Origin: a virus
Taxonomy: Duplodnaviria > Caudoviricetes
DNA length: 55,782 bases
Strand: one strand, 5' to 3'
Virus record (IMG/VR): IMGVR_UViG_3300005077_000023
Location: 1 to 55,782 of that record
Positions 1 through 55,782 of this stretch are shown here, in pieces (position 1 is the first letter of the stretch; every line of letters starts with the position of its first letter). The notes beneath the pieces are model-generated. The model was not told the DNA's origin. It ran no database searches and was given only the letters and a program-made list of their open reading frames with translations. A program made the translations under genes and the position numbers.

Positions 1-237
1 ACCCCTCCAATCAACTTGATTTTTAACTATACGAATAAAATCTTCAGACAATATTTGATAACGAGAAATACGATACCAATTAACTTCATTTTGAAATTCA
101 AAAATAAAATCTTCTGATAATTTTTTAGCTTCAGAAATATGATACCAGTCAACATTATTTTTAAAATCTTCAATTTTACAATTTAAATTTAATTCAATAA
201 TTAGATTTTTAATTTCTTGTTTAATAGATTCTTTCAT
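1..237 (-). CDS. Tryptophan-repeat protein, partial (runs off the window)
   Basis: ATG at 237 on the minus strand, open to position 1: MKESIKQEIKNL...VDWYHISEAKKLSEDFIFEFQNEVNWYRISRYQILSEDFIRIVKNQVDW, with repeated W..IS....LSEDFI units. Not in the ORF track because it has no stop in the window. Confidence 0.7.
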   Translation of the reverse strand, partial: MKESIKQEIKNLIIELNLNCKIEDFKNNVDWYHISEAKKLSEDFIFEFQNEVNWYRISRYQILSEDFIRIVKNQVDWRG

Positions 238-300
238 TTTTTAACCTTTTTTAAAATTGTTAATTTCCATTTGAATTAAATTATCCATCTTTTATTACCT

Positions 301-519
301 TTAAAATTCTATATCTCTTTTATTAATAATTTTAATTTTTCCACAAATCATTTTTAATTCCATCCAACCAAATATAATTGTTTCTCCATTTTGTAATGCT
401 TTTAAATATTTATCTTGATCATTTAATACACTCATATTAAAACATGTACCATCAACTTTTAAAATAAAATTTGAAAAATAATTTAATTTGGTTACTGACA
501 TTTTTTTCCTTTCTTCCAT
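301..519 (-). CDS. Hypothetical protein
   Basis: 72 aa ORF just downstream of a minus-strand sigma70-like promoter. Confidence 0.55.
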   Translation of the reverse strand: MEERKKMSVTKLNYFSNFILKVDGTCFNMSVLNDQDKYLKALQNGETIIFGWMELKMICGKIKIINKRDIEF

Positions 520-528
520 CTACTATAT

Positions 529-556
529 AATATACGAAATTAAAATTAAAAGTCAA
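529..556 (-). promoter_or_regulatory. Sigma70-like promoter
   Basis: Minus strand reads TTGACTTTTAATTTTAATTTCGTATATT, closely resembling the promoters at 3686 and 25715. Confidence 0.65.
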
Positions 557-680
557 TAAATAAATTTTATTAAATTTGTTTGGAACATTTATTTTAATAA
601 ACAGTAAAATTAAAAAATATAAAAAACCTCAATAAAAAAATTTCATTTAAATAATTTATATATTTGGAGTAATAAAATAA

Positions 681-893
681 ATGAAAATAAATAAAAATAA
701 TACTGAAATATTAAAAATACAAAAAAATTTTGTACGAGATAAATTAAATATAATTGTATATGAATGGCATAAAATTGATTCTGAAAATGTAATTGGAGAA
801 GGTATTGATGGTCATACATATCAAGGAAAAATACTAAAAACAAATAATACAATTGATATTATAGTTGATATATCAAGTGGTGTTATGATTTAA
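681..893 (+). CDS. Hypothetical protein
   Basis: 70 aa ORF with GGAG upstream. Confidence 0.6.
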   Translation: MKINKNNTEILKIQKNFVRDKLNIIVYEWHKIDSENVIGEGIDGHTYQGKILKTNNTIDIIVDISSGVMI

Positions 894-903
894 TGGAGGA
901 TTT

Positions 904-1536
904 ATGTTAGTATATGTAGCTGGAAAATATAGTGGAAATGTAACAGAAAATATTGAAATAGCCAAAAAAGTAGCAATTGAATTATGGAGCAAAGGACATT
1001 CAGTTATATGCCCACATACAAATTCAGGATTTTTTGAAAATGGATCATCAATTACATATGATATGTTTCTTAATGGTTATTTAGAAATAATGAGAAGATG
1101 TGATGTAATAATTATGTTAGAAAATTGGAAAGATAGTAAAGGAGCAACAATAGAATATAATTATGCAAAAGAATTAAAAAAACCAATATATTTTTACCCA
1201 TCAATTCCAGATTTACATCCTACTGAAATAAATTGTCCAGAACAATGTAAATCATTTATGGAAATAATAATGAAAATGTATGATGTACATTTAGAAAAAA
1301 ATTCAGATTATTCTCCTGCAAATATATTAGCAACAGGAGAACTTGGATTAGTTACAAGATTATGGGATAAAATTGCAAGACTATTAAATTTATATGGATT
1401 TAGATTTAAAATAGAAAAAGGTACATATGATAAACCAAAAAATCCTAAAAATGAAAGTATAGAAGATACTTTAATGGATAATGCAGTTTATTCTATAATT
1501 GGATTAATATTAAGAACAAATAAATGGGGGAAATAA
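904..1536 (+). CDS. DUF4406 (deoxyribosyltransferase-like) fused to a DUF1599/nucleotide-modification-associated domain
   Basis: N-term YVAGKYSG...CD.I.ML.NW..SKGA.IE...A; C-term KNSDY...GLVTRLWDKIARL...NESIEDTLMD.AVYSII; GGAGG RBS. Confidence 0.7.
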   Translation: MLVYVAGKYSGNVTENIEIAKKVAIELWSKGHSVICPHTNSGFFENGSSITYDMFLNGYLEIMRRCDVIIMLENWKDSKGATIEYNYAKELKKPIYFYPSIPDLHPTEINCPEQCKSFMEIIMKMYDVHLEKNSDYSPANILATGELGLVTRLWDKIARLLNLYGFRFKIEKGTYDKPKNPKNESIEDTLMDNAVYSIIGLILRTNKWGK

Positions 1537-2024
1537 AAATAAATCATTATATAACTGCAATTCCATATAATTATTTATCAAATAAAAATTTTATACAATC
1601 AATAACAAAAAATTTTTTATTAATTTCTATATTATCTCCCGAATATAATAATTTTGAAATGATAAATACTGAATATTGTATTGATATTTTAAGTTTAAGA
1701 TTTCATGATATTGTAAATAATGAAATAAGAACATTATATGTTGGAAATAACAAATGTGAAATAAAAAAAATATCAAATTCTGATGTTATTTCCATAATAA
1801 CTTTTATAAATAAATATAAAGATACATATAATGAATGGTTAATTCATTGTGAAGCTGGAATGAGTAGATCAACTGCAGTTGCATTAGCAATATCACAAAT
1901 ACTCAATGGATATAATAATTATGATACATTTATCCAATCAGTGTATGGATTACAACATCATAATGTTGAAATTAAAAATAAAATATTAGATGGTTGGAAT
2001 GAATATAATAAAAAAATATTATAA
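1524..2024 (+). CDS. Protein-tyrosine/dual-specificity phosphatase family protein
   Basis: CX5R motif IHCEAGMSRSTAVA and upstream FHD acid loop. Confidence 0.75.
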   Translation: MGEIKINHYITAIPYNYLSNKNFIQSITKNFLLISILSPEYNNFEMINTEYCIDILSLRFHDIVNNEIRTLYVGNNKCEIKKISNSDVISIITFINKYKDTYNEWLIHCEAGMSRSTAVALAISQILNGYNNYDTFIQSVYGLQHHNVEIKNKILDGWNEYNKKIL

Positions 2025-2098
2025 AATAATACATAATTTTTTACTGTTTAAAATTTATTTTTATATTTAATATTAAATTTAACAATAGGAGAAAATTA

Positions 2099-2632
2099 AT
2101 GCATTATACATCATCATATAGTTTAAGCAGTAATGTTAATACAACACTTTCAAAAGAAAATATTATACATTATTCTTTTAAATCAAAAGGTTCAAGTTAT
2201 AATGGATTAAAAAATAAAGTAATTATTTCATATAAAAGCGGAAGTACATTTATTCCATTTGCATCAAACAGTTTTTCAATTTCTGATACTGTTAATTTAT
2301 ATTCATATACTGCATCTCTTAATAAATCTACAGATAGATTAAAAATTGAATTTAGTGGAAGTACATATCTTATTGGAACTGGTTCATTTTCATCTGTTTA
2401 TGTATTATATGATTCTATAACTTTATCTGAAAAAAGTAGTTCTTACAGTGGTTCAAATTTGTTAGTTAATCCTGGATTTGAAAATACAAGTTCAGCATTT
2501 TATTCATGGGAAATTACAAGTTCAGGTTATGCTTGGACTCCAAATGGTATGTTTAATAGTTTAGCTTATACTGGTGTTCAGAAAATTGATGATTCTACTT
2601 CAGCAATGTTTGTAGTATCAAATGAAAAATAA
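2099..2632 (+). CDS. Ser-rich hypothetical protein, possibly virion or carbohydrate-binding
   Basis: GGAG RBS; NLLVNPGFE motif typical of CBM-like beta-sandwiches; SGS repeats like the structural proteins in this window. Confidence 0.5.
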   Translation: MHYTSSYSLSSNVNTTLSKENIIHYSFKSKGSSYNGLKNKVIISYKSGSTFIPFASNSFSISDTVNLYSYTASLNKSTDRLKIEFSGSTYLIGTGSFSSVYVLYDSITLSEKSSSYSGSNLLVNPGFENTSSAFYSWEITSSGYAWTPNGMFNSLAYTGVQKIDDSTSAMFVVSNEK

Positions 2633-2641
2633 AAAATATAT

Positions 2642-2670
2642 TTGTATTAAAAATAAAATATTATTATATT
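2642..2670 (+). promoter_or_regulatory. Sigma70-like promoter
   Basis: TTGTAT-N17-TATATT upstream of the metallophosphoesterase. Confidence 0.45.
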
Positions 2671-2695
2671 TGAAGTAAATATAATAGAGGAAAAA

Positions 2696-3421
2696 ATGAA
2701 TCGTTTATTTTTAACTGGAGATACTCATGGAGAATTAAACCGAATATCATCAAAAAACTTCAAAGAATCAAAAATTTTAGATGAAACTGATGTTATTATT
2801 ATACTTGGTGATTTCGGTTTATTATGGTGGTATCCAGAAAATAAACATTATAAACAAACATTATATAATATAGAATGGTTAAAAACCAAAAAATTTAATA
2901 TTTGTTTTATAGATGGAAATCATGAAAATTTTTATTTATTAAATAAATTACCAGTTATACAAAAATTTGGTTCAGAAGTTGGTTATATATCTGATAATAT
3001 ATTTCATTTAAAACGAGGCAATGTTTATAACATAAATGATTATAAAATATTAACAATTGGTGGTGCATTATCAATTGATCGTAATAATAGACAATTAAAT
3101 GTATCATATTGGAATGAAGAATTATTATCAAATACAGAAATAGAAAAAATTTTAAATTTAATTGAATATGATAATATCTTTGATTTAATATTAACACATA
3201 CTGCTCCATTAAGTATTATTAAACAAATGTTTGAATATCCATTAACAGAAAAAGTAAACGATTCAACCACTAAATTTTTAGATCATATAAAAAATAATAT
3301 TAAATTTAAAAAATGGTATTTTGGTCATTTTCACGAAAATTGTGTATTTGAAAACTATACTTGTTTATATAAAAATATAATTGAAATAAATAGAGAACAT
3401 AATGAAACTTATTTTAAATAA
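2696..3421 (+). CDS. Calcineurin-like metallophosphoesterase
   Basis: GDTHG, GDFG, DGNHE, THT and GHFH motifs. Confidence 0.85.
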   Translation: MNRLFLTGDTHGELNRISSKNFKESKILDETDVIIILGDFGLLWWYPENKHYKQTLYNIEWLKTKKFNICFIDGNHENFYLLNKLPVIQKFGSEVGYISDNIFHLKRGNVYNINDYKILTIGGALSIDRNNRQLNVSYWNEELLSNTEIEKILNLIEYDNIFDLILTHTAPLSIIKQMFEYPLTEKVNDSTTKFLDHIKNNIKFKKWYFGHFHENCVFENYTCLYKNIIEINREHNETYFK

Positions 3422-3674
3422 TATTCAAATTGAAATATTAACATTAATGTTAAATGATTGGATAATATATGAAACAATAAATACATCTAAATATTGCTGG
3501 ATACAAAAAAATTCAGAAAGAAAAATGATAGATAAAAATGATGTAAATATATTATATAAAAATAAAATAATTTTATGGAATTGTGGTTTTCCAACTGGAC
3601 ATTATAAATTAAATCCAGAAAAAAATATCAATAAAATAATTAATACTGCCAATAAAAAAAATCAAAATAAATAA
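3402..3674 (+). CDS. Hypothetical protein
   Basis: 90 aa ORF overlapping the end of the previous gene. Confidence 0.55.
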   Translation: MKLILNNIQIEILTLMLNDWIIYETINTSKYCWIQKNSERKMIDKNDVNILYKNKIILWNCGFPTGHYKLNPEKNINKIINTANKKNQNK

Positions 3675-3685
3675 TATTTTAATAC

Positions 3686-3715
3686 TTGATTTTTATATTT
3701 TTATTTCGTATATTA
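3686..3715 (+). promoter_or_regulatory. Sigma70-like promoter, identical to the 30-bp copy at 25715
   Basis: TTGATTTTTATATTTTTATTTCGTATATTA (TTGATT-N17-TATATT). Confidence 0.7.
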
Positions 3716-3741
3716 TAATGTAGTAAATTAGGATAAAAATA

Positions 3742-4899
3742 ATGTTAGAAATTCAAAAATATTTAAAATCAAATACAATTGAATCATTAACCAAACATCC
3801 ATATAATTTACATGTTAGTTCAACTAAAGATTTAATTTTATTTAAATACAATCAAATAGAATCTGATTTTTCCTTGCAAATTGTGCAGGAATCACGAGGA
3901 ATTATTTTAGATAAAACAACATTTGAAATTATATGTAATCCATTTTTCAAATTTTGGAATCTTGGAGAAACTCATGCATATAATAATATTAATTTAAAAA
4001 ACTCTATAATTATGGAAAAGAGTGATGGCTCAATTATAAAAGTATATTTTTATAAAAATGAATGGCATATTGCAACCAATGGAACAATAAATGCAGTTGA
4101 TGCTGAAATAAGTAATACAAATTTTTTTCAATTATTTATTGATGTAATTCCAAATTATAAAGAACTATTTACAAATTTTGATAAAAAAAATACATATATT
4201 TTTGAATTAATTCATCCAGTTTCTCAGATAGTAGTTGATTATAAAAATAAAAAAGAATTAGTTCTTATAGGAATTAGATCAAATGATATTAATAATATGA
4301 TAGATTATAATATATTTCATAATTCTATTAAATTAAAATATGAAAAAATATTTTTAAATTTTCCTATTAGATTTCCAAAAATTTATACATTTAATAATGA
4401 TATTTCAGAATTATCAAATTATGCAGATAAAATAAATAAATCTGGAAATGAATTTGAAGGTTTTGTAGTTACTGAAATAAATGATTATAAAGTTACAGGT
4501 AGAGTAAAAATAAAATCTTCACAATATTTAATATTACATCGATTATGTACTGGAGATAAAGTAGAAACAAATCTGGTTGATGTGTTATTAAATGGAAATA
4601 CTGATGAATTTGAAGTATATATAAATAAATTTCCAGTAAATACATCCATTCAATATTTTAAATTAAAACAATCTTTTAATGAATTTTATAGATATATATC
4701 AGATAGTTATGAAATTTATAAAGATATGGCAAATAAAATTAGTAGAAAAGAATTGGCATTAAATGTTATATCTCACAATAAAAATATATCTTCATTTATA
4801 TTTACTTTAATAGATTATCCAAATACTACTATTATGGATGTATTAAAAAAATTAGGATCAAAAAAATTAAAAGAAATTTTATTAAATAGGATAAAATAA
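3742..4899 (+). CDS. T4 Rnl1-like ATP-dependent RNA ligase
   Basis: ESRGIIL, PFFKFWN, motif I EKSDGS, FEL, motif IV EGFVV, motif V VKIKS. Confidence 0.85.
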   Translation: MLEIQKYLKSNTIESLTKHPYNLHVSSTKDLILFKYNQIESDFSLQIVQESRGIILDKTTFEIICNPFFKFWNLGETHAYNNINLKNSIIMEKSDGSIIKVYFYKNEWHIATNGTINAVDAEISNTNFFQLFIDVIPNYKELFTNFDKKNTYIFELIHPVSQIVVDYKNKKELVLIGIRSNDINNMIDYNIFHNSIKLKYEKIFLNFPIRFPKIYTFNNDISELSNYADKINKSGNEFEGFVVTEINDYKVTGRVKIKSSQYLILHRLCTGDKVETNLVDVLLNGNTDEFEVYINKFPVNTSIQYFKLKQSFNEFYRYISDSYEIYKDMANKISRKELALNVISHNKNISSFIFTLIDYPNTTIMDVLKKLGSKKLKEILLNRIK

Positions 4900-5496
4900 A
4901 TGAAAGATACAGAATTAAATTTAAATCAACAAAAATTATCAATGGTAATGGGATTATTAGCATCAATTGAAGATTCAGATTATACCACAAAACATTCATT
5001 ATTAGTTGGAAGATTATGTAAAGGTATTGCAGAAGAATTAAATTTAACTGATACTGAAAAAAAAACTGTTATATGGGCTGGATATTTTCATGATATAGGA
5101 AAAGTAAAAATTGATAAAAATATTATGTTTAAACTTGGAAAACTTTCAGATGATGAATTTGAAGAAATGAGAAAACATTGTCAATATGGTTATGAAATAT
5201 TAAATTTATATGATATGAAAAAAGAAGCAGAATTAGTATTACAACATCATGAAAAATTAGATGGAACTGGTTATCCAAATAAATTAAAAAATGATGAAAT
5301 ACATAAATTGACAAAAATAATTTCTGTTGCTGATGTTTATTCTGCAATGGTCATAGATCGACCATATCAAAAGAAAAAAACATCTGCTCATGCTTTATTA
5401 GAACTATATGGATTATCTGGGAACCATTTTGATATTACTTGTGTTAAAGCACTACATAAAGTATTAATAAAAACAAAAAAAATAAAAATATATTAA
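4900..5496 (+). CDS. Standalone HD-GYP phosphodiesterase (cyclic dinucleotide PDE family)
   Basis: YT.KHS, HDIGK, HHEKLDGTGYP, VADVYSAM..DRPY. Confidence 0.9.
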   Translation: MKDTELNLNQQKLSMVMGLLASIEDSDYTTKHSLLVGRLCKGIAEELNLTDTEKKTVIWAGYFHDIGKVKIDKNIMFKLGKLSDDEFEEMRKHCQYGYEILNLYDMKKEAELVLQHHEKLDGTGYPNKLKNDEIHKLTKIISVADVYSAMVIDRPYQKKKTSAHALLELYGLSGNHFDITCVKALHKVLIKTKKIKIY

Positions 5497-5571
5497 AATT
5501 TTAAAATTTATTTTTTTATATATTTATATTAAGAATTTATATGGCTAAAGAATATTTTTAATATTCAAGTT

Positions 5572-5618
5572 AAAAAGCGACATCAACTGTAAAATATAAT
5601 AATAATTGTCGCTTTTTT
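5572..5618 (+). terminator. Hairpin / possible terminator
   Basis: AAAAAGCGACA-N24-TGTCGCTTTTTT. Confidence 0.45.
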
Positions 5619-5639
5619 ATATAAAAAGGAATATAAAAA

Positions 5640-6146
5640 ATGAATATACAAAATGCTTATTGGATAAAACCGAATGGTCATATTATCGACGTAGGAACAA
5701 CTCATATACGAATGATTTTAGACAATCCTCATCTTTTTAATCTGGATAAACAAGATATCATTAATTTATATAAAAAATATAATGAAAAAATAGGTTTAGA
5801 AGGAGAAGCAAGAGAAGAAATAATGAGAAATTTAATGAGATTGGGATGGATTCGAGTACGATATATGAGAAATAAAGATACTTGGACATTTCAAACTCAA
5901 AATTTAAATAAAAAAGAAAAAGATAATATATATGCATTTATTGAAGATACAATGAAATATAAAATAATGAATAAATATGCTGATGTTACAATATTAATCA
6001 TTCAAGGATCAAGAATAATACAAACATCTGCATTAGAAGCATTAACGAAAATATTTGAACGTAAAAAAAATAAATTTAAAAATCTAATAAATGATCATAA
6101 CATAATATATAAAAAACTAAAAAAAGGAAATATAAAAAATGAATAA
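5640..6146 (+). CDS. Hypothetical phage protein
   Basis: 168 aa ORF containing YWIKPNG...GWIRVR. Confidence 0.65.
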   Translation: MNIQNAYWIKPNGHIIDVGTTHIRMILDNPHLFNLDKQDIINLYKKYNEKIGLEGEAREEIMRNLMRLGWIRVRYMRNKDTWTFQTQNLNKKEKDNIYAFIEDTMKYKIMNKYADVTILIIQGSRIIQTSALEALTKIFERKKNKFKNLINDHNIIYKKLKKGNIKNE

Positions 6147-6369
6147 ATTCATAAAAATAATTAAAGAAGAAATTGAAGTTGATAAAATGTTTAATACATT
6201 TGTATCGGATTTAAAAAAATACGAAGAATTAAAAAATAAAAAAATAAAAAAAATTGATTTTGAAACATGTGTCGATAATTGGGAAAATGAATATAATATA
6301 AGTCCAGCAAAAACGACAAATACATGGAAAAATTTTATTGAATGGTGTTATGAAAATTGGAAATATTAA
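6139..6369 (+). CDS. Hypothetical protein
   Basis: 76 aa, AGGA RBS, N-terminal IIKEEI motif. Confidence 0.6.
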   Translation: MNKFIKIIKEEIEVDKMFNTFVSDLKKYEELKNKKIKKIDFETCVDNWENEYNISPAKTTNTWKNFIEWCYENWKY

Positions 6370-6415
6370 TTATAAAATTAAATTTGATATAGAAAAAATA
6401 TAAAAATATAATAAT

Positions 6416-6488
6416 GCCGCCATAGTTTAAATGGAAAAACAAATTGCTCGTAACAATTTCGATATCAGTTCAAATCTGATTGGTGGCT
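6416..6488 (+). tRNA. tRNA-Thr(CGU)
   Basis: Acceptor GCCGCCA/TGGTGGC; anticodon arm AATTG-CTCGTAA-CAATT; T arm ATCAG-TTCAAAT-CTGAT. Confidence 0.9.
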
Positions 6489-6501
6489 CTTTCTTACAAA
6501 T

Positions 6502-6571
6502 AGTCTCATAGTTTAATGGAAAAACAGAAATTATGAAATCTATGTTCTTGGTTCAAATCCAAGTGGCGGTA
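6502..6571 (+). pseudogene. Degenerate tRNA-like element
   Basis: D arm nearly identical to the upstream tRNA-Thr and an intact T arm CTTGG-TTCAAAT-CCAAG, but the acceptor and anticodon arms pair poorly. Confidence 0.6.
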
Positions 6572-6598
6572 CATATTTAAAATGATATTGGAGGTTAT

Positions 6599-6973
6599 AT
6601 GTATAAAGAAATAATTGAAAATTACGATCTAATTAAAGAATTAAATCTATATGATATAAAAATAGAAAATAATAATATAATTATTAAAATTGAAAATGAA
6701 TTTATTGCAAAAACATTACAGAATAATTTAATTAAATATTTTAACCAAATGTCAAAATTAATAATACAATATAATGCTTATTATTATTGTATGCATAAAG
6801 AATTAACTGAAATTTATAATTTAATTAAAGAATTAAATTTATATGATATAAAAATAGAAAATAATAATATAATTATTAAAACTGAAAATGAATTTATTGC
6901 AAAAATATTGCAAGAAAATTTAACTAAATATTTCAATCAAATGTCTAATTTATTAACATATTATAATAGTTAA
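6599..6973 (+). CDS. Hypothetical protein made of two 64-aa tandem repeats
   Basis: LIKELNLYDIKIENNNIIIK.ENEFIAK.LQ.NL.KYFNQMS occurs twice with a 192-bp period; GGAGG RBS. Confidence 0.7.
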   Translation: MYKEIIENYDLIKELNLYDIKIENNNIIIKIENEFIAKTLQNNLIKYFNQMSKLIIQYNAYYYCMHKELTEIYNLIKELNLYDIKIENNNIIIKTENEFIAKILQENLTKYFNQMSNLLTYYNS

Positions 6974-6980
6974 GTATTAA

Positions 6981-8615
6981 ATGAAAAAAATATTATATAT
7001 AACTCCGCATTTATCAACAGGTGGATTACCACAATATTTATTAAAAAAAATACAATTATTATATAAAGAATATAATATATATGTAATTGAATATTCTTTT
7101 ATATCTCCAACTTATGTTATCCAAAGAAATAAAATAAAACAAATATTAAAAAATAATTTTTATTCATTATCTAATAATAAAAATGAAATATTAGAAATAA
7201 TAAAAAAAATAAATCCAGATATAATTCATTTTGAAGAAATACCAGAATTATTCATGGATCAAAATATAACACAAAATATATATCAAAAAAATAGAAATTA
7301 TATTATATTTGAAACTTCTCATACTATAAATTTTAATCCATCAAATAAAATTTTTATTCCAGATAAATTTATATTTGTATCTGAATTTCAAGCAATACAA
7401 TATAAAAAATATTTAAATATTCAATATGATATTGCTGAATATCCCATTGAATTTCAATCTAATTTGAAAAATAATAAAAATTTTTTTAAAAATAATTCAA
7501 AAAATATAATAATTGTTGGATTATTCACTCCTACAAAAAATCAAGAATATGTATTTAAATTAGCACAAATGTTGGAAAATTATAATATTAAATTTCATTT
7601 TATTGGAAATACTGCTCCAAATTTTGAATTTTATTGGAAAAAATTAATTGATAATCGTCCAGACAATTGTATAATTCATGGAGAACATGATAATATTACT
7701 AATTTTTATAATTCGGCAGATTTATTAATTTTTCCATCTAATAATGAGAATGGAAGATCAGAATGTAATCCTATTGTTATAAAAGAAGCAATTGGACACA
7801 ATTTAAAAATTTTAATGTTTGATCAAGAATCTTATTGGGGAAAATATGATTATAATTCATTAATAAATTTTTTAACTGGAGATATAAATATAGATTCCAT
7901 AAAAATATTAGATTTACTTAATCTTAGAAAAATAAAAATAAAAATTGTACATATGATAACAGATATTAATTCTCAACGTGAAATTGAATCTATTAATCAA
8001 TTAAGACAACTTGGAAAATATGGAATAGAATATATTTTACATATTAATGAACCATATACAAAACCAGCTCCTTCTATAAAATGTTGGAGACCATATTATA
8101 CTAATAAAAAAACTGAACATGGAACATTATTATCTGGTCATTATGGATGTTATTTAGCACATCGTAATGCAATATTAAGTGAGTTTACAATTGATACTGA
8201 TTTATTAATTATTGCAGAAGCAGATTGTAAAATAAAATCATCCTTAAAAGAATTTGTTGATATGATACATTTAGCAGGAAATAATATGAATAAACATGAT
8301 ATTTCATATTTTAGTTTTGGTGATCCACATAATATTGAAACGGGAGAATTATTTTCTCCTATAATTAATAAAATTGATAATTATATGTATATTACAAATA
8401 AAATAACTTGCGCTCATTGTGTAATGTTTAAAAATAAAGATAGAGATTTTATAATTAATTTATTACAAACTGAATATTGGCATGTTGCTGATTTTTGGTA
8501 TAATTTAGTTTTTAATAAATATAATAAAAAAATGGCAATTTTAAATAATGGTATAGCAACACAAAGAGATGGATTCTCATTAATAGACAATGTATATAAA
8601 ACTTATATAAAATAA
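6981..8615 (+). CDS. Glycosyltransferase (GT-B/GT4-like N-term plus a second GT-like domain)
   Basis: PHLSTGGLPQY, GLFTPTKNQ, ADLLIFPS...ECNPIVIKEA; C-term GHYGCYLAH...EAD. Confidence 0.8.
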   Translation: MKKILYITPHLSTGGLPQYLLKKIQLLYKEYNIYVIEYSFISPTYVIQRNKIKQILKNNFYSLSNNKNEILEIIKKINPDIIHFEEIPELFMDQNITQNIYQKNRNYIIFETSHTINFNPSNKIFIPDKFIFVSEFQAIQYKKYLNIQYDIAEYPIEFQSNLKNNKNFFKNNSKNIIIVGLFTPTKNQEYVFKLAQMLENYNIKFHFIGNTAPNFEFYWKKLIDNRPDNCIIHGEHDNITNFYNSADLLIFPSNNENGRSECNPIVIKEAIGHNLKILMFDQESYWGKYDYNSLINFLTGDINIDSIKILDLLNLRKIKIKIVHMITDINSQREIESINQLRQLGKYGIEYILHINEPYTKPAPSIKCWRPYYTNKKTEHGTLLSGHYGCYLAHRNAILSEFTIDTDLLIIAEADCKIKSSLKEFVDMIHLAGNNMNKHDISYFSFGDPHNIETGELFSPIINKIDNYMYITNKITCAHCVMFKNKDRDFIINLLQTEYWHVADFWYNLVFNKYNKKMAILNNGIATQRDGFSLIDNVYKTYIK

Positions 8616-8620
8616 AAAAT

Positions 8621-10309
8621 ATGAAAAACATTCTTATAAAAAATTATAACGAAACAAAAAATAGTAATAAATTTCCACATTATTATGAAAATATATATGG
8701 ATGGTTTAATAATGATGCAAAACAATTATATGAAAATATGGTATTAAATGCAAAAAATAATAGTCATTTTGTTGAAATAGGATCATTTCTTGGAAAATCT
8801 ACATCATTTATGGGAGTTGAAATTAAAAATAGTGGTAAAAAAATAATATTTGATGTTATAGATACTTTTAGTGGAAGTGCAAATGAATCTTATCATCAAG
8901 ATATAATAAATGTTTTACCAGTAGGATTATATGATTCATTTATATCAAATATGAAAGATTCAAATATATTAGATATTATAAATGTTAAAATTGGTTATTC
9001 TACTGAAATATGTAATCAATATTCAGATAATAGTTTAGATTTTATATTTATCGATGCCAATCATGAATATGATTCAGTAAAATCTGATATATTATTATGG
9101 TATCCTAAATTAAAAAATAATGGAATTATAGCGGGAGATGATTATAATGTATTTAATGGAGTTACACATGCAGTTAATGAAATATTTCCAACTGCAATAA
9201 TTAATGGAAATACTTGGAAATATATAAAAAATAATGAAAATATAAATATTAATTTTATTAATACTCCATTTGTAGAAATAACTGGAGAATCAACAGATCA
9301 ATATAAAGTAGAATTTATTGATAAAGAAAATAATACAATTTTATATGAAACAATTATATCAATTAATAATTGGGCAAAATTATATAGAGAATATTATACA
9401 AAATATATAATAAAAATTTATAAAAATAATATTTTAATACATACACATGAATTTTCATTAGAAAATAAAAGAGTTTTAATATCATTTGAAAGTAAATCAC
9501 TTGGAGATACAATTGCATGGTTTCCATATGTAGAAGAATTTAGAAAAAAACATAATTGTATTATTATATGTAGTACATTTTGGAATGAATTATTTCAATC
9601 TGAATATAAAAATATTATTTTTGTTAAACCTAATACAATAGTAGAAAATTTATATGCTTCTTATAAATTAGGAGTATATCCAAATAATAATAATAAAAAT
9701 AAAAATGATTATCGAACAATTCCACTACAACAAATAGCAACAGATATTTTAGGATTAGAATATATAGAAATAAAACCAAAAATAACAAAATATTATAATA
9801 ATTATACCAATATTTCAAAAAAATATGTATGTATTGCAGAACATTCAACTGCTCAAGCAAAATATTGGAACAATTCAAATGGATGGAATACAGTAGTCAA
9901 TTACTTAAAAGAAAATCATTATGATGTTTTATCAATATCAAAAGAAGGTTCTAATTTAAATAATACAATAGAAATTAAAAATAAACCAATAGAATTAATT
10001 ATATTCTATATATTAAATTGTGAATTTTTTATAGGTTTACCTTCTGGATTATCTTGGTTAGCATGGGCATTAAATAAAAAAGTTATAATAATTTCAGGAT
10101 TTTCAAAAAAATGGTATGAATTTAAAACAGATTATTATGTTAGTCCAGATGAAAATATATGTAATGGATGTTTTGTTGATCCTAATATTGAATTTGATAA
10201 AGGAGATTGGTATTGGTGTCCAAAACATAAAAATACAGATCGACAATTTGAATGTACTAAAAAAATTAATCCAGAAATGGTTATAAATGAAATAAAAAAA
10301 ATATTTTAA
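8621..10309 (+). CDS. Class I SAM methyltransferase fused to an autotransporter O-heptosyltransferase (TibC/Aah-like GT-B) domain
   Basis: VEIGSFLGKS, FIFIDANHEY, GGI-like IAGDDY; then SLGDTIAWFPY, FIGLPSGLSWLAW and C-terminal CNGC...CPKH...FECTK. Confidence 0.75.
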   Translation: MKNILIKNYNETKNSNKFPHYYENIYGWFNNDAKQLYENMVLNAKNNSHFVEIGSFLGKSTSFMGVEIKNSGKKIIFDVIDTFSGSANESYHQDIINVLPVGLYDSFISNMKDSNILDIINVKIGYSTEICNQYSDNSLDFIFIDANHEYDSVKSDILLWYPKLKNNGIIAGDDYNVFNGVTHAVNEIFPTAIINGNTWKYIKNNENININFINTPFVEITGESTDQYKVEFIDKENNTILYETIISINNWAKLYREYYTKYIIKIYKNNILIHTHEFSLENKRVLISFESKSLGDTIAWFPYVEEFRKKHNCIIICSTFWNELFQSEYKNIIFVKPNTIVENLYASYKLGVYPNNNNKNKNDYRTIPLQQIATDILGLEYIEIKPKITKYYNNYTNISKKYVCIAEHSTAQAKYWNNSNGWNTVVNYLKENHYDVLSISKEGSNLNNTIEIKNKPIELIIFYILNCEFFIGLPSGLSWLAWALNKKVIIISGFSKKWYEFKTDYYVSPDENICNGCFVDPNIEFDKGDWYWCPKHKNTDRQFECTKKINPEMVINEIKKIF

Positions 10310-10358
10310 TATATTTATATAAAATAAATATTTATTTTATTATAAGTAGGAGATTAAA

Positions 10359-10874
10359 ATGAAAATAAACGATTTAAGACAATTAATAAAAGAACAAATT
10401 GAAAAATTAAATGAAGAAAATAAAAACGATGCAATAGATTTTATTAATGATATTGAATCTACAATAAAAAAACATTTTCCTAAATCTTATATATTAGCAA
10501 AATTTTCTACAATGTTAGGAGTCTCACATATTACTGTTACTTTTTGTCTTGGAAATGAAAAAGATTGGCCGAATAAAATAGAACAAAATGACATTGCTCA
10601 TAATTATTTTTTTATTTATAATATGAATAAAACTGGAAATATGGATGATATATTAAGATTAAAAACTGAAAGTTCATTAAGTTTTATTATAACTCCTCAA
10701 AAAAATAAATATGTAGCTTATGAACGTATAAAAGTACCATTTAAAAATAAAAAAGGAAATAAAAAATCTATTTTAGATACAATAGATAAATCATTTGCTT
10801 CTTTAAAGCAAACAATGAAAGATAATATTAATTTATTTCCACCAGATCACATTTATGCAAAAAAATATTTATAA
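10359..10874 (+). CDS. Hypothetical protein
   Basis: AGGAG RBS; N-term LRQLIKEQI motif. Confidence 0.65.
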   Translation: MKINDLRQLIKEQIEKLNEENKNDAIDFINDIESTIKKHFPKSYILAKFSTMLGVSHITVTFCLGNEKDWPNKIEQNDIAHNYFFIYNMNKTGNMDDILRLKTESSLSFIITPQKNKYVAYERIKVPFKNKKGNKKSILDTIDKSFASLKQTMKDNINLFPPDHIYAKKYL

Positions 10875-11010
10875 TAAAAAAATAAATATAATATTTTAAA
10901 AAATATGAACAATATATATTAAATATTTGGCAAAAAACATTATTAAAAAGAATGAATAGAGAAAATTTATTAGGATCAAAAATGAAATATTTTATTAATG
11001 GAGATATATT

Positions 11011-11676
11011 GTGAATGACAATGATATTAAAATAATATATAATATAATAAATAAATATATTAAAATTCCAAAAAAATTAATTATACGAAATAATTCATTT
11101 TCATATAATAATGGAACACTTAATATATCAATAAATCAAGCAAATGGAATAGTTGTTATACAAAATTGGAATGGAATACCAAATATTAATAAAATTGTAA
11201 CAGAATTCAAAAAAATATTTGGTGATGTATATGTAACTGGAAATGATTATATTAATGCAAGAGATTATGGTAATAAATATACAGAAATATTAAATATAAA
11301 ACTTCCAAAAAATATAATTGAATTACCAATAGTAAATGTTAAACAAATAAAAACTATTAAAAAAGCTAAAGATACACTTAAAAAAATAGAAGAAATTAAA
11401 CATAATAGAAAATTAGATATAGAATCAAAAAATACTGATATAAAAGCATCAATCATTAAAAAATATTATAATTTATTTAAAATTATAAAATTAAATAAAT
11501 TTCCAGATGATATATTTGTTAATGATATTTTTAATATATATTATACTACTGATTTAAATGAAGCAATACAATTTGTTAAATTATTAAAAATTGAAGTAGA
11601 AATACATCGAGCATTGGAATTAAAATCTTGGAAAACTCAAAATTTGACTTTTGGAGTAAATGATTTAATGAAATAA
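11011..11676 (+). CDS. Hypothetical protein
   Basis: 221 aa ORF with a GTG start after GGAG. Confidence 0.55.
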   Translation: MNDNDIKIIYNIINKYIKIPKKLIIRNNSFSYNNGTLNISINQANGIVVIQNWNGIPNINKIVTEFKKIFGDVYVTGNDYINARDYGNKYTEILNIKLPKNIIELPIVNVKQIKTIKKAKDTLKKIEEIKHNRKLDIESKNTDIKASIIKKYYNLFKIIKLNKFPDDIFVNDIFNIYYTTDLNEAIQFVKLLKIEVEIHRALELKSWKTQNLTFGVNDLMK

Positions 11677-11869
11677 TAAAAAATATGGAACTTTTTTAAT
11701 ATTTTTATGTTATATTGCAAATAAATCAAAAAAACATTATATTTATATATGTATATAAACAAAGTGAAAATAAAATATGAATAAAATACAACCGAAAATT
11801 TTTAATTTAGATTATACTGAAAAATTATTTTTATAATAATTATAGGGGATTAAATATATAATATCGTAG

Positions 11870-11891
11870 AAATCCCCGAAAGGGGATTTTT
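11870..11891 (+). terminator. Intrinsic terminator upstream of the tRNA array
   Basis: AAATCCCC-GAAA-GGGGATTT-TT. Confidence 0.75.
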
Positions 11892-11931
11892 AATTTATAT
11901 ATGTATAAAAAAAAAAAAATTAAAAAAACAC

Positions 11932-11960
11932 TTGACAAACTAAATTTTTATTTGTATATT
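11932..11960 (+). promoter_or_regulatory. Sigma70 promoter of the tRNA array
   Basis: TTGACA-N17-TATATT preceded by an A-rich UP-like tract, 17 nt before the first tRNA. Confidence 0.8.
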
Positions 11961-11977
11961 ATATAGGTTTTAAAAAT

Positions 11978-12063
11978 GGTACAATGATGGAATAAGGAAG
12001 TCATGCTGGTCTTAGAAACCAGTGTCGTAAAACGGCGTAAGGGTTCGAATCCCTTTTGTACCA
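11978..12063 (+). tRNA. tRNA-Leu(UAG)
   Basis: GGTACAA/TTGTACC; CTGGT-CTTAGAA-ACCAG; long variable arm. Confidence 0.92.
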
Positions 12064-12130
12064 CGAATACGTGTTATTTGACATAAAAAAAGAAAAAATG
12101 TTGAGAAACATATTTATTTTTTCTTACTGT

Positions 12131-12215
12131 GGCATGATGCTGGAATTGGTAGTCAAACAAGACTTAAAATCTTGTGTCCTTTAAGGGCGTGAGGGTTCGA
12201 GTCCCTCTCATGTCA
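12131..12215 (+). tRNA. tRNA-Leu(UAA)
   Basis: GGCATGA/TCATGTC; CAAGA-CTTAAAA-TCTTG; long variable arm. Confidence 0.92.
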
Positions 12216-12222
12216 CAATTTT

Positions 12223-12309
12223 GGAGAGTTGGCAGAATGGTATTGCACCAGTCTTGAAAACTGTGGTTATCCAGCGATGGATATAAGAGTTCAAATCCCT
12301 TACTCTCCT
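12223..12309 (+). tRNA. tRNA-Ser(UGA)
   Basis: GGAGAGT/ACTCTCC; anticodon loop CTTGAAA; long variable arm. Confidence 0.9.
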
Positions 12310-12316
12310 CTTTAAT

Positions 12317-12390
12317 GGAACGGTAGCTCCAATTGGTAGAGCGGTAGCTTGAAGAGCTAAGCGTTATTGGTTCAAGTCCAATCCGTTCCG
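12317..12390 (+). tRNA. tRNA-Phe(GAA)
   Basis: GGAACGG/CCGTTCC; loop TTGAAGA. Confidence 0.9.
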
Positions 12391-12395
12391 CAATT

Positions 12396-12473
12396 CAGAT
12401 GGTAACTCAATTGGCTTAGAGGCTATGACTTGGAATCATAGGGTTGGGGGTTCGAATCCCTCTCATCTGACCA
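12396..12473 (+). tRNA. tRNA-Pro(UGG)
   Basis: CAGATGG/TCATCTG; TATGA-CTTGGAA-TCATA; encoded CCA. Confidence 0.92.
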
Positions 12474-12474
12474 T

Positions 12475-12545
12475 GCATCAGTAGTTTAATGGAAAAATGC
12501 TGTCCTTCCAAGTCAGAGTTGTGAGTTCGATTCTCATCTGATGCT
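12475..12545 (+). tRNA. tRNA-Gly(UCC)
   Basis: GCATCAG/CTGATGC; loop CTTCCAA; U73. Confidence 0.9.
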
Positions 12546-12592
12546 CAATAATAAATTAATTTTATATATTAAATAAATAAGAAAGATATAAA

Positions 12593-12856
12593 ATGAAAGA
12601 AATACTCAGTGCCAGCACTTCAAAACATCAATTAAAATTTGAATTATTAAAATTAAGTAAAGAAAATCCAACTAAGTATTATACATATACTGCTACATTT
12701 GGAATTGTATATATTATTGAACACGATTCCAGACCAAAATCTGGTTATGGTGAACAATGTTATAAGGCCTATGGTGGATTTTTTAAAAATGGTAAAATTA
12801 TTAAACCTGATAGTGCATGGATGAAACAATATAATTTTATTCCCTATTCTCGATAA
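12593..12856 (+). CDS. Hypothetical protein inside the tRNA array
   Basis: 87 aa ORF between tRNA-Gly and tRNA-Asn. Confidence 0.6.
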   Translation: MKEILSASTSKHQLKFELLKLSKENPTKYYTYTATFGIVYIIEHDSRPKSGYGEQCYKAYGGFFKNGKIIKPDSAWMKQYNFIPYSR

Positions 12857-12891
12857 TAGATAATAGAGAATTTTATTAAAATAAACAATGA

Positions 12892-12963
12892 TCCGATGTA
12901 GCTCAATGGCAGAGCAGATGGCTGTTAACCATAAGGTTATAGGTTCAAGTCCTATCGTCGGAG
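12892..12963 (+). tRNA. tRNA-Asn(GUU)
   Basis: TCCGATG/CGTCGGA; loop CTGTTAA; G73. Confidence 0.92.
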
Positions 12964-12970
12964 CAAATAT

Positions 12971-13042
12971 AAGTATGTTGGTTAATTGGTAAACCAACAG
13001 ACTCCAAATCTGTGACTGTAGGTTCGAGTCCTATCATACTTG
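12971..13042 (+). tRNA. tRNA-Trp(CCA)
   Basis: AAGTATG/CATACTT; ACAGA-CTCCAAA-TCTGT. Confidence 0.92.
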
Positions 13043-13047
13043 CTATT

Positions 13048-13140
13048 GGAGCTTTTTCCTGTTGGCAGTCTGTAAAACTGTTGCCCATAAATATAAAACA
13101 GGTTGGTTAAGGGCGTGTGGTTCGAATCCATGAAGCTTCA
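13048..13140 (+). tRNA. Atypical tRNA-Tyr(GUA): no canonical D-arm, enlarged variable arm
   Basis: GGAGCTT/AAGCTTC; GCAGT-CTGTAAA-ACTGT; TGTGG-TTCGAAT-CCATG; only about 9 nt between the acceptor and anticodon stems. Confidence 0.75.
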
Positions 13141-13146
13141 CAAAAT

Positions 13147-13219
13147 CCACGTATAACTCAATTGGTAGAGTACCTGTCTTATACGCAGTTAGTTGAAAGT
13201 TCGAGTCTTTCTACGTGGA
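13147..13219 (+). tRNA. tRNA-Ile(UAU)
   Basis: CCACGTA/TACGTGG; loop CTTATAC; A73. Confidence 0.85.
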
Positions 13220-13220
13220 C

Positions 13221-13298
13221 AAAATGGGTCGTAAAACAAGATTATCATATATCTTATAAATATAAAGGAAAAACTCTTGTTTTAATTTAATCCATTTT
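13221..13298 (+). ncRNA. Stem-bulge hairpin RNA copy 1 (Y RNA-like candidate)
   Basis: AAAATGGGTCG-TAAAACAAGA-TTATC..loop..-TCTTGTTTTA-ATTTA-ATCCATTTT. Confidence 0.7.
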
Positions 13299-13348
13299 AT
13301 TTGTTATAAAATTTTTGATATATATAAAAATACGAACAGTTAATGAAA

Positions 13349-13424
13349 AAAATGGGTCGTAAAATAAGATTACCATCTGTAAGTGAAAATACAAAATAAC
13401 TCTTATTTTAATTTAATCCATTTT
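13349..13424 (+). ncRNA. Stem-bulge hairpin RNA copy 2 (Y RNA-like candidate)
   Basis: AAAATGGGTCG-TAAAATAAGA-TTACC..loop..-TCTTATTTTA-ATTTA-ATCCATTTT. Confidence 0.7.
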
Positions 13425-13473
13425 GTTTTTTATAAAATTTTTGATATATATATAAATGCGTACAGTTGATGAA

Positions 13474-13538
13474 AAAATGGGTCGTAAAATAAGATTATCA
13501 TCAGGCAAAAAAATTCTTATTTTAATTTAATCCATTTT
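13474..13538 (+). ncRNA. Stem-bulge hairpin RNA copy 3 (Y RNA-like candidate)
   Basis: Same stems; loop TTATCATCAGGCAAAAAAAT. Confidence 0.7.
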
Positions 13539-13568
13539 GTTTTTTATAAAATTATAAGGATTTAAATT

Positions 13569-13745
13569 ATGAATATAAATGTTAATGGAACATTTCAAAT
13601 TAAAACTGATATTGAAATTCAAAATGCTGATATTATAATTGAAGAATTAAATAATTATATTATGAATGTTAATACAGAAATCAATAAAATAGTCAATACA
13701 AGTAATAATATATATTTACAAATTGATTCCATATCAGTAATTTAA
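13569..13745 (+). CDS. Small hypothetical protein (58 aa)
   Basis: AAGGA RBS; MNINVNGTFQIKTDIEIQNADIIIEELNNY...ISVI*; below the ORF-track size cutoff. Confidence 0.55.
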   Translation: MNINVNGTFQIKTDIEIQNADIIIEELNNYIMNVNTEINKIVNTSNNIYLQIDSISVI

Positions 13746-13748
13746 AAT

Positions 13749-13821
13749 GGGGCTATAGCTCAATTGGGAGAGCGTTTGCCTTGCACGTAAAAGGTTTGCG
13801 GTTCGAGTCCGCATAGCTCCA
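13749..13821 (+). tRNA. tRNA-Ala(UGC)
   Basis: GGGGCTA/TAGCTCC with G3:U70; loop CTTGCAC. Confidence 0.95.
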
Positions 13822-13835
13822 CTGAACATTTAAAT

Positions 13836-13922
13836 AGAGAGTTGACAGAACGGTAATGTACCAGATTGCTAATCTGAGGTTATCCAGAAATGGATATAAG
13901 AGTTCGAGTCTCTTACTCTCTG
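13836..13922 (+). tRNA. tRNA-Ser(GCU)
   Basis: AGAGAGT/ACTCTCT; loop TTGCTAA; long variable arm. Confidence 0.92.
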
Positions 13923-13924
13923 CT

Positions 13925-14004
13925 AAAATGGGTCGTAAAATAAGATTATCAAAATGTGTACATCTAATACAAATAAAAACTCTTATTTTAATTTAATCCA
14001 TTTT
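13925..14004 (+). ncRNA. Stem-bulge hairpin RNA copy 4 (Y RNA-like candidate)
   Basis: Same stems; loop TTATCAAAATGTGTACATCTAATACAAATAAAAAC. Confidence 0.7.
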
Positions 14005-14010
14005 TAAATA

Positions 14011-14158
14011 ATTTAAATATTCACGGTGAGAGAGATTGAGAGTTAGAAGATTTGAAGTTGATCATCGAGTCAGTATAACAAATAAAAATAATATGTTATT
14101 ATGACGATAATAATCAGAATATTTTTATCTTGCTCTCTCATACCGTGAATATTTAAAT
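14011..14158 (+). ncRNA. Unassigned ~150-nt rod-shaped RNA (6S-like candidate)
   Basis: ATTTAAATATTCACGGT-GAGAGAG pairs with CTCTCTC-AT-ACCGTGAATATTTAAAT; inner GTCA..ATAACA/TGTTAT..TGAC stem. Confidence 0.55.
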
Positions 14159-14160
14159 AT

Positions 14161-14236
14161 GGGGTGTGGGACTGCTTTGGTGTGGTCGCTTGACTGTCAA
14201 TCAAGAGATAGATGGGTTCAAATCCCATACATCCCG
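14161..14236 (+). tRNA. tRNA-Asp(GUC)
   Basis: GGGGTGT/ACATCCC; CTTGA-CTGTCAA-TCAAG; G73. Confidence 0.9.
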
Positions 14237-14252
14237 CAGATTAAAATAAATT

Positions 14253-14325
14253 GCCATTGTAACTCAATTGGAAGAGTATCTGATTTGTAATCAGACAGTT
14301 GGGGGTTCGAGTCCCTTCAATGGCT
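14253..14325 (+). tRNA. tRNA-Thr(UGU)
   Basis: GCCATTG/CAATGGC; TCTGA-TTTGTAA-TCAGA. Confidence 0.93.
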
Positions 14326-14330
14326 CACAT

Positions 14331-14403
14331 TGCCAGATGATGCAATTGGTCAGCATACAGTCCTTTGAAGTCTGTTATTAAGGTTCAAGTCCTTATCTGG
14401 TAG
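14331..14403 (+). tRNA. tRNA-Gln(UUG)
   Basis: TGCCAGA/TCTGGTA; loop CTTTGAA. Confidence 0.9.
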
Positions 14404-14405
14404 CT

Positions 14406-14465
14406 AAATGGGTCGGAAAATAAAATTATCGTTATTATATATTTTATTTTCAATTTTATCCATTT
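14406..14465 (+). ncRNA. Stem-bulge hairpin RNA copy 5 (Y RNA-like candidate)
   Basis: AAATGGGTCG-GAAAATAAAA-TTATC..-TTTTATTTTC-AATTTT-ATCCATTT, with compensatory changes. Confidence 0.65.
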
Positions 14466-14476
14466 TAAAAATAAAA

Positions 14477-14556
14477 ATTTTGGGTCGAAAAATAAGATTA
14501 TCATCAGAACAATAGGATAAATACTAAAACTTCTTATTTTTAAATTAATCCAAAAT
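14477..14556 (+). ncRNA. Stem-bulge hairpin RNA copy 6 (Y RNA-like candidate)
   Basis: ATTTTGGGTCG-AAAAATAAGA-TTATC..-TCTTATTTTT-AAATTA-ATCCAAAAT, with compensatory changes in the basal stem. Confidence 0.7.
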
Positions 14557-14563
14557 ATAATAT

Positions 14564-14637
14564 GGGATCGTCGTCTAAGTTGGTTAGGATATAGGAATTT
14601 CAATCCTATGATGAGAGTTCAAGTCTCTTCGATCCTA
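14564..14637 (+). tRNA. tRNA-Glu(UUC)
   Basis: GGGATCG/CGATCCT; TAGGA-ATTTCAA-TCCTA. Confidence 0.88.
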
Positions 14638-14642
14638 CAAAT

Positions 14643-14727
14643 GACATGGTGTTGAAATTGGTAGTCAAGCAAGACTCAAAATCTTGTGTCCTTTAAGGGC
14701 GTGAAGGTTCAAATCCTTTCCATGTTA
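14643..14727 (+). tRNA. tRNA-Leu(CAA)
   Basis: GACATGG/CCATGTT; CAAGA-CTCAAAA-TCTTG. Confidence 0.92.
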
Positions 14728-14733
14728 CTATAT

Positions 14734-14808
14734 GGTGAATATGATGGAATTGGTAGACATACATGACTGTGACTCATGGTTTTGAGAGTTCGAGTCTCTC
14801 TATTCACC
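14734..14808 (+). tRNA. tRNA-His(GUG)
   Basis: Encoded G-1:C73; GTGAATA/TATTCAC; CATGA-CTGTGAC-TCATG. Confidence 0.92.
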
Positions 14809-14814
14809 CAAAAA

Positions 14815-14886
14815 GGTCATATAGCTTAATGGAAAAGCAATTGCCTGATACGCAATAGACTCTTGGTTCAAGTCCATGTATGACCA
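14815..14886 (+). tRNA. tRNA-Ile(GAU)
   Basis: GGTCATA/TATGACC; ATTGC-CTGATAC-GCAAT. Confidence 0.9.
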
Positions 14887-14916
14887 CAAGAAAAAAAACA
14901 AATTTAAGGAGGTTAT

Positions 14917-15162
14917 ATGATTACTTATAGTTTTACATCACACAAAGAAAATAATTTAAGAACAACCATTGCTACTGTAAATGTAAATGGAAGTGTATTT
15001 ACTGGAGAAACTATACAAATGCCTAAAGATCAAGATAACAAATTAATTGGACAAAAAGTTGCATTAACAAAAGCAATAAAAAATGCCGATAAATTTACAA
15101 GAACAGCAGTTTGGAAGTTATTTCTTACATCAAAAAAAATAAATACATGCGAAACTAAGTAG
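14917..15162 (+). CDS. Hypothetical phage protein
   Basis: AAGGAGG RBS; 81 aa. Confidence 0.7.
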   Translation: MITYSFTSHKENNLRTTIATVNVNGSVFTGETIQMPKDQDNKLIGQKVALTKAIKNADKFTRTAVWKLFLTSKKINTCETK

Positions 15163-15205
15163 ATATTAAATAATGGCTCAAATCCATTCATGTATTTATT
15201 TTAAT

Positions 15206-15279
15206 GGGACATTAACTCAATTTGGCAGAGTAACTGGCTTTTAACCAGTAAGTTAAAGGTTCAAATCCTTTATGTCCCA
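15206..15279 (+). tRNA. tRNA-Lys(UUU)
   Basis: GGGACAT/ATGTCCC; ACTGG-CTTTTAA-CCAGT. Confidence 0.95.
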
Positions 15280-15306
15280 CATATATTATATATAGAAAGG
15301 TTTTAA

Positions 15307-15495
15307 ATGTCATTAAAGAAAATTAATACAATTAATGAATTATTAATTATTATTAGTAAAAAAATGGATGTACAACAAAATATAGATGGAAAAATGTATA
15401 ATATTTCATTTATTACTATGTTAAATTTAAAATTAATACAATTAATGCAAATGATATCAGATGGGAAATTATTTTATGAAGAAATTCAATGGTAA
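15307..15495 (+). CDS. Hypothetical protein
   Basis: 62 aa ORF filling the gap between tRNAs; AAGG RBS. Confidence 0.55.
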   Translation: MSLKKINTINELLIIISKKMDVQQNIDGKMYNISFITMLNLKLIQLMQMISDGKLFYEEIQW

Positions 15496-15501
15496 TATTT
15501 T

Positions 15502-15575
15502 GATGTGATGGGTGAGTGGTCAAAGCCTCTTGTCTTACAAACAAGAATTCGTTGGTTCAAATCCAACTCACATCA
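15502..15575 (+). tRNA. tRNA-Val(UAC)
   Basis: GATGTGA/TCACATC; CTTGT-CTTACAA-ACAAG. Confidence 0.92.
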
Positions 15576-15652
15576 CAATTAAATTTTTATTTAAAAAATA
15601 TTTTTTAAATATTTATATTAAGTAACAAAATATTTAAAGGATATATAAAAAT

Positions 15653-16750
15653 ATGTTAGATTTTTTATTTACAAAAATTATAAATACTATTGATGATTTA
15701 GTTTTAATATTAAATGATAATATAATTATTGAAGCTAACAATAAATCATTATCTGAATTTGGATCAAATATAATAAATAGTCCAATATCAGAATTGATAC
15801 CAGATAATTTAGATTCTTTTTTAGAATTTATATCTGGAAATGAAACTTCAAAAAATTTTATATTCAATAATAAAAAAATATATTCTTGTAAATTCATTAC
15901 ACATGTAGAATTTATAATATTATTTTGCTCTGATATTGAAAAATATTATTTATTAAATGAACAAAATAATATAAATAAATATAAATTTGATGTATTATTT
16001 AATAATGAATCAATAGGAAATGCAATATTAGATTTAGATATGTCTTTTATAGAACTTAATTCAAAAATATCAATTTTATTAGGATATGAATTTGGAGAAT
16101 TAAACTCTATGAATTTAAAAAATATAATTTATAAATCTGATATAGATTTATATAATGAAATATTAAATAAAATAAAATCAAAAAATAATTATTATGGAGA
16201 AATAAGATTAGTTAAAAAAAGTGGATTATACATATGGACATTAATAACAATATCTTCATATAATTATAAAAACAATACAATATATTATATATTAAATATA
16301 CAAGATATATCTGAACAAAAATATTATCAAGAAAAAATTCAAAAAACCGAAGAAAGATATAGAGCATTGATTCATAAATCGTTTCATGCTATTGTATATA
16401 AAAAATTAATATATGATAAATCAGGAAATATAATAGATTATATTATAATAGATGCTAATCCAACATTTGAACGAGTAACAGGATTTAAATTAAATGAAAT
16501 TATTGGACGACCAATGAAAATGAAAGCCGCAATACATTTTAATGTATCCGATGATGAAAATAATTTAAGATTACAACGATATGATAGAATTTTAAAAGAT
16601 AATCAAGATATTCATTATAAATCTCAACCATCAAGAACATTTAAATATCCAATTGATGTATATTATTATATTTTAAATAAAGATGAAAATATAATAGCAG
16701 TAGTCTTTGGAGATGAACAAAACGATAGAGAAATTATACTAAATTTATAA
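15653..16750 (+). CDS. Multi-PAS domain protein with no recognisable output domain
   Basis: PAS/PAC signatures: LLGYEFGEL, EIRLVKKSGLYIW...IQDISEQK, EERYRALI, DANPTFERVTG....IIGR. Confidence 0.75.
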   Translation: MLDFLFTKIINTIDDLVLILNDNIIIEANNKSLSEFGSNIINSPISELIPDNLDSFLEFISGNETSKNFIFNNKKIYSCKFITHVEFIILFCSDIEKYYLLNEQNNINKYKFDVLFNNESIGNAILDLDMSFIELNSKISILLGYEFGELNSMNLKNIIYKSDIDLYNEILNKIKSKNNYYGEIRLVKKSGLYIWTLITISSYNYKNNTIYYILNIQDISEQKYYQEKIQKTEERYRALIHKSFHAIVYKKLIYDKSGNIIDYIIIDANPTFERVTGFKLNEIIGRPMKMKAAIHFNVSDDENNLRLQRYDRILKDNQDIHYKSQPSRTFKYPIDVYYYILNKDENIIAVVFGDEQNDREIILNL

Positions 16751-16751
16751 T

Positions 16752-16830
16752 ATATGTCATAATGACATATTATATAAAATTTCATAAATATATAATTTTA
16801 TTATATTTATATATTGGCATAATAATTGTA
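16752..16830 (+). promoter_or_regulatory. Palindrome plus sigma54-like element upstream of Hsp20
   Basis: ATATGTCAT-A-ATGACATAT (16752-16770) and TTGGCATAATAATTGTA (GG-N10-GT, 16814-16830). Confidence 0.4.
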
Positions 16831-16884
16831 ATATAATATACAAATAATTTAAAACTATACATATTATATTAAGGAGAAAGTATT

Positions 16885-17271
16885 ATGCTTATTAGATCAC
16901 CATTTAAAACTGTTAATTATGTAGAAGATATTATTGATGCCATTTTTGATAAAAATGATAAATATAACATAATTAAAAATGAAGATGATTCAGTAGAAAT
17001 ACAAATACAAGTTGCTGGATTTAAAAAAGAAGATATAAAAGTAAAATATACTGATGGATATTTAAATATATCTTCAGAAAATGAAATTGATGATGGGAAC
17101 AAAAATAAAAAATATATGTATAAACAACTATATAAAGAAAAAGTAAATTATAGTTTTTATATTGGAAATGATTTAACTGAAGATAACATAAATGCACGAA
17201 TTGAAAATGGATATTTATATATAAAAATATCATTTCCAAAAAGCATTTCTAAGGATATAATAATTGCTTGA
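16885..17271 (+). CDS. Small heat shock protein (Hsp20/alpha-crystallin)
   Basis: YNII...VAGFKKEDIKV...L.I...I.ARIENGYLYI; AAGGAG RBS. Confidence 0.9.
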   Translation: MLIRSPFKTVNYVEDIIDAIFDKNDKYNIIKNEDDSVEIQIQVAGFKKEDIKVKYTDGYLNISSENEIDDGNKNKKYMYKQLYKEKVNYSFYIGNDLTEDNINARIENGYLYIKISFPKSISKDIIIA

Positions 17272-17461
17272 AATAATTAATTTTAATAATAAAAAATATA
17301 TAATTAAAGATATTATAAAAGAAGAATTAATTAATACAGATAATATAGAAATCATAAAATTAACACGTATGTCAAATTTAATATTGAAAAAAGATGGATT
17401 AATGTATTTTGTAGAAGAAATAATTGATATTGATTTTGAAGATATAATAAATAAAATTTAA
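17264..17461 (+). CDS. Hypothetical protein
   Basis: 65 aa ORF coupled to Hsp20. Confidence 0.5.
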   Translation: MLEIINFNNKKYIIKDIIKEELINTDNIEIIKLTRMSNLILKKDGLMYFVEEIIDIDFEDIINKI

Positions 17462-17480
17462 AAAATAATTAAAAAAACTA

Positions 17481-17509
17481 TTGACAATGATATTTTTAAT
17501 TAGTATATT
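17481..17509 (+). promoter_or_regulatory. Sigma70 promoter for tmRNA-tRNA-Ro60
   Basis: TTGACA-N17-TATATT, 11 nt upstream of the tmRNA. Confidence 0.8.
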
Positions 17510-17520
17510 ATATAAGATTT

Positions 17521-17823
17521 GGGGACGATCTGGATTCGACATTCAGATCAGAGATATTGAAATCAATCAAACTTGCAGTGATGCAAAAAGAATAAATAAC
17601 ACTTATAGATTAGTTGCTTAATTATATTAAGCTATTACTCCATGATGTTAAATAGTGGAAGTAATATCGTATTTAACAAAAAAATGGTCTCAATCCATTC
17701 AAAATGAGTTTTAAATAGTTTTTTTTATTTAACATTTAAGTAAAAAGTAAATAAAATATGATTGTAAAAAATTTCAGTATTTAAACTGGATGGACATGGG
17801 TTCAAATCCCATCGTCTCCACTA
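17521..17823 (+). ncRNA. ssrA: tmRNA
   Basis: 5' GGGGACGATCTGGATTCGAC and 3' GGACATGGGTTCAAATCCCATCGTCTCCA (alanyl acceptor with G3:U); internal tag frame ...AKRINNTYRLVA* ending at 17621. Confidence 0.92.
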
Positions 17824-17824
17824 T

Positions 17825-17899
17825 TGCGGGATGGACTGGAGGTGGTTCCAGCTTGGTCTCATAAGCCAAATCACATGGGTTCGACTCCCATTCCCGCAA
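17825..17899 (+). tRNA. tRNA-Met(CAU), initiator-like body
   Basis: TGCGGGA/TCCCGCA; TTGGT-CTCATAA-GCCAA. Confidence 0.88.
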
Positions 17900-17953
17900 C
17901 TTTAAATAATTGTAGTTATGGTTAAAATTAATCTCTTAACAATGGAGGTCGTC

Positions 17954-19534
17954 ATGCAAAAATATCAACATTCAGTAAATAGTCCACAAACTGAACCAAT
18001 AATTGGAAAAGAATCCTTAATGGAAAAAAATTATGCTGGAGGATATGTTTTTAAATTGGATGATTTAAAAACATTAGATAGATTTTTAATTCTTGGATCA
18101 GATTCGCCTACTTATTATGCATCTGCTCGTAAACTTACAAAAGAACATTTGAAAAATATTATGAATTTAATAAATACAAATGGTAAAGCTGTAATTGATC
18201 GAGTAGTCGAAATATCTCATAGTGGACGTGCTCCACATAATGATCCTGCATTATTCGTATTAGCGGCAACAACAATAAGTAATGATCCTAATGTCAGAAA
18301 ATATGCTTTTGAAAAATTACCGTTAGTAGCAAGAATTGGAACACATTTATTTCATTTTGTAGAATATGTAAAAGCATTTCGTGGATGGGGAAGATCATTA
18401 CGAAAAGGAGTATCACATTGGTATTTAACAAATAAAAATTTACCATTACAATTAGTTAAATATCAATCAAGAGATGGAATGTCACATCAAGTTCTTATAC
18501 GTTTGTCACATCCAAAAACAGATGATCCAATTATAAATAAAATGTTTAATTGGTCAGTTAATGGAGTTTATGATATTAATGAAGTTAGTGATATTCCATT
18601 GATTTATGGATTTGAATTAATTAAAAAAGCAACTAATGAAGATGAAGTTGTTAAATTAATTAAAAAATATAATTTGCCACGAGAAGCAGTTCCTACACAA
18701 TTCATGGGAAATAAAGTATGGACTGCATTATTTCCAAATTTAAATATTGAAGCATTAGTACGAAATTTAGGAAATTTATCTCGACATGGTGTATTAACTG
18801 ATGGAAATTTTAATAATATTAATTTTGTAGTTGAAAAATTACATAATGTAGATATAATTCAAAAATCCAGAATGCATCCTCTTCAATTTATGACTGCTTT
18901 ATCAACTTATAAATCTGGACGAGGATTAAAAGGATCAGGAACATGGTATCCAATTCCAAATATTGTTTCTGCATTAGAAGATGCATTTTATTTATCATTT
19001 AAAAATGTTATTCCTTCTAATAAAAAAATACTTTTAGCATTAGATGTATCTGGTTCAATGAGTGTAGAAATTAATAATCTTGGAATTAGTGCAAGAGAAG
19101 CCACTGCAATATTAGCAATGGTAACAATGAGAACTGAACCTAATTGGTCTATTGTAGGATTTACTCATCAATTATCTAAATTAAATATTGATAAAAATAT
19201 GACATTAAATGAGGTAGTTAGAAAAATTTCTGGTCTTTCTTTTGGAAGTACAGATTGTTCATTACCAATGTTATATGCAAAAGATAAAAATTTAGATTAT
19301 GATGCAATAGTTATTTATACAGACAATGAAACATATTTTGGAAATACACATCCATCTATTGCATTGGCAAAATATAGAAAATTTATTAAACATGATGTTA
19401 AATTAGTTGTAGTTGGTATGACATCAACTCAATTTTCTATAGCTGATCCAACAGATAATGGAATGTTAGATGTAGTTGGATTTGATAGTAATTCTCCATC
19501 AATTATATCTGATTTCATTTCTGATAAAATATAA
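17954..19534 (+). CDS. Ro60/Rsr-family TROVE + vWA RNA-binding protein
   Basis: NYAGGYVF...LDRFLILGS..PTYYAS; HLFHF...RGWGRSLRKGVSHWY; LVKYQSRDG.SH..L.RLSHP; vWA ALDVSGSM, TDCSLPM, YTDNET, GMLDVVGFD. Start taken at the ATG after GGAGG. Confidence 0.95.
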   Translation: MQKYQHSVNSPQTEPIIGKESLMEKNYAGGYVFKLDDLKTLDRFLILGSDSPTYYASARKLTKEHLKNIMNLINTNGKAVIDRVVEISHSGRAPHNDPALFVLAATTISNDPNVRKYAFEKLPLVARIGTHLFHFVEYVKAFRGWGRSLRKGVSHWYLTNKNLPLQLVKYQSRDGMSHQVLIRLSHPKTDDPIINKMFNWSVNGVYDINEVSDIPLIYGFELIKKATNEDEVVKLIKKYNLPREAVPTQFMGNKVWTALFPNLNIEALVRNLGNLSRHGVLTDGNFNNINFVVEKLHNVDIIQKSRMHPLQFMTALSTYKSGRGLKGSGTWYPIPNIVSALEDAFYLSFKNVIPSNKKILLALDVSGSMSVEINNLGISAREATAILAMVTMRTEPNWSIVGFTHQLSKLNIDKNMTLNEVVRKISGLSFGSTDCSLPMLYAKDKNLDYDAIVIYTDNETYFGNTHPSIALAKYRKFIKHDVKLVVVGMTSTQFSIADPTDNGMLDVVGFDSNSPSIISDFISDKI

Positions 19535-19537
19535 CAT

Positions 19538-19622
19538 AAAAATCTTCATTTCATATATTTATATAAATAAGATAAAAATATTAATAAATCTTATTAAAAT
19601 AAACTGAAATGAAGATTTTTTT
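19538..19622 (+). terminator. Long hairpin after Ro60 (terminator or small RNA)
   Basis: AAAAATCTTCATTTCA ... TGAAATGAAGATTTTT(TT) with an inner AATAAGAT/ATCTTATT stem. Confidence 0.5.
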
Positions 19623-19637
19623 ATTTTTAAGGATTAA

Positions 19638-20078
19638 ATGGCAAGAACAATATATCATCTTTTATTTTATACAAACGGTGTTTTATTTTTTTTGGATAAA
19701 ATTAGAATTAATGAAGTAATTTACACACATAAAGCAGTGGGTTTTATTTTAAATAGTAAATCAAATTCTTTTGATGATACTTCATATCCAAAAAAATCAA
19801 TTATATGGATTCCAAATAATTTTATAAAATTTAAAAAAGAAGAATTTGCTGAATTTTTAATTGAAATGAAAATGAATTTTAATATATATAATACTGCAAA
19901 TTTTTATCCACAATATTGTTGTATAATAGCAATAAAATCTGGAAAAAGATATGGTAAAGCTATAATTAATAATTATTATGATGAAAATATAATCAAGAAA
20001 TATATTCCAAATTGGATAAAAATAGAAAAAAATTTAAATAATGAGGATTTTGAAAAAATGGTTGAACAATTAATATAA
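19638..20078 (+). CDS. Hypothetical protein
   Basis: 146 aa, AAGGA RBS. Confidence 0.6.
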   Translation: MARTIYHLLFYTNGVLFFLDKIRINEVIYTHKAVGFILNSKSNSFDDTSYPKKSIIWIPNNFIKFKKEEFAEFLIEMKMNFNIYNTANFYPQYCCIIAIKSGKRYGKAIINNYYDENIIKKYIPNWIKIEKNLNNEDFEKMVEQLI

Positions 20079-20090
20079 CAGGAGACTTAT

Positions 20091-20276
20091 ATGATTTATA
20101 AAAAACAAATTATAGATTCTATTGATACTGCAATGGATCGTGTAGAATTAATACAAGATTCATTAAGTAAAAATAAACTTACTAAAGAGCAATTAGAAAC
20201 ATCATTAACTAATATAGCTCAAGTATTGGAGCAAGCAAATTCTTTAATTAAAAGAGAATCAGATGGAAATAACTAA
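20091..20276 (+). CDS. Hypothetical coiled-coil protein
   Basis: 61 aa, AGGAG RBS. Confidence 0.6.
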   Translation: MIYKKQIIDSIDTAMDRVELIQDSLSKNKLTKEQLETSLTNIAQVLEQANSLIKRESDGNN

Positions 20277-21252
20277 ATATATCAAATATATTCATAGATG
20301 GACAATTGTATTAACTATTGGATGGTTAGTAACAACATATGAACATAATTTTTATACTTTACAAAAATTTACAAATCATTTTACCATAGAATTAATTAAT
20401 TGGAATATGGATTGGTTAACAATATCCAGTGCGGCATTATTAGTAGCAACATTAGATTTATCTATTTTTTTCGGAGTTATATTAATTCCATATTTTAAAC
20501 AATGGAATTTAAGTATAACTCCTGTAAAATGGGTATTATCAAGCTCTACAATTATATCAGTTGCATTAAATATTAAATATATGTTTGATGCGGCAATGAA
20601 TCAAAAAATGGAAGGAAATCAAGTATTTAATTTTATAACTGCATTTATTATTGGATTATTAATTCCATTAATGGTTGTTTTCTTTGGATGGATCGAAGGT
20701 AATGTAATGTCACACATGAAAAAAATAGAAGAACAAAATAAAAATAATAAAGACGATAAATTAAAAGAAAATAATCAAATTTCAGAATTAACTACGTCCA
20801 ATTTAGTAGTAGAAAATAAATTACCAATTAAAAATGAAAATTCAATAAATAAATATCAATACATAGATAAAAAACCTAATATTATTAATGTAAAAAATGA
20901 AGATGAAGAATTAGTAACCAATGCTAATACTATTAAATTTGCAGAAAATGAAGATGAAGAATTAGTAACCAATGCTAATACTATTAAATTTGCAGAAAAT
21001 GAAAATGAAGAATTAATAACCAATGCTAATACTATTAAATTTGCAGAAAATGAAAATGAAAAACCAATAATTAATATTATTAATGAAAATAAAAACGAAA
21101 AACCAGTAATTACTAATATTAATAAAAATGAAGATGAAATAGATGAAACTTTAATTAAAGAAGCATATGAAAATGCAGTAAGAAAGGAAGCAAAAAATAA
21201 ATTAGGAACAACAAGAATTGAATATGAAGGAGGAAATATAAATACAATATAA
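20263..21252 (+). CDS. Membrane protein with an acidic repetitive C-terminal tail
   Basis: About 4 hydrophobic segments followed by ENEDEELVTNANTIKFA repeats. Confidence 0.65.
   Translation: MEITKYIKYIHRWTIVLTIGWLVTTYEHNFYTLQKFTNHFTIELINWNMDWLTISSAALLVATLDLSIFFGVILIPYFKQWNLSITPVKWVLSSSTIISVALNIKYMFDAAMNQKMEGNQVFNFITAFIIGLLIPLMVVFFGWIEGNVMSHMKKIEEQNKNNKDDKLKENNQISELTTSNLVVENKLPIKNENSINKYQYIDKKPNIINVKNEDEELVTNANTIKFAENEDEELVTNANTIKFAENENEELITNANTIKFAENENEKPIINIINENKNEKPVITNINKNEDEIDETLIKEAYENAVRKEAKNKLGTTRIEYEGGNINTI
20894..21060 (+). repeat. 51-bp in-frame tandem repeat (3 full copies plus a partial)
   Basis: AAAATGAAGATGAAGAATTAGTAACCAATGCTAATACTATTAAATTTGCAG units at 20894, 20945 and 20996. 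Confidence 0.9.
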
Positions 21253-21378
21253 AATAAAATAACTATCTAATTCATTTTACAAGAGTCATTTGACTTTAGA
21301 ATATTATATAATATAATATAAATTGTAAAGTGTTTTAATTAAACAACAAAATGTTAAATTAATTTAGGAGAAATTACT

Positions 21379-22125
21379 ATGTATACTAATAATTTTCGTA
21401 TTCAACATTTACCACACTATTCTACAAATTCAATTGATTTTTTTATTACTAAAAATAAAAATAGATTAAAAATATATAATAATAATACTATTTTTTTAAA
21501 TGATAATGATACATTTGAATTGGAGTTAAATAATAAATCATCGGATAATTATTTAATTAAAATATTATTAAATGGAAAATTAATATCAAATATTGGAATT
21601 GTAATTCGAGCAGGAGAACATATATATCTTGATACTGTCGATTTTGAAAAAAATAATAAACAAAAATTAAAATTTTCTACATATACAATTCCGAATGAAA
21701 ATAAAAATTATATTAAAGATAACGGATTAGTTGAAATATTATGTTATAAACAAAAACAAACAATAAATATACAACCATATTCTTATCCATATGATTTTAT
21801 ATGTTATGATACAATAAATACATCTAATATTAAAAGTAGTTCATCTACTAAAAATAATTTATTTAGTAATAATTCAACAATGTATTATACTGAAACTGGA
21901 CAAATAGAAAGAAGTGAAAAAAAATCAAAACAAAATTTTAATTCTGTTAATATGAAATTTGAATCATTATGTGAATTTAAAATTTCATATAAAATATTAC
22001 CATATTCACAAAAAAAATATATATTTAAAAATGATAATGATTTAAAAATATATTGTTCTAATTGCGGAAGAAGAATAAGAAAAAATGAAAATTTTTGCCC
22101 ATCTTGTGGTAAAAAAAATGAATAA
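21379..22125 (+). CDS. Hypothetical protein with a C-terminal zinc ribbon
   Basis: YCSNCG...FCPSCG; AGGAG RBS. Confidence 0.7.
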   Translation: MYTNNFRIQHLPHYSTNSIDFFITKNKNRLKIYNNNTIFLNDNDTFELELNNKSSDNYLIKILLNGKLISNIGIVIRAGEHIYLDTVDFEKNNKQKLKFSTYTIPNENKNYIKDNGLVEILCYKQKQTINIQPYSYPYDFICYDTINTSNIKSSSSTKNNLFSNNSTMYYTETGQIERSEKKSKQNFNSVNMKFESLCEFKISYKILPYSQKKYIFKNDNDLKIYCSNCGRRIRKNENFCPSCGKKNE

Positions 22126-22151
22126 ATAATTTACTTTATATTTATTAATGG

Positions 22152-22178
22152 AAGGCGATTATTAATATCGCCTTTTTT
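22152..22178 (+). terminator. Intrinsic terminator
   Basis: AAGGCGAT-TATTAAT-ATCGCCTT-TTTT. Confidence 0.75.
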
Positions 22179-22198
22179 ATTAATAAAAGGAAAATTTA

Positions 22199-24094
22199 AT
22201 GAATTTAGATAATCATCATACAGTACAATTTACAAAATTATTATTAAAATTCTCTAAAACAATATCAGAAATTTCTGATAATGATCTTATTATATTTAAA
22301 CATTTATTATCTAAAAAAATACAATCATTTCAGGTTATAAAATTGTTAGATGATATTATTATAAAATATAAAGATGTGTTAAAAAATAAATATAATATTG
22401 AATATATAACATTACAAGAAATTAATAAAGAAATAACAAAAGATAAAAAAACATTTGATAATGCAATTATTAGTATAAATAATAATATATTAGAAATAAA
22501 ACTTCCCTGGTTAACAAAAGAATTATCTGATCAAATATCAAATTTTTTATTAGAAAATAATTTTTTATATGATGAAAAAGTTTGGTATTGTGTTAATTAT
22601 AATGAAACAATATTTGATAAAATAGAAAATAATGAAATTTTTAATAAAATAGGTTTTAATAAATTTAATGATTTATATAAAAAAGAAATTATTGAAAAAA
22701 TAAAACAAAATAAAGATGAACAAAAAAAATTATTTGAATTATCTGCAAAATCAAATACAAATATTACATTTAATGGTAATTTAAATAATTTATATCCATA
22801 TCAAAAAGTAGTAGTAGAATATAGCTTACATAGAAAATCAATATTAATTGCAGATCAAATGGGACTTGGTAAATCTGCTTCTGCTTTAGCTATTGCAGAG
22901 TATCATAATTTATATCCAGTAGTATGTATAGTTCCAGCAAATATTAAATATAATTGGATTAAAGAAATAAATAAATGGATTCCTCATCGAAAAGCAACAA
23001 TAATTGATTCAGATGTTATTGAAGATTCAGAAATTTATATAATTAGTTATAATATGATTGTTAATTTAGGAATTCGTTTAAGAATGCGAAAACCAAAATT
23101 ATTAATCTGTGATGAAAGTCATTATTTAAAAACTCCAAATAGTCAAAGAACTATATTTACATTAAAATATTTTAATTCAGTTCCATATAAAATATTAACA
23201 ACAGGAACTCCTATATTAAATAGAACAATTGAATTAATTCCACAATTAAGATTATTAGATACTTTAAAATATTTTGGTGGAGAAGATAAATTTAAAAATC
23301 AATATACAATTAAAGATGGATTTAATTATAAATCAAAAAATGAAGAATTATTACAAGCAGAATTAAGAAAAATATGTATGATTCGAAGAATGAAAAAAGA
23401 TGTTGCAAAAGATTTACCTGAAAAAATTAAACAATATATACCAATTCCAATGAATCGAATGGAATATGATCAAGTAGAATTAAATACTATGGAATGGTAT
23501 GAAAAAAAATTACAAAATGATGGTTTATCAGAACATGAAATATCCAATAAAATAATATCGTTAAATGAATTAACTAAAATTGAATATTTAAGACAAGTAG
23601 CCGCAAAATCAAAATTACATTCTGTATATGAATGGATAGATAATGCATTAGAACAAACAAATAAAATATTAATATTTGCACATCATAGAGAAATATTAGA
23701 AAATATACACAATCATTATAAACAAAATTCAATATTATTTTATGGTGGAATGAGTAATAAAATAAAACAATCAGTAGATGATTTTGTAAATAATGATAAT
23801 ATAAATTTATTTATTGGATCAATTCAAGCATCTGGAATAGGTATAGATGGATTACAAAATATTTGTGATATTGCAGTATTTATTGAATTAGCATGGACTC
23901 CTGCAATGATGGATCAATGTGAAGATAGATTACATCGAATAGGACAAAAAAATCCAGTTAATATATATTATTTAATTGCAGAAAATTCAATTGAAGAATA
24001 TATTTATAATATAGTAATAGAAAAAAAACAAATGTTTGAAAAATCTACTAATATTATGGAACTTTTTAAGTGGATTAAGAATAAAACAAAATAG
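22199..24094 (+). CDS. SNF2-family (SMARCAL1/HARP-like) helicase/annealing ATPase
   Basis: LYPYQ, ADQMGLGKS, DESH, TGTPILNR, RRMKKDV, QCEDRLHRIGQ. Confidence 0.9.
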   Translation: MNLDNHHTVQFTKLLLKFSKTISEISDNDLIIFKHLLSKKIQSFQVIKLLDDIIIKYKDVLKNKYNIEYITLQEINKEITKDKKTFDNAIISINNNILEIKLPWLTKELSDQISNFLLENNFLYDEKVWYCVNYNETIFDKIENNEIFNKIGFNKFNDLYKKEIIEKIKQNKDEQKKLFELSAKSNTNITFNGNLNNLYPYQKVVVEYSLHRKSILIADQMGLGKSASALAIAEYHNLYPVVCIVPANIKYNWIKEINKWIPHRKATIIDSDVIEDSEIYIISYNMIVNLGIRLRMRKPKLLICDESHYLKTPNSQRTIFTLKYFNSVPYKILTTGTPILNRTIELIPQLRLLDTLKYFGGEDKFKNQYTIKDGFNYKSKNEELLQAELRKICMIRRMKKDVAKDLPEKIKQYIPIPMNRMEYDQVELNTMEWYEKKLQNDGLSEHEISNKIISLNELTKIEYLRQVAAKSKLHSVYEWIDNALEQTNKILIFAHHREILENIHNHYKQNSILFYGGMSNKIKQSVDDFVNNDNINLFIGSIQASGIGIDGLQNICDIAVFIELAWTPAMMDQCEDRLHRIGQKNPVNIYYLIAENSIEEYIYNIVIEKKQMFEKSTNIMELFKWIKNKTK

Positions 24095-24113
24095 ATAAAT
24101 ATGGAGAATTTAT

Positions 24114-24581
24114 ATGGAAAATGAAAACATAGTTGTTAATGAAGAACAACCAAAAAAATCAAGAATTTCAAAAGTTTCAACACTTGTTGAAAATGAAACT
24201 GAAAAATTATCAAATATTGAAAAATCACCAAAAATAACTGGTCAAAAAGCAAATATATTAGCATCAATATATAGTTTAAATGGTATAATAATATCTATAT
24301 TAGGAATTTCAGATAGATCATCATGGGTTATACATAAATTACAAAAAGAAAAATTAAATGATGCAGATTTATATAAATTAATTTCTACATTAAATAATCG
24401 TGATCCATTTAGAAAACAAACTGAATATAAATCAACTATAGATGAAGCTATGAATCAAAATTCAACATTTATAACTTTGCCTGAAAAACGAGCAAATGAA
24501 TTAATTAATATCGGAGATTTACATCACGATATAATTAATATGGAAGTTGAATTATTTATTAAATTAACAGTTGACAAATAA
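24114..24581 (+). CDS. Hypothetical protein
   Basis: 155 aa, GGAG RBS. Confidence 0.65.
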   Translation: MENENIVVNEEQPKKSRISKVSTLVENETEKLSNIEKSPKITGQKANILASIYSLNGIIISILGISDRSSWVIHKLQKEKLNDADLYKLISTLNNRDPFRKQTEYKSTIDEAMNQNSTFITLPEKRANELINIGDLHHDIINMEVELFIKLTVDK

Positions 24582-24599
24582 ATAAAAATTTAGTATATT
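24571..24599 (+). promoter_or_regulatory. Sigma70 promoter for the tRNA-Arg pair
   Basis: TTGACA-N17-TATATT. Confidence 0.75.
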
Positions 24600-24612
24600 T
24601 ATTATATATAAT

Positions 24613-24686
24613 ACTCCCATAGCTCAATTGGATAGAGCAACAGACTTCTAATCTGTAGGTTAAGAGTTCGAATCTCTTTGGGAGTA
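24613..24686 (+). tRNA. tRNA-Arg(UCU)
   Basis: ACTCCCA/TGGGAGT; ACAGA-CTTCTAA-TCTGT. Confidence 0.95.
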
Positions 24687-24691
24687 CATAA

Positions 24692-24764
24692 ATTCTCGTA
24701 ATTCAACTGGATAGAATATTGGACTACGAATCTAAAAATAAGAGTTCGAATCTCTTCGAGAATA
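24692..24764 (+). tRNA. tRNA-Arg(ACG)
   Basis: ATTCTCG/CGAGAAT; TTGGA-CTACGAA-TCTAA. Confidence 0.92.
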
Positions 24765-24785
24765 CTAAGGAATATAAAAAATATT

Positions 24786-25439
24786 ATGAAATTTAACTCA
24801 GAAAAAGACATTGCTAAAATACTTATAAATTGGTTAAAAGATTTAAAATGGGATGTATATCAAGAAGTTGAAATTAAACCATTTAATTCTATTGCAGATA
24901 TTGTTGCTACACAAAATAATGTATCATGGACAATAGAAGTAAAACAAAATATGTCTTTAGTATTACTAAGTCAAGCATATAATTATATATGGCAATCAAA
25001 TTATGTTTCTATTGCAATTCCAGCATCAAATCATAAAACAAAATATAATGTTGCAAACATTTTTTGTAAAGATTACGGTATTGGTATATTAAGAATTACA
25101 AATAATGATGTTTATATAGAACTAAATCCAAAATTTCATAAAATACATAAAAAATTAAATATCAATCAAAAATTAAATGAAAATCAAAAAAATTGGGCAG
25201 AAGCAGGAAATAATTTAAAACAAAGATGGTCTCCATTTCAACAAACATGTAAAAATATTAAAGAATATATTAAAGAAAATCAAGGATCATGTTTAAAAGA
25301 TGTAATTAATAATGTTAATCATCATTATTCTACACCATCAACTGCAAAAAGTTGTATATCAAAATGGATAAAAGAAGGAATCATAGATGGAATAAAAATT
25401 AAAAAAGATGGAAAAAAAATAATATTATTTGTGGAATAA
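24786..25439 (+). CDS. PD-(D/E)xK nuclease-like protein
   Basis: SEKD...VYQEV...IADIV...WTIEVK...QA. Confidence 0.65.
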   Translation: MKFNSEKDIAKILINWLKDLKWDVYQEVEIKPFNSIADIVATQNNVSWTIEVKQNMSLVLLSQAYNYIWQSNYVSIAIPASNHKTKYNVANIFCKDYGIGILRITNNDVYIELNPKFHKIHKKLNINQKLNENQKNWAEAGNNLKQRWSPFQQTCKNIKEYIKENQGSCLKDVINNVNHHYSTPSTAKSCISKWIKEGIIDGIKIKKDGKKIILFVE

Positions 25440-25441
25440 AA

Positions 25442-25714
25442 ATGAATACTTGTCAATTATGTAATAGAAATATTGAAATATTAACAAAACATCATTTAAT
25501 TCCAAAAAGTAGAAAATTAACAAAAAATACAATTTATGTATGTTTAACCTGTAAAGATATGATTCATAAATTAATTTCAAATAAAGAATTAGAAAAAAAA
25601 TATTATACTATAGATTTATTAAAAAATAATGAAAAAATTAAAAAATATATTAATTGGATAAAAAATAAAATACCTGATAGATTGCCAATTGCATCTAAAA
25701 AAAAGAAAAAATAA
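25442..25714 (+). CDS. Small HNH-like zinc-binding protein
   Basis: CQLCNR...LTKHHLIPKS...CLTCKDMIH. Confidence 0.7.
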   Translation: MNTCQLCNRNIEILTKHHLIPKSRKLTKNTIYVCLTCKDMIHKLISNKELEKKYYTIDLLKNNEKIKKYINWIKNKIPDRLPIASKKKKK

Positions 25715-25744
25715 TTGATTTTTATATTTTTATTTCGTATATTA
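25715..25744 (+). promoter_or_regulatory. Sigma70-like promoter, identical to the 3686 copy
   Basis: TTGATTTTTATATTTTTATTTCGTATATTA. Confidence 0.7.
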
Positions 25745-25782
25745 ATAATATAATGATTAATTAGAATTTACAACAGAAAGAT

Positions 25783-26085
25783 ATGGTAATGATTAAAAAA
25801 AATAAAATTTTAAAAGAAAGTATTGAATACAAAAAATACTGTGATATTTGTAAAACAGAAATAAAAATTGAAATGGCTTGTTTAAAAGCTAAATGTGAAT
25901 ATTGTGGTAAAGATTTATGTGAAAATTGTATTGCTTATGAATTTGACACACATGGAGATTATAGAGAAGTATTATGTAATAAATGCAATAAAATACGATT
26001 ACAATTTGAACCAAAAATAATTAAATTAGAAAAACAAATTGAAGAATTAGAAAATGAACGATATCGAATTGCAAATTCTAACTAA
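25783..26085 (+). CDS. Cys-rich hypothetical protein
   Basis: CDIC, CEYC..LCENC, CNKC. Confidence 0.6.
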   Translation: MVMIKKNKILKESIEYKKYCDICKTEIKIEMACLKAKCEYCGKDLCENCIAYEFDTHGDYREVLCNKCNKIRLQFEPKIIKLEKQIEELENERYRIANSN

Positions 26086-26089
26086 TTAA

Positions 26090-26464
26090 ATGGAATTTTA
26101 TAAACTAATTAAAAGGATTACAAATATGAATGAAAACGAAAAAATACAAATTTCTTCCAATGAAAACGAAGGTGTTATTGTTAAACAACTTTCTAAAGAT
26201 GAAATATCCCTTCTTCTTTATCTGGAAACTTGCCTCGTTGATCAAAATGGTAGAGTAAGCAGTAAACATATGAATACTGATGATAAAGAAATAGCTAAGA
26301 AATGGAATGATGAAGGGTTTATAAAATATGGAAGAATAAAAATGGCTGATATTTATTTGGGTTCTGATCGTGTTCATTATGTTAATTTTACAGACGAAGC
26401 TTGGAAACTTGCACATCAATATCGTAAAATAAGAGGTGAAAAAAATAAATACAAAGTTTCCTAA
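26090..26464 (+). CDS. Hypothetical protein
   Basis: 124 aa; true start may be the internal MNENEK. Confidence 0.6.
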   Translation: MEFYKLIKRITNMNENEKIQISSNENEGVIVKQLSKDEISLLLYLETCLVDQNGRVSSKHMNTDDKEIAKKWNDEGFIKYGRIKMADIYLGSDRVHYVNFTDEAWKLAHQYRKIRGEKNKYKVS

Positions 26465-26512
26465 CAGAAATATAAAATGGAAATTAATTAATTAAAAATT
26501 ATTGGAGATAAA

Positions 26513-26830
26513 ATGAATGAAAATGAAAAAACAAAAATTAATCAAATTGAAAGTAAAATCGATGTTAAGTCACGTATTATAACACAAACTGATGAACGAA
26601 AGGTTTATTGTTGTAATTGCCGATATTTTGTTTTAGGAACCATAGCTGATTATTGTGCTTATAGCGATTATTGCTATGCACCAACAGGAAAAATAATTAA
26701 TGACTATATTGTAGGAAAATACAAAGAACGCATAAACAAAGATGTTAATGATAAAGATTATCCTAACAATAAAAAAACAAATGGATGCAAATATTACAAA
26801 CGTAAATGGTGGAAATTTTGGATACAATAA
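26513..26830 (+). CDS. Hypothetical protein
   Basis: GGAG RBS; CCNCRYF motif; ends KRKWWKFW. Confidence 0.6.
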   Translation: MNENEKTKINQIESKIDVKSRIITQTDERKVYCCNCRYFVLGTIADYCAYSDYCYAPTGKIINDYIVGKYKERINKDVNDKDYPNNKKTNGCKYYKRKWWKFWIQ

Positions 26831-26887
26831 AAATAAATTCAGTGTATCATTATAACACTAAACAAACAGTAAAGGGAGTAATTAATT

Positions 26888-27061
26888 ATGCAAAAGTTTA
26901 TAGTAATAGTGACAAATGAAATACTTGGTAACTCAAAACATGAAATGACTCTTGATCAGATTAAAAAATTCAATTTCTGCGCCTATCAGTTGGCTTTAAA
27001 GTCATTAAAAAACAATGGAATAGAATATTCAGACGGAATGTGGACGGTTCGAATAGTATAA
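26888..27061 (+). CDS. Small hypothetical protein (57 aa)
   Basis: GGGAG RBS; MQKFIVIVTNEILG...WTVRIV*. Confidence 0.5.
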   Translation: MQKFIVIVTNEILGNSKHEMTLDQIKKFNFCAYQLALKSLKNNGIEYSDGMWTVRIV

Positions 27062-27115
27062 CAATACGTGCATAAAATTATTCAGTAAATAGAACTAACT
27101 TTAAGGATAAAAAAT

Positions 27116-27400
27116 ATGAATAATAAATTATTAAATTTTGCAAAAAATGAATTAAAAATAGGTTTAGCACAATGCACAGAAGATCAACAAATGATATTTA
27201 AACGTATGTATGCGTATGAATATAAATATGATGAAAATAACCATAGTTATATACCTAATGGAAATAAACCTGATTTAAATAAAGACATTAACGAAGTTAT
27301 AGATAAAATGCCAGAAGATAAACTTGATTGGGCAATGCAACAAATAGAAAACACTTTGGCAAAAAACAAAATCACTGAAACTAAAATCAACAACACATAA
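27116..27400 (+). CDS. Hypothetical phage protein
   Basis: AAGGA RBS; 94 aa. Confidence 0.65.
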   Translation: MNNKLLNFAKNELKIGLAQCTEDQQMIFKRMYAYEYKYDENNHSYIPNGNKPDLNKDINEVIDKMPEDKLDWAMQQIENTLAKNKITETKINNT

Positions 27401-27416
27401 TAATGGAAAAAATATT

Positions 27417-27977
27417 GTGATAATAAAAGAAATAGAAAAATTACGAATTATATCAAATTCAATAACAAATAAAGATGAAATTGATAATATATCTTATTTA
27501 TTAAAAAAAGAATTAAATAATCATAAAAATGGAGTTGGACTATCTGCTCCTCAAATTGGAATATATAAAAAAATATGTTTAATTAAAATCGGAAAAAATG
27601 AAATAATTTTAATTAATCCAGAAATAATTGAATATTATGGAGAAACATTTTATACTGAAGGTTGTTTATCATTTCCAAATGAAAATATATTAACAAAAAG
27701 ATATTCAGAAATAACAGTAAAAACAATTAATGAATTATTATATTTTAGTATTGATAATAATGAACTTGAATGTATTGCAGTTCAGCATGAAATTGATCAT
27801 CTTAATGGAATTTTAATGTTTGATCGAAAATATATTCAAAATCCAATTATTAATATAAATAAAATTAAACCTAATACATTAGTAAAAATATATAATGAAA
27901 ATACAAAAAAAGAACTATATTTAAAATACAAAAAATGCCAACCATTATTGCAGGAAGGATGGATATTACGTGAATAG
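27417..27977 (+). CDS. def: Peptide deformylase
   Basis: GVGLSAPQIG, EGCLS, QHEIDHLNG. Confidence 0.95.
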   Translation: MIIKEIEKLRIISNSITNKDEIDNISYLLKKELNNHKNGVGLSAPQIGIYKKICLIKIGKNEIILINPEIIEYYGETFYTEGCLSFPNENILTKRYSEITVKTINELLYFSIDNNELECIAVQHEIDHLNGILMFDRKYIQNPIININKIKPNTLVKIYNENTKKELYLKYKKCQPLLQEGWILRE

Positions 27978-29016
27978 TGAAAAATTTTATGCTAATTATG
28001 AATATTTAACATATGATGATGTAAATATTGTACCTGATTATTCATATTTAAATAGTAGGACTGAATGTAATGTTTCATGTATATTATCTAATATAAAATT
28101 ACAAATTCCAATTTTATCTTCACCAATGGATACAATTACTGAATCTGATATGGCTATAAAAATGAATGAATTAGGAGGATTAGGAATAATACATAGATTT
28201 ATGTCTATTGAAGATCAAATAAATCAAATAAAAATACTTATGAATAATAATTTAACAAATATTGCTATAGCTGTTGGAGTAAAAGAATTTGAAAAAGATC
28301 GAATACAAAAAATAATACAAAATGGTGCAAATATTATTCTTATTGATATTGCACATGGACATCATAAATTAATGGAAACAACAATAAAATTTATTAAAGA
28401 TTTAAATGACAAAATTACTATAATTGCTGGAAATGTATCAACTCCTGATGCAGTACGTTATTTAAAACATTGGGGAGCTGATATTATACGAGTAGGAATT
28501 GGTGGTGGAAGTTTATGTGAAACACGAATTAGAACTGGTGTTGGTATGCCAATGATTTCTACATTATTAAATATTAGAAATTATTTTCCAGAAATTCCAT
28601 TAATTGCAGATGGAGGAATCCGATATGCAGGAGATGTTGCTAAAGCTTTAGCGGCAGGAGCAAACACTGTAATGTTAGGGTCGATGTTATCTGGAACAAG
28701 AGAAACTCCTGGAACATTTAAACGAGTTGGTGAATTTCCAAATGAAGAATTATTTAAAGAATATAGAGGATCAGCTTCTCAATCATCAAAAATACAAAGA
28801 GGAGAATCAGATATAAATATAGAAGGAAATTCTATTTTTGTTAAATTTAAAGGAAAAACAGATAGAATTATAAATGGTATAATTGATGGATTAAAATCTG
28901 CAATGTCATATGTAGGATCAAAAGATTTAAATGAATTTTATAAATATTCAAAATTTGTAAGAGTAACATTTGCTGGACAAATTGAAGCTCATCCACATTT
29001 ATTAAAACATAATTAG
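27970..29016 (+). CDS. IMP dehydrogenase / GMP reductase family protein (no CBS domains)
   Basis: [50 protein letters not shown]. Confidence 0.9.
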
Positions 29017-29027
29017 GGAGAATTAAC

Positions 29028-29303
29028 ATGAGATTTAGGCATAATGAAAAAGCTAAATTAGATACTCGTAGAAAATTATGGAAAACAATGAAATGGTTTT
29101 GGATTGCAGGTAAAGATGATAGTGGAAAAACAATTACAACCAATGATGAAAATAAATCAAATGGATATGGTTTTTTTAAAAAAAATCATTCTATATCTTG
29201 TACAGATCATGCTGTATGTAGAGCAGAACTACATGCTAAAAAATTAAAAATAAGAAAAGAAAGAAGAAAAAATAAAAGAGAATTAAAAAATTATTTTTCA
29301 TAA
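29028..29303 (+). CDS. Basic hypothetical protein
   Basis: GGGAG RBS; 91 aa. Confidence 0.55.
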   Translation: MRFRHNEKAKLDTRRKLWKTMKWFWIAGKDDSGKTITTNDENKSNGYGFFKKNHSISCTDHAVCRAELHAKKLKIRKERRKNKRELKNYFS

Positions 29304-29729
29304 TATTACTTTATATAATGTAAATACATGAATTGGAATATTAAAAAAATATTCTTTTTCATGTATTTCTTTATTATATATTTCATAAACATCATTTAAA
29401 TATAATTTAATAATTTTATTGATAGTAAAAAGGCAATAGGTATAATCAAAATTAAATATCATATAATGAGAATTTCCATATTTTATATATTTATTTTTTC
29501 GTTCTGGAATATGAATTGTATCATATGGAAATTTATTATTTTTCCATATAGGTCTCCATTCCAATTCAATTGTAATATTATTAAAATTAATATTTATTAA
29601 ATCTACATCATACTTATCTGGATTTTCTTTAAAATAAAAACCATATTTTTCAAAAAATGATATAGCTATTTTTTTAGATTTTTGATCACATTGATTGTAT
29701 AAATCTTCATCAAATTGTTTAGTAATCAT
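29298..29729 (-). CDS. Hypothetical protein, possible PD-(D/E)xK fold
   Basis: YDVDL...IELEWR...FPYDTIHIPERK. Confidence 0.55.
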   Translation of the reverse strand: MITKQFDEDLYNQCDQKSKKIAISFFEKYGFYFKENPDKYDVDLININFNNITIELEWRPIWKNNKFPYDTIHIPERKNKYIKYGNSHYMIFNFDYTYCLFTINKIIKLYLNDVYEIYNKEIHEKEYFFNIPIHVFTLYKVIL

Positions 29730-30442
29730 TTATTTCCTATTTTAAAATATGTATTTACTTCAAAATATCCACTTTTATTATATTTATCAATAAGTAATTT
29801 ATTAATATGCTTCATTTTATTTATAACTGGAGTTATTTGCTGAGTTTTAATTCCTGTCATTTCTCTAACCATTAAATATAATTGTTTTTTATTAAAATTT
29901 TCAATAGAATTAGATCGTTTAAATAATGTTAATATAGAATCTGCAATTCTTATTTCATATTGTTTATTAAAAATTATTTGTAAATTATTATCCCAATATT
30001 CTATCATTAATCTTATATATTCAGGTATTTCATTACTGAATGTTTTGTGTTGTTCTTCATCAACAATATTAAAAAAATTAGGATCAGATTCTATTCCACA
30101 ATTTATTTTTCTGGATTTATATTCTTCATTATTTTCTAAAATTAAATAATTTTTAGTTAATATTGAAAAATAAGAAAAAGCTTTACCTTTGCTTTTATCA
30201 TATTGAGGCATTTTTAGAATTAAAAATGACATTACATCTTTTTGTAAATTACTAAGTGATTGAGCAGATTGCTGTACATATGGAAATTTAAATCTATTTA
30301 TTATATTCTCAATTAATTTATTTAATGGGTTTAAAATTTTGGTTGAGAATATCTTCGATCTCAATATCTGGTTTTTTTCGTTGTTGTATTCTACGATTGC
30401 GTTCTCTACTTCTTCCGTAAAGTAGGTTTTCTCCTTCTCCAT
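29726..30442 (-). CDS. Putative phage sigma-factor-like protein
   Basis: YFTEEVENAIVEYN...YDKSKGKAFSYFSILTKNY resembles sigma region 2 (compare the F.YF motif of T4 gp55); GGAG RBS. Confidence 0.5.
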   Translation of the reverse strand: MEKEKTYFTEEVENAIVEYNNEKNQILRSKIFSTKILNPLNKLIENIINRFKFPYVQQSAQSLSNLQKDVMSFLILKMPQYDKSKGKAFSYFSILTKNYLILENNEEYKSRKINCGIESDPNFFNIVDEEQHKTFSNEIPEYIRLMIEYWDNNLQIIFNKQYEIRIADSILTLFKRSNSIENFNKKQLYLMVREMTGIKTQQITPVINKMKHINKLLIDKYNKSGYFEVNTYFKIGNK

Positions 30443-30764
30443 TTATTTCTCCTGAATCTTGTTCATCAATCACTTCGAATTGAACCAATTTTTTTAAAAT
30501 AGAATACATCGCCTGATAAAAATAACCAACTTCATCATCACTTCTAAATGATCCTTCTAAATCTATTTCATTTAAATTTTTATTTATAACTTTAACTGTT
30601 TCAGAAAATAAATTAATCCAGTCTACTTGTTTTTCATATTCTGAATATAATTTATTATAAAGTAATTGAATTTTGTCAATTATTTTTATTTTTTTAATTA
30701 TAATATAACCTAAAAAAAATATTATAATACATTGAATTATAATAATAATTATATTAATATCCAT
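30318..30764 (-). CDS. Protein with an N-terminal membrane anchor
   Basis: Hydrophobic N-terminus; D..GSF.SDDEVGYF motif. Confidence 0.6.
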   Translation of the reverse strand: MDINIIIIIIQCIIIFFLGYIIIKKIKIIDKIQLLYNKLYSEYEKQVDWINLFSETVKVINKNLNEIDLEGSFRSDDEVGYFYQAMYSILKKLVQFEVIDEQDSGEINGEGENLLYGRSRERNRRIQQRKKPDIEIEDILNQNFKPIK

Positions 30765-30774
30765 TTGTTATTCC

Positions 30775-31527
30775 TTATTTAAATAAACTTGAAAACATAT
30801 CATCTACTGAATTTAAATTTATATTTTGTAGAGGATGTTCTTCAAATGTATTTTTTTTTGATTTCATAGAATTTGCTAAGTCATTTACCGTTTTAAGATT
30901 ATTTTTTATTGCTTGATTACTACTATTATTTTTAATAACTGACATCATATCAGCCCAATGAATTATATAAATTAAATTACTTTTTAATTTAAATGCTTCA
31001 AAATATTTTTTATTTTGTTCATCATACTGACCATCATGTAACATAATTCCTAAAAATTCATTTATAGTCATTGTTATATTATAATGTTGTAATAAAAAAA
31101 GTGATCTTAATGAAGTAGTCATATATTGTATATTATCATTAAAATCATATAATTGACCTTTTTTTATTTTCCAATCTTCTTTTGTTGGTATATAATAATC
31201 ATTATTAACATCTCCAATTTTTCCTAAATCATGATTTAATGCAGTAAATATTAATTCTTCATCAGTATAAGTAATATCATTTGTTAATGTTTTCCAAAAT
31301 TCTGATAATTTTTTTGCAATATCAATTACGGTTAAAACATGAAAAAGATATCCTCCAGGATAACACTCATGATGATATGTTTTTGCTGATGCTGGACATA
31401 TTGTAATTCTATCTTCCAATTTTTCATACATTAATAATAATTTTTCTTTCCTTTCATTAGAAAACGATGTATTTATTATTTCAATTAATTTATTCCAATT
31501 GGATAAAATTTTTTCTGCATCATCCAT
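30775..31527 (-). CDS. HD-domain hydrolase (YhaM-like)
   Basis: PASAKTYHH..YPGGY..HV, LNHDLGKIG, LHDG, HWAD. Confidence 0.8.
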   Translation of the reverse strand: MDDAEKILSNWNKLIEIINTSFSNERKEKLLLMYEKLEDRITICPASAKTYHHECYPGGYLFHVLTVIDIAKKLSEFWKTLTNDITYTDEELIFTALNHDLGKIGDVNNDYYIPTKEDWKIKKGQLYDFNDNIQYMTTSLRSLFLLQHYNITMTINEFLGIMLHDGQYDEQNKKYFEAFKLKSNLIYIIHWADMMSVIKNNSSNQAIKNNLKTVNDLANSMKSKKNTFEEHPLQNINLNSVDDMFSSLFK

Positions 31528-31645
31528 ATATTCTCCTAAAAATAATTATAAGTAAATATTTTTTTCATATTTATACAATTTTAAACGAAAAATAGTTCCA
31601 CAATATATTTATATTTGATGTAATATAATTTTATAGGAAAAAACA

Positions 31646-32044
31646 ATGGAAGATAAAAAAAAATATGAAATATTTTCTGGAAAAACATTAGAAAATTTAT
31701 TTCAAGATATATATAACAATTCATCTAATATTAAAAATGTAATTTTATCTTTAATAAATAATACTAAAGATTTAGTTAAAACATCTAATGATGCAACTTT
31801 ACTTGTACCATTAATAGCGGAATATTTAGAAATTGGAGTTAAAAATGATGAACATTTAATTAAATTAGCTGATACAATACAACGATTAATTAAAACTAAT
31901 AATAATGATAACAGTGAATTATTATCAGACGATGAAAAACAAAAATTATTAGAAATATATAGTTCAAATAAAGAAGATAAAACTGAAATTGATAATATTA
32001 AGTCTAAAGTTATTAAATTTAAAGAAGAAGCAGGAATCAATTAA
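31646..32044 (+). CDS. Hypothetical protein at the head of the structural operon
   Basis: 132 aa, AGGA RBS, ATATTTATAT motif upstream. Confidence 0.65.
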   Translation: MEDKKKYEIFSGKTLENLFQDIYNNSSNIKNVILSLINNTKDLVKTSNDATLLVPLIAEYLEIGVKNDEHLIKLADTIQRLIKTNNNDNSELLSDDEKQKLLEIYSSNKEDKTEIDNIKSKVIKFKEEAGIN

Positions 32045-33219
32045 TGTATAGTGTAGATAAAAATAGAGGAGCATCAAAATTTTCTAATACAATAGGATTA
32101 TCAACAAAAGATAGTAATCCTGCAAGAGATGGTAGTGCTCCAAATTATTTTTTTTATGAAATAGAAGCGGCAGAAATAATCGATATTATACTCAATGTTG
32201 ATCATCCAAATTATACTAATACATCTGATATTGGAAAAGCAAAAATAAGAATGATCAATAGTGAAAATGGAAAAGCTGAAGATGTTTTATCATTTGCAAA
32301 ACCATTACAATCTAATATAAAAAATTATCCATTAAAGCATGAAATTGTTTTAGTAGCTAATTATTTAGGAGAATTATATTATTTTAATAGAATTAACATT
32401 TTTAATAATGTAAATGAAAATTCATTACCTAATGTTAGTTTACCCAATGCATCAAATATATATTCTAAATTACCTCAAATTTCAGAATATACTGAAATAT
32501 TTCAATCTGGAAATCCAAACATAACAACTAATAATAATATAAAACTTGGAGATAAATTTAAATCAAAAAAAATAAATTTTATATTACCAAATGAAGGTGA
32601 TATTATATTTGAAGGAAGATATGGTCATTATTTAAAATTTGGATCAATCAATCAAAATCCAAATATAATATTAACTGCCGGAAATGAAACAGAAAATTCT
32701 GAAATAACATTTGAAAATATAAATACTGATTTAAATTCTATTTGGATGATTTCTGATTCTCAAATTGAATTTTCTCCATCAACAGTTAATTCAAATATAC
32801 ATTTAAAATCATATGAAAATAAACCAAATGAATTTAATGGTAATCAGATATTTATTAGTAGTGATAGAATAATATTGAATTCAAAACTTAACGAAATTAT
32901 GGGTTTTGCAAAAAAATCAATTAATTTTGTTACAAATGATACATTAACAATTGATGCAAATAAAAATATTATATTAAATACAAATGAAAATACAATTATT
33001 GAATCTAAAAAAATATTTTTAGGAAAAAAAGATGCAACAGAACCATTAGTTTTAGGAGAAAAATTAAAAAAATTTTTAGAAGAATTAATAGACGAAATTT
33101 TAAAATTAACAGTTCCTACTGGAGTAGGACCTTCTGGAACTGTTATTAATTTTTCACAATTTCAATTAATAAAAAATAAATTAAATAGTATATTATCCAA
33201 TCAAAATTATACTATTTAA
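32044..33219 (+). CDS. Putative baseplate hub/spike-related protein
   Basis: EGDIIFEGRYG, beta-rich C-term, EPLVLGEKL...VPTGVGPSG typical of spike tips; baseplate context. Confidence 0.55.
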   Translation: MYSVDKNRGASKFSNTIGLSTKDSNPARDGSAPNYFFYEIEAAEIIDIILNVDHPNYTNTSDIGKAKIRMINSENGKAEDVLSFAKPLQSNIKNYPLKHEIVLVANYLGELYYFNRINIFNNVNENSLPNVSLPNASNIYSKLPQISEYTEIFQSGNPNITTNNNIKLGDKFKSKKINFILPNEGDIIFEGRYGHYLKFGSINQNPNIILTAGNETENSEITFENINTDLNSIWMISDSQIEFSPSTVNSNIHLKSYENKPNEFNGNQIFISSDRIILNSKLNEIMGFAKKSINFVTNDTLTIDANKNIILNTNENTIIESKKIFLGKKDATEPLVLGEKLKKFLEELIDEILKLTVPTGVGPSGTVINFSQFQLIKNKLNSILSNQNYTI

Positions 33220-33244
33220 TAATTTAATTTAAAAGGAAAATAAA

Positions 33245-34390
33245 ATGAATAATTTTGATATTGCAATACAATTAATAAATGAATTAAAATTTACTGATAA
33301 AGAAGCATTTAAATTATATTCTAATAAACATAAAATTAAACCAACTACTAAAGTTAAAATTGGAAATAAAACTATAAAAGCTGGAGATATTGACAATATA
33401 GATAATATTAAAATTCGTAAAAAAAATAAAATAAAAAAAGAAAAAAAAATAAAAACACACGATAGTAAAAAAGAAAAATCAATAGAATTAAATAATAAAA
33501 AATATAATATACCAATAAAATTAAAAAACAATTTTAAAAATATAGATACTGATTTATCAGCATTAAATATAAAAAACTGGAAAGCAAAAGTAATTTTAAA
33601 TAATTCTGGTGGTGATAATATTAAAAAAGGACAATTTGATGATGTTGGTATGTTAATGATATCTAATAATAAAAATAGTAATACAATAATACCAATTTGC
33701 ACAGCAGATGAACATAGAAATGGATATGAATTATTATATCATTATCGAAATAAAGGTTTAATCGATAAAAATGATAAATTTACATCAATTAATCCACTTG
33801 GTATGAATTATATATATGATCCAACAGAAGATGATGTAATTGGATATAAAAATTTTAGAAAAATGGGTGGAGATAATGTTTTTTTAAAAGTTACAAAACA
33901 AGGAAAAAATCATGCAGAATATGTAATTGATGCAGATACTTTTATTGATATTAATGGTGATATAACTAAAATAAAACCATATTTAAAAGAAAAAAATAAA
34001 CTTGCTCCTGTTGGTTTAAAGATAGTTGATAATTTAGAAAATTTGGCTACATTATATAAACAATATCATCAAGATAAATCAGGACGACCTGAACGATATG
34101 AAAAACAAATTTATATTTATGCTAATAAATTATTAAAAATATTTTATAGAGAAGGATTTTCATTAGGTTTTCATTTATCTAATTCACAGTATAAGCTTAA
34201 AACTGCAATAGAAAATGAAGATATAACCGAAATAGAAAATGCAATTTTTAGTCATAATGGAATAAAAAATAATTTACATAATATATTTAGACAAACAAAT
34301 AAAGATGCTGATGCTAAAAAAGATGCAGAAGTAATATTTGGATTATTAGATGTAGCAAAAGAAGAATTTGATAGATTGAGTGCAATATAA
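33245..34390 (+). CDS. Hypothetical protein
   Basis: 381 aa with a basic N-terminal region. Confidence 0.65.
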   Translation: MNNFDIAIQLINELKFTDKEAFKLYSNKHKIKPTTKVKIGNKTIKAGDIDNIDNIKIRKKNKIKKEKKIKTHDSKKEKSIELNNKKYNIPIKLKNNFKNIDTDLSALNIKNWKAKVILNNSGGDNIKKGQFDDVGMLMISNNKNSNTIIPICTADEHRNGYELLYHYRNKGLIDKNDKFTSINPLGMNYIYDPTEDDVIGYKNFRKMGGDNVFLKVTKQGKNHAEYVIDADTFIDINGDITKIKPYLKEKNKLAPVGLKIVDNLENLATLYKQYHQDKSGRPERYEKQIYIYANKLLKIFYREGFSLGFHLSNSQYKLKTAIENEDITEIENAIFSHNGIKNNLHNIFRQTNKDADAKKDAEVIFGLLDVAKEEFDRLSAI

Positions 34391-34391
34391 T

Positions 34392-34934
34392 ATGATACAA
34401 TGGAATATATTTAAAAATAATATGTTAAATTTTTTTAATGAAAATAAAAATAAATCAAATATATCTACAATGAATATAGCAATGAAATTTACAGATGAAT
34501 ATGAATCTGCAATTATTAATGGTGGAGACATGATATATAATAATAATGCAATTATTTATAATAAATTAGCAATGATAAAAGGATTTAATGATATATTAAA
34601 TACATTATTTAATATAAAAAATTCATCTATGGTTTCATCTATTATGGGTTCAATATTATCATCTGCATTGATTCAATTCTGGACAGGAGCTCAATTAAAT
34701 TTATTGTATCCTCCTCCTGGAACAATATCAATTGTTAGTAATTTAATAAATAGTCCTGGAATAGCAGTACCATATATAAATATTAAAAATACAGAAGATA
34801 ATATGGAATTTATAGATACATTAGTTCAATATTTTTCCACACATTTAAAAACAATAACAGGTACAACAATTGCATTAATACCTGCTTCACCAACTCCAAT
34901 TCCTACTCCTTTTATATGGATTGGATATATATAA
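34392..34934 (+). CDS. Hypothetical structural-region protein
   Basis: Probable ATG start at 34392; Pro-rich C-terminus. Confidence 0.6.
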   Translation: MIQWNIFKNNMLNFFNENKNKSNISTMNIAMKFTDEYESAIINGGDMIYNNNAIIYNKLAMIKGFNDILNTLFNIKNSSMVSSIMGSILSSALIQFWTGAQLNLLYPPPGTISIVSNLINSPGIAVPYINIKNTEDNMEFIDTLVQYFSTHLKTITGTTIALIPASPTPIPTPFIWIGYI

Positions 34935-34952
34935 AATTTATGGAGGATTATT

Positions 34953-35456
34953 ATGAATAATACACAATTTATAAAATTAATTCAACTTGTAGTAAAAAAA
35001 GCAATAAAAGAAGAATCAAAAAATAATGAATTGTTAATTAGAAAAATTATTAGAGAAGAATTAATATTAAATAATTCAAACTCAATCATTACAAAATCAA
35101 ATATTAATGAACAGATACCTAAAAAAGTATCAAATAAAATACCAAATAAGATATCAAAACTTCCAAATAAAACTACATCTACATTAAAAGATTTGGCACA
35201 AATTGATAATAATTTTTCTGATTTTTTTGACCATAAAGATTTTGATACAATACCTTCAGCAAAAAAAGATTCAATTTCACAAAATGATCAACAAAGTTTA
35301 GTTGAAAATTTTGAACTTCCATCTACAAATGCTAATGGAGTTGCTATAAATTATAATAATATATCACCAGAAATAATTGATAATATTCTTAATAAAGATT
35401 TTACTAAAATATTAAAATTAGCAGACAAATCTGCTAATACTAAAAGGAGAGTATAA
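34953..35456 (+). CDS. Hypothetical protein
   Basis: GGAGG RBS; IRKIIREEL motif. Confidence 0.65.
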   Translation: MNNTQFIKLIQLVVKKAIKEESKNNELLIRKIIREELILNNSNSIITKSNINEQIPKKVSNKIPNKISKLPNKTTSTLKDLAQIDNNFSDFFDHKDFDTIPSAKKDSISQNDQQSLVENFELPSTNANGVAINYNNISPEIIDNILNKDFTKILKLADKSANTKRRV

Positions 35457-35840
35457 TTGACAGACCCAATTGGAATAAAAATTCCTATAACAATGGGAAA
35501 TACTGGATATTTTGATCAAACATTTTCAAGTTTAGAGGAAGCAAAATCAAATTTGTATAATTTAATTTTAACTAAAAAAGGTGAAAGATTTATGCAACCT
35601 GATTTTGGAACTGATGTATATAAATATTTTTTCAATCAAATAACTGATAATATAAAATCAAGTTTACAAAAAGAAATAAAAGAATCAATAAATACATGGA
35701 TTCCATATATTAATGTAATAGATGTTAATGTAAATATATCAGATCAAAATCGAGATACAAATAAAATAGATATTTCTATAAAATTTTCATTAAAACGAGA
35801 TTTAAATCAATATGATGAAATTATTGTATCATTTAATTAA
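35457..35840 (+). CDS. Baseplate wedge protein, gp25/GPW-like
   Basis: NL.NLILTKKGERFMQPDFGT....F...W.PYI. Confidence 0.88.
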   Translation: MTDPIGIKIPITMGNTGYFDQTFSSLEEAKSNLYNLILTKKGERFMQPDFGTDVYKYFFNQITDNIKSSLQKEIKESINTWIPYINVIDVNVNISDQNRDTNKIDISIKFSLKRDLNQYDEIIVSFN

Positions 35841-35852
35841 TGGAGACATATA

Positions 35853-37715
35853 ATGTCAAAAAAAGAAATTAGATATTTAAATAAAGATTTTCAAACATTT
35901 AGAGAACAATTAATAAATTTTGCAAAAATTTATTATCCAAATACATATAAAAATTTTAATGAAAGTAGTGTAGGAATGATGTTTATAGAATTATCTTCTT
36001 ATATTGGAGATGTATTAAGTTATTATATTGATAATTCATTAAAAGAAAGTTTATTATTATATGCTGAAGAAAATGAAAATATATATGCAATTGCACAATC
36101 ATTAGGATATAAACCATCAATTTCAGTTCCTTCTATTGTAGATTTAGATGTATATCAAATATTACCTGCAATTGGAAGTGGTGTTAATACTGTTCCTGAT
36201 TATAAATATGCTTTAACATTAAATTCTGGAATGAAAATACAAAGTGAAACGGATTCTACTATTATATTTAGAACTTTAGAAGATGTAAATTTTACAGTTT
36301 CAAGTTCTGCAAATCCAACAGATGTTGTAGTATATGAAACTGATAATAATGGTAATATTACTTTTTTTCTTATTAAAAAAACTACATTAGCATCTGCAGG
36401 AGAAATAAAAGAAGTAGATTTTACATTTACTGATCCTAAAAAATTTGAAACAAAAATTATTGCTGATGATAATATTATTGAAATATTAGACGCAACTGAT
36501 TCAGATGGAAATACTTGGTATCATGTACCATTTTTAGCACAAGATACTGTATTTACAGAAATTAAAAATACAAGTGAAAATGATAAAACATTATCACAAT
36601 ACAATAGTACAGTTCCATATTTATTAAAATTAAAAAAAGTTGCAAGAAGATTTACATCAAGAATACGATCAGATAAAAAAGTAGAATTACAATTTGGATC
36701 AGGAGTATCAGATGATCCTGATGAATTATTAATTCCAAATCCAACTAATATAGGTTCAAATATATTTGGTTCAGTATCATTTTCAAATAATCCAATTGAT
36801 CCATCAAACTTTTTATATACAAAAACATATGGTCAATCACCACAAAATACAATAATTACTGTTAAATATGTATCTGGAGGTGGTTTAAAATCTAATGTTA
36901 ACAGTAATGATTTAACAAAAATAACAGATGTTAGTTATTCTATTGAAAATGAAACATTAAATCCAGAAGTATTAGAAAAAATAAAAAATTCAGTTGCAAC
37001 AAATAATCCAGTAGCCGCTACTGGTGGAAAAAATGGAGAAAGTCCAGAAGAAATACGACATAATGCTTTATCTAATTTTCCATCACAATTACGAGCAGTA
37101 ACAAGAGAAGATTATATTGCAAGAATATATTCATTACCTCCAAGATATGGACGAGTTTCTAAGGCATATGTTATACCAGATGATCAATTATCTGGATATG
37201 GATCAGATAGAATACCAAATCCATTAGCAATAAACTTATATGTATTAGGATATGATACAAATGGAAGATTAACAAACTTAAATCAAGCTACAAAAGAAAA
37301 TATTAAAACTTATATGAGTCAATATAGATTATTAACAGATTCAATAAATATAAAAAATGCTTTTATTATAAATATTACTGTTAAATTTACAATAATTGCA
37401 TTTAAAAATAAAAATAAAAGAGAAGTATTATTAAAATGTGTTGAAAAATTAAAAAATTTCTTTAATATTGAAAAATGGCAAATTAATCAACCAATAATAT
37501 TAGCAGATATTCAATCTGAATTATTTTCAGTTGAAGGAGTTCAATCTGTAACTAAAATAGAAATAGAAAATAATTATTCAACTGATCAAGGATATAGTGG
37601 AAATGTATATGATATTAAATCAGCTACACGAGATGGAATAATATATCCATCAATCGATCCATCAATTTTTGAAATTAAATATTTAAATAAAGATATACAA
37701 GGAAATGCCTTATAA
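35853..37715 (+). CDS. Baseplate wedge protein (T4 gp6 / baseplate J-like)
   Basis: KDFQTFR..LI..A..YYP, LQFGSG, ATGG...ES.EEIR.NA...F..Q.RAVTREDY. Confidence 0.85.
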   Translation: MSKKEIRYLNKDFQTFREQLINFAKIYYPNTYKNFNESSVGMMFIELSSYIGDVLSYYIDNSLKESLLLYAEENENIYAIAQSLGYKPSISVPSIVDLDVYQILPAIGSGVNTVPDYKYALTLNSGMKIQSETDSTIIFRTLEDVNFTVSSSANPTDVVVYETDNNGNITFFLIKKTTLASAGEIKEVDFTFTDPKKFETKIIADDNIIEILDATDSDGNTWYHVPFLAQDTVFTEIKNTSENDKTLSQYNSTVPYLLKLKKVARRFTSRIRSDKKVELQFGSGVSDDPDELLIPNPTNIGSNIFGSVSFSNNPIDPSNFLYTKTYGQSPQNTIITVKYVSGGGLKSNVNSNDLTKITDVSYSIENETLNPEVLEKIKNSVATNNPVAATGGKNGESPEEIRHNALSNFPSQLRAVTREDYIARIYSLPPRYGRVSKAYVIPDDQLSGYGSDRIPNPLAINLYVLGYDTNGRLTNLNQATKENIKTYMSQYRLLTDSINIKNAFIINITVKFTIIAFKNKNKREVLLKCVEKLKNFFNIEKWQINQPIILADIQSELFSVEGVQSVTKIEIENNYSTDQGYSGNVYDIKSATRDGIIYPSIDPSIFEIKYLNKDIQGNAL

Positions 37716-37746
37716 AATAATTTTTAATAAAAAAGGATACAAATAA

Positions 37747-38241
37747 ATGAAGATATTAACTAAAACATTTGCAATAAATGATGAAAAAAAAGCTAAGGAT
37801 TTTCTATTAAAAATGACAAAAAAAGGATATTCTGGAAGAGTTGAAACTGCTTATTATCGTAATTATAAAGATAATATGGTTTATTATTGGAAATTAGATG
37901 ACTTTCAAATTGGTGATTATGTAGCAATAAATAAAGAAATGACTAAAGTTTGGACAGATAATTTATGGAAAACTAATAAATATATAGGAAAAGCTGGAAA
38001 AATTATTAAAAAAACAAAATATATAAAAGATAATGGTGGTAATATAATTTATACATTAGTATTGCAATATCCTAATGGAGAAACTGTAAGTGCAATGTCA
38101 AATTATGTTGAAAAAATAAATTCTATAAAAAATGAAGAAGTTATTAAATTGAGAAAAACAATTAAAGAAGAAATCCAAAAAATCTTTAAAGATAAAAATA
38201 GATTTTATAATAAACAACAAATAAATGAACATAAAATATAA
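37747..38241 (+). CDS. Hypothetical protein
   Basis: 164 aa; SH3-like core; LRKTIKEEI motif. Confidence 0.6.
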   Translation: MKILTKTFAINDEKKAKDFLLKMTKKGYSGRVETAYYRNYKDNMVYYWKLDDFQIGDYVAINKEMTKVWTDNLWKTNKYIGKAGKIIKKTKYIKDNGGNIIYTLVLQYPNGETVSAMSNYVEKINSIKNEEVIKLRKTIKEEIQKIFKDKNRFYNKQQINEHKI

Positions 38242-38263
38242 AAATATTTAACTGGAGATTTAA

Positions 38264-39895
38264 ATGCATTATTTCATATTTCCTAAAAAAGATACAACAA
38301 TATACGAAGATTCTATAAATCAAAATACTGGTATTGATCAAATATTAGAATTAACAAAAACTTTAGTTCATGAACAAGATGATTCTCCTGTAAATTCCAG
38401 AATTTTAATTCAATTTGATATTTCTGATTTTTCTTCTTCATATTCAAATAAAGAATTATCTGGAAGCGATATGAAATATTATCTGAATTTATATACATCT
38501 GAAGCAATAGAAATTCCAACATCTTATTCTATTTTTATATATCCCATTTCTCAATCATGGGAAATGGGAACTGGAAAACGATCAGATAATCCAATTACAA
38601 CACTTGGAACAAGTTGGAATTTACGTGATGGAATAACTGTATCTGGAGTAACTGGTAGTGCATGGAATATAACAGGTAGTGATTTTTTATCTGGATCATC
38701 ATATACTCAATATGAATGTTCACAATCTTATGATTTTCAAACAACAGATTTACATGTTGATATTACAAATATAGTTAATGGATGGTTAACAAATCAAATA
38801 CCGAATTATGGATTAATTATTAAAAGAAATGAACCAGATGAACAAAGTATATTAAATCATGGTTCTTTATTATTTTATTCTAATGAAAGTTCAACAATAT
38901 ATAGACCAAAATTAGAAATTATATGGAAAGAATATTCAAATAATCCAAATACATCTACATCGGTATCATATTCATATTCTGAAATAACTCAAAGTTATAA
39001 TATATCAGACTATCCAATTACTCATTATTTAACTTCAAGTTTTTATTCTGGAGGTGGAATAAATTTACAAACAAATTATTTTACAAAAAGTCAAGATATA
39101 TCATACTGGTATAGTGAAAGTTATTATAATTATACTCAATCTATTTGGTCATGGACAAGTAGTTATGCATTATACCATAGTTCAAGTTTTGAAACAAGTT
39201 CAACATATAATTATTATAATTATTATAGTGGTAGTAATTTATTTATAAGTAAAAGCATTATAAATACAAATGTTATTGTATATGATTCTTATACTGCAAG
39301 TTTAGGAAGTGAATATATTTCTGGAAATACAAATATATCATATTCACTTGGTATTCCAGGATTAACTGCAAGCTCAATATGGAATTTTTCACAAACAACA
39401 GGTGTATATTTTAGTCAAAGTTTTACATCAGTTTTGGCAAATTATACATATATAAGCTCAAGTATAATTGGATATTCTACTGCAAGCTCATCAACAATAA
39501 CTCAATTAATGTATGAAGTTCCTGGAGAAGATTTTATTGTTTTTATGACGAATCGTTTTGATGAATATAGACAAAATTCCAGAGTTAGATTTAGATTAAA
39601 AGCAAGACAAAGATTTCCAGCCAGAACATTTGTAACGGAAAGTTGGGATTATACTACAACTGATTATTATCTTCCAACATCATCATATTATGCAATAAAA
39701 GATATATGGAGTGAAGATGAAATAATTCCATTTTCATCATATTCTCAAATATCTATCGATTCATCTGGAAGTTTTTTTGATTTATATTTAAATGGATTAG
39801 AACCAGAAAGAATATATAGAATTTTAATTAAAACTATAAAAAATAGTATAGAAACAATTCATGATAAAAATTATACATTTAGAATAATAAGATAA
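38264..39895 (+). CDS. Virion structural protein (DNRLRE-like N-domain, Ser/Tyr-rich insert)
   Basis: KDTTIYE...NTG.DQILE, SRILIQFD, SWEMGTG, DITNIV..W...NYGLII, FYS.E....RPKL. Confidence 0.6.
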   Translation: MHYFIFPKKDTTIYEDSINQNTGIDQILELTKTLVHEQDDSPVNSRILIQFDISDFSSSYSNKELSGSDMKYYLNLYTSEAIEIPTSYSIFIYPISQSWEMGTGKRSDNPITTLGTSWNLRDGITVSGVTGSAWNITGSDFLSGSSYTQYECSQSYDFQTTDLHVDITNIVNGWLTNQIPNYGLIIKRNEPDEQSILNHGSLLFYSNESSTIYRPKLEIIWKEYSNNPNTSTSVSYSYSEITQSYNISDYPITHYLTSSFYSGGGINLQTNYFTKSQDISYWYSESYYNYTQSIWSWTSSYALYHSSSFETSSTYNYYNYYSGSNLFISKSIINTNVIVYDSYTASLGSEYISGNTNISYSLGIPGLTASSIWNFSQTTGVYFSQSFTSVLANYTYISSSIIGYSTASSSTITQLMYEVPGEDFIVFMTNRFDEYRQNSRVRFRLKARQRFPARTFVTESWDYTTTDYYLPTSSYYAIKDIWSEDEIIPFSSYSQISIDSSGSFFDLYLNGLEPERIYRILIKTIKNSIETIHDKNYTFRIIR

Positions 39896-39907
39896 GGTAA
39901 TAATATT

Positions 39908-41119
39908 ATGGCAGATGGATTAAATCAAGATGAAATAAAATATATAGACGAAAAAAATAAAAAAGCAAATACTAAACGAGACAGTTTAGGAAATGTAATA
40001 TTATATGAATCTCCAATTGATGATACACAAAAAAATACTCCTGATCAATCATTAATTATTGATTTATTACAATATAATCTTGATATAAATAAAATAATAG
40101 AAGTAATTGATACAGATATTATCGAATTATTTCAAGTAGAAACTGAAGTTGATAGACTTAATAAAATAATAGAAGATTTGAAAAATCAATTATTAAATAT
40201 TCAAGTATCTGTTTCAGATGAAAAAACACAATCTTCTGAAATCATTACATATGTAATACCTCCTGATTTTGCATCTGGAAATTTATCAACTACATTTTTA
40301 CAATTAAATTTTAACACTGCAATATATAATAGCGATACCAGAACAATACAAAATATTGGTTCTCCAAGTAAAATTGGAATAACTTATTTAGTAGTTGATA
40401 AAAATAATAATTCAATATATGCATCAGGTGAAGGAAATACTCAATTTAATATTATTAATGATAATAATGGAGATTTTTTTGAATTTAATGATAAATATGA
40501 TGCAATTATAAAATTAACAGAATCTAAATCTAATTTTTTTGGTTGGTGGATAGATGATAGATCAAATGGTTTAAATACACGAAATTTAATTTTAATGTCA
40601 AACGATGATAAAATAAGAATGAAATTTAGTCCACAAAAAAACACTGGAAATTCCATAATTGATAAAAATAGAAATACATTTAATATATTTGCAATATTTA
40701 AAGATGAAGCTCCAAATTTATTAGAAATTGGAAATGCATCTATTAATATATCAACTGGATTAGTTTCTGGAAATGTATTAACAGAATTAGATAATAAAAA
40801 AGTAGAAATATTATATGAAGAAATAGATTCATCTGGAAAAGTTGTATCAAGTGGAGCAAAAATAACTCCTTTTAATATTACTGCATCCAAAAATAATAAA
40901 ATTAAATTTAAACTATCAGAACAGTACATATTACAAAATAAAATAGATGAAATTATTTCTGGTGGATGGTGGGAAAAAGGAATAAATGAAATTTATACAA
41001 AAGTAAATAATTCATTTGAATATATATTTAATATTGATAAAATTACATCATATCTTGCATTAGGATATATGGATTTGAAATCTGGTGGAGATTTAGATTT
41101 ATCAATTGGAGAAAAATAA
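39908..41119 (+). CDS. Hypothetical structural-region protein
   Basis: 403 aa in the structural operon. Confidence 0.6.
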   Translation: MADGLNQDEIKYIDEKNKKANTKRDSLGNVILYESPIDDTQKNTPDQSLIIDLLQYNLDINKIIEVIDTDIIELFQVETEVDRLNKIIEDLKNQLLNIQVSVSDEKTQSSEIITYVIPPDFASGNLSTTFLQLNFNTAIYNSDTRTIQNIGSPSKIGITYLVVDKNNNSIYASGEGNTQFNIINDNNGDFFEFNDKYDAIIKLTESKSNFFGWWIDDRSNGLNTRNLILMSNDDKIRMKFSPQKNTGNSIIDKNRNTFNIFAIFKDEAPNLLEIGNASINISTGLVSGNVLTELDNKKVEILYEEIDSSGKVVSSGAKITPFNITASKNNKIKFKLSEQYILQNKIDEIISGGWWEKGINEIYTKVNNSFEYIFNIDKITSYLALGYMDLKSGGDLDLSIGEK

Positions 41120-44100
41120 TTGTTAAAAGAATTTAAAAATTATAATGAAATAAAAATTTCTAATAATCAAATACAAGGAAATTTAATATTAAAAGATGAT
41201 TTAGATTTAATTTGGATAAATAAAAATTATATATCAAATTATTTTAATGTAGCTACATCAGATAATATTGAATTAACTGTTTATGATATGGATGATAATT
41301 TTTTATTTTCTAAAATTATAAATACATATCAAATAAATAATTCCAGTATAACTAAAATTACATTATTTCCTGGAAAAGATTTACGAGAAAATGGATTTAT
41401 TAGAGGACAATATCGAATAGTTTATAATTTTTTTAGAAATTTAATTGGAGATCATCAAAATAATAAACTTTATATTAAAGATATTTCTCCATCTCGAAAA
41501 GAAATTAGATTATTAGTAGTAGAAACATCAAATACAGATAATAATAACAATTTAAAAAATAATTTTTCATCATTTGAATTAACAAAAGATCAATATATAA
41601 ATTTATTCATAAATAAAATAAATAATTTAAATATTGATAATATAATTCAAGATAAATCAAGTAATTCATATGAAAAATTAAATAATACATTTATTTCATT
41701 AACAGGAGTTACGAAAAATAAAATAATTTCTGCAATAAATCAATATAATAAAAATTATTTATCAATTGAAGATCAAAAAAATATAATAAAAAATTCAGAA
41801 GAATTAATTTTTAAAGAAACATATGGAGAAGATTTTGATCAAAATAATAATACAATGATTATATATCAAAATTATATACGAGTTATAGAATCTTATGTTT
41901 TTACTAATAATTATAAAGGAAATTTAAATTTTTCTTTCTGCTTAAATGATGGAAGAAAATTTATAATATCAAATTGGATTAGAGATAAAATAAATTATCC
42001 AAAATATCCATATTCTATAATATTAAAATTATATGAACCATTACCAAAAGATGTAAAAGAAAAAATGCAGGGTTGGATTGCACAAATATTATCAAATCCA
42101 ATTATTGATAAAGTTTATTTATATGGAAAAGAAAAAACAGAAGATACTGGATATAAATTAAAACCAGCAAACTTCAATATTGAAGTAGCAAATTTATCAG
42201 GAAGATCGACTGGATTCGAATCTTGGGAAAAATTAATATCAACTCAACCTTCAACCTCACAAGATATATTAAATAAATATTTTAGTTCATCTATAAATAC
42301 TTATACAGATGTAAATATTGATTTTTCAGATTATAGAAATTTTGTTAGATTTGGTTCTGCAGAAAAACTATTAAAAAATTTTAAATATAAAATGGAACAA
42401 TTAGATATTTATAATGAACAAATTAAAAAAACAAGATTATATGCTACTGGAGTTACTGGATCAATTATTGTTTCTCAAAGTTTAGAAAATTATAGAGTTA
42501 AAATACGAGAAATAATAAATGGATTTAATTTTTATGAACATCATTTATATTATTCTTCTGGATCATCATATTCTGGTTCATTATATAATGATTCATATTT
42601 AACTCACAATATTAATGAATGGCCTAAAAAAAGTTCAGTATATCCATATTCATTATATGAATTAACATCATCTACGGCTACAAATTGGTATAATGAACAA
42701 TTAACAATTGCTCAAACATATGATATAGATAATATTGATAATATTATAAATAATATACCAACATATTTAAATGTAGATGAAAATAATGAAGATTATATTA
42801 ATTTTATCTATATGATTGGTGAATTTTATGATATATTTTATATATATATTAATCATTTAGCTAAAATTCATAATAGAAATGAATCTATAAATTCAGGATT
42901 AGCAAAAGATTTAACATATCATGTTGCTAAAAGTTATGGTTTTGATTTATATAATGGAAATGATAATTCTGAATTATGGAAATGGGCATTTGGATATAAT
43001 GAAACTGGAAGTTATTATAATCTATCTGTATCTGGTTCTGGAGAACGAAATAAATCTCATGAAGATGTATCTATAGAAATATGGAGACGAATATTAAATA
43101 ATCTACCATATATATTAAAAACTAAAGGTACTGCTCAATCAATATATTCATTATTTAATTGTTATGGAATACCATCTTCATTATTAACTATCCGTGAATT
43201 CGGAGGTCCTGATCCAAGAGATTATGAAGATATAGAAAAAAAATCATCATGGATATTTGATGATTTTGTATATTCAATAAATTTTAAATCATCTCAGAGT
43301 ATTTCATTTTCTTGGACAAATATTACTCAAAGTGCAAAACCAGAATCTATTGAATTTAGATTTGCATCTGCACCATCAAATATACCTACACAATCACTTG
43401 TATCTGCAACAAATTGGTCTATTAATTTATTAAATTCTGGTTCTGGATATGGCTATATTCAATATAAAGTTGGAACTGCAATATGCAAAACAGAAAAATA
43501 TAGATATTATGATAATGAATTTAATTCTGTATTATTAAGAAAAAGTGGTTCAGTACATCAAATAATAACTAAAAAAGCAGAATCAGATCATATAGTTTTT
43601 TATAGTTCTGCAAGTGTAGCATTTGGTTCAGATTATAATACAAATGATACAGTATATATTGGAGGAAATGCATATAAATTTACAGGATCAATACAAGAAT
43701 TTAGATTATACCAAACTGCATTATCAGAATCTACATTTAATAATCATGTTAGATGGTCTAAATCTTATAATTCAAATACTCCACAACGTACATATTATGA
43801 TTTAGTATTAAGATATTCATTTGATGATCCAAAAAATCATTTTACAACCACGACAGTAAGTGATATAAAGTCAAATCAATCATATACAACTGCGGGAACA
43901 GCTAATGGATTTTCAAATGAAGTAAATTATACTGCTATTACCGAAGAATTTGCCGCATTATCTCCACAAATTGGAGGTGGAAAATTCATTAATAATAAAA
44001 TTCGATTTGATGATAATGAAATATTTTTTGGAGATTTAAATTCAACAAATAGAGTTGAAAAATCTATTTATGATAGAGCTCCAGTTGATTCTCCAAAATT

Positions 44101-44821
44101 AGGTATATATTTTAGTCCTAATGATTCTATAAATAAAGATATAATTGCAACATATGCAGGTATAGATTTAGCTGGAGAAATGGGTGATCCAAGAGATATT
44201 TATTATGATAAGTATCAGGGATTACAAGAATTAAATTTAGAATATTGGAAAAAATATAAAACAAAACCTCAAATAAATGAATTTATAAAAGTAATAAAAA
44301 ATTATGATCAATCATTATTTAATCATTTACGATCATTAATTCCTGCTCGTGCAAAACCAATAATCGGAATTTTAATTGAACCATATATATTAGAACGAAA
44401 TAAAACTAAATGGAGAGAAATAAATAATGAAATTTTAAATTATGAATCAAATACATTATTTGCATCAGAACAACTTACTATGAGTATAGATTATCAAAAT
44501 ATTGAAGGTGCTATTAATGTTCAAACTAAAAATATTATAACTGATTCAGAATTTTTAACATATAATTCAGAAATTGATTGTGAATTTTATACATCTTCAT
44601 CTGGATATACATTTGATATGATAAAACCAATTCAAGAAGTATATCCAAGTGGATCATGGATACCAGAATATCGTGAAATGCTATATAATTTATGGTATGG
44701 AGGAACAATAAATACAAGAGATACTACATTAGATGGAGAAGAACCAGTAATAATTTATTATACTAATCCAAATACATTAAAAGTAACTGATGTAGGACCA
44801 AGTAAAATAAGAGTAGAATAA
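41120..44821 (+). CDS. Large virion/baseplate protein with a LamG-like domain
   Basis: 1233 aa; NNLPYILKTKGT..SI..L..CYG motif; FTGSIQEFRLY LamG-like signature. Confidence 0.65.
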   Translation: MLKEFKNYNEIKISNNQIQGNLILKDDLDLIWINKNYISNYFNVATSDNIELTVYDMDDNFLFSKIINTYQINNSSITKITLFPGKDLRENGFIRGQYRIVYNFFRNLIGDHQNNKLYIKDISPSRKEIRLLVVETSNTDNNNNLKNNFSSFELTKDQYINLFINKINNLNIDNIIQDKSSNSYEKLNNTFISLTGVTKNKIISAINQYNKNYLSIEDQKNIIKNSEELIFKETYGEDFDQNNNTMIIYQNYIRVIESYVFTNNYKGNLNFSFCLNDGRKFIISNWIRDKINYPKYPYSIILKLYEPLPKDVKEKMQGWIAQILSNPIIDKVYLYGKEKTEDTGYKLKPANFNIEVANLSGRSTGFESWEKLISTQPSTSQDILNKYFSSSINTYTDVNIDFSDYRNFVRFGSAEKLLKNFKYKMEQLDIYNEQIKKTRLYATGVTGSIIVSQSLENYRVKIREIINGFNFYEHHLYYSSGSSYSGSLYNDSYLTHNINEWPKKSSVYPYSLYELTSSTATNWYNEQLTIAQTYDIDNIDNIINNIPTYLNVDENNEDYINFIYMIGEFYDIFYIYINHLAKIHNRNESINSGLAKDLTYHVAKSYGFDLYNGNDNSELWKWAFGYNETGSYYNLSVSGSGERNKSHEDVSIEIWRRILNNLPYILKTKGTAQSIYSLFNCYGIPSSLLTIREFGGPDPRDYEDIEKKSSWIFDDFVYSINFKSSQSISFSWTNITQSAKPESIEFRFASAPSNIPTQSLVSATNWSINLLNSGSGYGYIQYKVGTAICKTEKYRYYDNEFNSVLLRKSGSVHQIITKKAESDHIVFYSSASVAFGSDYNTNDTVYIGGNAYKFTGSIQEFRLYQTALSESTFNNHVRWSKSYNSNTPQRTYYDLVLRYSFDDPKNHFTTTTVSDIKSNQSYTTAGTANGFSNEVNYTAITEEFAALSPQIGGGKFINNKIRFDDNEIFFGDLNSTNRVEKSIYDRAPVDSPKLGIYFSPNDSINKDIIATYAGIDLAGEMGDPRDIYYDKYQGLQELNLEYWKKYKTKPQINEFIKVIKNYDQSLFNHLRSLIPARAKPIIGILIEPYILERNKTKWREINNEILNYESNTLFASEQLTMSIDYQNIEGAINVQTKNIITDSEFLTYNSEIDCEFYTSSSGYTFDMIKPIQEVYPSGSWIPEYREMLYNLWYGGTINTRDTTLDGEEPVIIYYTNPNTLKVTDVGPSKIRVE

Positions 44822-44916
44822 AATGTATAATAAAAAAAATAAATTTTATTAAAATTAATTATTTTATATATTTATATTTAAATAAATATATTTTAAATAT
44901 TAGGGAGATTTTAAAA

Positions 44917-45582
44917 ATGGGATATTTAAATAACACATCGACAATAGTAGAAGCTATATTAACAAAAAAAGGTCGTGAAATATTATCTAAAGGTGGTACA
45001 TTAAATATATCAAAATTTGCATTATCTGATGATGAAATAGATTATTCAAATTGGCAATCTGATCATCCATTAGGAACTTCATATTATGGAGTAATACTTG
45101 AAAATATGCCAGTTTTAGAAGCACATCCAGATGAAACTCAAGTAATGAGATATAAATTAGTGACATTACCAAAAACAACTTCAAAAATGCCTCTTATCAC
45201 AGTTGGATATAGTTCTATTAAACTTGGTAAAGAAGGAGATGAAGCATTAATTCAACCTAAAACAAGATATTATGAAGCTGATGCGTTTGGATATACTGCA
45301 ATTTTAACAAATTCTAATTATGCTTATTTAGAAATAAAAGAAAATGTAAATCAAAGTGTATCATCAATTATACCTACATTTTTAAGAGATGATGAATTAA
45401 ATCAGTCAATAGTTAAAGTTGGTAAATCTTTTACTCTTATTTCAAAAGATGTTTCATCATATACAAGTACATACGTTACAACAAATTTAATTATAGTTGG
45501 AAATGATACAGGTGCAACAATTACAATTCCTGTATATGTATATAAAGATAGAATATATAGTGGAAAAGATGCTGATAGATAA
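44917..45582 (+). CDS. Putative virion structural protein
   Basis: MGYLNN...AILTKKGRE.L...I.KFALSDDEIDY; GGGAG RBS. Confidence 0.6.
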   Translation: MGYLNNTSTIVEAILTKKGREILSKGGTLNISKFALSDDEIDYSNWQSDHPLGTSYYGVILENMPVLEAHPDETQVMRYKLVTLPKTTSKMPLITVGYSSIKLGKEGDEALIQPKTRYYEADAFGYTAILTNSNYAYLEIKENVNQSVSSIIPTFLRDDELNQSIVKVGKSFTLISKDVSSYTSTYVTTNLIIVGNDTGATITIPVYVYKDRIYSGKDADR

Positions 45583-45604
45583 ATTTAATGGGAGAATATA
45601 AAAA

Positions 45605-46846
45605 ATGCCAGATTTAAGATTAATAGCAGATATAGTTGCCGCATTAGGATTAAGTGTAGCCAGAAAAAAAGAATTAGAAAATGGAAGTAGATTAACTACC
45701 TCAGAATGGAATGCTTTAAGTAACGATTTAAAATCTGAAGTTAGAACTTTATCTCCAGATTTAATACCAATTTCGACTCCAACACCATCAACTATTGTAA
45801 TGAAAGTTTATACTCCATTTACAAGTGATGATATAGTACAAAATTTATCAAGACGAGTAACTACTGGAATGTGGACAGGAAATACTGGTAGTTTAACTAC
45901 ATTTTTTACATCTTCTGCTCAATCTGGAAGTTCGGGAGATTGGTATTATGATGTATATCAATCTAATCCAGATGTAACTGGAAGTGCTGAAATACAATTT
46001 TCTGTTGCATATGGGCATAGAACAAATGGAGGATGTCCCACTATTGCCGTTACAAATACATCAAAAGAAGTTACAAAAGCAATATATACACAATATAGAA
46101 ATATATTATTAGACCCCGAAGATGATAAATTTACATTTGCAAATAGTTGGTCTACTGATCATATTTTTGTTATTAATATTAGACGTGCAAGACTTAAACA
46201 AAAAATTGATAATGGTAATTGGCAATTAACATTAACTACAGGATCATATACAATTAAATTAATAGATGATAGTGCAGACAAATTTGATCAAAATACATCT
46301 CAAGCAGGAAGAATATATAATGTAGTAAGCGGATCATTAAATGTAGGATCAACTGCCACAACATATCTTGCGGCAACATCTGAACCATCTGGTGGTTATG
46401 GATTATTTTATCCAGATAGAGGATTAATTATATTAAATCCTGATGCATTAATGGCACATTTAAAATCTGTTACAAATGTATATAGTTTTCTTGTTAATAC
46501 TGGTTCAACTGCGGCTCTTGGAAATATTGATAATAAAGGATTTTTATTAAATATGATTAAAAGTGGTTCATCTTTTATTGCAAGAAATGAAGAAGTCATA
46601 ACATCAACAAATTATTTTGTTAGAGTTAAAAATAAAGAATATAACTTTAGTAATAATCCAACATTTTATACATCATCTGATGGTTCATTAAAAATATCAT
46701 CTTTTGTTGGTGATCCTCAAGTATATATATCAACTATTGGATTGTATAATGATTCAAATGAATTATGTGCAGTTGCTAAAGTAAGTAGACCTATTCTTAA
46801 AAATTTTGAAAGAGAAGCACTTATAAAAATACGTTTAGATTATTAA
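45605..46846 (+). CDS. Putative virion structural protein
   Basis: YGLFYPDRG; C-term YISTIGLYN..NEL.AVAKVSRP, paralogous to the next gene. Confidence 0.6.
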   Translation: MPDLRLIADIVAALGLSVARKKELENGSRLTTSEWNALSNDLKSEVRTLSPDLIPISTPTPSTIVMKVYTPFTSDDIVQNLSRRVTTGMWTGNTGSLTTFFTSSAQSGSSGDWYYDVYQSNPDVTGSAEIQFSVAYGHRTNGGCPTIAVTNTSKEVTKAIYTQYRNILLDPEDDKFTFANSWSTDHIFVINIRRARLKQKIDNGNWQLTLTTGSYTIKLIDDSADKFDQNTSQAGRIYNVVSGSLNVGSTATTYLAATSEPSGGYGLFYPDRGLIILNPDALMAHLKSVTNVYSFLVNTGSTAALGNIDNKGFLLNMIKSGSSFIARNEEVITSTNYFVRVKNKEYNFSNNPTFYTSSDGSLKISSFVGDPQVYISTIGLYNDSNELCAVAKVSRPILKNFEREALIKIRLDY

Positions 46847-46858
46847 TATGAGATAATA

Positions 46859-47767
46859 ATGGTATATAAAGGAATAGATCAAAAAGATATATCATATAGA
46901 GAATTTTTTGTTTACAAAGAATTTATTCTTACTGAAAATGACGATTCATTAAAAATAAGAAGAGCTATCCAAAATACGGGAAGTTATTTTTATACTTGGA
47001 ATGAAACAACTGGTTCAGATAGTTCTGGAATATTTTTAAGAACTTTACATGATTCTATACGTCATTTATATTATCATGAAGATAAATATATAGAATATAG
47101 TGGTTCATATGGATATTTACCAGCAAGTCATAGTTATAATACTATAAAATCAACTACATTTTACGATCCATATCATAATTTTGGATGTAATACTCATAAT
47201 ATACATAAAAATCTTAATAATTATGCAGTTGTAATATCCATACCACAAGAATTATATGGAAATTCAATAAAGCCAAAAAGTATTCATTTAGAGGATGTTA
47301 CTTTAGGATATACATTAAAAGATGATGGATTTGGAAATTTATATAATAATGCAGAATCATCAAGTTTTTCATTGTCAAAAAAAGCTTATACTCGTGGTAA
47401 TGTTTTTTATGAACATGGAAATGTTATAATAACAGCAACAGGATCAGATTATAAATCATTTGGTACAGGTTCAAATAATATCATAGTTAAATTTAAATCA
47501 ACATTAAAAATATATGAAATAGAAACATATTGTACAGTTAAGGCTGGAGAATTTAATTTTTCAATGAATCCATCAGCAAGAATAAGTAGATCATTATATA
47601 TTTCAGAACCATTACCTTTCGTTACATCATCAAATTTTTCTACTTATATAACAGGTATTGGATTATATGATAATCAAGGAAATCTTCTTATATATGGAAA
47701 ACCATCTCAACCAATAAAAAATGATCCAGATTTAGATATAACATTTTGTCTTAGAGTTGATTTCTAA
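46859..47767 (+). CDS. Putative virion structural protein
   Basis: DDGFGNL, GNVFYEHG, EFNFSMNP, YITGIGLYD..GNLL.YGKPSQP. Confidence 0.6.
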   Translation: MVYKGIDQKDISYREFFVYKEFILTENDDSLKIRRAIQNTGSYFYTWNETTGSDSSGIFLRTLHDSIRHLYYHEDKYIEYSGSYGYLPASHSYNTIKSTTFYDPYHNFGCNTHNIHKNLNNYAVVISIPQELYGNSIKPKSIHLEDVTLGYTLKDDGFGNLYNNAESSSFSLSKKAYTRGNVFYEHGNVIITATGSDYKSFGTGSNNIIVKFKSTLKIYEIETYCTVKAGEFNFSMNPSARISRSLYISEPLPFVTSSNFSTYITGIGLYDNQGNLLIYGKPSQPIKNDPDLDITFCLRVDF

Positions 47768-47800
47768 TTATTGGCACATTTATAAAAAATATGCCAATAA
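47768..47800. terminator. Hairpin between convergent genes
   Basis: TTATTGGCA-N15-TGCCAATAA. Confidence 0.55.
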
Positions 47801-47804
47801 TTGG

Positions 47805-50800
47805 TTATTCTTCTTCATTATTATTTAATACACTATATCCATTATTATCCATATTAATTTCAATATATTTATCAACATAATCTTTTATATAATCTAAATG
47901 AGATATTATAATAATAAAATCAAATTGATTTTTTAAATATACAAATAAATTATGTAAATTATTAGAATTTTCAGAATCTAATACTCCAAATCCTTCATCT
48001 ATAATCATAAAATTTGGATGTGGTAAACTTGATACACCAATTAAAGCAACACGAGTTGCAATAGTAATAATAAATCTTTCCCATCCACTACTTAATTCTA
48101 TTGGCCACATATTATCGTCATCATATTGTATTTTTGGATAAATATCTTTTTCAATTTCATCCATATATAAAATAATTTTAAAATTTGAAACTTGAGATAA
48201 AATATTATTTATTTCATTCTGAACTTTAGGCATTATATTAGATAATAATTGAAATGGTATTCCATCTTTTTCTACACATTCTATATAATATTTATAACAA
48301 TCAACTTCTTTTTCTAATTCTAATTTTAAATTTATATCTAACTGTATTTGATTTTTTTTTGCATCTAATATAGATATAGATTTATGAATATTAATTATTT
48401 TATTTTCTAAATTATTTATAGCATTATCAACTATATTTAATTTAGATTTCCATTCATTAATTTTATTATTTATATCTATATTAAATTTTATACTATTTTC
48501 ATTTTTATAATATAATTCTATATTTTTATTTATTGTTTCATAAGAATTTTCATTTAAAATTAATTGTTTTTCTTTATTAGATTTAAGATTTTCATTTTTC
48601 ATTATTTCAACGGCAATAGATTGTAATTTTGCTTTATATGATTGAACATCCTTATATTGTTCTAATTTATTAGTAGAAGATAATAAAAATTCATTAATTT
48701 TATCAATAAATCTTTCAGATTGTTCAAGTTGTTTTTCTAAAGCAGTTATATCCGTAAATTGTGTTGATATTAAACTTTTGTTTTTTTCACATGAAGGACA
48801 ATTTTTATTAAATTCAAATTTAGATATTTCTTTTTGTTTAGATTCTAATATTAATGATATATTATTTTTATATGTATTGATCATACCTTCATATTTTATT
48901 TTTTCCATTTGTTTTGTTAAAACCATTTTATTAAATTCTTCTAATTCTTTTTCATTATAATTATTTAATAATACTTGTGTTAAATTTTGATTATTATTTA
49001 AATCAATTATAACACTATTTATTTGAGTAAGTTCATCTTTCAATAATTTTATAGAAGATTCCATATTTTTTTTATTTAAATTTAATTCATCAATATTACA
49101 ATTTAAATTGTCTAATTTTATTAATTGAGAAGTATATTTATTTATTTCTTCATTAATTCTATTTCTTAATATTTTTTGTTGTATTTGTGTATTATTTGAT
49201 TTATCTAATTCTTCTGTATTATTTTGTATTTCAATATTAATATTTGACAATTCATTTACAAAATCTCTTTTATCCAATTCTTTTAATTTCATATTACTTA
49301 TTTTAAATTCATCATTTGCAAATTTATGTAATTGATCATATATTGATAAATCAATAAATTTATTAAATAAAGATTTTCTATCAGATTGTCTCATTGTAAT
49401 AAAATTATTATTTTTATCTCCAGTTATTTGAGAAATTAATGTTGTCATAGAAAAATCATCATAATCTCCAATATAACTTCTTATAATTGAATTAGTAGAA
49501 TCACGTCTTTCTCCATTTAATGATATAATTTCATCAGAATTTGGTTTTTTTACTTCAAAATTAGTATTAACAGTAATACTATCTGATGTTCTATTTGCTA
49601 TTCTATTAATAGAATATACATCTTCATTTATACAAAATTTAAATAATGATTCGAAATAATTCTTTTTATTATTTAATGCTCCAATTGCACGACTTGTTCT
49701 TGGAGATTTATCAAAAATAGAAAATGTTAAGGATTCTAATAAATTAGATTTTCCTTTTGCATTTTTTCCAAATATTCCAATAATTCCTTTAAAATTTTTA
49801 AAATTTATTATATTATTTTCTCCATAAGAAAACATATTAGAAAATTTAAAATATTCAGGCTTCCAAATAATATTTCTAATAATATCTTTTGGTGGAAGTT
49901 TTTTATTAAATTTAGTATTTAAATCATAAATTGTATTTAATATTTCATCAGAAAATTCATATTTATCCAAATATGTTTTAATTAAATTATTTTGAAATGA
50001 TATATTTCTAATATCACCAACATCAATTTTTATTATAGAATTTTCAGTTGATAAATCATCAATAGTATTAACATTAACTTGAGTTATATCAGTAATTTCT
50101 GGTTTAATTTTTTTAATATTGAATATATATTCAGATATTTCATTTATATTTGCATTTTTATCAATTTTTAATTGAATTCGTGCTTTATTAGGTAAATCTA
50201 TAGGATTTATTTGATTAAGATAAGATATTGTAATAAAAGCATAATCATTTTTAATAATATTAAATTTCCATGAATTATCATCGATTTTCCACTTTACATA
50301 TCCATGATCAATATCCTCTAAATAATCTTGTTGAATAAGAGACCCTGCATAAACAATATTACCATTACCTAATTTTTGATGTTTATGGATATCTCCAAGT
50401 ATTACCATATCAAAACCATTAAATAATGAAGTATTAATTTTTTCATTATGAAAAACAAAATTATTATGTCCTATACTATCATTTACTATTCCATGAAATA
50501 AAGCAATTTTCTTTTCATTATTATTACAAATTATTTCATTAGCTAATATATATTTTTCATAATTATCAAATACAGACATATTAGAAAATTTTAAATTACA
50601 AAATGTATAAATAGCAGTTTCTTTTAAATAATATAAATTTTTATTTTGTATATTCTTAACAATTGGAGTTATTACATCTAATCTACTTGCATTTGACTTT
50701 AACATATCATGATTTCCTGCAATAATTATAACAGGAGTTAATTTTAATAAAGAATTTAAAAAATCAAATATTATATCAACTAATTCAGGAGATATTTCTA

Positions 50801-51002
50801 ATTTTTGATGAGCAATATCACCTGCTATAATAGTTATTGCATTATTTGTATCTTTTTTTATTTCATTATATAATTTTTCAAATATATCGATATATTCATT
50901 ATGTCTTTTTATATTTCTTATATGAATATCAGCAATATGATATATTGTATCAACTTTTGTTAAATTTGAATTCAAAACAATATTTTTTATATCATGAATC
51001 AT
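47805..51002 (-). CDS. Fused SbcD/Mre11-like nuclease and SbcC/Rad50-like ATPase
   Basis: N-term ADIH, AGD, GNHD, GDIH; Walker A GKNAKGKS; coiled coil with a CPSC zinc hook; signature SSGWE; Walker B IIDEGFG; ISH. Confidence 0.9.
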   Translation of the reverse strand: MIHDIKNIVLNSNLTKVDTIYHIADIHIRNIKRHNEYIDIFEKLYNEIKKDTNNAITIIAGDIAHQKLEISPELVDIIFDFLNSLLKLTPVIIIAGNHDMLKSNASRLDVITPIVKNIQNKNLYYLKETAIYTFCNLKFSNMSVFDNYEKYILANEIICNNNEKKIALFHGIVNDSIGHNNFVFHNEKINTSLFNGFDMVILGDIHKHQKLGNGNIVYAGSLIQQDYLEDIDHGYVKWKIDDNSWKFNIIKNDYAFITISYLNQINPIDLPNKARIQLKIDKNANINEISEYIFNIKKIKPEITDITQVNVNTIDDLSTENSIIKIDVGDIRNISFQNNLIKTYLDKYEFSDEILNTIYDLNTKFNKKLPPKDIIRNIIWKPEYFKFSNMFSYGENNIINFKNFKGIIGIFGKNAKGKSNLLESLTFSIFDKSPRTSRAIGALNNKKNYFESLFKFCINEDVYSINRIANRTSDSITVNTNFEVKKPNSDEIISLNGERRDSTNSIIRSYIGDYDDFSMTTLISQITGDKNNNFITMRQSDRKSLFNKFIDLSIYDQLHKFANDEFKISNMKLKELDKRDFVNELSNINIEIQNNTEELDKSNNTQIQQKILRNRINEEINKYTSQLIKLDNLNCNIDELNLNKKNMESSIKLLKDELTQINSVIIDLNNNQNLTQVLLNNYNEKELEEFNKMVLTKQMEKIKYEGMINTYKNNISLILESKQKEISKFEFNKNCPSCEKNKSLISTQFTDITALEKQLEQSERFIDKINEFLLSSTNKLEQYKDVQSYKAKLQSIAVEIMKNENLKSNKEKQLILNENSYETINKNIELYYKNENSIKFNIDINNKINEWKSKLNIVDNAINNLENKIINIHKSISILDAKKNQIQLDINLKLELEKEVDCYKYYIECVEKDGIPFQLLSNIMPKVQNEINNILSQVSNFKIILYMDEIEKDIYPKIQYDDDNMWPIELSSGWERFIITIATRVALIGVSSLPHPNFMIIDEGFGVLDSENSNNLHNLFVYLKNQFDFIIIISHLDYIKDYVDKYIEINMDNNGYSVLNNNEEE

Positions 51003-51013
51003 AATTATTTTCC

Positions 51014-51955
51014 TTATATAAATAATTTTTTTATTTTTAATAATTGATTTGTATTTTTAATTTGTACTGAATTATTAATCAATTTCCAATTTTCTTCAAA
51101 TAATAAATCTCCTGCATCCTTTTTTTTATTTGGAATAACTAAATAAACATTATTTCTTTGAGACATTAACATTTTTTCTATTATTTTTATAGCATCATGA
51201 ATTGCATCGTGATCTAAATATATATAAATGTTATTTGATGTATTATTTATTAATTTATCAAATAATATATCTGATAATTTTTTTCCAAGTAATGGAATTG
51301 AATTTAATTTAATAGATACAGAATCAAAAAAACCTTCACATAATATAATATCCATATTAAAATTAATTAAAAATTCATTAAATATTATATTATTACTAAT
51401 TGGAGGTTTTTTATATTTAAAATATGTATTTATAAAACTACGAGCAATAAAATAATTTAATATTCCATCCGTATTATATGATGGAATTATAATACAATCA
51501 CTATATTTTCCATCTATACAATATCCAAGTTGATATTTTTCGATATCATCCATTGTAATATTTCTATTATACAAATAATTTAAAGGAATTGATCGTGATA
51601 TAGAATTACTTTCTGTCCATAATGGAATATATTCATCAGGTAATTTAATTATTTCTATCTGTTTTTCTTGATCTACAGTATCATAATCAATAATTCCTAT
51701 TTCATTGGATATAATTTTATTTAAATCTTTTCTATTCAATTTTTTCATTAAAGAAAATATTGAATTTCCTTTAGTATTATTCGTATTTTGACATACCCAA
51801 CATGCCCATTTTCCAAAATTTTCAGAATTTTGATCAATATTTATTGATAATTTTTTTTTATAATGATGACAAAATGGACAAAAAAATAGATAATCTCCTT
51901 TATTTCCCTGTTTTTGAGATTTTCCTAAAACTGATTCTAATATTTGTAATAACAT
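51014..51955 (-). CDS. DNA primase (zinc finger + TOPRIM)
   Basis: CPFCHH..KL...CWVC; YL.NR; CEGFFD; LDHDA; DAGD. Confidence 0.85.
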   Translation of the reverse strand: MLLQILESVLGKSQKQGNKGDYLFFCPFCHHYKKKLSINIDQNSENFGKWACWVCQNTNNTKGNSIFSLMKKLNRKDLNKIISNEIGIIDYDTVDQEKQIEIIKLPDEYIPLWTESNSISRSIPLNYLYNRNITMDDIEKYQLGYCIDGKYSDCIIIPSYNTDGILNYFIARSFINTYFKYKKPPISNNIIFNEFLINFNMDIILCEGFFDSVSIKLNSIPLLGKKLSDILFDKLINNTSNNIYIYLDHDAIHDAIKIIEKMLMSQRNNVYLVIPNKKKDAGDLLFEENWKLINNSVQIKNTNQLLKIKKLFI

Positions 51956-51957
51956 AT

Positions 51958-52464
51958 TTATCCATTCATTTTCAAATAATGTGCTATTAATATAGCATCT
52001 GCATCTTTTTTAAATTTATGTTCAATCATTGGATATAATCTACTTGCAATATTTACTGCTCCAGATTTTAATTCCTCTTTTTTTAAACCATGAGGTAATA
52101 ATTTTTTTTGCCATTCTTTAGAATCAATATATCTAAATGACATTTTTAATTCTTCTATTAAAATTAATGTTGCTTCTAAACATCGTATTCCAGACATGGT
52201 TGATTTAAATCTTCCAGGATTAACCATTGGTCGTTCTATACCAACAATACAATTATATGGATTTGATTCATTAAATTTAATAATATTATCTTCAAATAAT
52301 AATTTATATTTAGGATAATCTATTCTTGTAATATATTGTTTTGTCTTTGTATATGATAATTCTTTTTTAACTGGTATTTCAAAAATATCATATTTTTGTG
52401 TATCATTTGATGATATATAAGCTATTTTTCCTGTAGTTCCATTATCTATTCCAATAAATATCAT
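51958..52464 (-). CDS. RuvC-like Holliday junction resolvase
   Basis: IGIDNGTTG, IERP, SKEWQK, DADAILIA. Confidence 0.75.
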   Translation of the reverse strand: MIFIGIDNGTTGKIAYISSNDTQKYDIFEIPVKKELSYTKTKQYITRIDYPKYKLLFEDNIIKFNESNPYNCIVGIERPMVNPGRFKSTMSGIRCLEATLILIEELKMSFRYIDSKEWQKKLLPHGLKKEELKSGAVNIASRLYPMIEHKFKKDADAILIAHYLKMNG

Positions 52465-52593
52465 AATACTCCTTTATAAATAGATTTTTTTAATTTAACA
52501 ATGTCAGAAAAACTAAGTTCCATTTTTAATAATTTTTAATAAAAACATATATTTATATTTAATAAACCACATTTAAAAGGAGCATCAATATAA

Positions 52594-55500
52594 ATGAGTA
52601 TTATTAAAAAATCAAATCAATATATGGGATTAAATGTAATTGATGTTTTAATAGAAGATACTGATATAAATTCAAGATATTTTAGAATATTAGATATTCC
52701 AAATACATTTTCATCTGGAAAAACTGCATTTAAAATTAATGGATCAGAATTATTAAAAGTAAATTCTGAAATACGAGTAGAAATATTAAATTCTGAAGGT
52801 AATGTTATTTATTGCGAATATCCTAAATATTTAGAAGGAATTTCCAGAATTATTACTGTATATGTATATCCTGATGAATTATTTGGAGATGCTACTATAA
52901 CTATTATTGGAGAAGCTAAAAATGTTGATCCTGAATGGCAAAATGTTTTTAATGTAAGATGGCAAAAAACAATTAATATTGATCCTTCTTTAAAAAATGA
53001 CAATAAAATTAGATTTTATAAATCTCCTAAATTTGCAGTTCGTGAAATATATGCTCCATATCTAAATAGAACATATATAACAGGTTCTACTCCTGAATAT
53101 GGAATATATAGTGAAGGAAAAATTTCAGGAGAATTTGTTGGTGGAAAATACAATTTAATTTTAAGTAATGGTGGATTTTTTGATAGACGTATGGAAGGAG
53201 GAACTTTATATGTTCCTAATCCTATTCCATATAATACTCCATATGAAACAATTATTGGTGAGATTACAAATTATAATATTGCATCAGCTAAAACACCATT
53301 TACAACTTCAACTGGAAAAAAAGAAAATAGTTATGATGATAAAAGATTTGAAATATTAGATGCTACAAATTTTGATAGAAGTGATTATAATATAACATTT
53401 GCAGTTGAACCTACATATTCATATACTGAAAATTATAAATCATTTGCTAAAATAACTATTGCAGATATTGATACATTGTCTGGAGATATATTCTCTATGA
53501 AATTATATATGAAATCTGTTGGTTCTGATAAAAATTATGAATTAATGGGAGATGTTATATTAGAAGAAAAAGAATTAATGATTGATTCAGCTTCAATTTA
53601 TGTAGATTCAAAATATGGTTATTTTTATTCACAAAATACAATAGATAGCTTTTGGACATCTTCTACATATAATCCACAAAATTCATTAACATCTCCAATA
53701 TTATTACATACAAGTGATGTTATATTAGATTCTTTATTCATATCTGGTACTGCAACAACACGATTAGAAGAAGATCATTATTATATATGTCCTGTTCAAA
53801 GTATTGATTTCTATAAAGATATAGAATATTTATTTTCAGCAAAAATGTATACAAATTTAACAATGATATATGATCCTAATGCAAATGAATATCGTCCAAA
53901 TGAAATTCTTGGAGATGAACTTATTAAATCAACATTATATATTTTTGCATCAGGATCATCTTTTAATTCTACTGCAAATTTACCAACAAGATTTTATCAA
54001 TATGGGAAATTAATTAAAAAACTTGAATATTCAGATTTAATAAATCAAACAGAAAAAAATATTGGTTATATAGAACAAGGATTTATTGCTGATAATGATG
54101 GTGAAGGAAAAATTTATTTTATTATAGAATCTGGAGATTGGTATTTTTCTAATGTATCTGTAAAAGCATCTCAAGAAACTGGATTTTCTCCTGGAGTTGC
54201 TAATTTTGTTATTCCTATTAATGATTGGCAAAGAGATGACAAAATTACATTTAAAGCAGAATTTTTTAATTATAAAGGAGAAAGAGCCGAAACATATATA
54301 ACTTCATCTGAAGAATTTTATTTTAAAGGTAGTAATTTTTATATTTCAGGTGATGATAATTTAATTACAGGATCAGTATATATTGGAAATACTATTGGAT
54401 CAGGTATTGAAATGGCAGGTGTAAATTCAGCATATTTGCGTAATGTTGGATATGATGGATGGAGTTCAGCAAATAACGGAACTGGTATTGGTGGATTTAT
54501 GATATGGTCAGGATCAGTATTACAAAATACTGCTCCTGGAGAATATTCTGGAGTTGGTATTGAACTTCATGGTGGTAGTGGTTCTGCAGTAGTTCCTGGA
54601 AAACCAAATACTACTCATGCATTAAGATTTAGAACAGATACAGGAAAATTAGAAATTACAGGTTCAATTTATGCAACCGATGGATTTTTTAGTGGTACTG
54701 TTGAAGCAAATCAAATAAAAGTTCCTCTTGGTGATGGTGTAACTGATGGTTATGAAGGATATAGAGCAGTAATTGATCAAAATGGATTTGCATTTTTTAT
54801 GTCAGCTTCAATTGCTAAATGGCAAATTACTTCAGATAAATTATTATCTCAAAATAATAATATGATGATAAGTGCAAGTGGAGTAATATCAACTTCAAGA
54901 TTTTATGTAGATGAACTTGGTAATCTAACAGCATCAAATGCACAAATAAGTGGAGCAATTCAAGCTAATTCTGGAAGAATCGGTGGATTTAATATAACTC
55001 AAAATGCTCTTTCTGGAACTGGATTTTATATAAGTGGTGGAGCAACAGGAAATGAATATTTCATTTCAGCATCAGGTTTTAATGTAAAGGCTAATGGAAA
55101 TTTAACAGCATCAAATGCACAAATAAGTGGAGCAATTCAAGCCAATTCTGGAAAAATTGGAGGATTTAATATAACTCAAAACGCTCTTTCTGGAACTGGA
55201 TTTTATATAAGTGGTGGAGCAACAGAAGATCAATATTTCATTTCAGCATCAGGTTTTAATGTAAAAGCTAATGGACAATTAACAGCAAGTAATGCATTAA
55301 TAGAGGGAACTATTAATGCAACCTATGGAGAAATAGGTGGATGGACAATTACAGAAGATGCCATATCATCAGAAAGAATTCAACTTAATTCACAAGAAAA
55401 TTTCATACAAGTAAGTGCTTCAAATAGTAGTTCTGTTGAAATGTTTTATACTGATCTTGATAATTGGGGATTAGTTGGTTCTATAAATAATAGTGAAGTA

Positions 55501-55782
55501 TTTAAAGTTGGTTCTATGAATCATATAGGTGGATGGTATTTTGATAGTACAACATTAACAGGAAGTAATTTAATTTTAAATTCAGATGGAACTATTCAAA
55601 CATCAAATTTTGCAAGCGATGAATTAGGATGGAGAATTACTTCTCAATTAAATGGTTATGCTGAATTTGAAAATGCAAAAATACGTGGTACATTAAAAAC
55701 AACAGTATTTGAAAAAGAATCTGTTAATGCCGTAGGTGGTCAACTTTGGGTAGCAAATTCAACAACAATTAGTGGATCAAGT
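52594..55782 (+). CDS. Large tail/tail-fibre-like protein, partial (runs off the window)
   Basis: AAGGAG RBS, ATG at 52594 (MSIIKKSNQYMGLNV...), open to the window end; Gly/Ser-rich IGGW/IGGF and LTASNA repeats. Confidence 0.7.
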   Translation, partial: MSIIKKSNQYMGLNVIDVLIEDTDINSRYFRILDIPNTFSSGKTAFKINGSELLKVNSEIRVEILNSEGNVIYCEYPKYLEGISRIITVYVYPDELFGDATITIIGEAKNVDPEWQNVFNVRWQKTINIDPSLKNDNKIRFYKSPKFAVREIYAPYLNRTYITGSTPEYGIYSEGKISGEFVGGKYNLILSNGGFFDRRMEGGTLYVPNPIPYNTPYETIIGEITNYNIASAKTPFTTSTGKKENSYDDKRFEILDATNFDRSDYNITFAVEPTYSYTENYKSFAKITIADIDTLSGDIFSMKLYMKSVGSDKNYELMGDVILEEKELMIDSASIYVDSKYGYFYSQNTIDSFWTSSTYNPQNSLTSPILLHTSDVILDSLFISGTATTRLEEDHYYICPVQSIDFYKDIEYLFSAKMYTNLTMIYDPNANEYRPNEILGDELIKSTLYIFASGSSFNSTANLPTRFYQYGKLIKKLEYSDLINQTEKNIGYIEQGFIADNDGEGKIYFIIESGDWYFSNVSVKASQETGFSPGVANFVIPINDWQRDDKITFKAEFFNYKGERAETYITSSEEFYFKGSNFYISGDDNLITGSVYIGNTIGSGIEMAGVNSAYLRNVGYDGWSSANNGTGIGGFMIWSGSVLQNTAPGEYSGVGIELHGGSGSAVVPGKPNTTHALRFRTDTGKLEITGSIYATDGFFSGTVEANQIKVPLGDGVTDGYEGYRAVIDQNGFAFFMSASIAKWQITSDKLLSQNNNMMISASGVISTSRFYVDELGNLTASNAQISGAIQANSGRIGGFNITQNALSGTGFYISGGATGNEYFISASGFNVKANGNLTASNAQISGAIQANSGKIGGFNITQNALSGTGFYISGGATEDQYFISASGFNVKANGQLTASNALIEGTINATYGEIGGWTITEDAISSERIQLNSQENFIQVSASNSSSVEMFYTDLDNWGLVGSINNSEVFKVGSMNHIGGWYFDSTTLTGSNLILNSDGTIQTSNFASDELGWRITSQLNGYAEFENAKIRGTLKTTVFEKESVNAVGGQLWVANSTTISGSS
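54919..55297 (+). repeat. 177-bp (59-aa) in-frame tandem repeat in the tail protein
   Basis: TAACAGCA...AATGCA at 54926, 55103 and 55280; unit LTASNAQISGAIQANSG.IGGFNITQNALSGTGFYISGGAT...YFISASGFNVKANG. Confidence 0.85.

Follow-up and report, generated by a model that had tools for sequence, protein, structure and literature searches.

How can the tRNA array of a phage lack a gene for tRNA-Tyr, and can a transfer RNA that has no D hairpin of its own fill that place? The question was raised by a 55.8-kb IMG/VR virus record (estimated 28% complete, 22.5% GC), the whole stretch of which, 55,782 nt, is referred to here as the window. ARAGORN run on the whole window yielded 24 tRNAs for 18 amino acids, with Tyr and Cys missing. 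Tyr codons make up 5.75% of the 14,707 codons in 51 ORFs of the window (TAT 818, TAC 28), and 0.83% are codons for Cys, for which no tRNA was called either; every other amino acid has one. The gap between tRNA-Trp (ending at 13043) and tRNA-Ile(tat) (starting at 13147) is occupied by a 93-nt element on the plus strand, 13048-13140, with spacers of 4 and 6 nt on its two sides.

The sequence was checked against an earlier note on the element, and all the coordinates that it had given were present, including the acceptor, GUA anticodon and T arms, the short D region, the GCCC/GGGC stem and the complementarity of CCTGTT and AACAGG (Table 1). The acceptor strands GGAGCTT (13048-54) and AAGCTTC (13133-39) form seven pairs, one of them G.U, and the anticodon stem and loop, GCAGT/CTGTAAA/ACTGT, extend over 13065-81. 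The sequence contains an acceptor with a discriminator, a 5-bp anticodon stem with a 7-nt loop and a T arm with a TTCRA loop, as in tRNAs in general, together with the A73, the G34-U35-A36 anticodon and the variable-region stem of a Tyr tRNA; a local D stem-loop between positions 9 and 26 is absent. A canonical D-arm takes up 17-19 nt at the corresponding place, and the site here holds just TTTCCTGTT (13055-63), the 9 nt upstream of G13064. The variable region is 34 nt long, its 4-bp GCCC/GGGC stem enclosing 24 nt, and these contain, 33 nt downstream of CCTGTT (13058-63), the perfect complement of that strand, AACAGG (13097-102). Because a GG follows the loop strand, and because CCTGTT abuts the anticodon stem as nucleotides 22-25 do, the loop strand was assigned to the 5' D-strand (10-13) together with the D-loop. 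The earlier note had proposed that the variable loop supplies part of the D-arm; this is supported, with the refinement that the strand, which the note called the 3' one, is by structural homology the equivalent of the 5' D-strand.

Table 1. Features of the 93-nt element in window coordinates, with the basis of each assignment
Feature	Position	Strand	Basis or remark
Acceptor 5' strand GGAGCTTT	13048..13055	+	Seven pairs plus an eighth, T13055.G13132, the eighth predicted from the family
Two-U connector from acceptor stem to pseudoknot strand	13056..13057	+	Alignment A4: T9 invariant, T10 at least 90% conserved
CCTGTT, 5' strand of the D-stem-like pseudoknot helix	13058..13063	+	Abuts the anticodon stem; sequence, covariation, model R1, RNAalifold
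Anticodon arm	13064..13082	+	Closing pair G13064.T13082; GCAGT/ACTGT; loop CTGTAAA; GTA at 13072-74
Variable stem 5' strand GCCC	13083..13086	+	Sequence; family stem count
A/T-rich linker of 10 nt, ATAAATATAA, leading across to the pseudoknot helix	13087..13096	+	A-rich linker found family-wide
AACAGG, 3' strand of the pseudoknot helix	13097..13102	+	Structural equivalent of D-stem 10-13; R1 aligns six standard pairs
D-loop mimic TTGGTTAA with conserved GG	13103..13110	+	Directly 3' of AACAGG; UGG conservation in alignments A3 and A4
Variable stem 3' strand GGGC	13111..13114	+	Sequence; family stem count
Connector GT, upstream of the T stem	13115..13116	+	T13116.G13132 is the alternative pair in a 7/5 reading
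T arm GTGG/TTCGAAT/CCAT	13117..13131	+	Sequence, alignment, model R1
Acceptor 3' strand GAAGCTTC	13132..13139	+	Sequence, family alignment
Discriminator A73	13140..13140	+	No CCA encoded in the window

Standard tools passed over the element. ARAGORN made no call at 13048-13140 with either default or mitochondrial settings, and the only call obtained when the score threshold was lowered and introns were allowed, a 'Phe(aaa)' with a 38-nt intron, is implausible. The Rfam tRNA model RF00005 did not match 13048-13140 at E<=10 or at its gathering threshold (29 bits), with the 24 neighbouring tRNAs scoring 41.7-74.8 bits, and no family matched the element when the window was scanned with Rfam 15.

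To estimate the chance level of the pairing in the single sequence, shuffling was performed. A perfect 6-mer complement to the 9-nt stretch arose in 6,434 of 200,000 shuffles of the 24-nt loop (3.2%) and in 10,761 of 200,000 shuffles of the 34-nt variable region (5.4%). The single-sequence minimum free energy (MFE) of the element had a z-score of -1.25, that is, the fold is not unusually stable. Given a chance rate of 3-5% and this z-score, the pairing in the window by itself is no more than suggestive, and it is the comparative evidence that places it above chance.

Relatives were not reached by sequence similarity. Blastn of the array region against cultured phages returned only ordinary tRNA-Asn and tRNA-Trp matches, and blastn of the element itself returned one 23-nt chance match; blastn of two members of subgroup 2 (described below) against cultured phages gave no match. 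IMG/VR contained no exact copy of an 18-mer from the loop strand, and a search for related loci by two neighbouring proteins found none. An exact 23-mer covering the anticodon arm and variable stem was present in two unrelated phage contigs, where it lies within a normal, canonical tRNA-Tyr whose variable arm is a short hairpin. IMG/VR was searched with a pattern in which a Tyr anticodon loop stood 33-60 nt upstream of a T loop, a distance too great for a normal tRNA-Tyr, and at least 120 loci were obtained. When the first matches were parsed for the architecture, defined as an acceptor stem only 7-9 nt away from the anticodon stem, together with a long variable region holding a complement of that short stretch, at least 14 loci shared it with the window; two of the first matches (L081 and L119) were false. 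Two further patterns gave 89 loci and 95 loci among the matches listed, and in the second set 93 of the 95 were members according to the covariance model, the other two (L280 and L299) being chance matches. Because the anticodon loop, some T-loop positions and the short motifs TTCC and GTANTGG were built into the patterns, they cannot count as evidence; the partner strands, variable stem, acceptor stem, discriminator and 3' flank were left free.

The family obtained comprises at least 123 distinct sequences with the same architecture, 50 in subgroup 1 and 73 in subgroup 2. Subgroup 1 (alignment A3, 50 distinct sequences aligned by MAFFT, structure assigned by hand) has a 7/5 split between acceptor and T stems and an invariant U8-A9; in its pseudoknot the variable loop supplies NNNGT, followed by A-N-U-G-G, as the partner of a 5-nt strand that usually reads ACNNN, and it has a 4-bp variable stem and the linker motif TTAACAAAT. 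Subgroup 2, which includes the window, is represented by 46 sequences in alignment A4 and 73 distinct sequences in alignment A6. Here a 6-nt CCNNNN strand pairs with NNNNGG, followed by UGG, the variable stem has 3-5 bp, and the T loop is mostly TTCGATT. The CCTGTT, AACAGG and TTGG of the window fit this pattern, with UUGG occurring in the window and in one other aligned member (L285); the extra U was also seen in two genome matches (L345 and L328). The GG-bearing, D-loop-like segment that the earlier note had pointed out after AACAGG proved to be a shared feature, as UGG is conserved in both subgroups (T56, G57 and G58 invariant in A3; T57 and G58 at least 90% conserved and G59 invariant in A4).

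Covariation of CCTGTT with AACAGG, which the earlier note had named as the check on its reading, was found in the homologues, with 96-99.6% of pairs formed. The pseudoknot helix was 99.6% paired in A3, with double-sided changes at four of its five pairs, and one pair column there was occupied by GU 27, GC 8, CG 6, AU 4, UA 3 and UG 2. The MAFFT alignment A4, in which the window and L285 stand one column out of register in the helix, gave 96.4% pairing across its 46 sequences and double changes at four of six pairs; the figure for the 73 distinct sequences of A6 was 99.3%, in an alignment that was fitted to the model's structure and leans towards the model. RNAalifold, run on A4 with no structure supplied, recovered the pseudoknot helix and added a pair 17-35, equivalent to 26-44, that is formed in 40 of the 46 sequences. 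Overall pairing fell from 98.1% to 36-51% in A3 when partners were slid by 1-3 columns, and from 93.9-97.3% to 37.7-56.1% in subgroup 2.

The variable stem behaved in the same way. It was 99.5% paired in A3, with double-sided changes at three of four pairs, and at least 3 bp could be formed in 72 of the 73 distinct sequences of subgroup 2, which carry about 30 different variable-stem sequences; permuted partners gave a mean of 43.7 and a maximum of 50, in a control whose significance, as in all such shuffles, is overstated because the family sequences are related. The T stem was 87.7% paired in A6, a U.U or other mismatch being present in many members. Compensatory changes were observed in all five helices across the family. 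The two helices that cross each other are both backed by covariation and, on that evidence, are a pseudoknot. The structure is almost certainly real and conserved.

To place the window within the family, covariance model R1 was built from 45 subgroup-2 sequences with the window left out. R1 matched 13048-13140 with 73.8 bits (E about 8e-20, the E-values being rough) over model positions 1-86 of 86; all six CCUGUU/AACAGG pairs were standard, and no non-standard pair was marked. The next best match in the window, an ordinary tRNA, scored 21.2 bits, and the other members scored 61-94 bits. Columns 8 and 86 of subgroup 2 were paired in 46 of 46 sequences (GC 23, UG 13, UA 8, AU 2), and the conventional 49-65 pair (columns 70 and 86) in only 14 of 46. 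Judged by these columns, the acceptor stem of subgroup 2 is 8 bp long and its T stem 4 bp. The window's own sequence allows G13132 to pair with either T13055 or T13116, and the family counts favour the 8/4 form.

Several features that the search patterns had not imposed point to working tRNA genes. The discriminator is A in 71 of 73 distinct sequences of subgroup 2 and in 48 of 50 of subgroup 1, CCA is encoded directly after it in 56 of 73 and 4 of 50, respectively, and pairing in the acceptor stems is 99-100%, double changes being frequent there. A scan of metagenomes that left the anticodon free found GTA in 103 of the 112 distinct matches listed. The remainder consisted of five sequences that the parser had misregistered by two bases and that were taken as GTA, one apparent chimera with GCA, and three that were not tRNAs. 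A second anticodon-free scan, of IMG/VR, found GTA in 72 of the 96 distinct matches listed; seven carried UCU or CCU, an Arg-type anticodon, on the same scaffold (47.7-65.4 bits on R1), and 17 were unparsed or chance matches. The data suggest that 13048-13140 is probably the gene for a rewired, decoding tRNA-Tyr(GUA) belonging to a large and previously unannotated family.

Members of the family were found in phages and in bacteria. Subgroup 1 includes Bacteroides phage crAss001 and 30 related records; the crAss001 copy, at roughly 4140-4235 in MH675552, falls within 170 nt that carry no annotation between tRNA-Lys and tRNA-Phe, and no tRNA-Tyr is annotated in 1148-56000 of that record. Phage members span 22% GC (the window) to 70% GC. 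The subgroup-2 pattern was matched at 66 places in 185,579 species genomes, and 40 of these were full-length R1 matches of at least 72 bits, distributed over Planctomycetota (29), other lineages, mostly metagenome-assembled genomes (9), and unclassified genomes (2). The Planctomycetota members include the chromosome of Lacipirellula limnantheis and two identical copies in Neorhodopirellula pilleata. The rewired gene in Planctomycetota sits in a gap of an array with up to 22 tRNA genes per 3-kb locus, and ARAGORN did not call it at these loci. Among the 26 remaining places, about 20 were the 3' ends of Alcaligenaceae tmRNA (judged by eye, none with a family-level R1 match) and six were chance matches.

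The earlier note had also called the element the only Tyr tRNA. This holds in the 55.8-kb record, itself an estimated 28% complete, but some relatives carry a canonical tRNA-Tyr as well. A candidate of canonical length accompanied the rewired gene in 13 of 49 virus records searched whole and was absent from 36, by a pattern that can miss unusual canonical genes; among records at least 90% complete, 13 of 17 showed the rewired form alone. All five Planctomycetota genomes checked also had a canonical tRNA-Tyr, which in two genomes, at loci scanned by ARAGORN, belongs to a Thr-Tyr-Gly-Thr cluster. Three contigs carry the rewired and canonical types about 100-250 nt apart. With this co-occurrence, the rewired form is not always the sole source of tRNA-Tyr, and another role is possible.

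Such a role would be that of a conserved tRNA-like RNA that does not decode: a decoy or sponge for a tRNA-Tyr nuclease or modification enzyme, an RNA bound by Ro60, or a regulator. The coexistence with canonical candidates in 13 of the 49 virus records is what would be expected of it, as is the coexistence in all five Planctomycetota genomes, with the rewired gene part of an accessory array and the canonical one, in the two genomes scanned at these loci, part of a housekeeping cluster; the window also encodes a tmRNA (17521-17823) and a Ro60/TROVE protein (17918-19534) about 4.5 kb downstream of the element. However, features have been kept that are needed in translation and dispensable in a decoy, namely the 7-nt loop with GTA, A73, the encoded CCA of 56 of 73 sequences and a covarying 12-bp branch, and of the 17 near-complete phage genomes 13 yielded no Tyr candidate other than the rewired gene. 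If the RNA were bait for a nuclease acting on the variable arm, that arm should have stayed canonical, and here it is replaced. We therefore consider a non-decoding role unlikely. As a main reading, a Y-RNA-like partner of Ro60 was rejected, the full anticodon arm being kept and the Ro-binding stem absent; the weak match to YrlA lies elsewhere (12935-12995; 14.8 bits against a threshold of 69).

A second alternative accepts the helix and drops the pseudoknot. CCTGTT/AACAGG would then extend the anticodon helix, GCCC/GGGC would remain unpaired, and the molecule would be rod-like. The single-sequence MFE of the window does pick a nested fold without GCCC/GGGC, and neither ViennaRNA nor RNAalifold is able to draw pseudoknots. 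Against a rod stands the variable stem, which covaries in A3 and is formed in nearly every distinct subgroup-2 sequence, far above the permuted level and with many different stem sequences; the conserved UGG beside it would, moreover, have no role. The rod is very improbable on this evidence. Scarcely credible is a decayed tRNA-Tyr pseudogene with a deleted D-arm, a variable-loop insertion and a chance 6-mer, which the rejection by tRNA finders, the 3-5% chance rate in the window alone and a variable loop as A/T-rich as the 22.5% GC genome might suggest, in the face of at least 123 distinct sequences that share the architecture with compensatory changes in all five helices, members in phages of 22% to 70% GC and in bacterial arrays, and a score of 73.8 bits with a model from which the window had been left out. 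Readings as an intron-containing or as a permuted gene were rejected too, as the ends are in the normal place and removal of the insert leaves no D-arm.

For the rewired, decoding tRNA-Tyr, an architecture can be proposed. In the core of a canonical tRNA, nucleotides 8-9, 10, 21-22 and 44-48 meet. The pseudoknot helix would replace the D stem and be stacked on the anticodon stem, with the strand running into the anticodon stem corresponding to 22-25 and the loop strand plus (A)NUGG to 10-13 and A14...G18G19. Segment 10-21 would, in effect, have given up its place between 9 and 22 for a new one between 45 and 48. The short variable stem may act as a clamp, and the A-rich linker could run along a groove of the new helix in the manner known from H-type pseudoknot loops. 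UGG would serve as G18/G19 against the T loop, so that the L-shape would be kept despite a different path of the backbone. Such a molecule could still be acted on by RNase P, the CCA-adding enzyme and TyrRS, and also by EF-Tu, for which the 12-bp acceptor/T branch is the part recognised. The RNA would be excised from the array transcript, receive CCA, be charged by the host TyrRS via A73, GUA and the variable stem, and decode TAT and TAC.

The cytoplasmic-type cloverleaf is, to our knowledge, regarded as near invariant in its connectivity. The known exceptions have altered stem lengths (8/4, 9/3, tRNA-Sec) or deleted arms (mitochondria). In the main text of open-access and bioRxiv literature, no phage or bacterial tRNA with a D strand paired to the variable loop was found described; a tRNA with this wiring is apparently undescribed, and an earlier report in a subscription journal or a supplement is possible. 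With a canonical class II tRNA-Tyr the element shares GUA, A73, a variable-region stem, the T loop and its position in a tRNA cluster, whereas it has no D hairpin and carries the D-stem partner and GG inside the variable loop.

D-armless mitochondrial tRNAs, such as tRNA-Ser(AGY), are shortened molecules of animal mitochondria in which an unpaired loop replaces the arm. The element is like them in having a short stretch and no D hairpin where the chain passes from acceptor to anticodon stem, but its stretch is paired, a D-loop mimic is kept elsewhere, and it is 93 nt long and occurs in phages and bacteria. The permuted tRNA genes of Cyanidioschyzon merolae also have a non-canonical order of segments; they are processed through a circular intermediate into a canonical mature tRNA, whereas the ends of the element are normal and the permutation would be internal to the mature chain. 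In the tRNA-like structures of plant RNA viruses and in the corresponding domain of tmRNA, either the acceptor arm is formed by a pseudoknot or there is no anticodon arm, and some are aminoacylated. They resemble the element in mimicking tRNA without a cloverleaf and differ from it in that they are not decoding adaptors in tRNA arrays.

A further comparison is with the 8/4 tRNA-Ser, tRNA-His and allo-tRNAs, among which 8/4 tRNAs in phage clusters were reported (Mukai et al., 2017; PMC5389517). Like 8/4 tRNAs, allo-tRNAs and tRNA-Sec-like molecules as that paper presents them, subgroup 2 has an 8/4 branch, a 6-bp D-type helix, a sixth anticodon-stem pair and a variable stem. In contrast, the 8/4 tRNAs described there have an ordinary D stem-loop with a long stem and a tetraloop, and the element has no local hairpin. 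Neither Tyr nor a D strand contributed by the variable loop comes up in the passages of the paper that deal with the 8/4 set (PMC5389517).

A reason for the persistence of the rewired form may lie in defence. According to the relevant passages of two papers, retron-Eco7 and Septu (PtuAB) block phages by cleaving the variable arm of tRNA-Tyr, T5-like phages escape via their own tRNA-Tyr, with resistance attributed to the variable loop, and T6 amplifies its tRNA-Tyr gene; both papers, in these passages, concern canonical tRNA-Tyr and E. coli phages (PMC11555353, PMC13096335). By analogy, rewiring might persist by removing or burying the variable arm that anti-phage nucleases cut, a proposal that is speculative and that we hold with little confidence; with its variable arm bound into the core, such a tRNA-Tyr would have gone further than the T5-like phages in escaping. 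At 904-5496 the window has genes for an Rnl1-type RNA ligase and, next to it, phosphoesterases and an HD protein, and it encodes a peptide deformylase besides the tmRNA and Ro60 protein named above; genes of RNA repair and translation such as these form an arms-race context and are no proof of it. Taken as a whole, the reading of a widespread class of decoding tRNAs that phages and mobile tRNA arrays carry, largely for Tyr and with a minor Arg-type offshoot (UCU/CCU), with a rewired core and kept to evade Septu/PtuAB and type I-A retron effectors, is possible but doubtful.

This tRNA class exposes a blind spot of ARAGORN and Rfam, and it accounts for the 'missing' tRNA-Tyr in phage arrays, including that of the cultured model phage crAss001. 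If it is truly a class that decodes, the standard annotations of these genomes each miss a functional tRNA. With all parts kept and their order rewired, the molecule would, if the architecture is true, be a new solution to the L-shape; it would allow a test of how far shape, rather than topology, is what RNase P, the CCA-adding enzyme, TyrRS, EF-Tu and the ribosome recognise, and it would offer a new orthogonal scaffold for genetic-code engineering. It also suggests a connection, concrete enough for experiment, with the defence systems recently discovered to target tRNA-Tyr at its variable arm. If evasion is true, the architecture of tRNA, beyond the sequence of the anticodon loop, would evolve in the arms race between phage and host.

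Seven IMG/VR loci (L512, L517, L529, L530, L542, L546 and L583) carried the anticodon loop CTTCTAA or CTCCTAA on a rewired scaffold with the 8/4 acceptor/T split, giving Arg-type anticodons (UCU/CCU). These loci scored 47.7–65.4 bits against R1, the covariance model built from 45 sequences of the window's own subgroup with the window left out; the pseudoknot helix, formed between the D-strand and the variable loop, was paired in each of them, and their variable stem reached only about 2 bp. The metagenome contig L461 looks chimeric: its 3' half was that of a rewired tRNA of subgroup 1 (7/5 split), and the 5' half joined to it carried an apparently normal D-arm and an anticodon loop with GCA (Cys). 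Recombination or pseudogene decay may account for L461.

In subgroup 1, the linker leading from the variable stem to the pseudoknot strand (columns 38–48 of A3, the alignment of 50 distinct sequences) contained a strongly conserved motif, TTAACAAAT, in which one A was invariant and the two following A's and the T were at least 90% conserved. Conservation in this alignment suggests that the linker makes a tertiary or protein contact and is not a passive spacer.

Window 904–5496 (+) is a possible tRNA/RNA repair cluster, and its genes are listed in the table with other window features. The GC content of the whole record was only 22.5%, and the tRNAs are therefore visible as GC-rich islands. The tRNA-Ile(TAT), present alongside a tRNA-Ile(GAT), reads AUA codons directly, in keeping with how extremely rich in A/T the window is. 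The tRNA-Met lies directly 3' of the tmRNA, and the Ro60 orthologue gene follows directly after both. No Y-RNA was identified in the window, where the sole YrlA match (12935–12995) was weak, at 14.8 bits versus a threshold of 69.

Features of the window with their coordinates and strand
Feature	Position	Strand	Remark
Dual-specificity phosphatase	1524–2024	+	weak match
Calcineurin-like phosphoesterase	2696–3421	+	
Rnl1-type RNA ligase	3742–4899	+	
HD-domain protein	4900–5496	+	
tRNA-Ile(TAT)	13147–13220	+	ARAGORN; next gene after rewired tRNA-Tyr
tRNA-Ile(GAT)	14815–14887		
PAS-domain protein	15653–16750	+	inside tRNA region
tmRNA, phage-encoded	17521–17823	+	Rfam RF00023, 74.8 bits
tRNA-Met	17825–17900		
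Ro60 orthologue	17918–19534	+	TROVE and Ro60 vWA domains; phrog_850
Peptide deformylase	27417–27977	+	farther along than PAS-domain gene

Six loci on Planctomycetota chromosomes (L381, L382, L387, L378, L388 and L312) contained arrays of 16–22 tRNA genes within 3 kb. Gene order in these arrays was conserved, with the rewired tRNA-Tyr occupying a gap in the ARAGORN calls. Neorhodopirellula pilleata carried two arrays 36 kb apart, with an identical matched stretch of the rewired gene from anticodon loop to T loop. Among IMG/VR records, a canonical class II tRNA-Tyr and a rewired one were located about 100–250 nt apart in a shared phage array at each of L275, L287 and L235 (G046, G050 and G047, respectively), and record G034 held two rewired copies spaced 0.9 kb apart.

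At L332 (1493–1585), on a Thermoplasmata MAG contig that may be viral rather than archaeal, ARAGORN called the rewired tRNA-Tyr a 93-nt 'tRNA-Gly(ccc)', an example of how rewired tRNA genes can become mis-annotated.

Follow-up and report, generated by a model that had tools for sequence, protein, structure and literature searches.

Six Y RNA-like stem-bulge hairpins within a phage tRNA array, probable RNA partners of a phage Ro60 protein

Introduction

The window analysed in this work is a stretch of 55,782 nucleotides (the Caudoviricetes record IMGVR_UViG_3300005077_000023, positions 1 to 55,782) from an AT-rich phage genome (approximately 21% GC), in which six small hairpin RNAs sit within a tRNA gene cluster. 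The locus raises the question of what these hairpins are, and whether they serve the Ro60 protein that the same phage encodes. An earlier note, made from the letters of the DNA, had proposed a phage Ro60 system with six Y RNA-like RNAs. Comparison with other Ro60 loci supported this reading, and the computational refutation tests that were run all favoured it; on this basis the hairpins are very probably small Y RNA-like (stem-bulge) RNAs that act as RNA partners of the phage Ro60.

Results

The six hairpins were found where the earlier note had placed them, between 13221 and 14556 and all on the + strand (Table 1), and each, folded alone, took the single architecture claimed for them. Every copy has a basal stem AAAAUGGGU/AUCCAUUUU of 8-9 bp, an unpaired CG facing 5-6 nt, a 10-11-bp upper stem and an apical loop of 14-35 nt that is different in each copy and starts with UUAUC in all except the second. 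Fold z-scores ranged from -2.6 to -4.6, with 0-4 of 200 shuffles folding equally well. The 22-nt motif TGGGTCGNAAAAYAARATTAYC was matched six times in the window with 0 mismatches, always on the + strand, and the count and strand were unchanged when up to 3 mismatches were permitted; the expectation from shuffles was 0.03, and 0 of 100 shuffles reached six. GGGTCG, described as invariant, occurs 7 times in 55.8 kb (0.59 expected), and six of these are accounted for by one in each hairpin. The stem-bulge module is nearly invariant across the six copies, the stems of copies 1-4 being almost identical, and the loops vary in length and sequence.

Table 1. Positions of the hairpins (trimmed to the basal stem) and of associated features in the window.
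Feature	Position	Strand	Remarks
Phosphoesterase	2696-3421		Pfam Metallophos 2.8e-08
T4 Rnl1-type RNA ligase	3742..4899	+	Pfam RNA_lig_T4_1 3.6e-19
HD protein	4900-5496		Pfam HD_5 1.7e-28
tRNA array, 20 called genes, holding the six hairpins	11978..15576	+	ARAGORN and Rfam tRNA
Hairpin copy 1	13221..13298	+	Immediately 3' of tRNA-Ile; R1 85.7 bits; R2 11.8 bits, E 3.1
Conserved spacer, 50 nt, between copies 1 and 2	13299..13348	+	Contains TTTTTGATATATATA
Hairpin copy 2	13349..13424	+	UUACC loop start; R1 87.6 bits; R2 17.0 bits, E 0.33
Second spacer copy, between copies 2 and 3	13425..13473	+	Sequence
Hairpin copy 3	13474..13538	+	Shortest loop of copies 1-4; R1 83.1 bits; R2 18.5 bits, E 0.18
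Hairpin copy 4	13925..14004	+	1 nt past tRNA-Ser(gct); R1 88.7 bits; R2 without match at E<=10
Hairpin copy 5	14405..14466	+	Immediately 3' of tRNA-Gln; R1 59 bits; R2 15.4 bits, E 0.64
Hairpin copy 6	14477..14556	+	R1 78.9 bits; R2 15.9 bits, E 0.54
tmRNA (17521-17823) and tRNA-Met (17825-17900), directly upstream of Ro60	17521..17900	+	
Ro60 gene, 538-aa ORF, proposed protein partner	17918..19534	+	TROVE E 1.7e-28; vWA_Ro60 E 1.5e-63

The compensatory changes attributed to copies 1, 5 and 6 are real, being visible in the sequence and in the individual folds. Two-sided changes occur at approximately six base pairs among the six copies: copies 1-4 close the upper stem with U-A, copy 5 with G-C and copy 6 with A-U; at one pair copy 1 has C-G and the others U-A; at one upper-stem pair copy 5 has A-U in place of the G-C of the others; and three basal pairs that are A-U in copies 1-5 are U-A in copy 6, in which the basal stem is flipped to UUUU/AAAA and the motif reads GUCGAA. 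The changes preserve pairing at the RNA level, G-U pairs in relatives included. Near-pure A-U stems form easily at approximately 21% GC. The paired figure for the A5 alignment, 91.8%, is inflated because the rows had been chosen beforehand for pairing, and a lenient family-wide stem test was passed by 67% of real instances versus 33% of shuffled tails.

Copies 1, 4 and 5 abut the preceding tRNA, as had been noted, with stems starting 0-1 nt after tRNA-Ile, tRNA-Ser and tRNA-Gln (ends at 13220, 13923 and 14404, respectively), and tRNA-Glu starts at 14564, 7 nt past the end of copy 6. Copies 1-3 form a tandem repeat with a unit of approximately 125 nt and conserved spacers. A promoter-like site (11932-11960, 11/12 matches), itself preceded by a terminator-like hairpin (11867-11892), lies ahead of the array. 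TTTTTGATATATATA, in the spacer between copies 1 and 2, is on our own reading a possible extended -10 element; the promoter scan did not pick it out there.

The Ro60/TROVE gene reported downstream is complete, its intact ORF starting 3362 nt past copy 6. Matches of the protein to solved Ro60 and Rsr structures span its full length (2nvo Rsr, 3e-119; 9nen RO60, 3e-106; 1yvp Xenopus Ro, 3e-105). By our own count, the residues aligned with K170, R174 and H187 of Xenopus Ro, which we take to have functional roles, are conserved, and judged by its sequence the protein looks functional. The distance from the hairpins to Ro60, 3.4-4.7 kb, exceeds that at most related loci, and a PAS protein, an Hsp20, the tmRNA and several tRNAs are encoded in between. 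In the available text of Chen et al. a 4-kb distance criterion is used; copies 1-3 exceed 4 kb. The tmRNA, preceded by a promoter-like site (17481-17509), and tRNA-Met may be co-transcribed with Ro60. Elsewhere in the window, the RNA ligase, the phosphoesterase and the HD protein give the locus an RNA-repair context.

Linkage of the hairpins to Ro60 was measured in both directions. A model built from the six window copies (R1) was searched against 80 viral Ro60 loci (1.22 Mb, both strands, E<=10) and gave 13 matches, 13/13 on the Ro60 strand. Twelve of these lie 67-1847 nt upstream of Ro60 and share the motifs GGG[UC]CG, [GA]UUA[UC]C and a UUUAUCC-type 3' motif, save that the L009 match has GGUCAUC instead of the second. 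The pattern GG[TC]CG-N8-18-TTA[TC]C was found 116 times on the Ro60 strand at up to 2.5 kb upstream, versus 5 times on the opposite strand and 6 times when the pattern was reversed. Conversely, two patterns were scanned over all viral contigs with Ro60 ignored, and 35 loci were recovered. At 24 of them the hairpin is upstream of a same-strand Ro60 gene no more than 2 kb off, and at a 25th, in a complete record, Ro60 is approximately 0.5 kb distant when counted across the record's ends; at the other 10 no Ro60 was seen in the available sequence, four of these records being fragments. Related hairpins thus co-occur with TROVE genes and are not distributed independently of them, in keeping with the proposal.

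A second model (R2), built on 27 hairpins from bacterial Ro60 loci only and not on the window, returned exactly five matches in the window at E<=10 with filters off, namely copies 3, 2, 6, 5 and 1 with exact ends, at individually weak E-values (0.18-3.1); copy 4 was missed at this threshold, and default filters left only copy 6. In viral loci R2 gave 78 matches at E<=0.1, 78/78 on the Ro60 strand, and these include the best R1 matches (L031:3429-3504 and L013:6909-6984). The offset from GGGYCG to TTAYC is fixed, with a mode of 17 in prokaryotic loci and 16 in the window copies. Phage and bacterial Ro60 loci commonly carry arrays of such modules (up to 8-9), frequently interspersed with tRNAs, and the module is also present, without a U-tail, at Ro60 genes of GC-rich phages and bacteria. 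The window hairpins therefore belong to a widespread hairpin family that is closely associated with Ro60 genes in both phages and bacteria.

The Rfam scan of the window copies gave no match to Y_RNA, YrlA, RF01656 or any other family even at E<=10, and the claim that the copies lack the tRNA-like domain of YrlA agrees with the absence of any YrlA or tRNA match inside them. The proposed link to nematode stem-bulge RNAs was recovered through GC-rich relatives, which match RF01656 (ceN72-3_ceN74-2): 40.4 bits in L184, above the gathering score of 38, then 37, 34.2 and 33.1 bits, and in viral loci 33.5 bits (L013) and 30.4 bits (L031). Longer relatives from other phages match Rfam YrlA below threshold (42.5, 34.8 and 22.6 bits).

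Discussion

Apart from its loop, each copy consists of nothing beyond the Ro60-type module: GGGUCG and AAUCC on the 5' and 3' strands of the terminal helix, then an asymmetric bulge, an upper helix and a loop that begins with UUAUC. YrlA (Rfam RF02553), whose consensus reads 5' ggCgaA and 3' cUuGucGcc, shares the terminal module and likewise lies upstream of Ro60 on the same strand, but it carries a tRNA-like domain with T- and D-arms between the module strands, where the window copies have only their loop. Nematode stem-bulge RNAs and vertebrate Y RNAs share with the window family a GGUCCG lower stem, a bulge, an upper stem, the UUAUC loop start and a CUUGACC-type 3' strand, and the GG-to-UUAUC spacing is 17 in the RF01656 consensus, as in the prokaryotic mode, versus 16 in the window. 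Unlike the window copies, which themselves match neither RF01656 nor Y_RNA, these RNAs are made by polymerase III in eukaryotes and have a U-tract at the end.

The closest published bacterial counterparts, by description, are the second, simpler Y RNAs near rsr (Yrn2 of D. radiodurans and YrlB of S. Typhimurium and M. smegmatis), which according to the available text of PMC4201824 are single long hairpins with a GNCGAA-type motif near the 5' end, as in the window. The same text gives a long-hairpin Y RNA for each bacterium studied, places Yrn2, tRNA-Asp and Yrn1 on one polycistronic precursor, makes the accumulation of Yrn2 dependent on Rsr, and mentions a possible T-arm in M. smegmatis YrlB; those reports have one such RNA per genome, compared with six here. 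Its full motif is GNCGAA(N0-1)G, so that the match claimed for copy 6 stands in part: GNCGAA is exact there and in no other copy, and the trailing G is present in none. In phages, the available text of PMC12135203 describes Yrl1 and Yrl2 of Thermus phage phiLo, encoded upstream of the phage Ro60 gene, as stem-bulge-stem RNAs with a CGAA-type motif, with no tRNA-like domain in that description, and reports Ro60 binding and host PNPase complexes by gel shift and cryo-EM. These RNAs resemble the window copies by description; phiLo has two copies adjoining Ro60 and the window six within a tRNA array 3.4-4.7 kb off, and the phiLo Ro60 is distant from the Ro60 of the window (E 4e-9 versus 3e-119 for D. 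radiodurans Rsr). For Caulobacter phage CcrColossus, a published table (Table S2) gives three tandem YrlA candidates. Phage Y-like RNAs have already been published, among them stem-bulge-stem forms and an array of three copies, and multi-copy arrays with tRNAs are common at Ro60 loci, so the arrangement is neither peculiar to this phage nor as unusual as the earlier note suggested.

A role in DNA replication has been reported for nematode stem-bulge RNAs and vertebrate Y RNAs, and the main job of the window hairpins could be one independent of Ro60, either in replication or as decoys that occupy a nuclease or RNA-binding protein of the host. We regard this as quite unlikely. In the available text of PMC4726728 the UUAUC loop motif is required for the replication activity of stem-bulge RNAs, and most nematode stem-bulge RNAs were not found bound to Ro, 17 from C. 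elegans being absent from Ro pull-downs. The near-invariance of UUAYC at a fixed offset and the location of the copies within the tRNA array, not adjoining Ro60, would fit such a job; the tight positional and strand linkage of the family to Ro60 genes speaks against it. We know of no replication role for such RNAs in bacteria or phages, and the failure of literature searches to find one also counts against this explanation.

It is very improbable that the hairpins are tRNA-operon punctuation unrelated to Ro60, such as RNase III or RNase E sites, 3' stabilisers or weak terminators or attenuators. They do lie at tRNA boundaries, with A-runs and U-runs flanking the basal stem and UUUUGUUUUUU following copies 2 and 3, but the terminator scan called none of them, because the stems hold too few G-C pairs, and terminators behind single tRNAs would defeat the array. 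Punctuation also leaves unexplained the invariant GGGUCG, UUAUC and AAUCC and the U-tail-free module at Ro60 genes of GC-rich genomes. DNA-level repeats without RNA function (left over from tandem duplication, or forming a small mobile element or the binding sites of a DNA-binding protein) are scarcely credible, since the tandem arrangement of copies 1-3 and the near-identical stems of copies 1-4 are outweighed by strict strandedness (6/6 in the window, 78/78 for R2), by changes that preserve RNA pairing, G-U pairs in relatives included, and by retention of the module while the loops diverge.

If the hairpins are Y RNA-like partners of Ro60, we infer that the tRNA array would be transcribed as long precursors from which RNase P and RNase Z, or equivalents, would free the hairpins by cutting at flanking tRNAs; for copies 1, 4 and 5, a cut after the tRNA discriminator base would put the 5' end either exactly on the basal stem's first base or 1 nt ahead of it. 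Ro60 would then bind the conserved helix and bulge and stabilise the RNAs, and the six different loops may gate Ro60 or link it with different partners, a candidate being host PNPase by analogy with known Ro60-Y RNA-PNPase complexes. Together with the phage tRNAs, tmRNA and RNA ligase, such a system may act during infection in the turnover of structured RNA or in its quality control.

Six hairpins of one architecture in the tRNA array

The window record (55,782 bases, about 21% G+C, estimated to be 28% complete) encodes a gp25 baseplate protein, 24 tRNA genes, a tmRNA, an Rnl1-type RNA ligase and further accessory genes. Six hairpins within its tRNA array, which an earlier note had proposed to be Y RNA-like stem-bulge RNAs partnering a phage Ro60, were re-examined by folding, pattern search and covariance modeling, and the note's observation of them was correct in all details checked. 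Coordinates in the window and in the other loci discussed are collected in the table.

A 22-nt pattern, TGGGTCGNAAAAYAARATTAYC, matched six times in the window, all without mismatch although three mismatches were permitted (0.03 matches in shuffled sequence), and six of the seven window occurrences of GGGTCG were within the hairpins. Folded singly, all six copies had the same stem-bulge-stem shape, with a terminal helix and bulge: a basal stem of 8-9 bp (AAAAUGGGU/AUCCAUUUU), an unpaired CG facing 5-6 A/U, an upper stem of 10-11 bp, and a loop of 14-35 nt starting with UUAUC in five copies and UUACC in copy 2. Folding z-scores ranged from -2.6 to -4.6. Two-sided, pairing-preserving changes were present at about six pairs: the closing pair of the upper stem was U-A, G-C or A-U, single covariant pairs distinguished copy 1 (C-G, U-A in the others) and copy 5 (A-U, G-C in the others), and three basal pairs were flipped in copy 6. 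The loops varied in length and sequence; the stem-bulge module was nearly invariant. The position of the Ro60-binding motif, given for bacteria as GNCGAA(N0-1)G by Chen et al. 2014 (PMC4201824), read GUCGUA in copies 1-4, GUCGGA in copy 5 and GUCGAA in copy 6, with the trailing G in none of the six.

The YrlA (RF02553) and tRNA models had no match inside any copy at E<=10 and the T-loop sequence was absent from the loops, in agreement with the claimed lack of a tRNA-like domain. No match was obtained with the nematode stem-bulge RNA model (RF01656) in the window at E<=10, or with the vertebrate Y RNA model (RF00019) across 12500-20000 at E<=10, and Rfam assigned no family to the hairpins, whether the window was scanned with gathering scores or at E<=10. 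Readings of the hairpins as DNA repeats or processing sites were weighed and rejected. As for intrinsic terminators, a terminator scan called none of the six, whose stems contain no more than 3-4 G-C pairs apiece and are broken by the bulge.

Two further structured stretches lie in gaps of the array. The 156-nt near-perfect hairpin after copy 4 matched neither Rfam families nor either of the covariance models R1 and R2 described below. The tRNA-like stretch before tRNA-Ile has a possible 7-bp acceptor stem, the T-loop GGUUCGAAUCC and a loop CUGUAAA that would give anticodon GUA (Tyr), and was called by neither ARAGORN nor Rfam; the amino acids absent from the called tRNA set are Tyr and Cys.

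Features in the window and in other Ro60 loci
Sequence	Feature	Positions	Strand	Remarks
Window	Phosphatase match	1524-2024		Weak, dual-specificity
Window	Three-gene row	2696-5496		Calcineurin-like phosphoesterase, T4 Rnl1-type RNA ligase, HD-domain protein
Window	Promoter-like site	11932-11960		11/12 matches
Window	tRNA array	11978-15576		Contains all six hairpins
Window	tRNA-like stretch	13044-13146		Gap from tRNA-Trp to tRNA-Ile
Window	Hairpin copy 1	13221-13298	+	4620 nt to Ro60 start
Window	Hairpin copy 2	13349-13424	+	4494 nt to Ro60 start
Window	Hairpin copy 3	13474-13538	+	4380 nt to Ro60 start
Window	Hairpin copy 4	13925-14004	+	3914 nt to Ro60 start
Window	Near-perfect hairpin, 156 nt	14005-14160		RNAfold -50.3 kcal/mol; fills gap from copy 4 to tRNA-Asp
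Window	Hairpin copy 5	14405-14466	+	3452 nt to Ro60 start
Window	Hairpin copy 6	14477-14556	+	3362 nt to Ro60 start
Window	PAS-domain protein (365 aa) and Hsp20 small heat-shock protein	15653-17271		Between tRNA array and tmRNA; unusual phage cargo
Window	Promoter-like TTGACA-17-TATATT	17481-17509
Window	tmRNA	17521-17823		74.8 bits
Window	tRNA-Met	17825-17900
Window	Ro60 gene	17918-19534	+	TROVE and vWA_Ro60 domains
Window	Peptide deformylase adjoining IMP dehydrogenase/GMP reductase-type gene	27417-29016		Auxiliary genes
L013 (viral)	Match shared by R1 and R2	6909-6984
L031 (viral)	Match shared by R1 and R2	3429-3504
L081 (viral)	Match shared by R1 and R2	159-227
L018 (viral)	Modules among tRNA genes	1200-2320		Upstream of Ro60
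L022 (viral)	Modules among tRNA genes	4900-8000		Upstream of Ro60
L184 (bacterial)	Module array	1000-2300		Upstream of rsr
L184 (bacterial)	tRNA-topology molecule	1282-1405		Insert not the permuted module
L184 (bacterial)	tRNA-topology molecule	1510-1617		Permuted module
L028	tRNA-topology molecule	7584-7709		Permuted module
L031 (viral)	tRNA-topology molecule	3507-3629		Permuted module
L203 (Gordonia phage GMA2)	Ro60 homologue, then tRNA features	3510-8196		Orf59, annotated hypothetical; 16 annotated tRNA features
L204 (Microbacterium phage FuzzBuster)	One YrlA-like and two short modules	3190-3482		Unannotated gap upstream of Ro-like gene 78

The encoded Ro60 protein

The Ro60 gene claimed to be intact was confirmed as such, the ORF carrying PF05731 (TROVE, the HEAT-repeat ring, 1.7e-28) and PF25045 (vWA_Ro60, 1.5e-63) at full length. 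Residues 19-534 aligned to Rsr (2nvo) and residues 24-536 to Xenopus Ro (1yvp), and the 15 nearest homologues were 51-59% identical. The counterparts of Xenopus K170, R174 and H187, which we take to be residues with roles in RNA binding, were conserved in the window protein and invariant among its homologues. All hairpin copies are on the strand of this gene, copies 4-6 less than 4 kb from it and copies 1-3 slightly beyond 4 kb, the distance limit applied by Chen et al. 2014.

Linkage of the hairpin family to Ro60 genes

Megablast of 13100-19600 against cultured phages returned nothing, a single-protein Ro60 query for loci in viral contigs found no relative, and the exact 22-nt window motif had no match in viral contigs; these collections thus contain no near-identical relatives of the window copies, and an alignment-based search was needed. 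An alignment of the window Ro60 with its 15 nearest homologues was used to retrieve 80 viral and 80 bacterial Ro60 loci.

R1, a covariance model built from the six window copies, gave high scores in the window to these copies only, followed by their own reverse strands (<=19.5 bits). Its 13 matches at E<=10 across 1.22 Mb of viral Ro60 loci were without exception on the Ro60 strand. Twelve were located 67-1847 nt upstream of Ro60 and had a GGG[UC]CG start, an upper stem, [GA]UUA[UC]C (GGUCAUC in L009) and a UUUAUCC or UUGCCC end; the thirteenth, in L019, was without these motifs.

The pattern GG[TC]CG-N8-18-TTA[TC]C, applied up to 2.5 kb upstream of Ro60 in the viral loci, matched 116 times on the Ro60 strand, five times on the other strand and six times when reversed. 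At least one match was present in 48 of the 80 viral loci, at least two in 35, at least four in 18 and none in 32. For bacterial loci the corresponding strand counts were 230 and 3, with at least one match in 69 of 80, at least four in 32, none in 11, and a maximum of nine per locus. Of the GGGYCG occurrences upstream of Ro60, 87 of 155 in viral loci and 220 of 421 in bacterial loci had TTAYC after them, as against 1-5% elsewhere, and the offset between the two was 17 in 61 of the 87 and 193 of the 220 (16 in the window copies). The pattern gave no convincing match at the Ro60 loci of Sinorhizobium phage Phosso or Gordonia phage GMA2, so not all phage Ro60 loci carry the module in this form.

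A second covariance model, R2, was built without the window, from 27 short hairpins of bacterial Ro60 loci only. Run with filters off over both strands of the whole window, R2 gave exactly five matches at E<=10, all with exact ends on hairpin copies (from best to weakest copies 3, 2, 6, 5 and 1; 18.5-11.8 bits, E 0.18-3.1). The copy with the longest loop, copy 4, was missed under these settings, and default filters recovered copy 6 alone. Low individual scores are expected because A/U-rich copies were scored by a G/C-rich model; that all five matches fell on the copies is not chance, the matches being individually weak and jointly specific. In the viral loci R2 had 78 matches at E<=0.1, all 78 on the Ro60 strand and distributed over 44 loci. 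They include the best R1 matches, in L031, L013 and L081, so the two models converge on the same RNAs.

In the reverse direction, two three-part patterns were scanned over all viral contigs with Ro60 not considered, which yielded 35 loci. A Ro60 gene was present inside the 2 kb fetched in 24 of these, always on the same strand with the hairpin upstream. R2 confirmed four of the other 11 as hairpins, one of them in a complete record with Ro60 about 0.5 kb away across the record ends; the remaining records searched (fragments, 11-37% complete) had no Ro60 in the available sequence. Same-strand tRNAs adjoin two of the R2-confirmed hairpins and also the pattern match in L091, which R2 did not confirm. 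With 25 of 35 loci tied to Ro60, the hairpins are not spread independently of TROVE genes, the distribution that the earlier note had named as counting against its reading; the other ten may be partly chance matches.

Taken on these sequence comparisons, the six hairpins are probably Y-like RNA partners of Ro60.

Size classes and relatives in Rfam

The family falls into two size classes, long (about 100-160 nt) and short (about 57-93 nt). Long members carry T-arm and D-arm sequences between the two module strands and matched Rfam YrlA below threshold (42.5, 34.8 and 22.6 bits in L018, 31 in L022); the YrlA consensus, 5' ggCgaA and 3' cUuGucGcc, corresponds to their terminal module. YrlA has a tRNA-like domain between its helix strands, whereas the window copies are without one.

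Short members are plain stem-bulge hairpins as in the window and matched RF01656 (ceN72-3_ceN74-2). The bacterial locus L184 scored 40.4 (gathering score 38; E 1.4e-6), 37, 34.2, 33.1 and 21.5 bits, and hairpins a short way upstream of Ro60 in the viral loci L013 and L031 scored 33.5 and 30.4 bits, respectively. The alignments agree over the whole module, in the order UCGG(U/G)CCG(G/A)AG, four variable bases, UGGGUUAUC, CCCA, four variable bases and CAC(C)AA(C/U)UUG(A/C)CCG. The window copies have the stem-bulge-stem shape and the UUAUC loop start in common with the nematode RNAs, but are not matched by the nematode covariance model. The link to stem-bulge RNAs drawn in the earlier note is therefore supported for the family, through its RF01656 matches, and not for the window copies themselves, which no Rfam model matches.

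Among 42 short members the basal stem showed strong covariation, being 91.8% paired (35-47% with the partner slid) with 126 two-sided changes (42 when shuffled). These figures are upper bounds, since pairing had been a condition for choosing the rows and was imposed on the inner four pairs. The simple stem criterion for membership is lenient, passing 67% of real and 33% of shuffled instances, and reliance was therefore placed on the covariance models rather than on the alignment of short members (A5).

Up to nine modules were seen upstream of rsr in the bacterial Ro60 loci (L122-L201; for example L184, L179 and L187) of Armatimonadota, Chloroflexota, Myxococcota and other bacteria; several match RF01656, one of them above the gathering score. 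In the viral loci L022 and L018, 7-8 modules are interleaved with tRNA genes, which shows that the window is not alone in mixing tRNAs with Y-like RNAs. Four other molecules have normal tRNA topology (acceptor stem, D arm and T arm; Rfam tRNA 41-47 bits), but their anticodon arm bears an insert of 50-63 nt. For three of them this insert is a circularly permuted Ro60-type module, ordered UUGCCC, small loop, GGGCCG.., upper-stem strand and GGUUAUC, the opposite permutation to YrlA; no description of such molecules was found in the literature searched.

A tentative reading, which we hold to be somewhat doubtful, is that the Ro60-adjacent hairpins of bacteria and phages, the window copies included, share true homology with the Y RNAs of animals and the stem-bulge RNAs of nematodes, one module having moved with Ro60 across bacteria, phages and animals. 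The shared module would be GG(N)CCG or GGGYCG, an upper stem of 11 nt and UUAUC, with a 3' strand of CUUG(A/Y)CC. The vertebrate Ro60-binding motif is GGUCCGA. In a 2015 review (PMC4726728), bacterial Y RNAs are stated not to be homologous with the vertebrate clades, and UUAUC is described as a motif that occurs in stem-bulge RNAs and vertebrate Y RNAs and is required for replication activity.

Comparison with published systems

Ro-like gene annotations were found in 369 cultured phage records, mostly from actinophages. Chen et al. 2014 (PMC4201824) report YrlA candidates close to the Ro60 gene for 254 bacteria and 22 phages; the candidates share the strand of the gene and most are no more than 4 kb from it. 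Caulobacter phage CcrColossus has three in tandem (Table S2). The same study describes at least two Y RNAs per bacterium studied, one of which is a long hairpin. In Thermus phage phiLo, two stem-bulge-stem RNAs are encoded upstream of the Ro60 gene and are bound by its product, and complexes with host PNPase form (2025, PMC12135203). By these reports, phage Ro60 with small Y-like RNAs is already a known kind. The arrangement that the earlier note did not recognize as described is one case of a pattern that many Ro60 loci of phages and bacteria show, and is not unique; in the window the pattern takes an unusually clean, AT-rich, six-copy, minimal form. In the literature searched, with few subscription journals, no description was found of RNAs like the stem-bulge RNAs in prokaryotes, of arrays of six or more minimal modules in a phage tRNA cluster, of a near-universal UUAYC at fixed offset in prokaryotic Ro60-linked RNAs, or of such RNAs matching the nematode stem-bulge model.

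Proposed processing and function

The array is probably transcribed as long precursors. A promoter-like site follows a terminator-like hairpin and precedes the first array tRNA, in a window so AT-rich that the promoter scan is uninformative (78 sites, 68.6 expected). The positions claimed for copies 1, 4 and 5 directly after tRNA-Ile, tRNA-Ser and tRNA-Gln were borne out. CCA is not encoded by the tRNAs at the hairpin junctions, and a cut after the discriminator base would place the 5' end of these three copies at, or 1 nt before, the first basal-stem base; RNase P cutting at tRNA-Glu would leave a 7-nt tail on copy 6. Among bacteria, such release has a precedent in D. radiodurans Yrn2, made in a polycistronic precursor with tRNA-Asp and Yrn1 (PMC4201824). 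Copies 1-3 make up a tandem repeat (about 125 nt), whose conserved spacers might hold a promoter (TTTTTGATATATATA), read by eye and given no support by the promoter scan.

The helix and bulge would then be the site bound by Ro60, which would protect the RNAs, and the six distinct loops could gate Ro60 or tether it to different partners; in bacteria, Y RNAs provide such a tether between Ro60 and PNPase. A promoter-like site, the tmRNA and tRNA-Met stand head to tail directly ahead of the Ro60 start codon, an order that suggests one transcript.

Upstream of the array, a phosphoesterase, an RNA ligase and an HD-domain protein are encoded in a row, possibly a tRNA-repair set, and the phage seems to carry its own RNA repair and surveillance kit, composed of these and the Ro60 system.

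Significance

Ro60 and Y RNAs are conserved from bacteria to humans, Ro60 is a major autoantigen, and the role of the RNAs is debated. More interesting than the window itself is a candidate stem-bulge-like RNA module with UUAUC that, judged by sequence, travels with Ro60 through bacteria and phages; arrays of such modules are common at phage and bacterial Ro60 loci and are often mixed with tRNAs. The window presents the Ro60-type module at its barest, in six copies with the loop alone varying, and this loop-only variation makes it a natural experiment on what Ro60 requires of a Y RNA and what is left free to specialize. Were the homology with animal Y RNAs true, UUAUC would be a determinant of the Ro60 particle rather than a eukaryote-specific replication signal, and phages would be multiplying a minimal module (six here, eight or more elsewhere) with varied loops, which would point to several Ro60 targets or host nucleases. 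The repertoire of large phages would likely gain an RNA-surveillance or RNA-repair unit of tRNAs, tmRNA, RNA ligase, Ro60 and Y-like RNAs. If the pattern holds, cultivable phage-bacterium systems, such as that of FuzzBuster, would allow tests of how Y RNAs evolved and of what UUAUC does.
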